A DNA stretch of 57,201 nucleotides from NCBI GenBank assembly GCA_030167865.1, contig JALAGF010004552.1, positions 1-57,201 of the forward strand, read 5' to 3'. The notes under the pieces are model-generated. The model saw nothing but the letters and a program-made list of their open reading frames with translations. It had not been told where the DNA came from and did no database searches. The translations under genes were made by a program, and so were the position numbers. This document shows positions 1 to 57,201 of this stretch, in pieces (the first letter of the stretch is position 1; each line of letters begins with the position of its first letter). The stretch comes from Craspedostauros australis. Its lineage: Eukaryota.

Positions 1-1454
1 GATTCCATTGCTTGAGTTGAAGCAAGTTGGATACGCATGTTGAGACCACGGTGGTAGTGTGGTAGTCATCAGCATGAAGGAATCGAGGTATATTGTAGTA
101 AGGAGGATCTGAAGAGCATATAGTTCCCAAGTGGGGTGTGAGTCAGGTCGGTCAGGTTTGAGTCATGATNGATTCGTGAATGGAGGAGAGAAAGGAGGAG
201 AAAAGATTTGGTGGTCGATCAAGTCGGAAGATTTCGCGCCAAAACAGGAATTTCTCCCATCGGGTTGATACCGTGTTCGGTAATAGTCTGTCCCTTATTG
301 AATCTCAACTGAGTTACATGGCATGTGAAATAAGAGCTTCAAAACGCATGGCATGTAAATCCAAGGAGTGGCTGGCTCGCCCGTACCCCCCGAAAAATAT
401 CTCTATCAGGTTATTTTGTACCCCGGGACTCATTAAAGTTACATGCGATAACTCTCTAATGTTTGAGGTCGCGAAGCGTGTTTTGGTGATGTCTGTTCCA
501 GCGGGACTCGATCTCTGTGCGCATCTTCGATTGATGTTGTGCAATTGGGCTTCGAGGCCCACCCTTCGCCTCGTAAAACCACTCCATGACAGAGAGCTGG
601 TGGGGGAGTGGTCCTCGGTCACCCTTCGCGTTTTGCCCGCGCTTGTTCCCAGGGCAGGGATAAATCCATGGTGCCTCCAGGATCGACGAGTGTTCTGGGT
701 TCGGCCTGGGCCATCTACTGTTGGCCAAGAGGACAGAACGTCGAAAATGTACATTCCGTTCGTGTTCTCGGACGTCCTAATCGTCGTATTCGTGTTCCGC
801 AACGCTCTTATTCCCAAATTGGAAGACACCCCATGGTGCCCCTTCACGAAGCAGGATCCTCTCTCACCGCAACAACACCCAACGATCAATGAAGTATAGT
901 AGTACGCTTTTCAGGTTTTCGGCTGGTGCACTTTTCTGTGTCGACGCTGTGTTTTGAGTCCCAGTTACGAGTTCGCAACGTCAAAATCCGGCAATATGTT
1001 GGGTGTTCCAGTCACATTGGAAACCAAGATAATGGTGTGAATGGAATACATAACAAACATGTCACAACAGAATAGAAGTAGCACAATGACAGCCTCTCAT
1101 AAGTACGTATACAGGATGACTATGGTGTCATGAGTATGTCAAGTCTTGGGTACAGGCGATGGTCGCACGGATAGTTCCAGTGGTCAAAGTGTTTCTCTCG
1201 TCTGAGCACGATTCCGGTGAAGGGACGTGGTGTATGTTGTATCTGTGTAGCAGAAGTCGCAGCCGTGAGGGTGCTTTCTCCTCCTCCGGTTGAAGACCTG
1301 AGCTGGTGTCGGTGGTTGCAGCAGCACGGGCATCTCGCACACTCATGGCACATCGAACACGCAACACACTCGCGATATTCGCAGGAATCACTTCGTTGCC
1401 TTCGAAAACGACACAAAGGCTCACAAAACAAATCAATCATCAGATTGGAAACGC

Positions 1455-1514
1455 CAGCAATCAGCAATCAGCAATCAGCAATCAACTAACAACTAACAAC
1501 TAACAACTAACAAC
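1455..1514. repeat. Compound heptamer microsatellite (CAGCAAT)4 followed by (CAACTAA)4
   Basis: Directly visible tandem units. Confidence 0.9.
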
Positions 1515-2405
1515 CAACAGGGCATTGGAAGGAGACGACAAACCTCCCTGAGGCCGCAACGAAGAGAAACAACTCAAAAGGTACGTGCACATCATGAAGA
1601 AAGGGGGATGGAAGCCTGGCTGATGCATGAGGAAGAATCGACAACTCACATGCACAGACGAGCACGCACAGACGCACACCTACACAACGGAGACTGCATT
1701 CATTTGCAAAACCGACGTCAAGACGCACGCGAACCACGGATAGCGTCGCAGATGATGCAGCAGCACAAACCAACGCTCGAGATGCAAGATACCTACGAGT
1801 ATGAGCACCATATCTACTATATGGTCCAGTCAATCTTCGCGGCTCGTTATGCAGTAGTGCTGCGGCGCCTGTCGGTGGCGACCATCTCGTTCAGGGTGCC
1901 TCATGTCATGCCAATGCCAGACGCGCACCACTCCACATCCAGGTGTTCAAATCTCGCACCTTCTCCAAGCCGAATTAACTCATGCTGCTCTTTGCCATCA
2001 CCATCGTTCCTTCTCTCCCCTTCCCTTCGCACACGCAACTGATACCTCCTGTGTGTGCAATCTTGACGTGATCGAATCGTTGCGATGTTGTGTCGATTGA
2101 TGGATATCGTTGATCTTCATTGATTGCCGTCGTTGTCGTTGCTCCCCACCACGTCTCCCGTCATTCCACATTCCAACAATTTGGCACACACAAACGAACA
2201 CATCACTGCAACGTTCACAATCGTTGCCGTTCTTCGTGGGACGAAACTCGCTGCCAAACTTATGCCTGATGCGCGCATTGCCAATCTCAACCCATACGTG
2301 ATCCGTACCAACCCACTCTCGTGGCACGTACGCATACATGCACGCGTACAAATGCGCCCGCCGTACAGAAGCAGTGTCACGACGGCGACGAAGATAACAG
2401 CAAAG

Positions 2406-5114
2406 ATGCTCTACACGAAGGCGACCTTCGCGTCCTTTCTCGCTCTCGCCGAGACGGCAACGGTCCACGCCGTGCTCCGCAGCAACAGGACTCCCGTGGA
2501 TCCAACCGAGAAACTCCACACGATGGTGACGAAGACCCGCATCCTCAAGGGCGCCGGCATCGACCTGAAAACCAACAAGGGCAACAAGAGAAACGCTGCG
2601 GTACCTACGGACAATCAGGCTGGTGCGGAAACAGTCGCGCCAACCGCATTGCCGACTGCCTCGCCGACCTCCCAGCCCACCCGCCTGCCAACATCCAAAC
2701 CATCAGCTGCCCCAGCTGTCTTCGATTCCACCATCTCCGTTGTCTGCAATCCCGATGGTGCCACCATCCTCTCATCACAAGAGGTAAGCGCCAAGACCAT
2801 CATCTGTGATGCGAACAAGTCATCATGCCGCGAGGCCATCACCGCAGTCAAGGAGTCCAAGCAGCTGCAGAACTTCTTCGCGTGTGCAGGAGACCTCAGT
2901 GAAGGAGCTGCACGCAAGATCTTCAACAAGTACGCATCCAGCGACATCCTTGCTGGCCAATTGGTCCTGGTCGCTGCTACCAAGCCGCTCCTCGTCACCG
3001 AGCGAGCGGATGCCATGAACACAGCATGCGCGGCCATCGCTGCGATGCAATCGCCTGCCGTCGCAGACCCATGCTGCCAAGGATCCTCGGGATGCACCTC
3101 AGTCACCGGTTCCGCCTCCAACTCTCCTCCATTCATGACCGTCGCGATCACTGCATGCACTGGCGACAGTGCCTGCAAGGACATGGGCCCCAATCCCCTC
3201 ATCCTCGATTCCTCCTGCACTGGCACGAGTGCGTGCAAGTTGATGAATGAGAACGAGATCAACCCGTCCATCACAGGAGTCACCTTCGTTGGTGAGATGG
3301 CATGCACCACCTCTCAATCTTGTGAGGGAGTGGGACGCCGCTCACATGGTGACGTCACAATCCAGACCGGTGCATGCATTGGGTCAGAGGCATGCAACTC
3401 AGCTGGACGCCGCGTCGTGCAGAAGGCACCATCATATCGTTTCCGAAGCCACATCGACATCGGGGCGAATGCGTGCGTTGGCGTCAACGCCTGCAAAGAT
3501 GCCCATTCCACTGTCAACCATGGAACTGCTGGCAAGCTGGCAGGCAGCCTGACCATTGGTGCTGGTGGTTGTGCTGCTGATGGGTCATGCGAGAAGATGG
3601 GGTTCAGTGAGATGATGACAACCGACCTCGTCGTCCCTCCTGGTGGATGTGGCAGTGTCGAAGGCTGCAGAGGATGTATGACGAAGACGGAGTGCGACTC
3701 CGACGAAGTTTACATCATCAGCGATGTTGATGGGGCCTGTCCAAAGGGAGGCAACGACACCAACAACAATCCTACTGGTGACAAGGTGGAGGAGTACTGC
3801 ATTGGCAAGGACACCTTGCCCACAGACTGTCCGACCTTTTCCCCCACCCCTTTCCCCACACCTCTCACGTCAGCTCCTACATCAGCCCCAACAGGTCCGA
3901 CAGCAGCTCCAACATCGGCTCCGACAGAGGCTCCAGCTTCAGCACCGTCTTTGGCTCCAACAAGGGCCCCAACGAGCGCTCCAATATTGGCTCCGACAGT
4001 AGCTCCAACTTCAGCACCGACATCGGCTCCAACATCAGCTCCGATTTCGGCTCCTACCTCGGCACCGACGAGCGCACCAATAAGTGCTCCAACTTCAGCA
4101 CCGACATTGGCACCAACCAGCGCCCCAACTGCCCTGACATTCCTGTCTGCTCTCGGAACACCAGGCACAACCGCGGGAATGACCCTTCTCTCCACTATCC
4201 AAAACCAAGCAGATCTCCTCGGGATCTTCGAAAACCAGGCAACCATTGCTGACGGCGTCGCTCTCTTCAATACCATCAGCGGAAAGACGGGTGTTCTCGA
4301 GGTCTTCAGCGCGGCCGCCGCTGCCACCGGTGAGATGTTCACAGGAACCGCTGATGATGCTATGACTTGGTGTGGGATGGCAGGACGCAAGTGTTGCGAT
4401 GGAATCAGAGCCTGCTCCTGGCCCGGCATCGCGTCTATTGCATCCAACAGTTGCATCGGGGACTTCGCTTGTGATAGCATCGAGACTCAGTCCATCATCT
4501 TCCAGGGATCCTGCGGCTCTGGCGGTGCTTCATGCTCCTACTTCAACTTCGACTCTGGAAGTGAGAAGGCCTCCATCATTGGGCCAGGATCGTGCACTGG
4601 AAAAGACGCATGCAAATTGCTTGCACAAGTGTCCAACGGCGACGCCATTATTGGCGCAGGATCATGTGTTGCGAAAAGAGCCTGCTATGGCATGGGTGCT
4701 GGAGCAGCAGACTACGCGACTGCCACACCCACCCAGGGCAGTGGCGGTGTTGACAACAAGCGTGTATCCAACACTATTGTGGGAGCCGGGTCCTGTGTCA
4801 AAAAAAAATCGTGCACGTACATCAACGCTTACTACTTCGACCCGTCCAATGTCTCCACCAATCAGTTCGAGGGAGACACAACTATCGGTGATGGTACTTG
4901 CGTGCCGGCGACATCTTGCTTTCACCTGGGCTTCGGCAAATACTTTAACGCGGACATCACCCTCTCCAACAACGTGTGCAACGATACCCCTGTCACGAAG
5001 AACACCAAATGCAACCGATGCCAACGCAAACGCGATGAGGACAACGCCTGCAATGATTCCACCACTGTCTTGACTATTACCTCCGGCAGCTCTTGCCCAG
5101 CCGCCTGCACCTAA
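2406..5114 (+). CDS. Secreted Cys-repeat / Pro-Thr-rich mucin-like protein (~902 aa)
   Basis: Single ORF. The likely start is ATG 2406 (MLYTKATFASFLALAETATVHA, signal-peptide-like). It has an RIL motif and two blocks of (I/V)GxxSCxGxxAC-like repeats separated by an S/L/A-A-P-T tandem repeat. Confidence 0.85.
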   Translation: MLYTKATFASFLALAETATVHAVLRSNRTPVDPTEKLHTMVTKTRILKGAGIDLKTNKGNKRNAAVPTDNQAGAETVAPTALPTASPTSQPTRLPTSKPSAAPAVFDSTISVVCNPDGATILSSQEVSAKTIICDANKSSCREAITAVKESKQLQNFFACAGDLSEGAARKIFNKYASSDILAGQLVLVAATKPLLVTERADAMNTACAAIAAMQSPAVADPCCQGSSGCTSVTGSASNSPPFMTVAITACTGDSACKDMGPNPLILDSSCTGTSACKLMNENEINPSITGVTFVGEMACTTSQSCEGVGRRSHGDVTIQTGACIGSEACNSAGRRVVQKAPSYRFRSHIDIGANACVGVNACKDAHSTVNHGTAGKLAGSLTIGAGGCAADGSCEKMGFSEMMTTDLVVPPGGCGSVEGCRGCMTKTECDSDEVYIISDVDGACPKGGNDTNNNPTGDKVEEYCIGKDTLPTDCPTFSPTPFPTPLTSAPTSAPTGPTAAPTSAPTEAPASAPSLAPTRAPTSAPILAPTVAPTSAPTSAPTSAPISAPTSAPTSAPISAPTSAPTLAPTSAPTALTFLSALGTPGTTAGMTLLSTIQNQADLLGIFENQATIADGVALFNTISGKTGVLEVFSAAAAATGEMFTGTADDAMTWCGMAGRKCCDGIRACSWPGIASIASNSCIGDFACDSIETQSIIFQGSCGSGGASCSYFNFDSGSEKASIIGPGSCTGKDACKLLAQVSNGDAIIGAGSCVAKRACYGMGAGAADYATATPTQGSGGVDNKRVSNTIVGAGSCVKKKSCTYINAYYFDPSNVSTNQFEGDTTIGDGTCVPATSCFHLGFGKYFNADITLSNNVCNDTPVTKNTKCNRCQRKRDEDNACNDSTTVLTITSGSSCPAACT
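3832..4135 (+). repeat. Coding tandem repeat of 12-nt units encoding xAPT (PT linker)
   Basis: More than 20 units such as SAPT, LAPT and EAPA in the translation; codons are diverged. Confidence 0.9.
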
Positions 5115-5491
5115 GTGCCCTGTGAGAGCAGAAGCACGAGCACATTCCTCCTCCGGGTCTGCGCCAAATCCAGATCTTGAAGGGTTCGGGCCAGCCACCT
5201 TACGGATGATGACAAGTCACCCTCTTCATTCGGTCTTCAGCACAACCAGAGTATCGAAAGGATCTTGCCGTCCATCGGCATACAGTATCCACGGACTTGG
5301 GTGAGAGAGTTGCTGTGAAAAGAAAACGATGCAGCGCTCAATCTGACCAGTGCCTGGCAGCCCCAACACGCAGCACACTGTAACACAATTCACATCACAC
5401 ACACTCGTGGACTCGCAAAACGAACATACGTACGTACATGTCAAAGTGTAGTATCAGCCGAACATCATCAAACTAGACTTTTGCTTCGTTT

Positions 5492-6059
5492 AAATGAATA
5501 AATAAATAACTCAATGATTAGCCTCCTAATCAACTGCGCCGACGGCTCTTTTCTCCGCCCCTTTGCAACTTCCCGCTACGCGGGCAGAGGGCACGGAATC
5601 TGCAATGGTGTTGAGTTTCTCATGTATCATGTCTAGTGGGAGTGGGTTTGCGACCGGTTGACTTCCTGCGGTTGTTCCGGGCCCGGAGATGGATCCACTT
5701 GAGCAGCGCCCGAAGGCCACTGCCGTGCGTAGCCGAGCAGCGGTTTGCTCTATCCACACCAGGTGCACTTCAACCGGAAGCTCGTCTGAGGGGCGGGTAG
5801 ACAGTTGGCGGTCATGCTGACCAGGTTCACGTCGGAGCTGCTCCTCGAGTGAGGCTGTCCTGGCGTGTACTTCGGCCTCCATAACACCTTCCGCCGAGCT
5901 CTCGTTGTGGAACATATCCTTGTTGCTGGAAGTCAACTGTAGCCAGGCGATATGCCATATGCGTCGAGTCACCTGCGCCGCCCACTTTAGTGGCGATTTT
6001 CTTGAGCCGTGCGCTTGTAGAAAGGCTGACTGCGCCTGTCGCCAGTGTGTGACTAGGTG
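5492..6059 (-). mobile_element. Degenerate 5'-truncated non-LTR retrotransposon (LINE, Ambal-like) 3' end
   Basis: The minus frame 6059-5526 reads LVTHWRQAQSAFLQAHGSRKSPLKWAAQVTRRIWHIAW...HDRQL...VWIE. This matches, from memory, the W-x3-Q...W-x4-(I/T)RKIW-x2-AW C-terminal pattern of diatom LINE ORFs. It is followed by a short 3'UTR and a (TTAT)n tail at 5509-5492. Confidence 0.5.
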
Positions 6060-8202
6060 TTAGGAATCGGGGGTACGACTTTGTCAAGATATCCATGATT
6101 GCCGCACCTCCCAAAGTTGTCAATCACGACTGCACAAATCAACTCTTGTTGATCACACCTTTGAGTCTTATTGATCACACCCGTGACTAAAGATAAACGT
6201 GACTGATCTCAATCTTAACAAGAAAACAAGCCTGTCCTCCTCTAACATGAAAACCATGGCAACGCAAGACAGGATGTCCCAACATCAAACATGACGATGC
6301 GACAAATCAAACGACGACGTCATAGGAGAAACATGTTGGCAAGTTCCGTGATTGGAAGCCTACGATCGTGGAAGACGGTGTTGTTGATAGTCATTTCATT
6401 TGCTATTTCATTACGTTGAGACTCCGGTCCTCTTGGTGTCCGTTCGTTCTCTTGACCGATGCTCTTGGCGCTTCAATCTATTTTGTAGATTCGGTCTCCG
6501 ACTATGAGTCGGTGAGCGAGATGCTCTCTTGCTACTCTTCGTATTCTCTCTCTCTCTCTCTCAATATCGTGTACTCGTGCTACATGATACTCCATGTCCG
6601 ATGCGTACTCTGCATTCGACACTCCATTCATTCATTACTGGTTCCTACTCCATGAGTACTTACCATTTGAACTTCACCTCTTGTATCCATGATGTTGATG
6701 CCCTTCAGTCATCGGATCTTCGCCTCCTGCTCTGACCTGGAGACAGATGTCAACGTGGTGACATGATGACATCCTGTTGACATCAGTAAGCGTCCTTCTG
6801 CTCTCCAGATGTCACGTTCCATTGGTGATGCAGTGGCCTGTCAGATGATATCGTCATCTGAGGTTTAGTTGGGAAGTACCTCAAGATTCTCTTGGTACCA
6901 TTGATGGATGGACGGACGATGTTCTAATTCTCTCAGAAATCATCATTTGCAAATTTCCTCCAGAAATTCTGCTCATTTTCATGTGTTCCATTTCCACTGT
7001 AATTCTGAGAATCACAGCATACTATTGACACGAATGTAGTTGTACCGTCCAAGTGCGTATGAGAGAATAACGGGTGAACGATGCACATATACACGTACAT
7101 CTCGACATATACTCACATGTACATCTCGACAACTACATGGGCAGGTGCAGGAGAGGCTACTGCGTCGATTGAAAGAAACGGCACGATGATCTGACGTCAG
7201 GGCGATGCGCAACCTCGCATAAAGTAGCCAGACTTAGGTGAGGAGAACAGTCCGACTCTGTCGAAATTCCCCGTAGTCCCAAAAGTAACGTTCTCCTGTA
7301 ACGCTCAGGAGTGATCGATCATGCGCTTGCCACGTTGACGGTAGGGGGGTATTTGTTGTTTCTGTACTCTATTCTGGTTTAGTCCCGTACAATCGGGAAT
7401 TACTGATGTCACACATTTCGACACGACTCAACAACACGTAAAAACGCACGATAACTTTTGGCGCGAGCTTTTGTGCGTTCACGGATTGATGATCATGGCT
7501 GTCACGAGCATTAGTGACTGACTTCAAACACCCAAAGCAACACACAAAAGCAATCTGGATCGCTGACCAGCACACCACCCGAAGCAGAATGAAGCAACGA
7601 ATACAACCATGCCATTCACTTGAGCAATAGACAAAACAGAATTGGATGCGGGTCTTTGGAAGACAGTCGGTCGCTATTGGACCAAACGCAACACATTTCT
7701 GTACCAGAACGTCGTAGACTCTACGTGGTTACCAATGGTTACCAACGAAAAAATTCCGAAATCACGTCCGTACGTCGTCCGTGTGAAAAAGGCCGATAAA
7801 GGGCAAAAAGAGGCATCGAGATGAACATGAAGCGGAGACCGTTTGCCTACAATGAACACATCAACAGAGAGCTCTCACTCTCCTCTTTCTAATGATGCAA
7901 AGATGTCGGTCAACGGCCATCAACTCATCGAATGGTTGCTTGTGCCGTCGGCGATATGCCAAACATTACCAAAAGTGCCAAAAAAAAACGGAAATTAGCC
8001 AATAGCCACTAGAGCAGAGCAAGACACTAGCAGGAGCTAAGACCGCAACTCCTCATCTCATCAATGCAATATTTCATAATATTAGCGAACAACATTGATT
8101 CACACACTCTTCGTCTTATTGACACATGTAATTGTAGTCCCTTGATCTCCTGCTATCATTCCTTTATTCTAGAGAGAGAGAGTAGTATGTTTTGAGCCTC
8201 CA

Positions 8203-8970
8203 TCACGCATGAATCGTTTCCTCTTCATCGTGATGATAGTTATCCCTGGCGAGCAACGAATCAGCGAACGCAGATACGAGGGCGTCGACATCCATGTCTT
8301 CATCGTCATCATCATCGTCGCCCGCAAGTTCCTGCTCCGCGGCAAGCTCCATGATCTTCATCTGATGCTCCTGCGCTTCGAGGGCGCTTTGGATGGACCG
8401 CCGTCTGCGCTCGGGACAAGGCGACGTGAACTGCAGAGAAGATTCGGACATGTGCGCGGACGTGGCGGACCATCTGTGCGCGAGTCTGGCGCTGGCGGAC
8501 GACCTTCGTTTGCCTGCTGCGGCGCCTGTCGATTGTCTCAGACTGCCCCAAGATTCGATTGCCGTACTTTCATCATCCGTAATGGGCTGGATATCGATTT
8601 TGGAGCTGCGACGCCTTGATTGCTGCTGTTGCTGGAAGGATGCACGTCGTTGCGATTGCAAGTACCAGAACTCCTGCGGCACTCTTCGGTTGTCCTGCTC
8701 CCATTCCTCCTGCTGCTGTTGTTGCCTCTTCTCCCGCTGCTTCTTCTGATCCTCCTTGCTCATCGCGACAAGTTCCCGTGTGATTGAATGGGCAGACACC
8801 TTCGGCTTTCGCAGGAACCGTTTCATGCCGCGCTTCTTGTTGGGGCGGCTGGCAGTGCATGGCTTCGTCTGCTGCTGCTGCTGCTGCTGCTTCTTGCGCT
8901 CGCGTCGTTCATCGCGCTGCATCTTCGATGATTCCCTCATCACCTGGCAAACATAGACAAGGAATCCCAT
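8203..8970 (-). CDS. Hypothetical low-complexity protein (Gln-rich, repeated RRxS motifs), ~255 aa
   Basis: Long ORF with coding-like codon use. The likely start is MGFLVY at 8970; the upstream part of the listed ORF looks like an A/C-rich 5'UTR. Confidence 0.65.
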   Translation of the reverse strand: MGFLVYVCQVMRESSKMQRDERRERKKQQQQQQQTKPCTASRPNKKRGMKRFLRKPKVSAHSITRELVAMSKEDQKKQREKRQQQQQEEWEQDNRRVPQEFWYLQSQRRASFQQQQQSRRRSSKIDIQPITDDESTAIESWGSLRQSTGAAAGKRRSSASARLAHRWSATSAHMSESSLQFTSPCPERRRRSIQSALEAQEHQMKIMELAAEQELAGDDDDDDEDMDVDALVSAFADSLLARDNYHHDEEETIHA

Positions 8971-11387
8971 GGTGGCGATGCTTTCCTGTATTGCTGCTCT
9001 TGTTGTGGAGGAGCTGTTCTTCTCGTCTCTTGTGGCGGCACTGCTTGTGGATTGTGAGCTATCAAAGATGTGGAGTGCAGTGGCCTTTGTTGCTGTTACA
9101 ATTGCTATTGCTGTTGCCGTTGCGATAACTTGTCTGACTGTGTGGAATGAGTTGAATGTGAATGCGGATGCGAATGGGCCTCTGCGACGTGAGCAATAGA
9201 GTGGTTGCGACCGGGTGTCCATGAAGTGTTTGTGGTGGTGGGGGACTGCCTTCTTGGTGCGTTCAGATGACATGCTGTAACCCTTTTGCATCACATGGTA
9301 CCGCACCGCATCGCTTCTCACTGGCCACCATCAAAGTCGCTGGAGCTTCATGGTGGCCGTGATTGCCGTGCACTTTTTGCTGTTTGTCTGTGCATGCTTC
9401 GTGAATGGCGTTCTGTTGTTCAATGGGCAGTTTTAGGTGTCCACACTCGCTTCTTGTAGCAATTTGTGGCCTAGACCTGCGAACACCTCCTGCCATTTCC
9501 TGCATGGACGTTCTGATTGGATTATCGTTATTTATGGCAGTCTTGGGTGGGCTAGCAAAGCCATGGAGTAAAATGTCATTTATACAATTATCAGTGCACA
9601 TTGTGCATAATTAGGGCAAACTGCATGGCGAGCAGGTTTTCTGGTTAACCGGCCCTGTGGCGTTTCGTTTGTCGCGATGTTCGACATCGCGTACTGAGGC
9701 AGACAATCGGTGGAATGCGAAGTGTCGTGTGGCTGATTGTCGTGGGAAGTTGTGTGGGTCTGGGAACATGATGGAGAAAACGCGACAAGAAGGGAGGGAA
9801 GGAAGAGACGCAACTGTTGGAGCCACAAACTCCACAACGCCTCTCATTGGTGATATAACTCTTTGCCCGTCATGTTGGTAGAAAGAGGATCACAGGAAGA
9901 GCGAGAGAGAGAGAGAGAAAGTGAGAGCGAAATGGATGGAAGCACATCACAAGGAGGTCGGAAGCGGCCTGGAGCAGTGCATAAAACACAGAGAGAACTA
10001 AAATGATGATGGTTGGTGATGAGATGATAATGAAGCCAGCAGTTCCACAGATGGAGATGCGATTGTCACATCATGAGCCGCAACCTGTGGTGTTGTCAAT
10101 TGCTACTCCCTGCAGAGGGGGGACCCACTCGCACAAATGTTCGATCGCACTTTGCGCAGCGCATTGTTGATCCTGTCGGCCGCACAAGCGCCTCGCATGG
10201 GCATCGATTCATGGAATGTGCAATCCTCGCAACGCAGCAGAGTGGATGGGCACGATGAGATCGCTTGACTCATTGCGGCCAGAGACGACAGCAAAGACAG
10301 CTCGTTGGAGGATCTCTTCATGCGTCTCCGCGGATTGAGGACGGTCCCCCCGTCGCAGCATCTCCTGTTCCACATCACGCTTTCTTCGTCCGGCGAAAGC
10401 GAGAATGCTCCTCATGTTAAATGAATGCCAAGCGACGCAATATTGGATCTACCAATGTCTGGAAGACGGCACCACCGTATCGGCCGAATATTCATCCTCG
10501 AGATGGGAATGAGGACAATCTCCGCGCAACGGAAGTGACGCAGGTATTACAGATGCAAGCACGCATAGTCCAACAGCTCAAATGATGATGAAGCGGAGGG
10601 TGGTCGAAGCAGCGACCATGCAGTTCGCGGCTTCACGATGTGCGTCTGTCAAAAGATGTTGGAGGGTGGCTCAACATTGTGAATGGCATGCGTTGCAGGT
10701 GGCATTACAGCTACGGCACGCAACAGCGAGGCAAAGCATCAACGCACGCGTTTGATCTATCGCGAACCAAGCCATATCCGTTCAACACAGAGTAACCTGA
10801 AAGCGTCACTCTGGTTGGCGGGACAGACTTGCAATGTGCGGTCGACTATCACCTTCTCTCTATGCGGCTGTAATGTGAACGAAGGAGATGAATGATGGAC
10901 GCCGCCCATCCTATTTGGTGAACGAAAGGACTGCTGTGGCCGAACAAACTGAATGTCTATTAATGCACTGTGCCAGCACCATGCAAACACGATGTATTTA
11001 CGGTTTGTGCATACTATGTAGTGTGTGATTGTGTGCGTGGGTCTGCGTTTGGTGGCTTGCATGCGCAGCCTGTGGCTGGACATTTCCTGAGACATTCGCT
11101 TGTTGCGTTGCGTTGTTCGACCGCACAGGAGATGTCAAGAGAGATCATGCCGGTGGAAGCCATTGATGCGACACAGCGTGTGAATCAATTGTTTTCATGG
11201 GAATGACGTTGGTTGATGGGATGAGTGTACTCGCACGTATCTATCGCATCCATCGAGTGAAAAGTCATACCGGTATGCATACCATACGGATACGACTCTC
11301 CTACCACGCAATACACACGAGTGCGATTCGAGCAGAGTACGATGCGATGACCGCTAGAGAGAGATGAGAGATCAAAGAGAGAACGAT

Positions 11388-12353
11388 TTAGTTCTTGAAG
11401 ATCATGTCACCGTAGTTGCCGAAGTAGAGAGCCTGGACGAAGATTCCCATGAAGGCAACCATGGCCAGACGTCCGTTGTTGATCTCCTTGTTCTGGTAGT
11501 CAACCCAGCCCTCATCGGTGTCATCGACCCAGTAGCTGGCTCCCAGCAGATCTCCGGCCTTGTAACCTTCGGTGTCCTTGATCTTCTCGGCGAGCCACTC
11601 GATGGCGCCGCATCCGAGGACGAACTGCACCCATCCGACGAGCGGAAGCTGCTGCGCGGCCTCAAGCGGGTTGTTGCTGAGGGAGCTGTCGAAGGCTGGG
11701 TGGACGCCGGCGGCATTGAGGTACCATCCGAGGCAGGCGGCCATGGCGACGCGTCCGTGCTTGAGCTCGGCCTCGCGGTAGAGGCTCATGACCTCGTCGG
11801 ACTTGCCGGCGGAGAGACCGAGGGGATCGAAGTATCCCATTGGTGCGGTGATTCCGACGACGGTGTCATCCTTCCACGCCTGCAGGGAGGTGGTGGAGGC
11901 AGCCTTTTGCTGGGCTGGGGCGAAGGCGGCGCTGTTGGTGTCGAGAGTGAACGTTAGAATGGGAACGTTGGTGGGAACGTGGGGTATGGAGAATGGCAGC
12001 ATTGGGTGAGCCAAAGTGTCACACAGAGCTGCACTGCGTGTGATCTGAGAACGCTGCTGTGAATGCAACACGGACATGAACGAACGCGCACACGTGATGT
12101 TTCACCATGTGCCATTGCCGAAGCTGGTCTCGGAACCAACGTTCTCAATGACTATCCGCACACATCATGGTCGAAAGTCACCCCCAGAGAGTCGCCAATC
12201 ACACCGCAAGCATCACGTTGCGGCTGTCACGCATCAGCTCGACTCAGGAGCACGGGACGGCCACGGAGAGCTTCGCCATTGTTGGGAGGCGGACGGAGGC
12301 CCTCGCGAAACTTACGCGGAGCCGATGAGAGCGGAAAGGATGGCGGTCTTCAT
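11388..12353 (-). CDS. Light-harvesting complex (fucoxanthin-chlorophyll a/c binding) protein, plastid-targeted, 2 exons
   Basis: Exons 12353-12316 and 11931-11388, with a GTAAG...CAG intron at 12315-11932. The spliced N-terminus MKTAILSALIGSAAAFAP carries the ASAFAP motif. LHC motifs are FDPLGL, REAELKHGRVAM and KEINNGRLAM. Subfamily not assigned. Confidence 0.96.
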
Positions 12354-13061
12354 GGTGGATTCGTTTTTGTTCGTCACGGAGGTGTGTGGTGTTGTTGCTG
12401 CTTCTGTTGGTGTTCTTGGTGCTGATGGTGATGCTGTTACTGCTGTTGATGTTGACAGTTGACAACGCGCAGATGTCTTTCGTCTCTCGTGCTCTCTTGG
12501 TGTCGCTGGACTTCCTTCGTTCCCATCGTCCTTCCTCGTCTTGTTGGTGACGCCCATCCGTCGTTTCGCCAACAAGTCAACTGATTTGACACAATCGCAG
12601 TACAAACGTTACGCCAAGTTGAAACGAAAAAATCGCGATCTTTGCTTTCGACTTCATGGACTGAATAGCGATGCGTGACGTGCGCAACGACAAAGCGAAA
12701 CGCAAACTTGATCGATTTGATCAAGATGTAGATTGGACAGCTAATGTAGACACATGGATGGAACAGTTCGATTGATTCGAATAGTCGATCGATTCGAGAA
12801 CGGACGAAATCAGACGGAATCATTTTGCCCCGTTACTCTTTACTGAAACGCCTCGGCACCGACGTTTCAGTACCAGAGGCTACAGCGACTTCCACGAGCG
12901 GAGCTTCCTCAAGCGCCCATCGCCAACCGAGCACCACCAGCATCAGCACCACTGCCAACAGCATCTCCTTCCTCCATCATCCAGCAGCCTCCGACCTCCA
13001 CCCGTCAGACGCAACATCGCTTGGGACAAACTTAGTTTGTGATTTGAAAGAACCTGTCAAG

Positions 13062-14790
13062 ATGGCTATCGTGAGTGAGGGCAAGAGGATCGTGAGATTC
13101 TCACGATGATGAACATGCACGGGAGCTACCAAGAGAGTGGCGATTGTGGATGCGATGAACAGAGATGGCAGCAGGAGCAACTGCGGCACGAGCAGCGGAA
13201 GCAACGGAATCGACTCCCATCTGCGTGGCCGCAAGCCGCAGCAGGAACGATGGGAACAACGATGAAGAAGACAATAACGACGATGACATGGTGAAACGGT
13301 GGATGTGCGAGGTGGAGCACAAGCAACAAGGAGGATGCGATCGGCAAGAAAAGAGAGTTCTTCCTCTCTTGCGATTCCGATCCCTTCCCGCTCTTGAGCA
13401 GAGTCAGTCAGGTGGTACGGCTTGGTTGATTGACCGGAAATGGCTTGGACGCCAGTGACAATGCAGTCGCAAGCACATCAGCGTGCACGCTGCAACTCCC
13501 AGGAGTTCAGCAAGCGATGTGCAAGATGCAGACGAATGACGAGACGCAATGGCCAAATTCCTCGCGCCTGTGCTTCAATGCTCATGGCAGCTGATGGAAA
13601 CGACCCTGTCGCCCCCTCGATTGCTCGTTCATCCAATTGCATTCCACTCGCGTCCAGGCTATCCCGTTCAAGCCTGCCAACCAAGCCGCACACAAACACA
13701 CCACTCCGCAATACCATCAACACCACCATCCATCATTCGTTGTTGGCGTTGGCGTTGGCGTTGGCTCCTTCAGTTCTTCCATTAGTTCACACTGCAGCGA
13801 TCGGCTGCCTCATCGACATATCAGATCAGATGAATGGTGTGGAGACAGTTGCTTGCACACAGGCCGTGACACTCTGCGTTCCGTTTGTAGAAGCATTCAG
13901 TGTTGTCTCACACGGCGCATCTCCTCTTCCCTGCATCTCCGAATGTCTCTGTATCCGTTCATCCATCCCAACGCGGCATGGTTGCTGTCTGCTTTGCCTC
14001 TTCCGAATAACAGGGAAAGAACAAGAGACTGACGAAGTCAAAGAAGGGAGGCCGCAAAAAGGCCACGGACCCTTTCTTGAAGAAGGAATGGTACAAGCTC
14101 ATCGCCCCTTCGATGTTCGCCGTCAAGGACTGCGGCAAGACCCTCATCACCAAGACGCAGGGACAGAAGATCGCCTCTGACTACCTCAAGGGACGCGTCG
14201 TCGAGGTCTCCCTCGCCGACCTGAACCGCAATGAGTCCGTCGCGTGGCGCAAGATCAAGCTCTGCGTCGAGGACGTGCAGGGATACAACTGCCTGCTCAA
14301 CTTCCACGGCATGGACATGACCCGCGACAAGCTCTGCTCCTTGATCCGCAAGAAGCAGAGTATCATCGAGGGATCCGTCGACTGCCGCACAACCGACGGA
14401 TACGTCGTCCGAATGTTCTGCATCGCCTTCACCAAGCCACAGGAGAATCAGATCAAGGCCACATGCTACGCAAAGAGCGCACAGAGCCGTGCCATCCGAG
14501 CGAAGATGACATCACACATGACCGAGCTCGGCACCAAGGGAGACCTCCGATCTCTCGTCAAGGAATTGATCAGTGCCCCAATCGGCGAGCAGATCGCCCG
14601 CGAGGCATCCGCCGTCTTCCCGGTCAAGGACTGCTTCATCCGCAAGGTCAAGGTTCTTAAGAAGCCAAAGTTCGACGTCACCGAGCTCATGGAGTGGCAC
14701 AATGCCGACGAGGCACCAGTCGGTGATGTCGGAAAGCCAGTCGAGCCACCGGCCGAGGAGAATCTTGCAGGATCCGGCGGACGCTTGTAA
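13062..14790 (+). CDS. RPS3A: 40S ribosomal protein S3a (eS1), 2 exons
   Basis: Exon 1 is 13062-13070 (ATG GCT ATC|GTGAGT) and exon 2 is 14014-14790 (after AACAG). Splicing gives [30 protein letters not shown]...LKGRVVEVSLADL...FHGMDMTRDKL...RKVKVLKKPKFD. Confidence 0.97.
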
Positions 14791-15167
14791 GGCAGCCGCA
14801 TGTAAGAAAAGAAAACTAAAGCAAGCAACTCGAAAATAAACTTCCCATTCATTTGAATAGACATTGAGGCGCGGCTTGTGAATGTCAGATGTTGGTTGGC
14901 GGAGAGGGTCGTAGTCGTACTATGTGCACGGTACGAGGACGATGGAGAACAGCAAGGAACTAGCCGTAGGAGCTGTTGGCGACGCAACACGAGTTTCCGC
15001 CAACACAAACATGGACATTCCATGGAGGACAGCACCGCCACCGTGTCAAAACAATCGAAACACAAAGGCTTATTCGAGTATATCTCAATTCTACGAGTGC
15101 TCTAGGTCGTACTCAACTCCAGTTTACTTTTGGAGTAATTGTAATGCCGAACCAGCTAAGGCCACAG

Positions 15168-15932
15168 CTACAGCTGACCCTTCGCCCGGATGATCTCCTG
15201 CAGCATGAAGTGCTTGTGCTTGGAGATGCGATGGCACGGCACGATCATGACGAGATCTCCATGACTGGCCACCTCCTTCTCGTCATGCGCCATGAACTTA
15301 CGCGTGTATCGGAGGCGCTTGCGATACTTGCGATTGAGCTTGTACCGTTCCACCGCCACGTTGACGGTCTTCTGCATCTTGGTCGACACGACGTGTCCCA
15401 CCAACGCGCCCTTGGGCAGCTTGCCGGGCGGGGAATGGATGAGATCCCAGCCCGGGATGGTGGACGTGTCGGACAGCTCCTCGTTGGACATTGCCTTGAA
15501 TTCGGGATGGATGCTGGAGAGGGGGACGTCGTCGTCCGGTGGCATGACGTACGACGTGTCCTGGAAGGACGCCATGATCTCATCGACCGTCTCCGGGTGG
15601 GCGCTCAACGCGGAACCTGTCTCTTCGTTGTCGTCGGAAGTAGCCGCCGCCGCTGGTTCGCCATCGTCATCATCATCATCATCATCATCGCCTCCATCAC
15701 CGCCGCTGGAAGAGAAGTACCTTGCGCAGGGATTGCGAGCATGATCCAGAAAGGAAGTGCGCATCCTGCATTGCGTCCAAGCCGAACTGGTGCCTCTGCT
15801 CATTGGAGAGTGCAGCATGCTTGCGTGCACAGAAACGGCAGCGCTCATCATCGTCCTTCTGCCGATCGTGGGTGCCACGATGCTGTTGGCGACCGCCAAT
15901 CGGTGGCCCATCCTCCAGGCGGCGGCCGACAT
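15168..15932 (-). CDS. MRPS17: Mitochondrial ribosomal protein uS17m with long N-terminal extension
   Basis: C-terminal S17 domain GHVVSTKMQKTVNVAVER...KFMAHDE...GDLVMIVPCHRISKHKHF. The Arg/Ser/Ala-rich N-terminus from ATG 15932 resembles a mitochondrial presequence. Confidence 0.88.
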   Translation of the reverse strand: MSAAAWRMGHRLAVANSIVAPTIGRRTMMSAAVSVHASMLHSPMSRGTSSAWTQCRMRTSFLDHARNPCARYFSSSGGDGGDDDDDDDDDGEPAAAATSDDNEETGSALSAHPETVDEIMASFQDTSYVMPPDDDVPLSSIHPEFKAMSNEELSDTSTIPGWDLIHSPPGKLPKGALVGHVVSTKMQKTVNVAVERYKLNRKYRKRLRYTRKFMAHDEKEVASHGDLVMIVPCHRISKHKHFMLQEIIRAKGQL

Positions 15933-16508
15933 GATCTTGCGAAGCTGCGTTGTGATCTCCTGACCGGTCGGTGGTGTCTGTAACTCAGTTCGTTGTTCGT
16001 CTTTCCACAACGTTTCGTTTTCACGCTTCAGCTGTCTCCTCGTTCCGCGCAATACGAACTCGGATAGAGTCGACGAATCGTCACGAAGCCAAGCCTCAGA
16101 GGATTGAGGTTCTAACGGTAGTCCAGGTACGCTGGGTATAGAGGAGTTGTAGTTGGTGGTTCTACGATGCGGATCCTCGTTGGGTTGGCATGAACGGCGG
16201 CTGCTTGATGTCTTGGCCACCATTGTCACGAGCCATCAAAATCCAGCTTTGTCGTTGATGCAACGGGCGTTGGCCAGACGTATCATCATCCAAGAAAAGA
16301 AGAGAGAAGAGTGATTCGAAGGAATCGTGTCCACAAACAAGTTTACGCGCCAAAAAGCAGAAGTTTTGGCACAGTGTTCTCTTTCGTGTACACGCATGGT
16401 CGTTGTATTTGATGTGGCTCTTTGGTATTCCAGAGTTGCATGTTGGTGGCAGATCATCAAGCATAAGCAACAACAACCACAATCGTGTCCACGGTATCGC
16501 AGATCAAC

Positions 16509-19500
16509 ATGATGGATGCCGCAACTGCAAAGACATCGAGCATCATCCTGTTCTACAAGTACCATCCACTCTCGGATGATGACGGCGTCGTGGAGCTGTA
16601 TCGATCGGCCTTGGAGGCGCTGTGCGGGTCGTTGCAGATGAAGGGCCGCATCCTCGTGGGTTGCAACGCGCAGCGATCCGAAGGCATCAACGGGACGCTG
16701 TCGGGACGCCCGGATAGAGTGGTGGCGTTCACCATGGCTCTGTCGCATCATCTGCCGACGCACAGATCCAGCCAGGACGTTGCTGCGCCATCCACGATAC
16801 CGCAAGCCGTACGTGACGACGAAGCAACCATGCAACACATGACGACATTTTGGAATGCGTGTCAGACATTTTACGAACGTGCCGACTGCGAGCCATTGCT
16901 CATGAGCACCAAGGATTTCAAATGGAGCACGGTGCCGCAGGATGCAGAGCCCGCCAATGACACGCACTCGCTTTTCCCCGATCTCAACATCAAGCTCGTC
17001 AAGGAGCTCATCGGCACGGGTGGTTTGCTTGCGGACATTTCCATCCAGGAAACGTCGAAAGGCTATCTGACCCCGGATCAGTGGCATGAGCAGTTGAATG
17101 GTTTCAGTCACCAGCAGCAGCAGGAAGAGGTTGGAGCGGCGGATACTCAAGTGGGCAGCGACGGCAACAGCAGCGACGGCAAAAGCAAAAACAACGACAC
17201 CGTACTCATCGACTGTCGCAACACGAAGGAGTACCAAATCGGCCACTTCCCCAACGCTCTCAATCCCAACACCACCACATTCCATCAATTCCCACAATGG
17301 GTCAAGGATCATCAGCATTCCCTTCAAGGCAAGAAGGTCCTCATGTACTGCACCGGCGGCATCCGCTGCGAGAAGGCGTCGGCCTACATTCGCAACACGG
17401 TGCCCGACGTCCAAGCGGTCTCCCATCTGCAAGGTGGCATCCACAAATACCTCGAGCGATACGGATCCAAAGGCCTTTGGCAGGGGAAGAACTTCGTCTT
17501 TGATGGTCGTGGAGCGGCGACTGCCGATGCGACGTACAAGTCGAGTGTTCCGTATAGCATGCCATCCACGAGTAATGCACCGTCGGTGGAGCCAACGAAT
17601 GGTAATGCCAGTGGAGCTGTAACCAGCAGCGACACCACCGCCAACAGCAGCAACAACAATGACAGCAACACGGACGAACTCGTCGTCGGCCAATGCACCT
17701 ACTGTTCTGCGCCCTACGATTCATTCGACCCGCGTTGTGTGTGCACGGTCTGCCGCGAACCCATCCTCGTCTGCAAGTCCTGCCAATCCAACCTCACGGA
17801 GTTCCACTGCGACGCGCACACCGCCTTGCGGGAGTGCTACTTCACACGGTTGGAACCATTCTCGGTGCAGCAGTTGCAACGTCAGCAGGCACAGCTGCAG
17901 CATCTCATGGCGCAGATCGCGGTCGGCAAAAAGTTCAAGCAGCGTCGCAAGACGATGCAACGGCAGATTCAAAAGATCGTGGATCGGCTGGAGGAGTTGA
18001 AACAAATGGAAAAAGATGGCGTTGCACCCATCATGACCAAATCTCAAGTCGACTGTCGCAATTGCGGCGAAGTATCCTGCGATGGACGATGCTGGGGATT
18101 CCTTGGATTGGGGCGGAAACAGAAGCTGGAGGCGTCTGCTTCAGCTGCGGCAAGCAGCGATTTGGAACAAGCAAATGGGAATGCAAATCACAACGGTCAC
18201 AATGCCCATCACCAACACAGGAGCGCCTCACCAACGTCGACTGTGTCCACCCAGACGCAACCGCAAATACAGACGAACAGACCAAAGAAGCAAAATGGAA
18301 ACAATCAGCATCTGCGTGAAAGGAAGGAGAGGGAGCGGCAGCAAGCGATTCAGGAAATCGTGGATCTGGGTTTGTGCAAGCCATCATCGATGCATCGGGA
18401 TCCAAACACGGGAATCCGGGTTCCACCGCCATGCACTCGCGTCGTGTCCACCAGGACCAAGGGCAAATGGTGCGGGCGATCGGTGCTGCATGTCATCCGA
18501 GAGCAGTTCCATGACTTGATGAAGCTGGATGAGCTGGTGGACATCTTGAGACTTGGATTGCTGCGCGTCAACGATATGAAAATCACGTCCATCGATCAGG
18601 CAGAGACGACAAAGCTCAAGAACATGGACGTCCTCAGCCGCTTCGTGCACTGGCATGAACCGCCTGTGCATATCCCGCGCAGCATTATCCAGACGCAGAA
18701 GGTGCCGCTGCCGCAAGCCGTCATCGACGAACATCAAGTCGCTGCGGACGATGCGACGATCTACGTCTGCAACAAACCATCGACGGTCCCGGCGCATCCT
18801 GCCGGCACCTACTTCTCCAATTCGCTCACTTCCATGGTGGAAGGTATTCACAATCTGCGGCCGAAGGATCTGATTCCATGCCACAGAATTGACCGAGTCA
18901 CCAGCGGTCTGACCCTGTGCTGCACGAACGTTCAGGTTGCGCGGCTCGTGCAGAGCCGGATCGATGAAGGGGCGGTGCAAAAGCTGTACCTCGCAAAGGT
19001 CAACGGTCTCTTCCCGCATTCTTCAAACGCCATGACGGATGCTTCGCTACCCGCCTGCACGGGTGTGTCCAACTGGCTGTGGCGAAGGGACACCACGTTG
19101 GAAGTGCACGGTCCCATCGAAACAGTCGACCCTGCCAATGGCATTCGCAAAATCACATCCAAGGGCAAACCCGCCGCAAGTATGTTTCGATTGATTGCTC
19201 ATGATACGGGCGATGGGACGTCCATCATCTTGTGCCGACCGCTGACAGGACGCAGCCATCAATTGCGCGTCCACTTGCAGTGGCTGGGACATCCGATCAT
19301 CATGGACAGCCAATATGACGGACCTGGTGATGCCCCCAACAAGGATGGACCGGCAGCATTAGAGGCGTCGACGAAACTGGGTCCATCGTGCGAAGCATCC
19401 AGCAGTTCTGTATCGCCTGACGACGTTGCTGCTGTCCGCACAGTGTGCAAATGCTGTACAAAGTCAGTATCCGATGCCTTTTCGCCGGCCCAGCTCCTGC

Positions 19501-19778
19501 AGGGTGGACATGCGATCTGTTTACATGCCTACAGGTATCGCATCCCGTTCATCCCCAAGAGGAGCAAAAAGAAGAAGAAGAAAAAGCGCAAGATGATGGA
19601 TGAGATCGATACGAACGCGGCGAATGTATTGGTACAAGGAGGGGGCGAAGTGGAATCAGAGCTGAAATCTACCGACCAAGCGAATCATGATATCATCATT
19701 GGCTCTGTCGATGTCCACGTCGATTTGCCAGAGTGGGCCTGCGATGTGAACTCGTCACAACTGACCTGGCTTGAATGA
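16509..19778 (+). CDS. Fusion protein: TrhO/TSTD2-type (UPF0176) rhodanese plus RluA-family pseudouridine synthase
   Basis: The N-half has ILFYKY, GRILV...EGINGTLSG, DCRNTKEYQIGHF, MYCTGGIRCEKAS, HLQGGIHKY, GKNFVFDGR and a Cys-rich tail. The C-half has NKPSTVPAHP, HRIDRVTSGL (catalytic Asp), LTGRSHQLRVH, GHPI-x2-D-x2-Y and CLHAY. Both halves lie in one uninterrupted ORF of ~1089 aa. Confidence 0.92.
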   Translation: MMDAATAKTSSIILFYKYHPLSDDDGVVELYRSALEALCGSLQMKGRILVGCNAQRSEGINGTLSGRPDRVVAFTMALSHHLPTHRSSQDVAAPSTIPQAVRDDEATMQHMTTFWNACQTFYERADCEPLLMSTKDFKWSTVPQDAEPANDTHSLFPDLNIKLVKELIGTGGLLADISIQETSKGYLTPDQWHEQLNGFSHQQQQEEVGAADTQVGSDGNSSDGKSKNNDTVLIDCRNTKEYQIGHFPNALNPNTTTFHQFPQWVKDHQHSLQGKKVLMYCTGGIRCEKASAYIRNTVPDVQAVSHLQGGIHKYLERYGSKGLWQGKNFVFDGRGAATADATYKSSVPYSMPSTSNAPSVEPTNGNASGAVTSSDTTANSSNNNDSNTDELVVGQCTYCSAPYDSFDPRCVCTVCREPILVCKSCQSNLTEFHCDAHTALRECYFTRLEPFSVQQLQRQQAQLQHLMAQIAVGKKFKQRRKTMQRQIQKIVDRLEELKQMEKDGVAPIMTKSQVDCRNCGEVSCDGRCWGFLGLGRKQKLEASASAAASSDLEQANGNANHNGHNAHHQHRSASPTSTVSTQTQPQIQTNRPKKQNGNNQHLRERKERERQQAIQEIVDLGLCKPSSMHRDPNTGIRVPPPCTRVVSTRTKGKWCGRSVLHVIREQFHDLMKLDELVDILRLGLLRVNDMKITSIDQAETTKLKNMDVLSRFVHWHEPPVHIPRSIIQTQKVPLPQAVIDEHQVAADDATIYVCNKPSTVPAHPAGTYFSNSLTSMVEGIHNLRPKDLIPCHRIDRVTSGLTLCCTNVQVARLVQSRIDEGAVQKLYLAKVNGLFPHSSNAMTDASLPACTGVSNWLWRRDTTLEVHGPIETVDPANGIRKITSKGKPAASMFRLIAHDTGDGTSIILCRPLTGRSHQLRVHLQWLGHPIIMDSQYDGPGDAPNKDGPAALEASTKLGPSCEASSSSVSPDDVAAVRTVCKCCTKSVSDAFSPAQLLQGGHAICLHAYRYRIPFIPKRSKKKKKKKRKMMDEIDTNAANVLVQGGGEVESELKSTDQANHDIIIGSVDVHVDLPEWACDVNSSQLTWLE

Positions 19779-20081
19779 GCTGGGGGAAGTGCTGGCCATT
19801 GTTCCCTCTCCAGAGGACCACGAGTAGCACCACCCAGTCCTGACATGATCTCTGAACGTTCAGATTCATCGGGCGCGATGGGCGTGCTGGGAAGAACAAC
19901 GGGAACGCCAACAACATCGATGCACGCACCTGTTCATCCACGAAGCACGCGTTTCATGTCCGAGTACAGTAGAGAATATGGCACGAGTCTGATACTAATG
20001 TTGTATGATTTGATGTTTGATTTGACAGGCTGCGATAGCATACGTATGGCGTACAGAGTGCGGATACTACTGCAAGAGTCT

Positions 20082-21941
20082 CTAGAGGTCACCGTAGAGC
20101 ACCACGACGCTCGCAATGGCACTCACAAGGGACGCAGCGATTGCGAAGGCCATGGATCGGACACTGGTGCCGGATGTTGGTTGCATGCTGGGCGGTTCAG
20201 ACACCAGTTGAGTGGGAGCAGCTGTCGCATCAGCAGTCGGCTTGTCCGTCGGTGTATCCGTGGGTGCATCGCTTGCCTTGGTTGTAGGTGCATCACTTGC
20301 CTTGATGGTTGGCGCATCTGTGGGTGCATCCGTTGGGGATGGGGTTGTGGGAGCATTTGATGTGGTGTTGGGGAGCGGCACGCCCAGCTCCTCCAGGGCC
20401 GCAGCGATCCAGGAGTCTTCGCCACTATTGCGTTCCTCCAACGCAAGCAACTCCGTCTCGATGGTCACGTGCGGCGGGAGTCCGACAATCTCGTGCATAG
20501 TTCCATTCGTGTCTCTGTAAACCTCGTTCGACAGCGTCACCTGGTACCCATTGTCCAACTTCTTCCCCAGCATGTCGGAGAATGCGCCGTGGGTGTTGTG
20601 CCCCATGACGGTCACGAACGGCAGCTCCTTCATCGCGAGGGTGAACACTTCTCCCGCGCTGACGGTCGATTCGCTGGCGAGAACAACGACGCGTCCCGAG
20701 AACGTGAGCTCAGGATGATTGAAATTCTCGATGATCACATCGTATGACTCCGTGAAGGTGGAGATGGTCTGGTCGCCTGCTGGTGCCATTTTGGCCTGCT
20801 TCGACATGGCAAAATAGTCCTCGTTTGCGAACAATGCCGCTAGGAAAACGGAGACGGAATCCGTGCCACCGGTGTTGAGGCGCACATCAAAGATGACGCT
20901 GTCCACATCGTTGAATGCCTTCATTGCATTGAAGAGCTCTTCTTCTGCTGCGTTCGTGTCTTCGGGACTCATGCTGAACATGAACATGTAGCCTACGTTG
21001 GCATGGCGGAGCTTGCCCCAAAGGATGTGATCAAAATCTCCACGCAGCCCATCGTCATCCATGTAACTGGAGACGATATTGAGGAACCTTCCGAGCTGCT
21101 GAACGATGTACGTATCCACAGTCGGCGCGACTGAGGTAGACGCGACTTGGACTTGCGCCTCCCATTCCTCCGCCAACAGTGCTTGGAATGTGATGAGTTT
21201 CGTCAAGATGGACCCATCTCTTCCTGGGATTGCGATGGTGACGTGGATATCATCCACCGCTTGCAGCAGTTCCAATGCGACCTCGAAGAAGGAGAGGTCG
21301 GAATCAGGATCCTGCAGCTCCTCCCGAGCGGCAACCACCATGGCTTCCCAATCCAAATCACGCTCCTCAAAGAACGCGAAATGCTCGCGGAAGTTCGCCG
21401 CCAGGATATCCAAGCTACGTAGATCATCTTCCACGTAGCCTTCATCTCCTACGGTGGGCGTGAGCCCAACTGATCCGCACACTCCGGGCAATGCATCCTG
21501 CTTGTCAAAGATGATCGGTGCCAAGCCGTCGATGTTGAATTCCATGGTTGTTGCGTCGAGCAGATCGTACCCGTCGCTGCCATCCAAGGCGAACATGTCC
21601 TCATCCAAGATGCAGCTGGTGGCGGTGAGCTGGAGTTCGATGAGGAACTCCGGGTCCGACACGAAGACGATGCCGTATCCACGCGAAAGCCAAATGCCCT
21701 GCGGGACGATCATCGGATCAGTGCCCTGCATTTGACGTTGGTTGGAACGGGTGCTGCTGGTGCGCCGATGGGAGATGGATTTACCACGGCGGGCATCATT
21801 GGCCCACTTCTGCAAGGATGCCGTGAGCGGGTCCGATGATGGGCCTCGGAGATGGGCGCCGGTTGAGGTTGCGGTTGGAGTGCAGGCCTGAAGGTTGGCC
21901 ATCATGGAGATGAATGCGAGAGCTGCTGATGCGAAAATCAT
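20082..21941 (-). CDS. Secreted S41-family (tricorn C1 + S41) serine peptidase with PT linker and probable GPI signal
   Basis: Signal-like start MIFASAALAFISMMA at 21941. Motifs are NFREHFAFF...DW, DIHV, IFDVRLNTGG, TVSAGEVF (catalytic Ser), THGAFSD, LSNEVY and EIVGLPP. A PTDAPT linker is followed by a hydrophobic C-terminus. No intron is evident. Confidence 0.88.
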   Translation of the reverse strand: MIFASAALAFISMMANLQACTPTATSTGAHLRGPSSDPLTASLQKWANDARRGKSISHRRTSSTRSNQRQMQGTDPMIVPQGIWLSRGYGIVFVSDPEFLIELQLTATSCILDEDMFALDGSDGYDLLDATTMEFNIDGLAPIIFDKQDALPGVCGSVGLTPTVGDEGYVEDDLRSLDILAANFREHFAFFEERDLDWEAMVVAAREELQDPDSDLSFFEVALELLQAVDDIHVTIAIPGRDGSILTKLITFQALLAEEWEAQVQVASTSVAPTVDTYIVQQLGRFLNIVSSYMDDDGLRGDFDHILWGKLRHANVGYMFMFSMSPEDTNAAEEELFNAMKAFNDVDSVIFDVRLNTGGTDSVSVFLAALFANEDYFAMSKQAKMAPAGDQTISTFTESYDVIIENFNHPELTFSGRVVVLASESTVSAGEVFTLAMKELPFVTVMGHNTHGAFSDMLGKKLDNGYQVTLSNEVYRDTNGTMHEIVGLPPHVTIETELLALEERNSGEDSWIAAALEELGVPLPNTTSNAPTTPSPTDAPTDAPTIKASDAPTTKASDAPTDTPTDKPTADATAAPTQLVSEPPSMQPTSGTSVRSMAFAIAASLVSAIASVVVLYGDL

Positions 21942-23415
21942 GGTGGCTTGGGTCTTTGTTTTTGTGTTTGGTTGGTGATATAATAGAATAGTTGTTAAGG
22001 CAATGCTTTGGATGTGAACTATATTGAACTTGGAGTGCTTGTTGGTGTTTTGATTGTGTGCTGTGTTGGTGTTGTTTTTGCTGTTTGTTGAAATTGTGAG
22101 CAGATGAACTCCCATCTCCATCCGACGCATGACGAGGAACGCATGGACCGTGCTCCTCGTCATCAATACGCGTACGAGCACCATACGCGTCCCATACTCG
22201 TACCATACCTGTACTATACACGCAGCACAGCGTTCATCGCCCACAAACCAAGGTGCCCAGAGCAAGCAGTACCATAGTTGTATGGCGGAGACTACGAGCC
22301 TTCATGTGATCGGTCACATCCTCCCTAGCTTCCACTTGGTTCTTGGATAGCGAAGCATGATCCGACGATCTTCTTCAGGATGCATCGTGAACATTCCCAG
22401 ACGCGGGCCTGGCATGCGGCGTCGGTTTGATCGGTACCGTCTACTTTTGGCGCGGCGGTTTGATCGTCAACGAAATGATCAATTGGCTCTTGTTTGCAAC
22501 GAAATTGTGAAGGGCCGACCATCACCCAACCTGAAAATTGATCGCTCGAATCGCATGGAAGGCTCAGCATGCTATTGTGATGTGAAGTGAAGTGCTGCCA
22601 TGGGAGATCTTTGTGGATCGTGCTCCTTACCAAAAGCTCCAACGTGACTCGTGGTGATCTTCGTCGAGGTTCATCTGGGAGCTTGCTTCTTGTTCGGCCA
22701 TGTTCTCGCACAATCTTCGGTCCAAAAGGCGCGTGTCTTGTGTTGGCGGTCAACCCATGGCTTCGTGATCGCAAATGCAGGACACTGGCAGCAGCCAACG
22801 AAATGCCGAGCATCTTGCGACACGATCCAGAGCGCGATCTCTTGTCGCATGATATAATACTCGGGAAGGTCGATCTTGATCTGCGTACATTCGCGTCTGC
22901 ATGGAGAGGCATCGTCTGCCGTGTTGTGTCGCGGTGACTCTGGCTTCGGTTCCTGACGATGAACACATCAAAACAAAGAACAGAGGCGAACATCGATGAA
23001 CCAATTATGACAATAGGAGGTTATTTGGCGGTTACACCACACAGTTTAAAAGTCCAATGTCCGTATGATTCGCGAGGGCGGGAAATGAAAGCATTGTCCC
23101 AAATGGGGACATGATGCCAAACTCGGCGAAAAACACGATCGCAGGGCGAAAAACGACGAGGAACAGTCAACCCGAACAAAACAAACGAGGACTTTCGCCA
23201 TCATCAGCACGTTCGACGTTCTGGACGACTGTGCCAATCCTCGCACTCGTGCTGATAGCTTGGCAGCATAGTACGATACTGTACGATCTAAGGCAAACAA
23301 GGCAGCGCCATCAGCGTTGTGAAAGCACTGCCATCTTCACAGTTTCACAACAGTTTCACAACAGTTTCGCCGCATGCGAGATGCAACGTGCGACTGGAAC
23401 AGATTTGAAAGCGCA

Positions 23416-25932
23416 ATGACGAGGATGAACTCCACCAGCACCAGCACCAATGACGAAGAACTGGAACTTGCGCCGCTGAGCCACGGGGGCAGTTCCGATG
23501 GCGAAGATGCGTCTGGCGATGACGAGGAATCCGTGGGGAGTCTGGACTGCCTCCTTGCCAACTCCCAGCATGGCCACAGCGATGAGCCGCCTTCAACGAG
23601 AGACGATGGCAGCGACGACGACACCGACGATGGCAGCGATGTCGGCCTTTGGAACAGACGAAGAGGTTCATCCAATGCCTCAGCGCACAGAAGACGGCAC
23701 AGCGATCGTCGCCGGCGTCGATACGAGGAACGCAGTCCGCGTACAGGGCGAAGGATGACATGGCTATCCGTCGTCGTGCTTCTTTTCATGGTCATGATAT
23801 TGGTGGGGAGCGCCATGTTCAAACCGAGCGGCTTGTTGAATGGTCAGAGCAACACGGGCAGCAAGCATCACGGTGCGGACGACCAAAGCCCGCTGGTGGA
23901 GTACAACCCCGACGACCCTCTCATGGTCCCATTGGAGCTGTCCGGATCTGTGTACGATACTCAGGCGGACTTTGTGAATGAGGCCGACATTCGTCCACCC
24001 TTCTGGCAATCCAAGTCTGCTGCAGCTTTACCCTCTGCATCAGGGTCAACATCAGCATCAACGCCAACGTCAGCGTTGTCTGAACATGAAGACGCGACAC
24101 AGCCGAAATACGTCAAACTATCCCAACTGTCGGTGGACGATCTCCAAGCCTGGGGGCCTTGTTACAAGCCGCTCAAGTACAAATCTCGCAACTCCGACCA
24201 AATCAATTGGGAGTACGAGCTCAATCACACAACCCCGTACCAATACGGCTTGAAGTCGTGGAGGTCGCGACAAGGCGTGTCAGGACTGTGCCGGCCAGGG
24301 TTCATCATTCTGGGTGCTGGGAAATGTGGGACATCCTCGCTGTACCATTACCTGGCGGATCACCCGCGGGTCCTTCCGGCCATTAAGAAGCAGATACATT
24401 ACTTCACCGTGAGTTCGCTTGCCTGTGCTCATATCCATGCTCATATCCATGCTCATATCCATGCTCTTTCGTCCGCACGAGCGTGTGCGCGGAATGCAGA
24501 ACTTGCCAATTTAATAGTCCATCGACTCATGTATTATACTAACTAACCAATCACCACGCACTTCTTCGTTCGTTCGTTCCATCCATCCATCCATCTACTG
24601 TCGACATCTCTGCACAATGTCCGCATGAAACAACCCGCGCAACAGTACCACCTATCGCAACCTCTTTCGTGGTATTTTGCGCACTTCCCCACCACCGCCA
24701 ACTTTCTCGCAAACGGTGCACTCATGACGGGAGAGGCGAGCCCAGGGTACTTGCCATACCCGGAAACAGTCCACCAGCTTGCAAAGGTCTACAGGAAGCA
24801 CAAAAAGATCACAACGCTGGGTGACGAGGCTGGAGGAATAAGCGGCACAGGCGAAGGCGGCGCAGACGACGAGCAAGTAGAACGAGAGCAAGAAAGGGGC
24901 CGGATTCCACGCATGATCACGGTTGGGCGTGACCCCTTGCAACGCAGCTACTCCTCGTACCGGTACAATTACGTCATTCCAACGATTGAAAAGATGCGGG
25001 AAGGCAAGATCCCTCACGTACCGAAGAACCTCACGAACGACGAGGACTACGAACGATATCTCCTCTCCTTCGAAGACATGGTCAAAGCCGAACTGCAGCA
25101 GCTTCGCAAGTGCCTCGGCTACTGGACGGTCGGTGATGACGAGCACAGCGATCAAAACGACATCTTTGTTCCGGGCTTCGGTGCGAATATGACCAAACAG
25201 CACTGGCACCCAAAACCCTGGGCGCGTAACGCTATCGAGAAGTTCGACCAGCTCTATCAATCAGACACAACCCCGACAACATCATCCGTCGATCCAAATC
25301 TGCTTCATGCGGAGCTGATCGATTTGGATGAGGTTTGTTACGGCAAACCGTATTCGAGAACGATCCCACGCATCCAGTGGGAGGACCTATTGACGCAGTA
25401 TCCTGAGAAGGTCGTTCTCAGGACAAACGCGTTCCTCACCTCGACCTTGATCGGACGGTCCCTGTACGTGCTGCCGTTGGAATGGTGGTACCTGGAATTC
25501 GACCGCTCCAACCTGTACTTCATGTGCACGGAGGAGTTGAGCGACATCACAGGCGAACCATTGAACGAAGTCTCCGTCAACTTCCTCGGTTTGCCGCGGT
25601 ACGACAACTTCTCCGCAGTCGTCGCCAAGGGTGCGTACAATGTGGGGGGTCATCGCGGTTACGACAAGGCGACCGGATGGGACACAGTGAACGCCGAGCA
25701 TGAACAGGATGGTGATGGCACACGCAAGCTGTCCCACAAGAAGCAGAAGCACAAGAAAGGAGAGACCAAAGTAGAGGAGCAGCAAGCGGCCGACTCGACC
25801 CATGAGAATGCCATCAACACTGGCGGTGTTCCATTGTCTGCCGAAGTACACCAGGAATTCCACGACTTTGTAGGTCCCTACAATGAACGCCTCTTTGCTC
25901 TCACAGGTCGTCGGTGCAACTGGGAAATGTGA
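23416..25932 (+). CDS. Type II membrane P-loop sulfotransferase (heparan sulfate 3-O/N-sulfotransferase-like), 2 exons
   Basis: Exons ~23416-24408 and 24646-25932, joined by a phase-0 GTGAGT...AACAG intron. It has a TM segment WLSVVVLLFMVMILVGSAMF, a 5'-PSB motif GAGKCGTSSL, KQIHYF, GEASPGY and a 3'-PB motif RDPLQRSYS. The exact start codon is uncertain. Confidence 0.9.
24426..24466. repeat. Intronic 12-bp tandem repeat (TGCTCATATCCA)3
   Basis: Directly visible. Confidence 0.85.
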
Positions 25933-26591
25933 TAGCAGCAGAACTGCTGAATACGTTCGCAAGAGCAGCAACACCAATTTCCCAGCCTACAGAGTCCAGG
26001 AAGTGAGACGTGTGTACCACCACGTCACCGCCCAAAGGACGAAAGCCTCGAGTCCCCCTTCTCTTCCTCCTCGTTATCCTTGGAGCGCAAAAAGAGACAG
26101 CAAGCGCAGCTTGAATTACGGGATGATGAAATCCAAATGGACTCCAGCGACGACAGCGATACCGACGAAGAAAGTTATGGCAACGGCAACGGTGGCGATC
26201 ATGATGGCGCTGCTGCAGCAGAGAAGAGAGGAGATGAAGCACGGACAGGCGAAGGTCAAGGCGAAAGTGTAGTGGTAAACAACGGTATCATCTTGGTTAT
26301 CGAAAAAGTTTCTCTTGGAGTGATTCTGCGGACGTTTTGCCTTCGTTCATGGCGGCGAAGTTGTGTGTGTACTTGTTTGAGGACACGCTCGTACAGTCTA
26401 GCCAAATGCGTTGCAGTTGAGGAGATACTGGTTCGACAGACAAGACCATTTTTGGGATTCCACGATCTATTGGTCGTACACTCGTACAGAACAAGCACTG
26501 GAACATGTTGAGCTGCATCATTCTTCGTTGGAGCTGTGCTATCGAATTACTGTCAAGAATATAGTACTCAACGAGTATGCTAGAATACTTA

Positions 26592-27635
26592 TTAATTGGA
26601 GAAGCGTCTGAGGACTGCCGAAGATCCACGGTTGATCTTCCTGGCTGACTCGGCATCATGGTGTCCCATCAGCACAGCTTTGCGCACTGTGGCGATGCTC
26701 TGGTCTTCGTACAACCGGGCAAGGTGCTCCCGATCGTCTTCGCCTTCCAGTTGCTGCCGAGCCTGCTCGAAGAGCACCATCTGTACGATTGCCTTGCGGT
26801 CGTCGGCTTGTGTTCGCTGCGCAGCTTCGTGACAGTACTCCAGTCCTCGCATCGTCCAGGTCCCTTCGTATCCGAACTCGTAGATGTTCTTTGTGCTGTT
26901 GGTGCAAGCAGCTCGTCTCGAAGTTGGCGATGGAGATCGGGAAGCCTGTACCTTCGCAGTGGTCCTCTTCGGCGACTTCAGAACGAACTTTGGATTCACC
27001 GAACGTCCTCCGCACAGCGGCATCGATAGCGGCGCCGCGGATCCGTGGACAGTGTCACGCTGCGAGGTTTCGAATTGCATCGGCGATTTCCATTGTGCTG
27101 TGACGGCGCCTCCGCAACGCTTGGCACGGTACAGCGTGACGGATGCATCTCGCTTGATTTCGTTGTACTCGTCCTGCGTGTACCAGCAGGCGTCGACCTC
27201 TGCCTTCGTGTAATGATTCAGAGTCGCGATGCGACTCACTGCGACTTGGTTGTTGAACTGCACGCGTCTTTGTGACTTTGATGCGATCGAACCCGAGAGC
27301 GGTTGACTGCAGATGCTGCTGGCGCTAGTGCTTCGAGTGCTGCAGGTGTTGGTACTCTTGTCGCAGCTATCGTTGTCCGTGTCGAAGCATCCGAAGATGC
27401 TCTGTCTGGGATTGCAGGCAACGCTGATCTTCCTGGAGGAAACGCCGAGACGCCGTCTCTCTGACCTCCTGAGGGCATGGGCGTGGCTCCTTTGCTTGGA
27501 TCTGATCGTGAGGTTGTTCTGGATGCACCCGTCGAATTCGTCATTGAGCTTTTCGTGTCTGCGGGTGGGTGATACACTCATTGACTGCCGTGATGTGTTC
27601 ACGAAAGTGTGTTGATGGGATAGTGGAAGCTGCAT
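26592..27635 (-). CDS. Diatom-typical hypothetical protein ('V-x-F...WY...RGLE' family)
   Basis: Motifs RRVQFNNQVAV...YTKAEVDACWYTQDEYNEIK...MRGLE...VLFEQARQ...LARLY...A-x2-DA. The likely start is MQLPLSH at 27635. Confidence 0.75.
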   Translation of the reverse strand: MQLPLSHQHTFVNTSRQSMSVSPTRRHEKLNDEFDGCIQNNLTIRSKQRSHAHALRRSERRRLGVSSRKISVACNPRQSIFGCFDTDNDSCDKSTNTCSTRSTSASSICSQPLSGSIASKSQRRVQFNNQVAVSRIATLNHYTKAEVDACWYTQDEYNEIKRDASVTLYRAKRCGGAVTAQWKSPMQFETSQRDTVHGSAAPLSMPLCGGRSVNPKFVLKSPKRTTAKVQASRSPSPTSRRAACTNSTKNIYEFGYEGTWTMRGLEYCHEAAQRTQADDRKAIVQMVLFEQARQQLEGEDDREHLARLYEDQSIATVRKAVLMGHHDAESARKINRGSSAVLRRFSN

Positions 27636-28802
27636 GATGTGAATGTAGTTGTGAATGTAGTTGTGGTTATGGTTGTTTGACTTTTTATGAGTTGTCGATG
27701 CGGATGTTGTGTTGTTGGCGTTGTGGTGTGATGGTGGTGCAGTTTGTGGGTTGTTGCCGTAACTATTTTGTGACTGGTCGACACGATTGCGGTGGAATTG
27801 AAGCGACAAGGCCCAAAGAAGCCTTGGAGAATTCACAGTGGTGTTGTTGCTTTCGTCAGCGGCATGTAACAGGATAAATGTTGGAGCCAAGATGGTGGGA
27901 ACTGTGAATCGGCCATTCAACACATTTATCGAAGCAGAACACCTTCTTGCTAACTTCCTCGCAGGTGCGACATCTTGTTCGTGGATGGTATCAGCGAGAA
28001 TCGAGAGGCGCAATCATGTTTTTACTCTTGTTTCGCCACGGACCTCTCACATTCGCCCAAGTTGTCATCACGTTGTCAGATGTGATCACCACTGGTGGTC
28101 GAGATGCTTTCGGAAGGGCCGAGATGCCTCATAGCGGCATCCACTGGTACCCACATCAATCGACGTCCTCCAGCGCATGGCCGGAGCACGAACGCATCCA
28201 ATGCCACCAGTGTTCGAATGAGATGCGAGCTATCAAATGCAATAGTACTAGTACGAGTCGAGAGCAATCAACCTCTGCTCATGACGGCTCCTGGATGACA
28301 TCTCGACGCGTTTGGACAGGTGATCCCAATTTATCGTCCACCGTGATGGAAATAATTGCGATTGCAAATGTGATGAAGCGTTTGGCTGCTGGCTTCTTTG
28401 TCCAAGAAACAATATGTCCAAGATATAGCTTGTCATTCGTCCGTGTTTTCTTCTTCATCCAAGTGGAATTGTTCATCACAGTTTGGTGTGCGTGCTATTC
28501 AAAATGAGGTTTGAGACGTGGGCAAATCACAGAAACTAATAGAAGTTCATGATTGCCGTTGCCTCCAACACAAGAAGAAGCGCCAACAACGGTTCCTCGC
28601 GCTTCCACACGTAGTCGTAAGCACGACGTCCGTCCATCAACACATCACATCACATCACATCATCACTTCGGATCACATTGAACGATAGGAGAGGAAAGCA
28701 TAGCACCGCACAACACTACACCGCACAGCACTGCAACCTCCCCCCAATTGTTCCACACCACCATCTGACTCGAGCAACCTGCAATCATCAGAATCATCCA
28801 CC

Positions 28803-30288
28803 ATGCCAGAGGAACAAGAAGAAAAGCCCATGATTTCGAGCAATGCGCAACCAGAACAACCGAATCAAATGAATGAAGGCGGAGCTCCAACGGTGGCGCA
28901 AAGCAACACTGATGCTGGACTCGAAGAAGGACCCAACAAGCCAGAGTCTGTGGAGGTTGGAGACGAAGCACATGCAGATGGAGTTCAGGAAAAGTCCAAG
29001 GACAATGTGAATGGGAACGTGGATGCGGATGCCGATGTGAGTGGAGATCAGAAAAATGATCGGGCACAATCCGACGCACCTGAATCCAGCATGCCAACTG
29101 CCGATGGAACCAATGAGCAGAGTGAAGATCAGCAGGAGCAGAAACCGAAAGAGCAACAGGAGCAACCGACCGACGCAACGAAAAAGGAAGACAAGCCCAA
29201 GAAGATTGACGACTTCAAATGGGTGCTCAAGCCCGATGCCTCAGTGCCGACGGACAAACGACACGAGCTGTGGTGGTACGCTGCCGCGGCGCCCATTCCG
29301 AAGAAAACGGAGCTGGCATTGCTGGGTGCGCTGATGAAGTTCGGCAAAAAGGAGCGCGGCATGATGTGCGGCCAGCCGTTCCACCGCGTCAAGCGAGTGC
29401 GGGAACAGTGCAAGAATCTCAAGATGCCACTGATGTCTGCGCTGTCGTTGCGTCGGCATCACATCCACCGGCTCAACCCCACCATGTCCAAGGCGGCGCT
29501 CAAGCTGGGCACGGAGGAGCAGGTGCGGCAGACTGCACAGTGCTTCGAGGAGGACATCGAGGAGTACCTGCGGTCCAAATCCGTACCCTTTTGGACTGAG
29601 GAAGACCAACGCAAGCACATCGCGGCGCGGCATGAGGAAGATCCGGATGCCGCGTTTCCGCCCACACCCGATTTCATCCTCAAGGAGCCCGTCCATCTCA
29701 AGCGTTTCCAAAAGAGCAAGGGCAAGAAGAGGGTGCCCATCGTGATAGAAGAGGCGACGATTAACTGTAAGTGGATACGTGGCATGCAGTGTATGACAGT
29801 GCAGCGCCTGACTTGACATCACGATGCAATGAGACACAGCACAGGGTGCCGAATGATGCAAAGTACAATATGCACGAGTATTCGGACAATTGACTCACAT
29901 GCAGCGAATCACACCGTGCTCACCTGCGTACGCCAATACTTGTATTCTTGACATTCATGCTGCTGTTACAAGTGCTATACATACTCGTACAACGTGTATT
30001 CTTTGGTTGACAGGGATTGAGGTCAAGAACTTCTATGGCGCATCTTCCATCGGAGCAGAGAATAGGAGCGCTGTTGGGAATCTGCGCGCCACAGCGACGA
30101 AATACATGAAGCTCTTCGGTCCTGGAGCGTTCGTCTTTTCTTACAGGTTCGGGGATGAGCTCGCAAGGGATCTCAAGGACATTGGAGCGCTTTGCTTGGA
30201 CTGCACCAGCCCGGACATTCGCTGTGAACGCCAGCGTGAGCATCTGAAAACGTACTGCACAGATAAAGAGGGCAGCATTCTAATATAG
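28803..30288 (+). CDS. CDIN1/C15orf41-like (TPD domain) PD-(D/E)xK nuclease, 2 exons
   Basis: Exons 28803-29766 and 30014-30288 (GTAAGT...ACAG). Splicing creates INWIEVKNFYG. Also present are FEEDI...FWTEEDQR...PTPDFIL and YMKLFGPGAFVF. The N-terminus is acidic and probably disordered. Confidence 0.78.
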
Positions 30289-30351
30289 CAACATACAACG
30301 GAATATACTCGTTACCATAATTGCCATTGTACGTCATCTAGTGTTGCTTTC

Positions 30352-32575
30352 TCACTTCTTGCCTACATCGGCATCCGATAACTCGTCGCGAAAGTTCTCG
30401 TGGTACTTGTCCAGTACGCGCTTGTTGCGGAATGCATGGCTGATCTTGCCGCGGGCTCTCTCCTCAGAGATCTCTCTCCACTCGGGTGCAGTCTGAGTCT
30501 CATCTTTCGTCGCCTCTGGATTCTTCTCCAAGAACCGCACTCCGCCGGCTTGAAGATCTTGCACCACCCTCCGAAACAGTGCCACCTTGTCGACCCGAAA
30601 GCTCGTTTGGTATTCCTCGAAGCGATCATCGATCACCTTCTTCAGTGCCACGTTGCCGGCAAACTCCTGATACGGCCGACCGCGGCCCATCACGATGTCT
30701 CGAGAGGTCGGCGTGACGTTGTCCACAGCAAGGGATGCCAATTCTTCATTCATTGCCATCTGCGACAGCCAAGCCTGATGCTCTTTTTGATGCTCGGATT
30801 TGGGCTCCCAGCGATTCATTAGATGCTGCACTGGGATGCCGAAGGCTGAGAGAGCGTATTGGCACTCCATATTGGAACCAAAATGGGTCTTCAGACGCAT
30901 CCTCCCTTGTTTGCCAATTGCCAATTTGATCACCGCCATCTGCATTTCCCACCAGCCAATGGTAGACAAGAGCATTTCATTGTTTGTAGTGCAGAGTGAA
31001 GCAGTGGAATTAGATCAAGAGCCATGTCGTGTCGATGGCAAATACTCGTACCTGTGGCGCGTACGGGAATGCTTGAAGGTCGTGGTAGTACCGAACTGGG
31101 CTGATCATTGCGTTACGTACAAAGCGGTGCTTGCAACACAGCACATCACATCACAACAATATCTATCACAGCCATCGAGCAAAGCAACGAACCTGGATGC
31201 AGGCCACATGCTGCAGCAGAATGATACAACTTACCATTGGCGCCACGGTGATGTTGTTGTAGCAGAAGTGGAACGCTTGAAGCTTCATGGGCATCGCGCA
31301 GCAGAACTTCGTGGATACAGTCATCATGTCCCCATCCCAAGGAATGGAGTAGCTATGATCGAAGCAATCGTACGACAGTGCAACCACTCCGCGCTTCTGA
31401 ACCGCCTCGTTTTCGAAGAGCTTCGACAGAACGTAGAACGACACCCGTGCCTGTGTTGTCATTTTTGTAGTTCATTTGGTTGGATGTTGGTAGTTGTTCG
31501 TTTGAAAGGGCAAGTTGCATTTGTGCTGCCGCGTGCGAGTGAGCGTCGAAATGTACGCAATCGCAATGCCGAGCATGGCCTCGACAAACGAAGCAATGGT
31601 CCACCAAGTCAACAGACAGATGGGGAATCATTTCATCAACTACATGGCGCGCAAATCACACATCTTTCTGGGGCCTTGCTCTCGGCCACCGCTGTCCATC
31701 TATCTTCAAGCAAGCATTCATCTTCAACTCAGCTACCCACCAAACCACACAACCACTGAATTACAATATGAGTATTCAGATACTCGCTCCATCGATCTGT
31801 TGCACTGCTGACAACGCACCATCGGCTTGGGGTATTCCCACGGTTCATCCAGCATATAGGATCCCGTTGCGGAACGCCCAGCCGATTCTTCCAATGGAAA
31901 GGCACAGCAACTCACCGGCTGCTTCCAGGCCTTGAAGATCATCCCACGGTTGTAACCCACCACGACCATCCGGCCAGATCGGTCTGGCTCGGGCAGCACC
32001 TGAAAGTAGCCCCGATGCAGCAGCGCGCTGTCCTCCTCGTCCAAGTCGCTCTGGACGACGCTCCTCGACAGACGGTCCAGACCGAAGAGGTAGAGCTTGA
32101 ATTCAAAGTAGCAAACGAAGCGGTATGCGGCCTGACGCGCGTCGAAGTTGTCGCACCTGAGAAACAGGAGGCGAAACTTCTTGTCGTGCACGTATCTCGG
32201 GCTGATGAAGAGCGCCTTCTCGTAGGCGGATCGCTCCTTGATCTTTGTGATCTCGCGTGCCATCTCCTCCAGCTTCGCACTGATGATTTCCGGATTTTCA
32301 TCGCTGACGGCCGAGACCCCGTGGATGTCCTCCTGGGCGCGCTTGCGCTCCTCCAGAGTCAGACTGTTCATCTCCTTCAGCAGCAGATCGTCCCGCTCCA
32401 CCTCCGTGTGATGCTGCGCTAGGACAGCATCCTGCGCCCTCTGCATGTAGCTGTTCTGCAGCGTCGCACCCCCGCGCTTTTCAAGGAACCTGTTGAAGCA
32501 GCTGCTGGAGCAAGGATCCGCGCGGCTGTACTTCCTCTTCAGCGATCCCTGCTTGCTCGACATCTTGCTGTTCAT
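30352..32575 (-). CDS. Diatom CRAL-TRIO-like + DUF6824 domain protein, 3 exons
   Basis: Exons 32575-31916, 31450-31235 and 30939-30352, all phase 0 with GT-AG introns. Motifs are EDIHGV, FRLLFLRCDNFD, DRSGR and HFGSNMECQYALSAFGIP. The DUF6824-type part reads DIVMGRG...GN...RFL...W...KISHAFRN. Confidence 0.85.
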
Positions 32576-34630
32576 GCTCTCCGTGTTGCACCGATTGCGA
32601 GTTCTGTCGCAAGCACTTGTGCAAGTGATGGCGAATGATGCCCCTGAAGTCGCCGGTTGAGTGATGGAAGAGAATAGGAATATCCGAGCACGAGTGTATG
32701 CATGGGGATGTTGACGGCTCCTTGTGGTCTGCTGGATGCCTCGGCTTCCACTTCTTCACGCGCTTGCGGCTTGGTGTTTGTTCCGTTTCAGAATGGTTTG
32801 TCTCCAATTGTCGTGCGTGTTGATCGATGTGCGATGAAGGCCTTTACGGGAACGCCGAAGAACAACTGTAATGTTCGACAAGAACGAACCAAATCAGTAA
32901 GTCCGACTTTGCAGATCATCTCCTTGCACAGACAAACGTTTGGGAACCAAGGGCCTCATGCACGATTCGATCAGACAAGATGATATTACAATATAGTCGT
33001 AAACCTAGAGGAAGTATACTTGTGTCGAACAGAGCACACTTCCATCCACTTGCGGAGATACGAACGATCAACAGACAGCAGAAAGAATACGACTAGCGTA
33101 TACCGTCGAGTGAAAAGCTCTCTGTGCCGTGGCCACCGTCCCAGAGGAGGACACGAGCTAAGCATGGCAGGACACCTACATTGTTGCTTTATCGTCGCTG
33201 ATGATCCGACGAGGTATCAGCACGACTCTCTCCAGCAAGAGACAGAAAGAGAGACAGAGACAGAGTAGTGTCGCCGAACAGACAAAGAGATCAGAAAGAT
33301 TGTTGTTCTGTTTCTGGTCTTGTCACACAAGAAACATGCTCGTGCAGAATTGAGGACATAGCAGTATAGTGTTTGTATTATTCTGGAGCAATGGACACAA
33401 CAAGGCAGAAATGCCGCCTCTCGGTTGGGTTGGGATTGACTGCCTGCTCTAGAACTTCTCTGTTCTTTCTGGCTCCCGTCTTCGATGTATTTCGCCTCCA
33501 CGCCGAGGAAGGCTGCCATGATGGCCAAGGGAGCCGAATGTTCACTTCTTGTTCCACGGTTGGATTTTGTGGGCGTTGGCACAGTCCATGCGGCGCAAGT
33601 TCTTGGGGTTGATGTTGACGTTTCCTGTCGTGGATTTCCCTTGCCTTGCGGTGTTGGTGATTAACCGTTCAGGCCTGGTCGGATTTTGGTTCTTGGCTCC
33701 ACTCCACATCTATGGCACCTGCTGCCTAAGTTCATGTCGCCCCCAAGATCTGATTTGAGAACTGCGACGATCCGTGGATGGACATGTCTGTGGACGTGGC
33801 ACTGCGAAGAAGGGCTCATGGTAGAGGGTGGGAACAAAAGCAATCCAGTAAGAGAACTACGGGTACACAGGAGTACTCCATACTCCACCTTGACCGAACC
33901 GGGCGGGGGTCCGCTATTCGCACATAGCTCACGAGCTGCTAGTACTGCCACAGCCACGAGGAGGTTTCCAAGCAGGTACGAGGACCCGTAGATTGACAGC
34001 TATCGAAAGCATTGCATGGAAATGGTGCGAATACGCGTAGGTGGCTGACTGCTCGCATCTGCACAAACACAGTGCGACTTGTAGCGCCTGCACGCCTGCG
34101 GAAATAGTTGCCTCTCCAAGGATGTCCGATCAAGCATGTTGAATATGTATTGCTTTACTCGTAGTATGCTCGTTGTGTATTCGCAGCACGATATGTATTG
34201 CATGCACCATGCGATCTTTCTCCACTCTTTGTGGATACAATGAGATCGCTCGTGCTGATCGTTGACAATACATAGTAGTCGTAGCGTAGCCACTCCTGAC
34301 CGGACCTGGTGACTTTTGCCTCTTCATTTGTATCATCACTCGTGTTTTACATGATAGAGCACAAGCTCGAGCATCTAAATTTTGCCACTGCCGTGCTCCG
34401 GCTGCTCGGCTTGGCTGCTCCGTTCACGTTGCCATGCCAGCATCGGATCTGGAGAGTGTTGGCATTTTGACGGTATCGAATGCAGGAAGTCATCTTGTTC
34501 ATGATACCAGGGAAACAAAATAGCTTCGTACGTAGGCACGTGTGCCCAATACTCGCAGAGCAGAGCAAACCAGAGTGAAGTGGAATGGAGTAGGGTAGAG
34601 CAGCGCACTCTGGTGCACTACGGTCTATAT

Positions 34631-35248
34631 CCCTAATGAGTTTTTTGCTGACAAATTTGGCACATGTGCCAAATTTGTCACTTCTTTTGGGTTCGCATCA
34701 ACAGCACTACTTGGCCTCCACGTGTAGGTGGCAAGATCGCATGCCAGACCAACATGGTCCTCCAGTGTGGCGGCTTCTCTCATTGTTTAACTGGAACCTT
34801 CTGGCGCAGGCAATTTCCGCTGCAAACAAGGCCACATAAGGAATTCAGAACCCTAAGGACATACCCCATAAATGAATTATTTGTCAACAAGCCGGAACGC
34901 TTCGTGCATAGACACTGTTGAAAGACAATGATTGGATGAAAATCACAGACTTCGCTTGGAAATAGCACTGAANNNNNNNNNNNNNNNNNNNNNNNNNNNN
35001 NNNNNNNNNNNNNNNNNNNNNNNNNNNNNNNNNNNNNNNNNNNNNNNNNNNNAATCAAGAGTTTTGAGGACACAAAAGCGCCTCTCCGCGATAACGCTGT
35101 GTGGAAGTCGAAAAAACATTATCAGTACCACCTCAGCTGGCCGATGCGAACACACTGGATGTGACAAATGTGGCACATCGATCCAAATTTGTCACATCAA
35201 TGTGAAGTGCCAAATTTGTCACATCGGGGGCCCAAAATCTCATTAGGG
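34631..35248. mobile_element. TIR DNA transposon / MITE with piggyBac-like CCCT...AGGG termini and ATAT target-site duplication
   Basis: The left end is ATAT|CCCTAATGAGTTTTTTG and the right end is CAAAATCTCATTAGGG|ATAT. Subterminal TGCCAAATTTGTCA repeats occur at both ends, including a perfect 32-bp palindrome at 34649-34680. The interior is interrupted by an N gap. Confidence 0.75.
34973..35052. other. Assembly gap (80 N)
   Basis: Run of N. Confidence 1.
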
Positions 35249-36537
35249 ATATGTTGTTGTTCAGGAGCAATACGAGCACCACGCATACGAGTAGGTGCCA
35301 GATGTGAACGGTGCCGTCTGCGATGATGCCGGTTGTAGTGGCGATCGTGGTGCTTTGGGCATCCCTTTCTGTCGATCCGAATCAGAACAGCGCTTTCCTT
35401 TTCGATTGCATGCCCACGCTCCGACGAGCTACAATCGGTTATACTGCACAGCATGGCTTTCACCTCCGACGCAAGGTTGGCGCAATGGTGTGGTGGAGAT
35501 TGCCTATTGCCAATGCTGTTCCACAGCAACCGTGCTGTTCCTCCCCAGGAGGATTGAAAGAATGGGGGCTGTGATTGGATCCATGACGCACTTACCGCTG
35601 ATTTAAGCCCACGCCTTGTTTGTGCGTGTCTGGGTCGCGTATGCAAACAACAGCCATCACTTCTCCGGTTCGGGTCTCGGTGTTCCTTGCAGCCCATTGA
35701 AGTTGCGTTGACCCGAGGTCCGTTCGGTCCATCGGCTCATTCTTGTGAGGTACCAACGTTGTTGTTCTCTCGTCTCAGTCGCTCTCTCTTTCTGTCCCTC
35801 TTGTCGATGAGAGTGAGAGAGCTGCTCGGCACGGGGACTACGATCTACGAGAGTACTATGTGTCATGTCATGCCATGCCATGCCATGCTGCGCCATGCCA
35901 TACTCCTACTCCTACGCGTACGCAAGAAGTGATGAGTAAATCCACGGCGAAAACGGAGAGTGTGACCGCTCCACCATCGCAGGATTTACTCTCTCATCTG
36001 TGCTCCAATTGGCGAACAGAGAAGGAGTCGTGACAAGCTAACAAGGCGCAAACACCAATTTGTCTCACATAATTTGTTAGGGGAAAAGGTGATTTCGTCT
36101 GTCCACACCTCATTCGTATCCTGCTGTTTATGTCACACTTATGATTCGACGTGTTCGCGCTGTCAACTGGCCCAACACAATGGCAACGAGGTGGCCGAGA
36201 TCTCGCCAAGTCCTCCCCTTCATCAATTGTGGTCGCTCGTTGACCACTACAAGAAGGGAAGGTGGGCACTCACTCCGTCCACACACTCCGCCCACCGAGG
36301 CCAGAGCCGGAACGGTGGTTGCGCTTTCTCTCTCTCTCTGGGATGTTTGGCCGTTTTTGTGTTCTATTCTGTCAGATTTGTGGTAAATCCACGATCCTGC
36401 TACTCCTGCGCGCACGTTCCTTGCCGTGGCACCCATCAATCACAAAAAAGCAAACTCAGACGCAAAGTCAATCCCATGGACAGCGCCGTTGAGACTCGAT
36501 CCTTTCATCTCTTGCATCACCCGTCCGCTCGTTGTCG

Positions 36538-37473
36538 ATGTTGCCGTCGCAAATGTTGGCAGATCTCGTCACCAGCAGCAATGAGAGCGTCTACGCGATG
36601 CAGAACGGAGACTTTGTTGCTGCTGAGGAAGTCATCCGTGAAATCCTGTGCTCCATCCGACAATTCCTCACGGCTTCAACACTCCCGCCACCAGCATCGG
36701 GACAAGCAAACGGCTCTTACAGCAACACAAGCATTGCTAATCTCGGCAGCGGCGGCAACGATGGCAATGGTGATCAAGATGAGAATGACCACAGCGGCCT
36801 CACCCACCATCCAACTCATGATGCAGCGAGCGTGGCCACAGAAAGCGCATTCAGTGTCAGCGGCGGTCATGGCAACCCCCACCGCAGCCAAGTGCATCAC
36901 GCGCGTCATGATCACAGCACCAACAGCCGTGACGCACCGACTGCGCTTCCGGACGTCCTGCTGCAAGGTGCGCCCGTTTCAATTCCAAGTCGCCGAACAC
37001 GACAGTCCCTCATCATGTACACCTACGCGAGATGGGTACCCAATGCCAGCCTTGTGGTTGATGCGGTGACACGGGAACACTTCCTGTGGCTGGCAACAAT
37101 CGTCATTTACAACCTCGCGCTGACGTACCATCTACATGCAGCACAGAGTCAGACGTTGTGCTCGGAGACAACGCGCCTCCTCACGGCACAGAGCCTGTAC
37201 AAGCATGCCTACGCGTTGATTGCAACATTCCCCCCGCAAATGAGGATGCAGGACCTTCCTCGCGTCCTGGGCATCTGGATGAACCTTGCTGATATCTACG
37301 ATGAGCTCGGAGACTCGTGGAACGCGTGGCTGTGCTGGCAGCAATTCAACCACCATCTCCTGCTACCGGACCAGACGCCATTCCAGCACGAGCAAACAAT
37401 CCAAGAAGGTCTGAGGGTGATCGTGTGGGCAACAGCCTTGTTCTACCGAGACAGATCAGCCCCAGCGGCATGA
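36538..37473 (+). CDS. Diatom-typical TPR-like helical protein (C-terminus SAPAA)
   Basis: Motifs SNESVYAMQNGDF...ATIVIYNLALTYHL...LYKHAY...LGIWMNLADIY...SAPAA*. It appears paralogous to 47138-48421. The start is uncertain. Confidence 0.75.
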   Translation: MLPSQMLADLVTSSNESVYAMQNGDFVAAEEVIREILCSIRQFLTASTLPPPASGQANGSYSNTSIANLGSGGNDGNGDQDENDHSGLTHHPTHDAASVATESAFSVSGGHGNPHRSQVHHARHDHSTNSRDAPTALPDVLLQGAPVSIPSRRTRQSLIMYTYARWVPNASLVVDAVTREHFLWLATIVIYNLALTYHLHAAQSQTLCSETTRLLTAQSLYKHAYALIATFPPQMRMQDLPRVLGIWMNLADIYDELGDSWNAWLCWQQFNHHLLLPDQTPFQHEQTIQEGLRVIVWATALFYRDRSAPAA

Positions 37474-37730
37474 TCGAAAGACGCTAGGCGGAAAGTTGCA
37501 TCAAGACACACCAACCAAGAAACTGACAAAGCCGGCTCATGACCGTGCTCCACACTAAAAGGCTCCTGCGCCGCAAGGCTGGAGTGCACATGCCGACGAA
37601 CAGTGATGTGCGCCTACATTTTTTCCCTCGCGGCTGTGTGCCCTGATCATTTCACGATCCGCCAGAGATATCAACGTCAAAAAATGGAGGGAGCTATTTG
37701 ATCTTTCTTACGTCGAACAATCACCAGTGA

Positions 37731-40700
37731 TCATTTCTCAGTTTCTAATCCGAACTTCCTGACCAACTGCTCATCCAAGACATTGCGGCTGATGGTCTCA
37801 CGATTGCGGAAAGGCACGTCCAACCGGCCAGCCGTGTAAGCACCGATGAGCAAGCCGACCAGTGCCTGTTTCGACCCATCCGCCTCAAGCAGAGCGCTGG
37901 CAAGTTCGATGACTGCATCAGCCAGATTGCGGTGCACCTTCAGCAATCTGGATCGAATCGCGGCGTTGCTCCCGCCACAGCGAGATGCTGCCGTGGCAAC
38001 GCACCGAACAAGCATGCCGACTCCGAGAAGGACGATATAACCATCAGCAGGCCGAATCGCATTCGATGGGCTGATCAGGAGAGTGACAGCGTCCAGGACA
38101 TCAGCATCATCGCGCTTGGATTGATCGGCGCTAGGCAGCCCACCAAGCATGCTCTGTGCCAGCAACACGCTCAAGTCCTCAGCGCTTGCGTCATCTATCT
38201 CTCTGGGCAACGTCAGCAGATGCGCGATGCTCCTCAGCTCGTCGATCGCACGGCATCGGATGCGGCCCGGGAACAGTGGCAGCAAGAACAGCCTGACTAT
38301 CATGGTGAAGAAATCGTACTGGGCACCGTAATCCTTGTACGCATTCGCCAGATCCTCGAGGAATGCCTCCAACGACTTGATGCCGTCAGATGACACTCCG
38401 CCCGTTCCAATATTCGGGTTGAAGAATGCCATCAGCTGTTCCTCCTGAGGATTCAGCTTGTCATCGAAGGGATTTGCTCCTCCTACCCCCGCCGCTGCTG
38501 CTGGTGTCGATGTTGCGGTGGCATTGGCAGCAGTGGCCGATGGCGATGGACTCGGCGCAGCCTCCGATCCTCCCGCTTGGGATGCTTTCGAGTGCGACTT
38601 TCTATCTTTGCCAGGGCTGGTATGCTCCACGCACGCAGTCGCGAAGTCCACCAGTATTTCCCTGCCTCGCGCATCATCGTCCATGTTGAAGTACGGAAGA
38701 TATCGCTGCAGGATCGATTCTGCCGTTTCGGTGACGCGATCTTCGCGAAGCACAGACTCGGGATGGAGGCATACATTCATCAAGTAGTACATCTTCGAAC
38801 CCAGCGAAAGTCTTGGAGCGTACCCGGCTGTAGACTGCACTTGTTCGTGTGTAGTGCTGCCGCTTGTCGCTTTCGTCCCTGTTTCCGTTGCCACTGCCGT
38901 CGTTGACATTGGCCTTGGTGTTGCGTGCAAGTCTTCTACTTGCTCCAATTCCAGGATAATCCCCAGAGTTGCGGCGACGACTTTGGTTGCTTCGCCGCTG
39001 CCTTGGTCGACGCGGCTGGCATCCTTGACCTGCACAAAGCCTGATAGAGTCTGCCACAACCATTGCTTTCCCATGGGCAAGGTGAAGGTGCTGCTTGCGC
39101 GCGCGTTGTCATCGGTGTCACGTTCGGCGCCGCCGTCTCCGCTGTTTCCCTGCGAGTCGTGGCCACCGCCATGGTCGGATGTGCTCAGCAAGGAATCCAA
39201 TGCAAACGCACCGAAACCCTCCGGAGTGATTCCAAAGCCGTGATGGAGCTTGAATGAGTGGTCCAACTGCTTCCTTGCGCTTGGAGTTCCACACAACTCG
39301 CCAAGGAACATGGATGATATTGGCGATGCTGATTCCGCCGAGAACGGCGACCCGTCGTCGTTGTCATTGACATTAGCGTCAATATTGCCCGTGCCGCTAT
39401 CGCCAGCTGTGAGTGTTCGCGCGTCTGAATGAGCACTACCGCTGTTCATTTCATCACCGGCGCTGACCCTCGACTGCAGCAGCGGGTTCCCGGTGAGCTG
39501 AAACAGCAGATCCTGACTGAACAGGATGGCGGCAAGGGATTCGTTGCCGTGTTCCAAGCGTCCGACCATGGCGAAGATGAGGTATCGGATTCTGGAAATG
39601 TCGACAGATGCCGTGATTACTCCAGCGGCAACCTCGTGGGTCAGCAGCTTCCCGACTGCAGAGATGCCCCGATTGATCCATCCACGACGCGCGATCGATA
39701 ACAACAGATGTGCGTTGCTTCGTGGTGGCGATGATGATGCTGACGTTCCGTCGATTTGTTGGAATTTCATGGATTCGGCGATCCCTTCCATGAACGCCGC
39801 ATTTATTTGGTCCAGGATGGATGTCAGAGAAAGCTTGAGCTGTTGCATCAAGGCAGGATTTGTGCCACCCGCGCAGCCCTCGGACATGCGGATGTTTTGT
39901 TCAATCGCGATCACGAGAGATACCAGAGACTCGAGGAACGCAGAGCAGCTGGCTTCAACCTGCGCAGATGGGAGGCTCACTTCCTGGCCGCCCTGGCTCC
40001 TGTCGACAAAGCGAACGGGCTGCGCAGTGAGATCCATGGCACCAACGTACGGTAACAGCTGCTTCCAAGCATATTCCACCAACCCATCTGGCCGCAGCCA
40101 CCCGAACAGCTTCGAGAGGCACGCGACCTGATCTTCTGCTGCAATCGATTCTGAATCGCTGGATTTCGAATCTCCAGCATCAGTATCCTGCACCGGATTC
40201 GGTGGAAGGTTCAGGAACGCCGACAGCACGCGCATGCGAACAGCATTCCAAACCAGCATCGAGCAAACTTTGTTCGCGTCGCTGTCGCCGTCGATGTTGG
40301 CTTCGACAGTATCTGCATCTATGAGCTGGGACAGCGACACCGATCGAGTTGACGACAGAACGGTGGTGGAGAGCGTCAGTGCTTCCACTTGTGCCTGGTT
40401 GAAAAGCTTACTTGCCACGATGACGGCCGGCGGTTTGCTGTATAGCACCTTGGTGCAGTTCAGCACTTCGGCGAAACACGACAGGAACTCGTTGGAAAGC
40501 GGGTACTCAACGCGTTCGCTATTGCGTTCGCCATTGCGTTTCGGGCTGTCCCATTGGCCGATGGCCAAGTGACGGGCCGACAATGTGCTCATGGTGGACA
40601 AGCCTGACAAGCCAAGGCCGTAGCGGAGCATCGTCCTCCACAGTATCAACCCCTGACGCTGCAGGCTGTGCTCGTGTTGATTTTGGGCGGTGCTGCAGAG

Positions 40701-42875
40701 CAACGGAGGTAGAAGATCCAGCAGTATATCCTTCTCATCGATGGCTTGCGCTACGACTCTGGATTGGCGCGCGAGGGTCCTGAGCAGTGTGAGAACGGCG
40801 AAGTCGGCGCCGTACTGCGCTGGGATTGTTCGAGCCAGAAATTCATTGCTGCCACCTTGCGTCCCCCCAGGAAGTGCGGTCTCCTCGTCGTCGACTGGCG
40901 CGGCACCGATGTTGTCTTGGAGATACGACTGTCTGCGCAAGGAGAGGTCCAAGAGATTGGATATGAGGGTGGGGTGATGCATAATCGCGGAGGCGGCACC
41001 AGGACTGCGCTGACCTATCATTGCGAGTATCCCAGCTGCCGCGATGACGCCCTCCGGTGGAAACGCTTGGTCGTCATGCAGCTGCTGCTGCTGTCTTTGG
41101 CTCTGTGCGCTGGCAGACTGTTGTTCGCTGCGAGGCACGTCGGTTCCCGCACCTGTGTCGCCATCCTCCTTCGTTTCCTCGTCAGTACGGTCATCAAGGT
41201 CTTTGGCGATGGTGCTGGATCCCATCTTGAGCAGCTGCGCCAAGCGTGGGATCATCTTCATCTTGGAAAGGAGAGTCCACATGGGGTCATTGGCAAATGC
41301 CTTGGCGTCAGAATTGGCGGACGTGGACGATGAGTTGGTGGCGTATGCTGCAGCTTCGCCAGTCTTGGATTTGGGGATGTTCGGGTTGGAGACCGGCTCG
41401 ATCGTCGTCGGTGCGTAGAGCTTATCGAGAGAGGGTGTTGGGATAGCATCATCCATTAAATACGTCACATGGATGTGGTGATCGTGGTTGTCCGCGGTGG
41501 CGTCTCCGAGAACCGAATCCTCCTCGATGGTGTCGATGGCATGGTGCATATCGACCGAGACGACATGATCACGGTTCGAGTAGAGCAGAACTAAGCTGTG
41601 CAAGCTCTGAAGCACAAGGGAATGCAACTGGAAGCCGTTGAGTTTCGAGGTAGGTTGATCAAGAATGCACCTGAGTGAGACTGCGAGAAGGTCAGGGAGC
41701 TTCGGTAGTGATGGTGATGTCGATGGCGGTGGTCGCTGCCGCTGCTGCATGGTTTGATCAGCCTCAGCCCTATTGCTTTGCAATGTCTCGGTCACAACCT
41801 TGACAGCCCACAATATCTGCCTGGGCGAAGTCGAACGCAGCAACCTGCATGCGGTTTCGAATTCTGTCTCATTTTCTGGAACTGTGCTGTGAGGAACAGC
41901 GTCATAATCTCCGGACCTTTCCTTCTGCTCCAGATACAGCGCATCCAGCTGTTCGTAAGTTTGCACCGATGCCAGCGCTTGATCCGTGCCTGCGTGGGGT
42001 GCTCTCGCTGCGGAGTCTTCGCTCGATTGAACTGAGTGCGCCGATGCTGATGCATTGGTTGGTGCCGTGGCTTCTTTCTGCACAATGTACGACGGTGTCG
42101 CAAATGAAACGCGTTTGCCTCCTTGCTGCTGCTGCTCCTGTTGCTGCTTGTTTTTCTTCTGTGCTCCACGTCGTTTCAAGAATGAAATTGCCTGCGGGGA
42201 AAGAATTGCGCTGATTTCATTCAAGGACTCTTGAATGTCAGCCTTCGACATGCCGGTCACCATGGCTGAGGCATCGTTGCTGGAATGATTCGATGGATCT
42301 GGCACACCATCTGCCATGCCTTCACCGTGCGTGTCCTTTTGTTTTTCGTAGGAAACATCAGGGTTGGTATCGTCTCCTTCCAACGGAGGCATTTCATCAT
42401 CCTCCTCGTTGTCATCGTTGCAAGCTTGACTTCTTCCATCGCCATCAGCCTTGCCAACAGGAAGATCCTTTGCTTTGGTGGTTGCCGTCCCTTTGGAACG
42501 TGTGTGTGTTGCAGCAGGGCCTTGCTGATCCCTGCCCTGATGCACAAAGGTCCCGATAGGGTGATCCAATGATGGGAACCCAGTGGGAGCATCACTTGAT
42601 GTGACCTCAGATGCAGGCACTTCCACGTTCGCACTGGTGGGTGTCGAAGCCATGAATCTGGACTGCCTGTTGGCGTTGGCGTTAGCGTTGCCACCGCCGC
42701 CATTGCTACTGTCGGCATGCTTCTTGGCACGACGACGGAACGGACGACGGCTCTTCTGCGCAGGAGCTCTCTCAACAACGGAACCAACAAGAGAGAGGGC
42801 GCCGAGCGCATTGGGACCACCTTCACCCGCGGCAGCGCCGCCCTTCGTCCCTGCTCTGCTCGCGCTTGGCATCAT
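37731..42875 (-). CDS. RPAP1: RNA polymerase II-associated protein 1 (RPAP1/Rba50/MINIYO-like)
   Basis: A 1714-aa ORF with LVGSVVER and TGFP. It has an RPAP1_N-like MSKADIQESLNEISAILSPQAISFLKRR, an RPAP1_C-like RLLRSTSPRQ, and a helical remainder. Confidence 0.8.
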   Translation of the reverse strand: MMPSASRAGTKGGAAAGEGGPNALGALSLVGSVVERAPAQKSRRPFRRRAKKHADSSNGGGGNANANANRQSRFMASTPTSANVEVPASEVTSSDAPTGFPSLDHPIGTFVHQGRDQQGPAATHTRSKGTATTKAKDLPVGKADGDGRSQACNDDNEEDDEMPPLEGDDTNPDVSYEKQKDTHGEGMADGVPDPSNHSSNDASAMVTGMSKADIQESLNEISAILSPQAISFLKRRGAQKKNKQQQEQQQQGGKRVSFATPSYIVQKEATAPTNASASAHSVQSSEDSAARAPHAGTDQALASVQTYEQLDALYLEQKERSGDYDAVPHSTVPENETEFETACRLLRSTSPRQILWAVKVVTETLQSNRAEADQTMQQRQRPPPSTSPSLPKLPDLLAVSLRCILDQPTSKLNGFQLHSLVLQSLHSLVLLYSNRDHVVSVDMHHAIDTIEEDSVLGDATADNHDHHIHVTYLMDDAIPTPSLDKLYAPTTIEPVSNPNIPKSKTGEAAAYATNSSSTSANSDAKAFANDPMWTLLSKMKMIPRLAQLLKMGSSTIAKDLDDRTDEETKEDGDTGAGTDVPRSEQQSASAQSQRQQQQLHDDQAFPPEGVIAAAGILAMIGQRSPGAASAIMHHPTLISNLLDLSLRRQSYLQDNIGAAPVDDEETALPGGTQGGSNEFLARTIPAQYGADFAVLTLLRTLARQSRVVAQAIDEKDILLDLLPPLLCSTAQNQHEHSLQRQGLILWRTMLRYGLGLSGLSTMSTLSARHLAIGQWDSPKRNGERNSERVEYPLSNEFLSCFAEVLNCTKVLYSKPPAVIVASKLFNQAQVEALTLSTTVLSSTRSVSLSQLIDADTVEANIDGDSDANKVCSMLVWNAVRMRVLSAFLNLPPNPVQDTDAGDSKSSDSESIAAEDQVACLSKLFGWLRPDGLVEYAWKQLLPYVGAMDLTAQPVRFVDRSQGGQEVSLPSAQVEASCSAFLESLVSLVIAIEQNIRMSEGCAGGTNPALMQQLKLSLTSILDQINAAFMEGIAESMKFQQIDGTSASSSPPRSNAHLLLSIARRGWINRGISAVGKLLTHEVAAGVITASVDISRIRYLIFAMVGRLEHGNESLAAILFSQDLLFQLTGNPLLQSRVSAGDEMNSGSAHSDARTLTAGDSGTGNIDANVNDNDDGSPFSAESASPISSMFLGELCGTPSARKQLDHSFKLHHGFGITPEGFGAFALDSLLSTSDHGGGHDSQGNSGDGGAERDTDDNARASSTFTLPMGKQWLWQTLSGFVQVKDASRVDQGSGEATKVVAATLGIILELEQVEDLHATPRPMSTTAVATETGTKATSGSTTHEQVQSTAGYAPRLSLGSKMYYLMNVCLHPESVLREDRVTETAESILQRYLPYFNMDDDARGREILVDFATACVEHTSPGKDRKSHSKASQAGGSEAAPSPSPSATAANATATSTPAAAAGVGGANPFDDKLNPQEEQLMAFFNPNIGTGGVSSDGIKSLEAFLEDLANAYKDYGAQYDFFTMIVRLFLLPLFPGRIRCRAIDELRSIAHLLTLPREIDDASAEDLSVLLAQSMLGGLPSADQSKRDDADVLDAVTLLISPSNAIRPADGYIVLLGVGMLVRCVATAASRCGGSNAAIRSRLLKVHRNLADAVIELASALLEADGSKQALVGLLIGAYTAGRLDVPFRNRETISRNVLDEQLVRKFGLETEK

Positions 42876-43746
42876 GATCCGATCGAAGCACCGGGTTGTC
42901 TCCGTCCGTTCACCTCCTTTGTGTTGTGGATCTCTTCTGGACCTGTTGTGGGCTTGTTCTGCAGTTGATTCGTTGTCGACCGCTCCACTATCCGTCTCCG
43001 TCCCTCCCCTTCGTTGCGCTTCGGTTGGAGCTTCGTTTTGTGTCGTTTTTGCCTTGATTTGGTTCGATCATGTGTGTGGGGTTTGAGAACACACCCAAAC
43101 CAACCACAGTTTGGGTTCTGTTGATGTGTGTTGGGGACAATCTTCACGTCTGTCTGTAGATGCGTTTGCAGGAGTGTAGAACTAGCTTGATAGCGTTAGT
43201 ATTCACTCAAATCGAACAGTGACGTCATGAAGGTGTCACGACAGCCCTTCCAGAACGTTCCAAACCCATCACATGGCTGGAACACTGGAGAAATTGTTCG
43301 TGATTCAACATCTTGGCGCTGTGTTTCGCCTGCCTTGACGAGATCTTTTGGAATCTCGCCACACACAAAGCTGACAACTCAAGCAAACTACGATGATCGA
43401 GAACTTCTGCGAGAAGCATCAGAACATCATGCAACAAACAACGCACACAAATCAAACCCTGCGCACTTCTGATACCTGACACGTCAGGATACTCGTGCTT
43501 TGCAGGTCTTCCGCCAAAGATACCTCCTCCTCCTCCTCTTCGTGCAATCGCATTGAGTCCTCTGCATACACGTAGAATACCATACTATATTCGGCATCGG
43601 ATCTGCATCATCCATCATCAATCGCATTTGTGAACTGGAGCCGGCTGCATCTGACCGACTCTCACAGACGCCAAGCAAACAGAGATTTCATTCATCACAT
43701 CACCGCTGCAGTGCATCATTGTGCTCGTGATTGAACCAACAACAGG

Positions 43747-45432
43747 ATGTTCAGGCCGGCGGTTTCAAAGATCCGAATGGGGATTGCTCCTTCGTCTTCA
43801 TTGGCCAGGATGACTGGTGGTAGGATGCATCCAGCCGCCTTCTCCGCGTCGCTGGTGTCGGACATCCAGTCGATGCATCAGAGGAGCTCATCCACCAAAG
43901 CCCAACCATCATCCCTGCCACCTCTCGAGAACATCCCACTGGTGGGAGGAGAGAGCGATGGGAGGCTGGTGGTGCTTGGCACGGGATGGGGCGCATTCAA
44001 CCTCGCCCAGCGTCTATTTCAGCACTACAAATACAAAGATGAGGTCCGCATCGTCAGCCCCGCCAATCACTTCCTCTTCACGCCGTTGCTGCCAAGCACC
44101 GCGGTCGGCACGCTGGAGTTCCGCTGCATCGAGGAACCCATTCGCAAGGTGCTCAAGGGATATCCGGACGCCAGGTACGTCCAGGCCAAGGCGCAGTACG
44201 TCGATCCGGACGAGAAGGTCATCCTCTGCCAGTCCACGATGAAGCGCTTCAACGCCGCGTCACTGTTGCCAGCAGGCTCGGATGGAGAGTCCGCCGCGAA
44301 GACCACCACCAACGCTTCGGAATGGTTCAAGATCAAGTACGACCAGCTCGTCATCTCCGTCGGCGTCAAGACCAACACATTCGGCATCCCCACCATCCAG
44401 GAGGGCAACGGCGTCTACTTCTTGAAGAATCTATACCACGCCCGGCAGGTGCGCAACAACATCATCGATTGCTTCGAGAATGCGGAAATCCCGGGCATGT
44501 CGGATGCGGAACGCAAGCGGTTGCTCTCCTTCGTCATCGTGGGTGGCGGTCCCACATCCTGCGAATTTGCGGCCGAGCTCTACGACTTTGTCACCAATGA
44601 CGCGATCAGCCTCTACCCCGCCATGATGAAGCACGTGACCGTCTCCGTCGTGGAGGCCGGACCCGCTCTGTTGGGACCCTTCGACCAGCAACTGCAGCAG
44701 TACACCAAGGGGCTCTTCGAGAAACGTGACATCAAAGTGCGGCTCGGGACCTCCGTCATTGGGATTGAAGATTACGACGGACACGACGGTGACAATGACG
44801 ATGGTGCGCGGTTCCGGTTTCAGGCAAGGCGCGCCATGCTGTCCGACGGCACGACTTTACCCTTCGGTACCTTGGTGTGGTCCGCTGGGTTGGCGCCGAT
44901 CAACTTGATTAAGAATTGCAAAGAGGCCGGGACACTGCCCACAGCTCGAAACGGCCGCATCCTGGTGGATGAATACCTGCGCGTCAAGGGACACGAAGGC
45001 ACCATCTGGGCCATGGGTGATTCCGCCATGTGCGAGGAGAAGCCGGTGCCGCAGCTTGCGCAAGTGGCACGTCAGCAGGGTCTGTATCTGGCGGATGTCT
45101 TCGCCAAGGGCCAGAATAGGGCTCCAGCCAAATCTCAGAAAAGCGATGGCACGGCGTCAGCATCGGTGCCGCCTCCACCTTCCTACAAACCATTCGAGTT
45201 TTTCAGCTTGGGCAGCATGGCCAGTCTGGGAGAATTCAAGGGAGTTTACGATGGATCGCATGTGGGCAAACCAGGTGAAGAGGTGCAGGTCGGTAGGATC
45301 ACTGGATACATCGCACTCTTCATGTGGAGATTTGCCTACTGGGGCCGCCAGACCAGCATCGAGAACAAGATCTCCATCCCATTCCACTGGTTCAAGAGTT
45401 TCCTTTTCGGGCGAGACGTTTCGCGGTTTTAG
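43747..45432 (+). CDS. Type II (alternative, rotenone-insensitive) NADH:quinone oxidoreductase, mitochondrial
   Basis: Presequence-like N-terminus. Motifs are RLVVLGTGWGA, NHFLFTPLLPSTAVGTLE, IVGGGPTSCEFAAEL, VWSAG, WAMGD, PQLAQVARQQG and C-terminal FGRDVSRF. No clear EF-hand, so NDA-like. Confidence 0.95.
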   Translation: MFRPAVSKIRMGIAPSSSLARMTGGRMHPAAFSASLVSDIQSMHQRSSSTKAQPSSLPPLENIPLVGGESDGRLVVLGTGWGAFNLAQRLFQHYKYKDEVRIVSPANHFLFTPLLPSTAVGTLEFRCIEEPIRKVLKGYPDARYVQAKAQYVDPDEKVILCQSTMKRFNAASLLPAGSDGESAAKTTTNASEWFKIKYDQLVISVGVKTNTFGIPTIQEGNGVYFLKNLYHARQVRNNIIDCFENAEIPGMSDAERKRLLSFVIVGGGPTSCEFAAELYDFVTNDAISLYPAMMKHVTVSVVEAGPALLGPFDQQLQQYTKGLFEKRDIKVRLGTSVIGIEDYDGHDGDNDDGARFRFQARRAMLSDGTTLPFGTLVWSAGLAPINLIKNCKEAGTLPTARNGRILVDEYLRVKGHEGTIWAMGDSAMCEEKPVPQLAQVARQQGLYLADVFAKGQNRAPAKSQKSDGTASASVPPPPSYKPFEFFSLGSMASLGEFKGVYDGSHVGKPGEEVQVGRITGYIALFMWRFAYWGRQTSIENKISIPFHWFKSFLFGRDVSRF

Positions 45433-47137
45433 ATTCTACTATGCATAGCACCACAGACCTGAGCAAGGGGCGCTCCTCGAAGTTATCTGATGACCTGCGC
45501 AGCAATTCACGGCAGCCTCCTAATCCTCACTTGGCTGCCCGGTCGTTCCCTTGCTCTCTCCGCACGAACTGGCGACGTCAGAAATCGAATCGAAACCTGG
45601 GTAAACGGACTGCAACCTGTTCTGGTCCATGACATTCGAACTATACTCCAAGACAAATCTAAAGGTAAAGCAATCAGACAGGACAGAGCAACGAAGCTTC
45701 CTGACCCAGAAGCGTTGTGGAAACAAGGGAAAGTACCACACGTACGGGTACTCTCTATTGGTGTGCTCAACAATCGGATTCACAGGGACAACAGCACAAC
45801 AGGGATGAACTGCTCCGCAAGAGGAAGGAGACCACAAGAGGGACAGAATCAGCAGTTCTTCAAGGAATGCACTGTCGTTGCCGCTGAATGCTCTCTCCCT
45901 GTTCCACACAGCACTTATTGGCTTGAATTGTCCACGAAATCGGATAGAAATTGCGTTCCGTAGCTCTCTTCTTGTTTGGCCCCTGATTCAATCCTCTTGT
46001 TTGGAGAGGAGGGAAAGTACGGAGCAATGGTGTGCGGAGGTGTGTGCCACTGGCGGACATGCTGGTGGTTGCCTCCCATACTTGCGCGCGTGGCAGTAAC
46101 AGTTGTCGGCATTCTTCGCATTTCGGCAGTGGCTGTGCGATGGAATGGCCGTTTCTCTCTGGTTCAGCGATGACATTCACGATGGCGATGTCCTGTGTGA
46201 TCAAACGCGGAGATGCTGCACATCAATACGTTCTTTCAGCACGTTCGCACACAGAAGCGTTGCTGTGTCGATAGGGGGAATGCGAATCCAGAACTCTGTC
46301 CTTCACGCACAAGAATCGACCGTTGCGGATTCTGTTTTTGCGCAAAGGGCAGATTCCTGCCCAAGGTTCGTCCCGAGACTCTCACGCCACAAAGCAGCCC
46401 TCCCTGATGGACCCATCGGCCTGTCCAGGAGGTTGCCACCCTTCCTGCCAGTCCCACAGCGCAGACCGCTGTTCTCCCACGCGTAAAAACATCAGCAAAC
46501 ACTGGTTGGAGTTGATGGCCACCAACATCCCAGCCCGCGATGGGCAAACCGAACGTGCTGCGGCGTCAAAGTTTGCGCTCTCATTCGTCTGGTCTTGGCC
46601 ACTCGGGCCGTTCTCCGGGAAACAGGGCGGATAGTGAAGCATGGTGGGGAATGGCACCTCCCAAGGTCACCGCAGGTTAGAAGATAGAAATGTGTATTGG
46701 CATTGTAGATGGTGAGTGCCATACTCGTGCCATGTCACACAGACGGCTGCGGAATAAGCAAGTCCACGAGGGGGCAATTGAAAGGGGAGGCGTGGGTCGA
46801 GTGTTTCATGCATGCTGCTACTGGTGCGCGCATGGGGAGCACGAATACGCATTTACAGACATTACGGATGATAGGTATGTGCTGACTGCAAGGTTAGTTT
46901 ACGGGTCAATCTATGGATGGTATTGGTATTGGTATGAAGGTGATGTGTATGGTCCATGATGGACAGAGAGCATCCCCATCGAACAGAAAGAGCAGAGCAT
47001 CTGCTGCGCTGCAACATTCTGCCATGGGTCATTGCAGAATAGTTCAGAAAGAAGAGCTTGGGGCAGAGCAGAAAGCTGGACGTTCTCTTGGATGCATCGA
47101 GGAATGTAGGTCCCTGATCAAGTTCCCTGCAGCGCAT

Positions 47138-48421
47138 TTATGCTGCGCCTGCTGCGTTGCTCTGTAGGGAGAACAGATGGGAGATGTTCGTGAAGAACTT
47201 GTCCAGGTCTTGCCCCAGGACAACTTTCAATCCATCGGTGCTCAGCGGCGCCTGTGGCAACAGCAGCTGTTGCTGATGCTGAAGCTGATTGCGACGGCTG
47301 TGTTCTTGTTGCTGACAGCTGGCAGAATGCTGAGCAGAAAGGCGCAGGATGAAGTCCAGCAGGCGGAGCCAGCACTTGTCAGCAAGTTCGCACTGGTCCA
47401 ACTCGGCATACAGAATCCCAACATTGCTGAGGATTCCGAGGGCGCGGGACAGGTCGTGCTGCATCTCTGCTTCTGGCGACACGGAGAACAGTCTGTAGGC
47501 TTGCTCGTACAACCGCAGCGCCCGCGAAAGGAAGATCCGAGCTTGTGCTTTGTGGTTCCTGGACATCAGGGACTGCGCCTGGAGATGATGAGCAAGCGCC
47601 GTATTGTAGATTGTGACGGCGCAGAGGCTTTGGAAAGCAGATGATGCGAATCGCGTTGATGCTTGTGCTCCTGCTGTTGGTGTTGCTGAGACTGGTGGTT
47701 GCCCTGCGGGGTACATGGACACCAATCGGGCATCTTGGTAGAGAAAGCCATGCACAGAACTGAGCGGGCTCCCGCTGGAGATCGGCTCGAAGTTCAGCAG
47801 CCCGCATCCACTCCCGTTGCTGTCTCCGTCGAATCCTTCGCCTGCTCCTGGTGACTTCTTCTGGCTTTGCAGGGCGTTGATCGACAGTGTGCATGACGTA
47901 CGAGCTCGCTTCTTGCTTGGCTGGGATGTCTCTGCTGCATCTGGTGTTCGTGCGTCCATTCCGTTGCTCTCGATGGCACGAATGGCACCGCGGGCAGACC
48001 TGAGAGTGAGCGAGAAGCTTCTGATGGCATTCGAGTAGTTGGCATGTCTCATCTGCTGTACGCCTTCGTTGCACCGTTGGATCAGCGTGAGCAGCAGCCG
48101 CGACGATGTCGGAGGGGCCTGCTCCGGGCGCACAGAGACATTGACGTTGCTTGCTTGGGACATCACCCCGCTCGCACAGCAAGTGCAGCTGGGGGCGCGC
48201 AGTCTCTTGCCAAGGTGCGGCTGTTCCGGACTGCGATCTTGGAGCTGGTGGTGCTGTGCAAAAGGCCGCTGCCTTTGGACGCTTGTGTGAGGTTGGGGGA
48301 TGGAGTGCTCGTTGGAGGTACCCTCGCGCTCGCCAGGCGCAGCAGTCATCGATGGGGGGACGGGAAAGGCTTGTGTGCTCTTGCCGGCATGGTTATCTTG
48401 GTTGTTCTGCAGGCGCATCAT
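47138..48421 (-). CDS. Diatom-typical TPR-like helical protein (C-terminus AAGAA)
   Basis: Motifs RCNEGVQQMRHANYSNAI...FLYQ...AVTIYNTALAHHLQA...ALRLYEQAY...LGILSNVGILY...AAGAA*. The likely start is MMRLQ at 48421. Confidence 0.8.
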   Translation of the reverse strand: MMRLQNNQDNHAGKSTQAFPVPPSMTAAPGEREGTSNEHSIPQPHTSVQRQRPFAQHHQLQDRSPEQPHLGKRLRAPSCTCCASGVMSQASNVNVSVRPEQAPPTSSRLLLTLIQRCNEGVQQMRHANYSNAIRSFSLTLRSARGAIRAIESNGMDARTPDAAETSQPSKKRARTSCTLSINALQSQKKSPGAGEGFDGDSNGSGCGLLNFEPISSGSPLSSVHGFLYQDARLVSMYPAGQPPVSATPTAGAQASTRFASSAFQSLCAVTIYNTALAHHLQAQSLMSRNHKAQARIFLSRALRLYEQAYRLFSVSPEAEMQHDLSRALGILSNVGILYAELDQCELADKCWLRLLDFILRLSAQHSASCQQQEHSRRNQLQHQQQLLLPQAPLSTDGLKVVLGQDLDKFFTNISHLFSLQSNAAGAA

Positions 48422-51400
48422 GGTGGATGAGTGTTGATCAGTGCTGGTTAGTGCTGTTGGTGTTGCCGTTGGTGCAGTACTACTATGATGTGGTAAGAGG
48501 GTGATGGATCGGTTGGGTGGATTTTGTGGCCAAACCTGGCGGTGGTGGAGAGGATCTGCCAGCCACCAACAGAGACTTGTGCTCGTGTTGCCGCTTGTGG
48601 CCGTTGCCGCAGCCTGCGTGGCGTGAGTGCAGGGTGCTCGTACCGAAACAGGTCGTGCACCCACAGTTTCGGAACAGATCGTGCCTCCCTTGACAGCGGT
48701 GGCATGTTGTGAAGGAGCGAGAGCGTACCTGAAAGTGACTTTCTGTCCTTCGTTGCGATCCCCCAGTCGCCTCTTTCTCTCCCTGATCCACGACGAGGGG
48801 CTGAGTCTCCCCAGAGACGTTTCTCCTCGTGCGCGAGCATTTCTCTTCACTCATGATGTCAATCCCCATCCCTTTGCACGTCACCAACAAAGAGAAAACA
48901 AGGAGCCCCTGTCCTTGATGCGTGGGAAGCCAGTACTGTGTTGGTAGCAACCGTCCTCCATCCCTTTCTGAAGATAGAGGGAATTGCGGATGAGAACTCG
49001 TGCGATTGTTGGCGTGTGTGGGTGTGATGGCTGCGTTTGTGGTTGTTGTTTCCTGAAGCCTGTTTTGTTACAGATGTTCCTTCCGTCACCAAATTGTGTC
49101 CACAGAAACCACATTTGTGTCAATTGCGAAGTCGGTATTGAGGCGAAGGCCGATGTTGAAGCTGTGCGTCGTGACCGCGTTTGTCAATAACTTGGATTCA
49201 CAACCAGCACGCCACCGTGTGAACGACCATCATGGGAGCAAAACATCAACGTGACCGAGGGCTTTGGTGTGCGCAGACGACAGTGCCATTTCGCTAAGAG
49301 GGGGAACGGGCAATTGACACAGGAGAGAGACGCTGGAACATCAACCAAGTTACCGACACAACCCACACCGAACGCAAACAAGAGAAGACCTTTCTCACTT
49401 TTCCCCGAGTCCCTTCCATACGATCAACGTGGATCAGCGCTGGGAGAGGATGGCTCGACCAGCAGCTCGGGCGGTGGCATGCTCATGCGTAGATCGTACG
49501 AGTAAAACAGACATGTCGAGGTGTGTTTCCATCAAGTTCAACGCACAGACATCATTGATCAAAATCTGAGCAGCCTGGGAGGCTGCCTCAGACAGCACCA
49601 GCAAAACAAACTGCATGGATGGATTCCAAAGTTCAAGTATGGCAGAGAGACATCAACGATTGCAATGTACTCGATTGACGCCGACGCCGTTGTCCGCTTC
49701 CACTGTAGGCAAGTCTCTCCGAAAACAGAAGATCTCTCTGTCTCTCTCTCTCTCTCTGCGTGCGCGTCCAAGGCTGGTTCGTACTCCCCCGGGGAGAGTT
49801 GCGCTCAGACAATACCGCACGACAGGGAGGATTCACGATGACCTCTCATCACGAACTCGCAGTGCATCACGTTGCTCTTCTGCTCTGACTCGCAATCACT
49901 CGCGTGGTCTTGCTCTGAGCGAGCATGATTCTCGCCCCAGTCATGGTCATGGGCCTTTGTGGAGAGGGCACGTGATGGTCAAGAATAATAGAGTGCGGTG
50001 GTGTGCCATGCCAGAATCCTCGGTGTGGAACAAGAGCACGAGATCCTGATCGCTCTACACTTACCCTGTGACCGCGCATCGGGCGATCAAATCCACGGAT
50101 GACCGCTATTCGACGAGGCCAACTGCGCACCGGTATTCGTGTGATCAGATCGTCGTGGAGGCTCTTTGTGACGGATACGGCTGTGCCTCCTGAGTGCTGG
50201 ACTGGCACGGATGAACTTTCCTCCTTCGTTGAGATTGTTGTTGGCGACGGTCGTGAACATCGCAGCCCACTTGGCGCGACTGTGAAAATGCCGGGATGTG
50301 TTGGTGTTGGTGAAGAAGAGATGAGATGGGAATGCTCCCCCATCAAGACCGGAGACTCTCTTGGGGAGGACTTTGCGACTTCCAGAGATGGACCATTTTG
50401 ACGTGGCCCCACACATTATCCTCTGTCTCTCAATCTGATGAGTGAACGAGTGGGAACAATCAATCGGATGCTCTACCGCGCGAGAGAGGTTTGTTGTTGC
50501 GGTTGGGACCAACTCCGCAGTCTTGGACGGTGATGGCTTGCAAGGTGCAGAGGACTCGCATGAGCAATGTTGGCACGCAGAGCTTCTGTTCGATACGGAG
50601 TAGCTCGCACGCACCAGTCGAGGCACGATACTCCATACATCGAGGAACCATCACTAGCTCGTACCCTCTCCCCAGACAAAGCATACTCGTGCCAGCTATT
50701 CATACGCAATAGTTTTTGTACCGCGCAATCCTGTCTCAGCGAGTATGACTAGCTGTCGCCAGGTGTGCGCGTGTCGTAGGTCGGACTCGCGAGACAGTGT
50801 CCTGGCAGCAACACGGAAGGGTGGATTGATTAGGCAGGATAGCTTTCGTGCTTCTATAATGGCATCGACATCCGCCACTTCGACTGTCTTGGAGAATGTC
50901 GGTCTCTCGGTGTCGCCACATCGACAGCGATGCAGGCGAGATCTGGCGATGCTCATCCATAACCAGTGATGGGACAGGTGTCGCCTTTGCTGTATCATGG
51001 CATTCCATTACACATGAAGCGCATCCCGCTGAAGAGGATACCTCTGGCTCGCACTGAATCGGAGTATCCGTGCAGCATGCGGTTCCTTCTGTAGCCCTCC
51101 ACTCGTGCGGCCACAGAGAGAGAGAGAGAGCGAGCGAAGGAAGGAAGGAAGGAAGGAAAGACCCGATTTGTTCATGCGGCGGTACAACACATGCTCCTCT
51201 CGGCAATCGGCTGCAAGGCTCAACGACACATCATGCAACCAATACAACCACCGCGACCTGTCAAAAAGGATAGAAATAATCAATGGAATTTCCTCTTCGC
51301 TCGCACGTGCTCTTGTTTTCGCGATTGCTGATACACGGAAGAGAGCCTCCGTGTCTCTCGCAAGGGGACAGAGCGGCGTGCGATCTACGACGATCTCTCA

Positions 51401-52602
51401 TGGTGACAAACACGAGCAACGGCGTTTGCTGTCGGTATCTCTTGGGCTTTGGCTGTTGCCATTCACGCCAGATTCGTTGAGTGGACACGAACGCAGCTAT
51501 GGCTATTGGCACAGTCGCCATAGTCCCCAATCAACCAAAGAGGCGCCTGGTTGGACATTGCGAGCCCCAAGGAAGATCAGTACGACCGATGTATTCGTGG
51601 AGAAAACACCGTCACCCGCCGCCATACTCATACGAGCAGCTCGTACCATAGTCGTAGCTCGTGCGCAGAGGAACCTGGATGGGCCACCCCTGTCGCTGGC
51701 TTTCCATCAAGGATCGTGAGGACAAACTCGCGACATTCCCCAGAGTCAGTCAAGACCAAACACAGCTTTTTCTGCTTTTGTCACGCATGTGCGCAAGCGG
51801 GGAAGTGGTGACTGAAGAACACAGGCGAAGATCCCCCTCAAATCGCTCGTCGCGGGCGATTTTCTCCGAAGGGCAACTCCAGCAGAAGCAACGCGACGCA
51901 CGATTTCCGCCGACGGCGTCAAGGTTGCTATTGCTATTGTACGGAACGTCGACGATGGCTCGAAGCCCTTCTTGGTGGATGGAAATGGAATGGGGTCGTG
52001 GTTTGTTCTTTGGTCATTTCACGCTCCCGAAGTTGTTAGCGTTTCGAGGCGATTTGCGATGTTTGGTTGTGGATGACTAGTCGCGATTTGGCGCCATATT
52101 CAGACGTTAATGACCGTTACATTCATTCTTGGCGCCAGAATTGCACAGACAGCGAAAAAGAACACCGTTGGGATGTTTCGGAACATCTTGTGGAGAAAGA
52201 GACAGACAAGCGTACAAGGCCAGTTTGTGCAAGGCATGATTCAGTCCCGGGAGATCGAGAATGAGAACACCAAAGCGCAGAGAAGGCGGTACACAACACA
52301 CGATGAGACGACGAGAGAGACAGAGGCAGAGAATGGGGAAGCAAAGAGCGCCAAACCCTGTGGACACCAACAGGAAGAGCATGACATCAGACCACCATAC
52401 TGCGGAGAGAGTGCAGATGCCAACAGTCGTGCTACTCGTGCATTGATACAAACTCGTATTGTAGAATACAACAAGCGCACACGCACCGAAAGGAAGAGAT
52501 ATAGTCAGAGAGAGAGACGGAACGATACCGATAACGACCGGCAGCTGAGCCATCGCGACGTTGGAGTCTGCCTTGGATCTGCGCGCGCCACGGCCAACGA
52601 CG

Positions 52603-53016
52603 ATGTCAGCCGCGACATCGAAATCGGGTCTCTCATCGGAATCGCCACCTTTCAATCCTGGGATAAGCAACGGGGCATACTCCCCCTCATCCGGCAACGG
52701 ACTTTTCAAGAACTACGGCAGTCAACAACGCATCGCCAGCAACGGGAGCCTCAGCGCCATGACTTCCAACCGGTCGCGCTCCAATTCGCCCTACAGCGGC
52801 GGCAGATCGACCAGCAGCAACCTCGCCAACGCAGCGAATGCTGCTGGTGGTCCTGCCAATCCTCACACCAACGCGGCGCCCAAGTACACCTTTGAGCACG
52901 AGGGGTGCGTCCTTTCATCTGTCTGTCCGTCTGTCTGTACGGTGTACTGTTGTGAGTGGTATCCTGACCCAATCTGAGCAATCTTTGGGTTGTCGGCTGC
53001 TGCTTTGATGCATTCA

Positions 53017-53055
<39 letters not shown>

Positions 53056-54309
53056 AATTGAATTTCGCAGATGGGTGAGTGCTCTCTTACACTGAAGTGT
53101 GCGAGACTCTAACGCCTTGCATCATCAAATCATGCTCGTCTTCATTCGTATTCTTCTGATACGAAAACATGTCGTTTTTCATCTCATGGGGATCGAACAT
53201 TCGGCTAAACTTGCACATGGACATGGGAATGGGAATGAACACCAATGTGGAAACCAATGTGAACACCAATGTGGAAACCAATGTGAACACCAACTTGAAC
53301 GCCAACGTGGAAACCAACGTGGACACCAACGTGAACACGGACATTGAATGCCAAAACGGAAACTTGATGGACACATCGTCGATGCATACGCACCTTCTCA
53401 TAACTCGCGCTTATGCTTACACTTTCTGGTTGGCGCAGGGAAACGCTGGAGATCCGAAATGTTTGGGCAGAGAATGTCGCAGAGGAGATGGCGGTGATCC
53501 GCGAGGTCATCGAGAAGTACCCGTACGTTGCTATGGACACGGAGTTCCCCGGAGTTGTGGCAAAGCCAGTCACGGAGAGCTACACGTCCGACTTCCATTA
53601 CAAATCGCTCAAGGTCAATGTGGACCTGCTCAAGATTATCCAACTCGGCCTCAGCTTCGCGGACGAGAAGGGCAACCTCTGCAAGCCGCATTGTTGCTGG
53701 CAGTTCAACTTCAAGTTCGATCTGGATGATGACATGTTTGCGCAGGACTCCATCGACCTCCTCATCAAAAGCGGTATCTCCTTCGCTGATCATGCCGTGC
53801 GCGGCATCGACCCCCAGCACTTCGGTGAGCTCCTCATGGTCAGCGGCCTCGTCTTGAACGATCGGGTCAAGTGGGTCTCATTCCATTCGGGATACGATTA
53901 CGCCTACCTCATGAAGCTCTTGACGACGGTGGACCTGTCATCCACGGAGAAGGAGTTCTTCGAACTGCTGCGGATCTATTTCCCAAAGATCTACGACATA
54001 AAGTACATGACGTCGCTCCTCGATGGGCATCACTTCATGGGCGGTCTGCAACGTCTGGCGGATGATCTGGGCTGTCAAAGACTGGGTGCGGAGCATCAGG
54101 CCGGGTCGGATAGCCTCTTGACCATGGCGGCATACTTCGCTCTCGTCAAGGCCAAGTTCACCAATAAAAGCACGGGCAAGGTGGACGACTCGCGGTATGC
54201 GAACGAACTGTTTGGATACGGCACCAACCACACCGTCCGGAAGGGTGCGGCGGCGGCAGCTGCTATGGCGCAGCGGGAGATGTCCTTCTCTTCCAATGCC
54301 AGCGAGTAA
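52603..54309 (+). CDS. CAF1: CAF1/POP2 (CNOT7/8) DEDD deadenylase, 2 exons
   Basis: Exons 52603-52904 and 53439-54309 (GTGCGT...GCAG) give HEG-ETLEIRNVWAEN. Motifs are AMDTEFPG, NVDLLKIIQLG, WQFNF, FHSGYDYAYL, IYDIKY and HQAGSDSLLT. Confidence 0.95.
53017..53060. repeat. Intronic (ATTG)n microsatellite
   Basis: About 10 units visible. Confidence 0.9.
53238..53339. repeat. Intronic 12-bp minisatellite (AACACCAATGTG / GAAACCAATGTG alternating)
   Basis: About 8 degenerate units visible. Confidence 0.85.
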
Positions 54310-54744
54310 CGGGAATCTGGGAGCGAAGGAGGATGGATGCGCTTGGTGTTGCTCGAGGCGTGTCGCTGCTCTCTGGTACGATGGGTTCTCAAATGCGCAA
54401 GTAATGACACCATCATCCTGCTTCGAAACAATAGCGATACACAAACAACTACTCTCTTCCACATGTTCTGCACACTCTGAACCGCATGTCACCGACAGCG
54501 ACGAAGTAAGTTGGCGAATGACCATAGACAAGGCTAATTTTGCGCTCCCGCTTTCGGCGACGACTGGGTCTGTCTTGAGAGAAGGGCACTGAAGCACCCC
54601 CAATGGACGTAGTACTCGTACTTTGAAGATCGACGCATGCACCGATGTCTGATTCACCATGACTGCTCTGCGTTTGAATGCTGGGCGTTGCAGCATCGCA
54701 TGACAATGATCGGTGCTATCTGCATTGCGCTTGACGAGTACGAG

Positions 54745-56469
54745 TCAATGGACCGTCAGGCTCGTGTACTTGCTCCCGCGATGGAACAGATCGACGAGAG
54801 GACCAACGCCTCCCACGGCCAACAAGGACGCACCGTCGCAGATCGCAGAGGCCTTGCCGCTGGAACTGCTGCACGATTGTTGTTGCGACAGTTCGTCCTG
54901 CTCGAGCTGGTAGGGCGATTCGTAGATGGAGATGACGCCCCGGTTGGTGAAACTGGCCAGAGAGGCCCCATCGAAGATATCGCATTGGGTTGGCAATGGT
55001 TGGAGATGCTGAGGGATGTGATTGGTTCGCAGGCAGGAGACCAGGCTTCGTGTCGGCCCATGCCAAGTGGCGATGTATCCGTCGTTGGGGTGCGGTGCTG
55101 GCAGTGCTGTGGCAGTCGTATTGGCGCTTCCAACGGCACCGGTTGCCATTTGGTGATATCCCAAACAATCCATGCTTCCCCCGATCGTCCACCATGATGC
55201 TGATGAATCCGCGACGATGGAATTTATGCACGGAATGCCCGAGAACGCATTGTTGGGTGATCCTGCTGCTGTTGCCGGCGTCGTGGTTGATTTGGATTTG
55301 CTGCCAAATTGGTACACTGGCTTGGTCTTGCCGTAGTACTTGACGGCATCTCCAACGTCAATGATCTCGCCGCCTTGGTCGGTTGCGCCAGCGTTAATGA
55401 TGCCGAGATGACCCGACGTACGATTCCTAAAATCGCAACCACTGATGAGCAACAAGGGATGCTGTGTGGCATTGGACAGCGACGATGATGGCGGCACAAT
55501 CTCGAGCTTCGGCGTTGGCATTCTTGGCGCCAAAGATGCGAATGAAGGCAGAGATGATGAAGACCCGGATTCGTGCTCACCACTCCAAGAGGCTACAGGG
55601 TTGGACAGCAATCCTCTTCGACTTGCGGTGTAACCGAAGGGATCAATTGATGTCGCGGCGTTCCGTCTCGCCACCTGTGCATTTGATCGTCCATGGATGG
55701 AAACGAGTTGCTGCGACTCCAAATCCAGCTTGAAGACAATCATGTCATGAAGTGGCGATGCACCGAAGACGTGCTGTCCATAGAGTTTGGTCTGGCAGAA
55801 CGAGGGCAAGGGCGTGCTGGTCCTGATCGAGAGCGGTTGCAAGGTGGGCAACGGACGAGTCCTTGCGCTTGTAGTTGTCGCAGATCCCGACGCGGTTCCA
55901 TCGCTTGCCTTGAGCACGTCATCTTTGAAGTCCAGTACGTACAGCCCTTCCTCGGCTGTCACGAGCAGCTTCGTCTCAGCGACCGGCACGTCAGCCGTCG
56001 ATGCTGATCCGCAGTTGCTAGGAATGGTCTGAATGGACACAATGGGCTTTGACGACACTTGACAGATCGAAATTGGCTCCGACTGCTCCGCGTCATTCCG
56101 CCGTGCCTCTGCGTCACTGCGCGATTGTGATGGCGCAGGATCGCCATCCTCGTTGGCCACAGCCTCGGGCGATGCGTCTGCCGGAGCATCGATCTCCCAA
56201 ACCACGATGCTTCCTTGATTTGTCGCCGCCAGAACAAAGACGACCTTCGAAGAAGCCGTGGTGACGTCGTCAACATCGAGAGCGCCGTGAAGGAAGAGAA
56301 GATCGTTGATCTCAATGTGCGGCTGGACGGACTTGGCTCTGCGCTGCCACAGCAGTTTGCACGTGCTCAGCTCCCTGCGCTTTGTATCGCCTCCGCCAGC
56401 TCCCAGCAGAGCCTCGCATGGCGGCGGCAGTCTCTTCAGCCGTTTCGTTGCCTGGACCATCGTCGTCAT
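54745..56469 (-). CDS. Divergent WD40 protein, probable THO complex subunit 6 (THOC6/DWA1-like)
   Basis: The segments LAATNQGSIVVWEI, DSSASWWTIGG...IATWH and the C-terminal LAVGGVGPLVDLF resemble, from memory, THOC6/plant DWA1 segments. There are many insertions. Confidence 0.55.
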   Translation of the reverse strand: MTTMVQATKRLKRLPPPCEALLGAGGGDTKRRELSTCKLLWQRRAKSVQPHIEINDLLFLHGALDVDDVTTASSKVVFVLAATNQGSIVVWEIDAPADASPEAVANEDGDPAPSQSRSDAEARRNDAEQSEPISICQVSSKPIVSIQTIPSNCGSASTADVPVAETKLLVTAEEGLYVLDFKDDVLKASDGTASGSATTTSARTRPLPTLQPLSIRTSTPLPSFCQTKLYGQHVFGASPLHDMIVFKLDLESQQLVSIHGRSNAQVARRNAATSIDPFGYTASRRGLLSNPVASWSGEHESGSSSSLPSFASLAPRMPTPKLEIVPPSSSLSNATQHPLLLISGCDFRNRTSGHLGIINAGATDQGGEIIDVGDAVKYYGKTKPVYQFGSKSKSTTTPATAAGSPNNAFSGIPCINSIVADSSASWWTIGGSMDCLGYHQMATGAVGSANTTATALPAPHPNDGYIATWHGPTRSLVSCLRTNHIPQHLQPLPTQCDIFDGASLASFTNRGVISIYESPYQLEQDELSQQQSCSSSSGKASAICDGASLLAVGGVGPLVDLFHRGSKYTSLTVH

Positions 56470-57201
56470 CTTCACTCTATTTTACTCTATGTATTGTATC
56501 ATGTGTTGTGCTTAGTGGGAGTGCGGGTGAGAGAGAATGGACGGGACGAAGTGATTGTGCTACAGGCAGAGCGATGGCAACAGCATCGGTTTGTGCTTCC
56601 CCACCAACGAAACAAAACAATTGTTCGCGATGCGCAAACTCAACACCAAACAACGATCTCCGTCTCTAGGAGGTTGCGGTATTGTTGGAAATCGCACCGC
56701 AGACTTCGGTGCGCACAAAAATCCGACGTATGCACGACAGACGACCAAAGTCTACCCAAAGTAGACACAAAGTTAGACTTCTGAAAACGCAGTCCTGAGT
56801 TTGATTGGCACAATAGTGTACATCGTACTTAGGCACACACTCGGTTGCACTGTTCCAAGTTAAGATCATACTTCCATCGCATGTTCCTCCACCATAAAAT
56901 CACCTGAACTGATTATTGTAGAGTATACTTGATGGCAAAGAGCATCAATGGCCTCCTTCTCGTTGCTACATTCACACTTCTTCCAACAATTGACATCGTT
57001 GAATGGAATAACAAGCACGCCAGTCATTGTAAGATGCCTGCTTTAAGGTTGGCTATTCGTCGGAAACAAGTAATCGAGACATCTATGCGAATCATGGTAT
57101 CGATAGCATTGAAGATATTTGCAATCAGAGTTCTATCTTCGAATGCTGGACATGTAAGGCACCACCCGGATCGGTCAGCATTGATCATGGTATTGAATCT
57201 A

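Follow-up and report, generated by a model that had tools for sequence, protein, structure and literature searches.

A single open frame holds TrhO-type and RluA-type modules

The window analysed here, a stretch of 57,201 nucleotides from Craspedostauros australis (contig JALAGF010004552.1), carries on its forward strand an open frame that runs from a GTG at 16485 to 19778 (1097 aa), in which the first ATG, at 16509, opens a protein of 1089 residues, not counting the stop (P0001). The original prediction of one uninterrupted ORF with intact TrhO-type and RluA-type halves is borne out by this 1089-codon frame and by its four Pfam domains, all of which exceed their gathering scores. The two active-site motifs also lie where they had been placed, with Y280 of YCTGGIRCE starting at nucleotide 17346 and H792 of HRID at 18882; further motifs map to residues 516–531 (CRNC...CWGF), 913–922 (TGRSHQLRVH), 1005–1007 (LHA) and 1016–1027 (a Lys run). 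Conservation was read from alignment A1, comprising 35 sequences (the query and 34 homologues; "invariant" means 35/35), and from alignment A2 of the synthase half, which includes fungal Pus9-like, RIB2, RPUSD2, Saprolegnia and Pelomyxa proteins. The features of the gene are:

16509..19778 (+): complete coding sequence of 1089 codons and a stop, calling for no intron; colinear with 34 homologues
16539..16766 (+): UPF0176_N (acylphosphatase-like) domain, residues 11–86; Pfam PF17773, 37.4 bits
16992..16994 (+): Lys162, counterpart of E. coli TrhO K112, from pairwise alignment with Enterobacter TrhO (L053)
17187..17453 (+): rhodanese domain, residues 227–315; Pfam PF00581, 42.2 bits
17349..17366 (+): active-site loop C281-T-G-G-I-R286 (CTGGIR), from A1 and pairwise alignment with Enterobacter TrhO
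17481..17843 (+): Rhodanese_C region (Pfam residues 325–435; PF12368, 29.0 bits), a disordered insert (331–389) followed by a Cys/His-rich, zinc-ribbon-like segment (390–445)
17844..18113 (+): C-terminal extension of TSTD2 type, specific to eukaryotes, made up of a pair of long helices (453–502; AlphaFold2) and a CRNCG-x3-C-x3-CWGF knuckle (516–531; motif in at least 90% of A1)
18114..18308 (+): true inter-module linker, residues 536–600, of low complexity; majority fraction 0.17, 44% gaps (A1)
18309..18743 (+): N-terminal region of the synthase, residues 601–745, with a helix, a G-I-R-V-P...K-G-K-W-x-G element, an S4-like part and HWHEPPV; common to fungal Pus9-like, RIB2, RPUSD2, Saprolegnia and Pelomyxa proteins
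18744..19553 (+): RluA-family catalytic domain (Pfam PF00849) with a CxxC-bearing insert, residues 746–1015
18882..18893 (+): HRID motif with the predicted catalytic Asp795; H792, R793 and D795 invariant, 35/35; aligns to HRLD of RluC
19554..19694 (+): variable insert, residues 1016–1062, first basic and then acidic, with the Lys run in it; majority fraction 0.11, 63% gaps
19695..19778 (+): end of the synthase, with a conserved strand, the L-P-x-W-A tail and the stop codon; P1074 and W1076 invariant (A1)

The two halves are about equally conserved in A1 (0.57–0.67, against 0.17 for the linker), and AlphaFold2 gives the linker a pLDDT below 50 at residues 550–597. The full-length model reaches a pTM of 0.50 and does not fix the relative placement of the modules. 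N-terminal leaders are polar or acidic, not conserved and 4–71 residues long in the 25 of 35 sequences in which the anchor motif was found. Judged by sequence, the fused protein is without a targeting leader and would therefore work in the cytosol or nucleus.

The N-terminal half is a TrhO homologue of TSTD2 type

UPF0176_N, rhodanese and a Cys-rich C-terminal segment follow one another in the N-terminal half as in TrhO, each above its gathering score, and solved TrhO structures are its best matches in both sequence and fold. In phmmer searches, 9j5o (B. subtilis TrhO with tRNA-Ala) scored 2.8e-29 and 4f67 scored 8.3e-25; in Foldseek, 4f67 matched with an E-value of 2.7e-16 and a TM-score (target) of 0.67, and 9j5o_A with 2.0e-15 and 0.68. 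The NCBIfam TrhO equivalog NF001133 is passed narrowly, with 171.4 bits where the cut-off is 170; models of general rhodaneses and of the MoeB/GlpE type are far below this, at 18.5–38.3 bits. Invariant residues in A1 include L14, F15, Y16, E58, G59, N61, G62 and T63 of UPF0176_N, C281, T282, G283, G284 and R286 of the active-site loop, and C396, C399, C412, C415, C422, C425, H433, C434 and H437 of the zinc-ribbon-like segment, where the AlphaFold2 pLDDT is about 83–90 over 390–445 and below 50 over the preceding insert, 331–389. By alignment, the loop maps to C200, T201, G203 and R205 of E. coli TrhO, residues named in PMC6599085 and PMC10135228, and K162, kept in at least 90% of A1 sequences, corresponds to K112, which PMC10135228 names as functionally important. 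All the residues that Sakai 2019 gives as needed in E. coli TrhO are retained in the fused protein.

Bacterial TrhO (YceA in E. coli, YbfQ in B. subtilis; 4f67, 9j5o) is an O2-dependent tRNA U34 hydroxylase that shares with the fused half its three-part layout, the CTGGIR loop, the K112 counterpart and the fold (TM-score (target) 0.67–0.68), at ~20–24% identity in the fold alignment. Unlike it, the fused half has the 59-residue disordered insert at 331–389, the junction to a synthase, and two extra long helices with a CRxC...CWGF knuckle, the knuckle being absent from 9/9 bacterial TrhO proteins. The original prediction had taken this last element for a coiled, Cys-bearing linker; it belongs instead to the TSTD2-type C-terminus. 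The C-R-x-C...C-x-G-x-C-W-G motif occurs in 14 of the 16 TSTD2-like rows from eukaryotes that carry a stand-alone label (the two without it are short partial sequences, gapped there, and two of the 14 later turned out to come from fused genes whose gene models were broken) and in 0/9 bacterial TrhO rows, and stand-alone relatives align to the query as far as residue ~545.

Eukaryotic stand-alone TSTD2-like proteins (P0415 and P0431 from diatoms, and those of Amorphochlora, Fabomonas and Symbiodinium, the last named Tstd2) have the same domain set, C-terminal helices and Cys knuckle included, at ~31–39% identity to the fused hydroxylase half. In the tree of this half, 34 eukaryotic rows split from 9 bacterial TrhO rows with a support of 93, and its assignment as eukaryotic TSTD2-like rather than a recent bacterial import is supported. 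The name TSTD2, and with it the one link to human TSTD2, comes by way of a partial Symbiodinium entry so named by its source. Diatoms also retain a separate stand-alone TSTD2-like paralogue, and the fused copies form clades of their own apart from the paralogue clade. PMC10135228 describes TSTD2 as having no known function.

The C-terminal half is an RPUSD2/Pus9-like pseudouridine synthase

PseudoU_synth_2 (PF00849) was found at residues 751–924 with 75.5 bits, and in Foldseek the fold of this half matches RluA, RluC and RluD, with target-normalised TM-scores of 0.65–0.70 to RluC and RluA. Beyond the HRID motif, R915, H917, Q918, R920, L1005 and H1006 are invariant in A1, and C381 and C384 (A2 numbering) in A2. 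The N-terminal region of the synthase has R644, K651 and W654 without variation in A1, and P42, K52, W55, H115, H117 and E118 (A2 numbering) in A2; the P and W of the C-terminal tail are likewise invariant in the stand-alone RPUSD2/Pus9-type proteins of A2. The bacterial rluA_subfam model TIGR00005 gives 136.4 bits, below its cut-off of 192.7, a miss that weighs little against RluA-family membership because the model was built for bacterial annotation.

In the synthase tree, 29 eukaryotic rows, including RPUSD2/RIB2/Pus9-like proteins, separate from 8 bacterial-type RluA rows with a support of 99, and placement of this half in the eukaryotic RPUSD2/Pus8/Pus9 group is supported. RPUSD2 of animals and Pus8/Rib2 and Pus9 of fungi show 28–33% identity to it across 78–100% of its length, and share with it the N-terminal K-x-R-W-x-G, H-x-H-E-P, HRxD, GRxHQxRVH, the CxxC insert, LHA and the L-P-x-W-A tail. 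The fused synthase differs from them in standing behind a TSTD2-like protein, in being without the Rib2 deaminase domain, and in the variable basic/acidic insert before its last strand. The poly-Lys, NLS-like tail of the original prediction lies in this insert (pLDDT below 50 at 1022–1059, AlphaFold2): the run at 1016–1027 is present, but it varies between lineages and is not conserved, a basic cluster being found in 13/35 aligned homologues. Human RPUSD2 forms pseudouridine 31/32 on tRNAs of both the cytosol and the mitochondria, and pseudouridine at position 34 of tRNA-Ile-TAT, and yeast Pus6/8/9 make pseudouridine 31/32 (PMC12716993); the mitochondrial sites of RPUSD2 are also given in PMC13022450.

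Distribution of the fusion

The fusion is conserved across many taxa: UPF0176_N and PseudoU_synth_2 occur together in 96 of the 120 relatives listed, and the synthase is accompanied by at least one TrhO-module family in 119 of these 120. Transcript assemblies of relatives hold the whole architecture (P0009, P0058, and P0398 from Mucochytrium). Among five metagenome loci, four have both active-site motifs within one open frame; in the fifth, the frame stays open through the linker but is truncated by the contig end. The hydroxylase and synthase trees each give the same two fused clades. The fusion had been put forward as a feature of diatoms; it is present there but not specific to them, since Triparma laevis (Bolidophyceae) and the labyrinthulomycete Mucochytrium quahogii also carry it. 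Some database ORFs are half-length: P0129 (452 aa, flagged complete) starts in the linker, and the remaining half is found in P0242 and P0245. All three have the look of single exons' worth of sequence or of transcripts cut short, but in some taxa the halves may be split.

Proposed function

We interpret the locus as a single nuclear gene for a candidate bifunctional tRNA anticodon-loop modifier, built from two whole eukaryotic proteins whose modules would act in succession, a reading to which we give a probability of roughly one half. Residues 1 to ~535 would be the TSTD2-like TrhO homologue, joined by a disordered tether of ~65 residues to an RPUSD2/Pus8/Pus9-like synthase (~600–1089). By analogy with its human and yeast relatives, the synthase half would isomerise tRNA U31/U32, and possibly U34, while the hydroxylase half would carry out an O2-dependent C5 hydroxylation on a uridine of the same anticodon loop, with U34, the bacterial target, as the likeliest site. 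We envision that the two modules act one after the other, rather than simultaneously, on a tRNA kept near by the tether, because each parent enzyme appears to wrap the anticodon loop alone, to judge from the titles of the complexes 2i82 and 9j5o. The suggestion that the fusion ties the eukaryotic TSTD2 family to RNA gains in precision here: because the synthase half falls in the RPUSD2/Pus8/Pus9 group, which acts at tRNA positions 31/32 and in human also at 34, the fusion links the family to the tRNA anticodon arm. In this sense, a conserved fusion to a synthase of the 31/32/34 type places the TSTD2-type family physically at the anticodon loop.

It is less likely, though still to be reckoned with, that both modules are active on different RNAs or sites, the synthase, for instance, on tRNA 31/32 and the TSTD2-like module on a different uridine, or on a cytidine, of tRNA, rRNA or mRNA, with the fusion ensuring only equal dosage and a shared location. 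A long, disordered and poorly conserved tether and the lack of defined module packing in the full-length model (pTM 0.50) are consistent with such a division of labour, as are the eukaryote-specific C-terminal helices and Cys knuckle, which could shift specificity away from that of bacterial TrhO, and the account of eukaryotic TSTD2 in PMC10135228, which assigns it no substrates. However, the closest characterised relatives of both halves act on the same anticodon loop (PMC6599085, PMC12716993), and the same pair of families recurs in Planctomycetota Atlas clusters, a lead only, which a shared substrate would explain more easily. Should the modules merely share a polypeptide, the case would be one of ordinary domain fusion between two housekeeping enzymes.

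Improbable in our judgement is a TrhO-like module that is no hydroxylase and instead assists the synthase by binding RNA, by sensing redox state or oxygen, or by carrying sulfur. The rhodanese fold does serve persulfide chemistry in other tRNA pathways (PMC6599085), the automatic database name is "predicted sulfurtransferase", and PMC10135228 describes the TrhO mechanism as unresolved; yet the whole TrhO-specific set, and not the Cys alone (K162, C281, T282, G284 and R286), is kept across the 35 sequences, and the TrhO equivalog passes its cut-off where the general rhodanese and MoeB/GlpE-type models stay at their low scores. An artefact, whether two neighbouring genes sharing a frame by chance or a chimeric assembly, would account for the half-length ORFs but is extremely unlikely given the recurrent fused order in relatives and transcript assemblies, the single frame in four of five independent metagenome loci and the matching trees of the two halves; on this sequence evidence, the fusion is not a gene-model artefact.

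Related fusions and possible coupling of the two marks

The candidate two-module modifier appears to have counterparts in other lineages. Planctomycetota proteins of 605–615 aa, known from Atlas cluster entries, have the same domain set and are too short to hold the eukaryote-specific extensions. Separate origins of the stramenopile and bacterial fusions are likely, because in the trees the two stramenopile halves fall among stand-alone proteins of eukaryotes. PMC6599085 reports TrhO–TrmR fusions in Phytophthora sojae, P. ramorum and Phaeodactylum tricornutum as a Rosetta-stone clue; these likewise join a stramenopile TrhO homologue to a tRNA anticodon-loop enzyme, with an ho5U methyltransferase rather than a pseudouridine synthase as the partner. 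Pfam found no methyltransferase domain in the fused and stand-alone proteins scanned, and we found no published description of a TSTD2–RPUSD2-type fusion in the literature. Neither activity depends on the junction in other proteins: human RPUSD2 and yeast Pus8/9 are separate enzymes, Saprolegnia has a stand-alone synthase of the same type, and diatoms have their unfused TSTD2-like paralogue.

We suggest, tentatively and with the odds against it, that the same two families were joined at least twice independently (stramenopile TSTD2 with RPUSD2, and in bacteria) since pseudouridine 31/32 would be mechanistically coupled, on the same tRNAs, to the hydroxylation of U34 at C5, one mark setting recognition or order for the other. 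If the marks are indeed coupled, eukaryotic TSTD2 proteins would be tRNA wobble-uridine hydroxylases, and a so far undetected 5-hydroxyuridine-derived wobble modification would exist in eukaryotic cytosolic tRNAs; PMC6599085 raises modification of the 5-hydroxyuridine type in eukaryotes only as a suggestion. If the bacterial fusions are independent, the repeated pairing would speak for genuine cross-talk between two marks of the anticodon loop; interplay among human pseudouridine synthases has been described recently (PMC13022450). The fusion offers a tractable test system, in which a single gene and two point mutants of it can be studied in transformable diatoms.

One open frame joins a predicted TrhO-like hydroxylase to a predicted pseudouridine synthase

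A single open frame at 16485-19778 on the + strand of the window encodes P0001, which runs for 1089 residues without a stop when counted from the first ATG at 16509. Four Pfam domains lie in it, each above its gathering score:

residues 11-86, + strand, UPF0176_N
residues 227-315, + strand, Rhodanese
residues 325-435, + strand, Rhodanese_C
residues 751-924, + strand, PseudoU_synth_2

The original prediction of one uninterrupted ORF with both modules is borne out, and its motif coordinates proved exact when checked on P0001. Gene and architecture alike are real, intact and conserved. P0001 reaches 171.4 bits with the NCBIfam equivalog for the oxygen-dependent tRNA uridine(34) hydroxylase TrhO (cut-off 170); with the bacterial rluA_subfam model it scores 136.4 bits, below the cut-off of 192.7. 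Among solved structures, its top sequence matches are the TrhO entries 9j5o (2.8e-29) and 4f67 (8.3e-25), followed by RluC, RluA, RPUSD1, RPUSD4 and RluD.

The residues expected of both active sites are invariant in an alignment of 35 fused homologues (P0001 numbering throughout). These comprise C281, T282, G283, G284 and R286 of the TrhO loop, the Cys/His set of the C-terminal ribbon (C396, C399, C412, C415, C422, C425, H433, C434 and H437), and H792, R793, D795, R915, H917, Q918 and R920 of the synthase. Aligned through an Enterobacter TrhO (locus L053), E. coli C200, T201, G203 and R205 correspond to C281, T282, G284 and R286, and K112 to K162; all five E. coli residues are reported to be needed for ho5U formation (PMC6599085, PMC10135228). 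D795 aligns with the Asp of the HRLD motif in RluC. The Lys run varies between lineages (13 of the 35 sequences have a basic cluster) and lies inside a low-confidence insert of the AlphaFold2 model.

The fusion is shared by relatives

A search for relatives of fused length returned 182 proteins at E ≤0.001, and the counts here refer to the 120 that were listed. PseudoU_synth_2 is present in all 120, at least one TrhO-module family in 119 (the exception is P0089, 639 aa), and UPF0176_N together with PseudoU_synth_2 in 96. Where organism names are given among these, all are diatoms, pennate as well as centric, and several of the fused proteins are transcript assemblies. Relatives thus carry a fusion as opposed to separate genes: both end domains occur in 96 of the 120 listed, and the transcript assemblies are themselves fused. 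Beyond diatoms, names from cluster look-ups place the fusion in Triparma laevis (Bolidophyceae) and in transcripts of Mucochytrium quahogii, a labyrinthulomycete; Pfam identified the domains in the latter. Relatives bear automatic names such as 'predicted sulfurtransferase/23S rRNA-/tRNA-specific pseudouridylate synthase', so annotation pipelines recognise both halves. One fused homologue (P0025, Nitzschia sp. Nitz4, 1586 aa) additionally has PF00211 (adenylate/guanylate cyclase), probably through a merged gene model.

At the DNA level, five metagenome loci of the fused type (L082-L086) were checked. L082 is a single uninterrupted frame of 1040 aa; in L083, L084 and L085, the TrhO loop motif and HRxD share one open frame that breaks only later, within the synthase half; and in L086, which is cut by the contig start, the frame is open across the linker. 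The break in L083, L084 and L085 falls at a similar place between the HRxD and GRxHQxR motifs and looks like an intron; the window gene and L082 have no break there. For the window itself, the only contig obtained from one sequencing run (X1, guessed to be RNA, share 0.12) is 567 nt long, covers 19418-19900 and is no guide to the transcript.

Split forms, with the halves as separate ORFs, could conceivably occur in some taxa. P0129 holds one half, begins in the linker and is flagged complete, and P0242 and P0245 hold the other half, P0245 stopping just within the synthase N-terminus. However, all three look like exon pieces or truncated transcripts. Within the fused proteins, the majority fraction is 0.57 for the TrhO core, 0.67 for the zinc ribbon and 0.61 for the synthase core; it is 0.17, with 44% gaps, at residues 536-600 between the halves.

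Both halves have eukaryotic affinities

In an exhaustive search of representatives, stand-alone TSTD2-like proteins align to P0001 up to about residue 545. A Cys-rich stretch originally read as a linker between the modules belongs to this shared region: of 16 eukaryotic rows with a stand-alone label, 14 have its C-R-x-C...C-x-G-x-C-W-G knuckle and the other two are short partials, while 0 of 9 bacterial TrhO rows have the knuckle, so the stretch is no linker. Two proteins labelled stand-alone in that row set, P0393 and P0400, are fused genes with broken gene models that keep the synthase N-terminus. Tandem repeats rich in Cys and Pro, about 330 residues in all, interrupt the rhodanese domain of P0393 (1011 aa, from a 406,945-base ENA contig), and its reading turns to junk downstream of the synthase N-terminus; introns left unspliced, in a relative rich in G+C, are the likely cause.

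Analysed as a tree, the hydroxylase half splits eukaryotic from bacterial rows (support 93). The diatom, Triparma and related fused rows group together in it (100, for 18 rows), apart from the Mucochytrium type, which has a clade of its own (100), and from a diatom paralogue that stands alone and forms a third clade (99; Seminavis, Cylindrotheca fusiformis and others). The synthase half shares with fungal Pus9-like, RIB2, RPUSD2, Saprolegnia and Pelomyxa proteins an N-terminal K-x-R-W-x-G, HxHEPP, a CxxC insert, LHA and an L-P-x-W-A tail, at 28-33% identity; in Saprolegnia, a synthase of this type is unfused. In the tree of the synthase half, every eukaryotic row is separated from bacterial-type RluA (support 99), and the two fused clades seen for the hydroxylase half reappear. 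An AU test did not reject all fused hydroxylase halves as one clade (p-AU 0.5), and on these sequences the stramenopile fusion may have arisen once or twice.

Bacterial proteins of similar composition are described in the Atlas, where Planctomycetota clusters of 605-615 aa have the same three Pfam families. Compared by Atlas description, these would have an origin separate from the stramenopile fusion, because both stramenopile halves have eukaryotic affinities and the bacterial proteins are short. In a contig scan with two TrhO peptide patterns, the best 80 loci match query residues 8-429 only and none is fused. Among the best 150 of 17,963 matches in the representative search (E ≤0.001), no short fused protein of bacterial size stood out; each is a fused protein of eukaryotic type, a half-length piece or a stand-alone TSTD2-like protein. 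Of the prokaryotic sequences, the copy at locus L001 matches the hydroxylase half best (28% identity over query residues 12-425). In 261 small genomes (0.5-2.4 Mb) of the phylum to which that locus belongs, UPF0176_N is present in 183 as a stand-alone TrhO N-domain, and no fusion was found, the listed open frames being mostly 300-350 aa and at most 529 aa.

Predicted structure and proposed function

An AlphaFold2 model of P0001, with the 35 homologues as input, averages 77.5 in pLDDT and reaches a pTM of 0.50. Both modules are confident, and pLDDT drops below 50 at 331-389, 550-597 and 1022-1059. Foldseek returns 4f67 and 9j5o first (TM-scores normalised to target, 0.67-0.68), then RluD, RluC and RluA, the last at 0.66-0.70. 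The full-length model does not fix the relative placement of the modules; a docking prediction of residues 8-531 against 615-1089, run without folded controls or the homologue alignment, scored 0.01 against a mark of 0.34 and speaks neither for nor against docking.

Bacterial TrhO hydroxylates U34 using O2 (PMC6599085). Human RPUSD2 is reported to form pseudouridine 31/32 in cytosolic and mitochondrial tRNAs and pseudouridine 34 in tRNA-Ile-TAT, and yeast Pus6, Pus8 and Pus9 form pseudouridine 31/32 (PMC12716993); mitochondrial 31/32 sites also appear in a second study (PMC13022450). The sites on which the closest characterised relatives of the two halves act therefore lie within a span of four nucleotides, and we infer by analogy that the fused protein would be a bifunctional anticodon-loop enzyme, as originally suggested. 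The modules would work stepwise, not simultaneously, on a tRNA kept close by the tether, since each parent on its own has been solved bound to the anticodon arm (2i82 and 9j5o, judged by structure titles, the latter being B. subtilis TrhO with tRNA-Ala) and the tether is long and disordered. N-terminal leaders, taken from the 25 of 35 sequences in which the anchor motif was found, are 4-71 residues long, polar or acidic, and unconserved; being so, they suggest a cytosolic or nuclear protein.

The fusion is built from two known enzyme kinds and, taken alone, links two housekeeping tRNA modifiers as domains of one protein. Another stramenopile fusion, which joins yceA to trmR in Phytophthora and Phaeodactylum, served Sakai et al. 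as a pointer to what TrhO does, and they took the eukaryotic homologues to suggest xo5U-type modification in eukaryotes (PMC6599085). The partner there is trmR, whereas here it is a pseudouridine synthase; seven long stand-alone paralogues that we examined carry no TrmR-type methyltransferase fusion. Our literature search found no paper on the TrhO-synthase architecture, which may be listed in the supplementary tables of PMC6599085, outside that search, and none on TSTD2 activity; according to a 2023 review, the function of TSTD2 is wholly unknown (PMC10135228). The fusion gives a practical way to test what eukaryotic TSTD2-type proteins do.

Genomic neighbourhood

Three further frames lie beside or across the gene:

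15168-16229, - strand, divergent neighbour with Ribosomal_S17 (PF00366, 80.8 bits, residues 278-344 of a 353-aa frame)
20082-22265, - strand, downstream neighbour on the opposite strand with Peptidase_S41 (78.4 bits, 727-aa frame)
16236-17693, - strand, antisense open frame of 485 aa overlapping the first third of the fused gene

The first has a long N-terminal extension with an Asp run ahead of its S17 domain, and its product may be an organellar S17. The Peptidase_S41 frame includes a region of repeats rich in Thr, Pro and Ala, and its C-terminal end is hydrophobic. The antisense frame has probably arisen as a side effect of the high G+C of the coding strand.

Follow-up and report, generated by a model that had tools for sequence, protein, structure and literature searches.

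Bacterial TrhO proteins, such as E. coli YceA and B. subtilis YbfQ, hydroxylate U34 of tRNA in an oxygen-dependent manner and are composed of three Pfam domains, and mutation of Lys112, Cys200, Thr201, Gly203 and Arg205 in the E. coli protein is reported to abolish complementation (PMC10135228); two zinc ions per protein have been described for the same enzyme (bioRxiv 10.1101/2025.11.10.687516). Relatives are known from eukaryotes as well. Human TSTD2 is presented in a 2023 review as the TrhO orthologue, with the same two domains and a function that the review gives as undescribed (PMC10135228), a coconut survey includes STR6 and STR7 as TrhO homologues with IPR020936, and ho5U has been reported in plant tRNA (PMC11954249, PMC10298058). 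Eukaryotic trhO homologues were taken by Sakai et al. (2019) to suggest an xo5U-type modification in eukaryotes, and the same authors treated a yceA-trmR fusion, given for Phytophthora sojae, P. ramorum and Phaeodactylum tricornutum, as a functional clue (PMC6599085). On the side of the pseudouridine synthases, the yeast Pus8/Pus9 group is described as forming pseudouridine 32 in tRNA (PMC5699540), and RPUSD2 as forming pseudouridine 31/32 in human mitochondrial tRNA (PMC13022450).

The Craspedostauros australis gene described here joins a TrhO-type module to an RluA-family pseudouridine synthase. The proposal, made in a first-pass annotation of this DNA, that a gene fusion ties TrhO to tRNA work had already been published for stramenopiles in another form, that of yceA-trmR (PMC6599085). 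The remark made in that annotation on plant STR6 finds indirect support in the coconut survey. That protein is another stramenopile fusion of a TrhO homologue to a tRNA anticodon-loop enzyme; in it, TrhO is joined to the methyltransferase that acts on ho5U in the same pathway (PMC6599085), whereas the partner in the present gene is a pseudouridine synthase. The TrhO-TrmR fusion was not met among the best matches of our own searches, and the literature search found no paper describing a TrhO-synthase fusion.

Gene and protein layout

The window comprises 57,201 nucleotides of C. australis (contig JALAGF010004552.1, assembly GCA_030167865.1). Positions 16509..19778 of its + strand, on which all the features given below are located, form a single unbroken open reading frame of 1089 codons plus a stop, encoding a protein of 1089 aa, and an in-frame stop 14 codons 5' of the ATG leaves no upstream in-frame extension. 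As the two other forward frames contain 23 and 24 stops across 16509-19778, an open frame of 1089 codons is far beyond chance, and the uninterrupted frame seen at first pass was borne out. The motifs named with it (YCTGGIRCE, HRID, TGRSHQLRVH, LHA, CRNC...CWGF and the poly-Lys run) were each recovered in the place assigned to them. In the Pfam scan of the protein all four domains were above their curated cut-offs, and both catalytic centres are invariant in 46/46 aligned fused proteins, which upholds the claim that one gene encodes a TrhO-type module and an RluA-family synthase, both of them intact.

UPF0176_N, the first of the domains, begins at aa 11 in the Pfam match, with the first strand at aa 9 in the structure model (the family median for the N-terminal extension is 16.5 aa), so that a targeting presequence could not be accommodated ahead of it. 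The structure model of the whole protein has a low pTM of 0.52 and a disordered tether, and for these reasons no fixed arrangement of the two catalytic centres is predicted.

The TrhO-type module

The N-terminal module has the same three Pfam domains as bacterial TrhO, in the same order. It opens with the UPF0176_N acylphosphatase-like domain (16539..16766, aa 11-86; PF17773, 37.4 bits against a cut-off of 26.2), which is followed by Lys162 (16992..16994), aligned with E. coli TrhO Lys112, and by the rhodanese domain (17187..17453, aa 227-315; PF00581, 42.2 bits against 22.2), 47% identical to E. coli TrhO across 109 aa. The active-site loop YCTGGIRCE (17346..17372, aa 280-288) is invariant in 46/46 fused proteins; the stretch CTGGIRCE, with the Cys-x4-Arg loop CTGGIR, is identical to that of E. 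coli TrhO. Residues C281, T282, G284 and R286 align with C200, T201, G203 and R205 of the E. coli protein, and all five of its tested functional residues are kept, K162 being conserved in 43 and each of the other four in 46 of the 46 fused proteins.

The Rhodanese_C/zinc-ribbon region (17481..17843, aa 325-445; PF12368 at aa 325-435, 29.0 bits against 26.9) is broken by a loop of low complexity, rich in Ser and Asn (aa 345-388, pLDDT < 50). Candidate zinc ligands are C396, C399, C412, C415, C422, C425, C434 and H437, of which C434 is conserved in 45/46 fused proteins and the seven other positions in 46/46. The NCBIfam equivalog model for TrhO (NF001133) was passed marginally, with 171.4 bits against a cut-off of 170. 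Foldseek returned the Legionella UPF0176 structure 4f67 and 9j5o, both with a TM of 0.74 on the target; the latter entry bears the title "TrhO from B. subtilis complexed with tRNA Ala".

Beyond the zinc ribbon, alignment and model disclosed a helical hairpin (17865..18014; helices aa 453-469 and 474-502) common to unfused eukaryotic TrhO-type proteins. It is followed by the four-Cys cluster CRNCGEVSCDGRCWGF (18054..18101, aa 516-531; the CRNC...CWGF motif), whose residues C516, C519, C524 and C528 are each Cys in 43/46 fused proteins. The cluster was also found in unfused diatom, oomycete and chlorarachniophyte TrhO-type proteins, and the oomycete proteins terminate directly after CWGFW. What had been annotated as a coiled/Cys linker is rather the part with which the eukaryote-type TrhO module ends on its C-terminal side; a role for this region as the fusion linker is ruled out by the occurrence of the hairpin and of CRxCG...CxGxCWGF in unfused eukaryotic TrhO-type proteins. 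The protein, the predicted enzyme of a nuclear eukaryotic gene, differs from bacterial TrhO in its long low-complexity insertions, in the helical hairpin and the additional four-Cys cluster that follow the zinc ribbon, and in the 540 residues by which the synthase extends it.

The junction and the synthase half

The junction is formed by a disordered low-complexity tether of about 47 residues (18162..18302, aa 552-598; pLDDT < 50), flanked in the model by helices 530-554 and 597-620. Mean pairwise identity among the 46 fused proteins is 22% over aa 536-635. Conserved positions in the junction flanks are L620 (36/46), L622 (35/46), R630 (34/46) and R637 (44/46), and Met628 is kept in only 4/46 fused proteins.

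The synthase half starts with an N-terminal extension (18414..18743, aa 636-745) that is S4-like by its position and its relatives, and that is conserved in RPUSD2-type relatives. The Pfam scan gave no S4 match in the window protein; in the relative P0161 this family reached 21.9 bits, under the 22.8 cut-off, and no other relative matched. Residues 636-745 are conserved and confidently folded in the model, and Foldseek aligns full-length RluD over 377 columns.

The RluA-family catalytic domain (18744..19541, aa 746-1011; PF00849 PseudoU_synth_2 at aa 751-924, 75.5 bits against 26.8) includes the catalytic Asp795 in the HRID motif (aa 792-795, nt 18882-18893), the motifs TGRSHQLRVH (aa 913-922) and LHA (aa 1005-1007), and also Tyr827 and Arg915; H792, R793, D795, Y827 and R915 are invariant in 46/46 fused proteins. 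Foldseek matched the RluA-RNA complex 2i82 with a TM of 0.66-0.69. Scores with the bacterial models were under their cut-offs, at 136.4 bits against 192.7 for rluA_subfam (TIGR00005) and 52.3 bits against 286 for the NCBIfam RluA equivalog. Eukaryote-type insertions occur in the synthase domain at aa 838-868, 938-990 and 1012-1065. The last of these (19542..19703) is variable, contains the K7RK run (aa 1020-1028) and has pLDDT < 50 at aa 1025-1059, and only 11/46 family members have a run of at least four K/R within it. After it, the synthase fold closes with a conserved strand and helix (19704..19775, aa 1066-1089), in which P1074 is invariant and W1076 present in at least 90%. The poly-Lys run is thus no tail of the protein: the variable insertion that contains it, modelled with low confidence, separates the LHA strand from the conserved final synthase strand.

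In the phylogenetic trees the synthase half fell into a clade that unites RPUSD2 of animals with Pus8/Rib2-type and Pus9-type proteins of fungi, while RluA, RluC and RluD lay outside it. The clade had SH-aLRT values of 99-100 in three trees, which were quick searches without bootstraps and left out the eukaryotic paralogues RPUSD1, 3, 4 and Pus5, 6; PDB representatives of these paralogues score lower, at 35-40 bits. The link to Pus8/9 and RPUSD-type enzymes suggested at first pass is supported by this grouping. Pus8 (Rib2), Pus9 and RPUSD2 have the catalytic motifs in common with the window synthase half, which groups with them together with its candidate S4-like extension. Pus9 and RPUSD2 are unfused, Rib2 is fused C-terminally to a deaminase, and none of them carries a TrhO module; moreover, Pus9 and RPUSD2 are described with mitochondrial presequences (PMC5699540, PMC13022450), whereas the window protein has none. 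E. coli RluA belongs to the same superfamily, with the same catalytic motif and the fold match to the RluA-RNA complex, but it is without the S4-like extension and falls on the other side of a well-supported tree split.

The fused family in eukaryotes and bacteria

Fused homologues were found in pennate and centric diatoms, in the bolidophyte Triparma and in the labyrinthulomycete Mucochytrium, and all three groups are represented among the 46 aligned fused proteins. Among the matches listed, 119/120 carry PF00849 and at least one TrhO-module family; the named matches in this list of 120 are diatoms, Triparma and Mucochytrium having come from a further search. The MMETSP transcript-derived proteins P0009, P0058, P0024, P0171 and P0257, which are from relatives, cross the junction. 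Judged from these alignments, the TrhO-synthase fusion is a conserved gene family and not an assembly accident. Diatoms also carry a second, unfused TrhO paralogue; the TrhO alignments contained no animal homologue.

The fusion is not restricted to diatoms: apart from its presence in Triparma and a labyrinthulomycete, the same architecture was found in bacteria. Bacterial clusters in the Atlas, with lengths of about 605-615 aa, combine PF00849, PF00581 and PF17773; their automatic name there is "sulfurtransferase family protein", and the Atlas label is mainly Planctomycetota. A sample of 401 genomes was taken from the phylum to which a Verrucomicrobiales MAG belongs; UPF0176_N was detected in 82, and in 14/82 of this Verrucomicrobiota sample it was in open frames of 598-648 aa. 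The CTGG[IV]RC loop and the HR[LI]D motif were both present in 12/12 of the frames of about 600 aa fetched from Verrucomicrobiota, and UPF0176_N, Rhodanese and PseudoU_synth_2 in 4/4 of the bacterial frames scanned. The bacterial fusions share with the window protein the domain order TrhO, candidate S4-like, RluA-type synthase and both catalytic motifs; they are half as long and have neither the hairpin with its CWGF cluster nor the tether of low complexity. No characterisation of them was found in the literature.

The TrhO halves of the bacterial fusions group with proteobacterial and Prochlorococcus TrhO and not with the eukaryotic clade, and they do not cluster with the TrhO halves of the eukaryotic fusions (AU p = 0.047). 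Since the two sets of TrhO halves group apart, the comparison is somewhat in favour of repeated origins of the pairing. Within the sample, the nearest bacterial relatives of the eukaryotic RPUSD2/Pus8/Pus9 group are the synthase halves of the bacterial fusions. Recurrence in bacteria strengthens the view that both halves share a single substrate, for which the tRNA anticodon loop is the likeliest candidate.

Discussion

The sequence comparisons suggest cooperation between the two halves, but fall short of proof. We regard it as roughly an even call that one cytosolic or nuclear polypeptide carries two active RNA-modifying centres for the same tRNA anticodon stem-loop. By analogy with its family, the synthase half would isomerise U31/U32 through Asp795, while the TrhO half, likewise judged by its family, would use O2 to hydroxylate C5 of the wobble U34 by means of the Cys281/Arg286 loop and Lys162. 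As an N-terminal presequence is absent, the anatomy of the protein would put the enzyme outside organelles. RluA in 2i82 presumably engulfs the loop, as the title of the entry implies; with the loop enclosed in this way, a second enzyme could hardly use it simultaneously, so coupling would need to be sequential. The flexible tether could let both centres take turns at one bound anticodon loop, by a hand-over and not simultaneously. That U32 isomerisation is coupled with U34 hydroxylation, as proposed at first pass, we infer only.

Several observations count against the two halves sharing one loop. In eukaryotic cytosolic tRNAs, C5 of U34 is described as normally occupied by mcm5U-type groups (PMC6599085), which would compete with hydroxylation, and human RPUSD2 is reported as mitochondrial and with no confident cytosolic tRNA substrate (PMC13022450), in contrast to the presequence-free window protein. 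In addition, stramenopiles are to our knowledge without any recorded xo5U, and the unfused diatom TrhO paralogue could be the real wobble hydroxylase. Fusion with this synthase family is also weaker evidence than usual, because in yeast Pus8/Rib2 the same family is joined to an unrelated riboflavin deaminase (PMC5699540), and the named proteins most closely related to the synthase half include some with PF00383+PF00849 (Rib2-type). Following that example, both halves might be active on different substrates, with the synthase making tRNA pseudouridine 31/32, the TrhO-type half hydroxylating or sulfurating something else, and the fusion only tying their expression together. The function of eukaryotic TSTD2-type proteins, given as undescribed in the 2023 review (PMC10135228), is compatible with this, but the only demonstrated activity of the TrhO family is in the tRNA anticodon loop (PMC6599085), and the bacterial recurrence with a different TrhO lineage is hard to explain without a functional link; we consider such a division of substrates unlikely. 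Both halves could also act on RNA other than the tRNA anticodon loop, at sites in rRNA, snRNA or mRNA with a local motif in common. The annotation of E. coli RluA is for 23S rRNA pseudouridine(746) as well as tRNA pseudouridine(32), Pus9 is reported on some mRNAs (PMC5699540), and the K/R-rich tether and insertion would suit a nuclear or nucleolar location. However, the characterised RPUSD2/Pus8/Pus9 members are described as targeting mainly tRNA 31/32 (PMC13022450, PMC5699540), and the TrhO structure 9j5o was, by its title, solved with tRNA-Ala, and we hold targets outside the anticodon loop to be quite unlikely.

There is little likelihood that only one half is catalytic in vivo and that the other is an RNA-binding or oxygen/redox-sensing accessory domain, regulating or targeting its partner. 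TrhO activity needs oxygen, so that the module could report oxygen supply (PMC6599085), and rhodanese folds are, as a general statement, often non-catalytic (PMC10135228), but catalytic residues should disappear from a domain with no more than a structural role, and those of both halves are invariant in 46/46 fused proteins, with the bacterial motifs in 12/12. It is barely credible that the fusion is an artefact, with two adjacent genes seemingly joined, or that the locus gives two products by an internal promoter or start. Short synthase-only records do exist, among them P0273, a 452-aa transcript ORF marked "complete"; yet the frame stays open for 1089 codons where the other frames have 23-24 stops, L620, L622, R630 and R637 are conserved on the flanks of the junction, and the transcript-derived relatives cross the junction. 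The short records P0270, P0271 and P0282 begin inside the TrhO C-terminal module, and are thus truncated fused genes, and Met628 as an internal start is conserved in only 4/46.

Beyond the shared anticodon stem-loop preferred here, it may be asked, with more doubt than confidence, whether TrhO and the RPUSD2/Pus8/Pus9-type synthase are ancient partners. The eukaryotic family might then descend from a fused bacterial gene, since the synthase halves of the bacterial fusions are its nearest bacterial relatives in the sample. If this is true, stramenopiles would have preserved or re-created the fusion, possibly repeatedly (a diatom/bolidophyte type and a labyrinthulomycete type), their cytosolic tRNAs would have a wobble base of the hydroxyuridine type, made in a mechanistically fixed order with pseudouridine 31/32, and the function of animal TSTD2 would also be in the anticodon loop. 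For the function of eukaryotic TrhO/TSTD2, discussed since 2019 (PMC6599085, PMC10135228), a conserved fusion with a tRNA 31/32 synthase that is met in both bacteria and eukaryotes directs attention to a single, concrete substrate. The question of order has been raised in a human study for the pseudouridine synthases of the anticodon stem-loop (PMC13022450); in diatoms, a single gene would give access to both modifications, and may provide a natural system in which to ask if adjacent modifications of the anticodon loop follow a fixed order.

The fused reading frame and its domains

On the forward strand one open frame of 1089 codons spans 16509-19778, as the first-pass annotation had proposed, with the nearest upstream in-frame stop 14 codons ahead of the first ATG and with 23 and 24 stops in the other two forward frames over the same interval. 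None of the 81 N of the window falls within this frame, the translation of which is free of X, and each motif located by the first-pass annotation was recovered at exactly the same position. Scores above the curated Pfam cut-offs were obtained on this strand for UPF0176_N (aa 11-86), Rhodanese (aa 227-315), Rhodanese_C (aa 325-435) and PseudoU_synth_2 (aa 751-924), such that a TrhO-type module is followed by an RluA-family pseudouridine synthase. The NCBI TrhO equivalog model was just passed (171.4 bits against a cut-off of 170), and the bacterial rluA_subfam model gave 136.4 bits, below its cut-off of 192.7.

Conserved residues and predicted structure

Conservation was counted in an alignment of 46 fused proteins. 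The TrhO loop residues C281, T282, G284, R286 and C287 and the synthase residues H792, R793, D795, Y827 and R915 are present in all 46, and Lys162 in 43. C281, T282, G284 and R286 correspond to C200, T201, G203 and R205 of E. coli TrhO (sequence taken from NC_000913), and K162 aligns with K112; a review lists K112, C200, T201, G203 and R205 as required for complementation by the E. coli enzyme (PMC10135228). Eight Cys/His positions C-terminal to the rhodanese domain, conserved in 45-46 of the 46 proteins, would fit the two zinc ions that a preprint describes in E. coli TrhO (bioRxiv 10.1101/2025.11.10.687516). The comparisons show two predicted catalytic modules, intact and conserved, on one polypeptide.

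The segment that follows, first taken for a coiled, Cys-containing linker between the halves, consists of a helical hairpin and a four-Cys cluster, CRNC...CWGF (aa 516-531), the Cys of which are found in 43/46 fused proteins. The same hairpin and cluster occur in unfused TrhO-type proteins of diatoms, oomycetes and one chlorarachniophyte, those of oomycetes terminating right after CWGFW, and therefore this segment is the C-terminal end of the eukaryote-type TrhO module and not a fusion linker. Conservation among the 46 proteins is lowest at the junction itself, aa 536-635 (22% mean pairwise identity).

An AlphaFold2 model built from the 46-sequence alignment (mean pLDDT 80.2, pTM 0.52) is confident for both modules and has pLDDT below 50 at residues 345-388, 552-598 and 1025-1059. 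The second of these stretches suggests that the halves are connected by a tether of about 47 residues with helices on either side; their mutual arrangement is not fixed in the prediction. The poly-Lys run, previously described as a tail, sits in the third low-confidence loop within the synthase fold, and is followed by a conserved strand and helix formed by the final 24 residues. Foldseek matched the TrhO half to 4f67 and 9j5o (TM 0.74 each on the target), the latter entry being titled 'TrhO from B. subtilis complexed with tRNA Ala', and the synthase half to RluD, RluC and an RluA-RNA complex.

A single gene in diatoms and more distant stramenopiles

The case for a single fused gene is comparative. 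A length-matched search returned 182 relatives, 120 of which were listed, and domain counts refer to those 120: in 119 the synthase family was accompanied by one or more TrhO-module families, and in 96 by UPF0176_N. Named sources of fused proteins among the matches listed were diatoms, both pennate (Cylindrotheca, Nitzschia, Pseudo-nitzschia, Amphora, Epithemia and Fistulifera) and centric (Cyclotella, Thalassiosira, Discostella and Skeletonema), and more distant fused proteins were found in the bolidophyte Triparma laevis and, as transcripts, in the labyrinthulomycete Mucochytrium quahogii. The junction is spanned by five proteins from transcriptome assemblies of relatives, which, with the joining of both halves in so many relatives, argues that the fusion first seen in the window is a real single gene. 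Since the best match was only 48-49% identical, the window's own protein is absent from the collection searched; in trees, all of them quick searches supported by SH-aLRT only, it groups among raphid pennate diatoms.

Several short, synthase-only records start within the TrhO C-terminal module, which makes them truncated copies of fused genes. No conserved internal start was found in the alignment of 46 proteins, Met628 being present in only four. Three contigs were obtained from what is presumed, its type being guessed, to be an RNA run; the one that overlaps the gene (nt 19418-19983) covers its 3' end and 205 nt past the stop, and bears on neither a one-transcript nor a two-transcript reading.

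The gene models P0300 of Phaeodactylum tricornutum (168 aa) and P0168 of Fragilariopsis cylindrus (301 aa) are labelled partial and hold only the synthase, and this may be why a putative fusion in these two model diatoms went unremarked. P0025 of Nitzschia sp. Nitz4 (1586 aa), in which an extra PF00211 (adenylate/guanylate cyclase) domain accompanies the two fused halves, is possibly two merged gene models.

Identity of the synthase half

When aa 600-1030 were used as query, the closest sequences were diatom records, two of which (Fragilariopsis and Phaeodactylum) carry a name but are partial. Past the diatoms, the closest named sequences are fungal tRNA pseudouridine synthases, Rib2-type proteins with a deaminase domain that are named tRNA pseudouridine(32) synthase, RPUSD2 of animals and chytrids, and unfused Saprolegnia proteins. 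Three trees place the stramenopile synthase halves and these relatives in one clade (SH-aLRT 99-100), separate from RluA, RluC and RluD of E. coli and from 17 other unfused bacterial synthases. Pus8/Rib2 is described as making cytoplasmic, and Pus9 mitochondrial, tRNA pseudouridine 32, each having an S4-like N-terminal domain (PMC5699540). In three mitochondrial tRNAs human RPUSD2 is reported to form pseudouridine 31 and 32, and it has no cytosolic tRNA substrate assigned with confidence (PMC13022450).

Bacterial proteins of the same architecture

The protein Atlas placed the window's own type in a cluster of 56 members from Bacillariophyta. It also returned bacterial clusters of about 605-615 aa with PseudoU_synth_2, Rhodanese and UPF0176_N in 98-100% of members, most commonly labelled Planctomycetota; this combination of domains was carried by 9/30 Atlas matches. 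The lead was checked in the phylum to which a Verrucomicrobiales genome belongs, where 82 of the 401 genomes sampled carried UPF0176_N and 14 of the 82 matches lay in open frames of 598-648 aa. Twelve of these 14 long frames were retrieved, and all 12 combined the TrhO loop with an HR[LI]D motif in a single frame; the domain order was that of the window protein in the four scanned. Identity between the window protein and one bacterial fusion was 38% across the rhodanese part and 33% across the synthase part. Together with Triparma and Mucochytrium, these frames show that the fusion reaches beyond the diatoms, and the pairing of TrhO with a synthase is shown, as predicted from the encoded proteins, to recur in two domains of life. 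The bacterial fusions came only from the Atlas lead and the phylum-wide family search; a scan of genome contigs gave 80 bacterial TrhO loci, none of them fused.

In bacterial fusions (loci L082-L089 and L097-L100) the segment between the zinc-ribbon Cys and the synthase shares landmarks, judged by eye, with the eukaryotic S4-like extension, namely PLPGSVPY..., G-R-L-V-D and V-E-P-P-V, which fits a sister position of the synthase halves.

Origins of the fusion

Among the bacterial sequences in the synthase trees, the halves taken from bacterial fusions stand nearest to the eukaryotic group: the two form a joint clade with SH-aLRT 98, and fall on the same side of a split supported at 96 when more bacteria are included. 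The drawn root of this larger-sample tree is distorted by one row, Verruco183_a, a 377 aa sequence on a branch of 5.26 that lacks synthase motifs and was probably read in the wrong frame. The TrhO tree puts the bacterial fused halves with TrhO of proteobacteria and Prochlorococcus, outside the eukaryotic clade; forcing them together with the eukaryotic ones cost 30.7 log-likelihood units, a borderline result (AU p = 0.047). As the synthase halves stay together and the TrhO halves apart, the pairing would have been either partly inherited or invented more than once.

A single clade of the 19 fused eukaryotic TrhO modules was rejected with unnamed rows kept (AU p = 9.75e-5), in a test for which those rows carry uncertain labels and the group was defined only once the tree had been seen. 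Once the 16 unnamed rows ('ALONE_unn' and 'LONGnoPUS') were left out, a single clade was not rejected (p = 0.072). The placement of the labyrinthulomycete-type clade shifts between trees.

Other TrhO genes and fusions in eukaryotes

Diatoms that carry the fused gene also have an unfused TrhO paralogue of 516-546 aa, 33-34% identical to the window TrhO module in Nitzschia inconspicua, Fistulifera solaris and Cylindrotheca closterium, which forms a separate clade of its own. Beyond the CWGF cluster this paralogue has a C-terminal MIB_HERC2-like domain, scoring 43.3 bits in P0247 against a cut-off of 33.5 and weakly (20.2 bits) in P0453; a similar extension is seen in P0420 and P0451 in an alignment of TrhO-type proteins. 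In oomycetes both halves are present as unfused proteins. A yceA-trmR fusion has been reported in Phytophthora and Phaeodactylum (Sakai et al. 2019, PMC6599085); among 40 longer TrhO-type matches scanned, no methyltransferase family, and hence no TrhO-TrmR fusion, was met.

Neighbouring genes

The fused gene is flanked by a divergent gene for an organellar-type ribosomal protein S17 (15168-16223, reverse strand), the two starts being 285 bp apart. Its product resembles an organellar ribosomal protein: about 275 N-terminal residues, a poly-Asp run among them, precede the Ribosomal_S17 domain (aa 276-342). The convergent neighbour (20082-22184, reverse strand) encodes a 700 aa protein with a Peptidase_S41 domain at aa 396-574 and a Thr/Pro/Ala-rich C-terminal region. 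Both neighbours are unrelated to the fusion. Overlapping frames of 396 aa (16236-17426) and 211 aa (18384-19019), both antisense to the fused gene, and of 208 aa (17693-18319) in another forward frame have no Pfam match and probably arise as shadow frames within a GC-rich coding region. Elsewhere in the window there are an NDH2-type oxidoreductase (43747-45432, forward), a CAF1 ribonuclease (53413-54309, forward) and a 1714 aa frame (37731-42875, reverse) which, like nine further ORFs of 261-574 aa, matched no Pfam family at E ≤ 1e-5. No tRNA gene was found in the window.

Proposed function

Each half is a member of a known family, and by analogy with these families the synthase half would act on tRNA U31/U32 and the TrhO half would hydroxylate C5 of the wobble uridine with oxygen. 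The anatomy of the protein suggests that the S4-like domain and the basic tether could hold the anticodon loop while the two centres work in turn on it. We put at about an even chance this prediction, that U31/U32 isomerisation and U34 hydroxylation take place in turn on one bound anticodon loop. Several facts speak against it: C5 of U34 in eukaryotic cytosolic tRNA is stated to be usually held by mcm5U-type groups (PMC6599085), human RPUSD2 is reported to act in mitochondria (PMC13022450), and diatoms have a second TrhO paralogue.

As to the compartment, the UPF0176_N domain begins at aa 9-11, and thus there appears to be no room for an organellar presequence; the family median N-terminal extension is 16.5 residues. 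The main rival is that unrelated activities were simply married in one protein, as in Rib2, where a synthase of the RPUSD2/Pus8/Pus9 group, in whose clade the synthase half falls, is fused to an unrelated deaminase; we regard this as rather improbable. The broad occurrence of trhO among eukaryotes has been taken to suggest an xo5U-type modification in them (Sakai et al. 2019, PMC6599085). In plants, tRNA ho5U is reported in two surveys, one of which puts it at position 34 of tRNA-Gln(UUG), and STR6 and STR7 are named in plant surveys as TrhO homologues (PMC11954249, PMC10298058).

The architecture is visible in automatic annotation, many matches being named 'predicted sulfurtransferase/23S rRNA-/tRNA-specific pseudouridylate synthase', and no paper describing or testing the TrhO-synthase fusion was found in a search of largely open-access literature. 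The value of the fusion is as a lead to the function of the eukaryotic TrhO/TSTD2 proteins.
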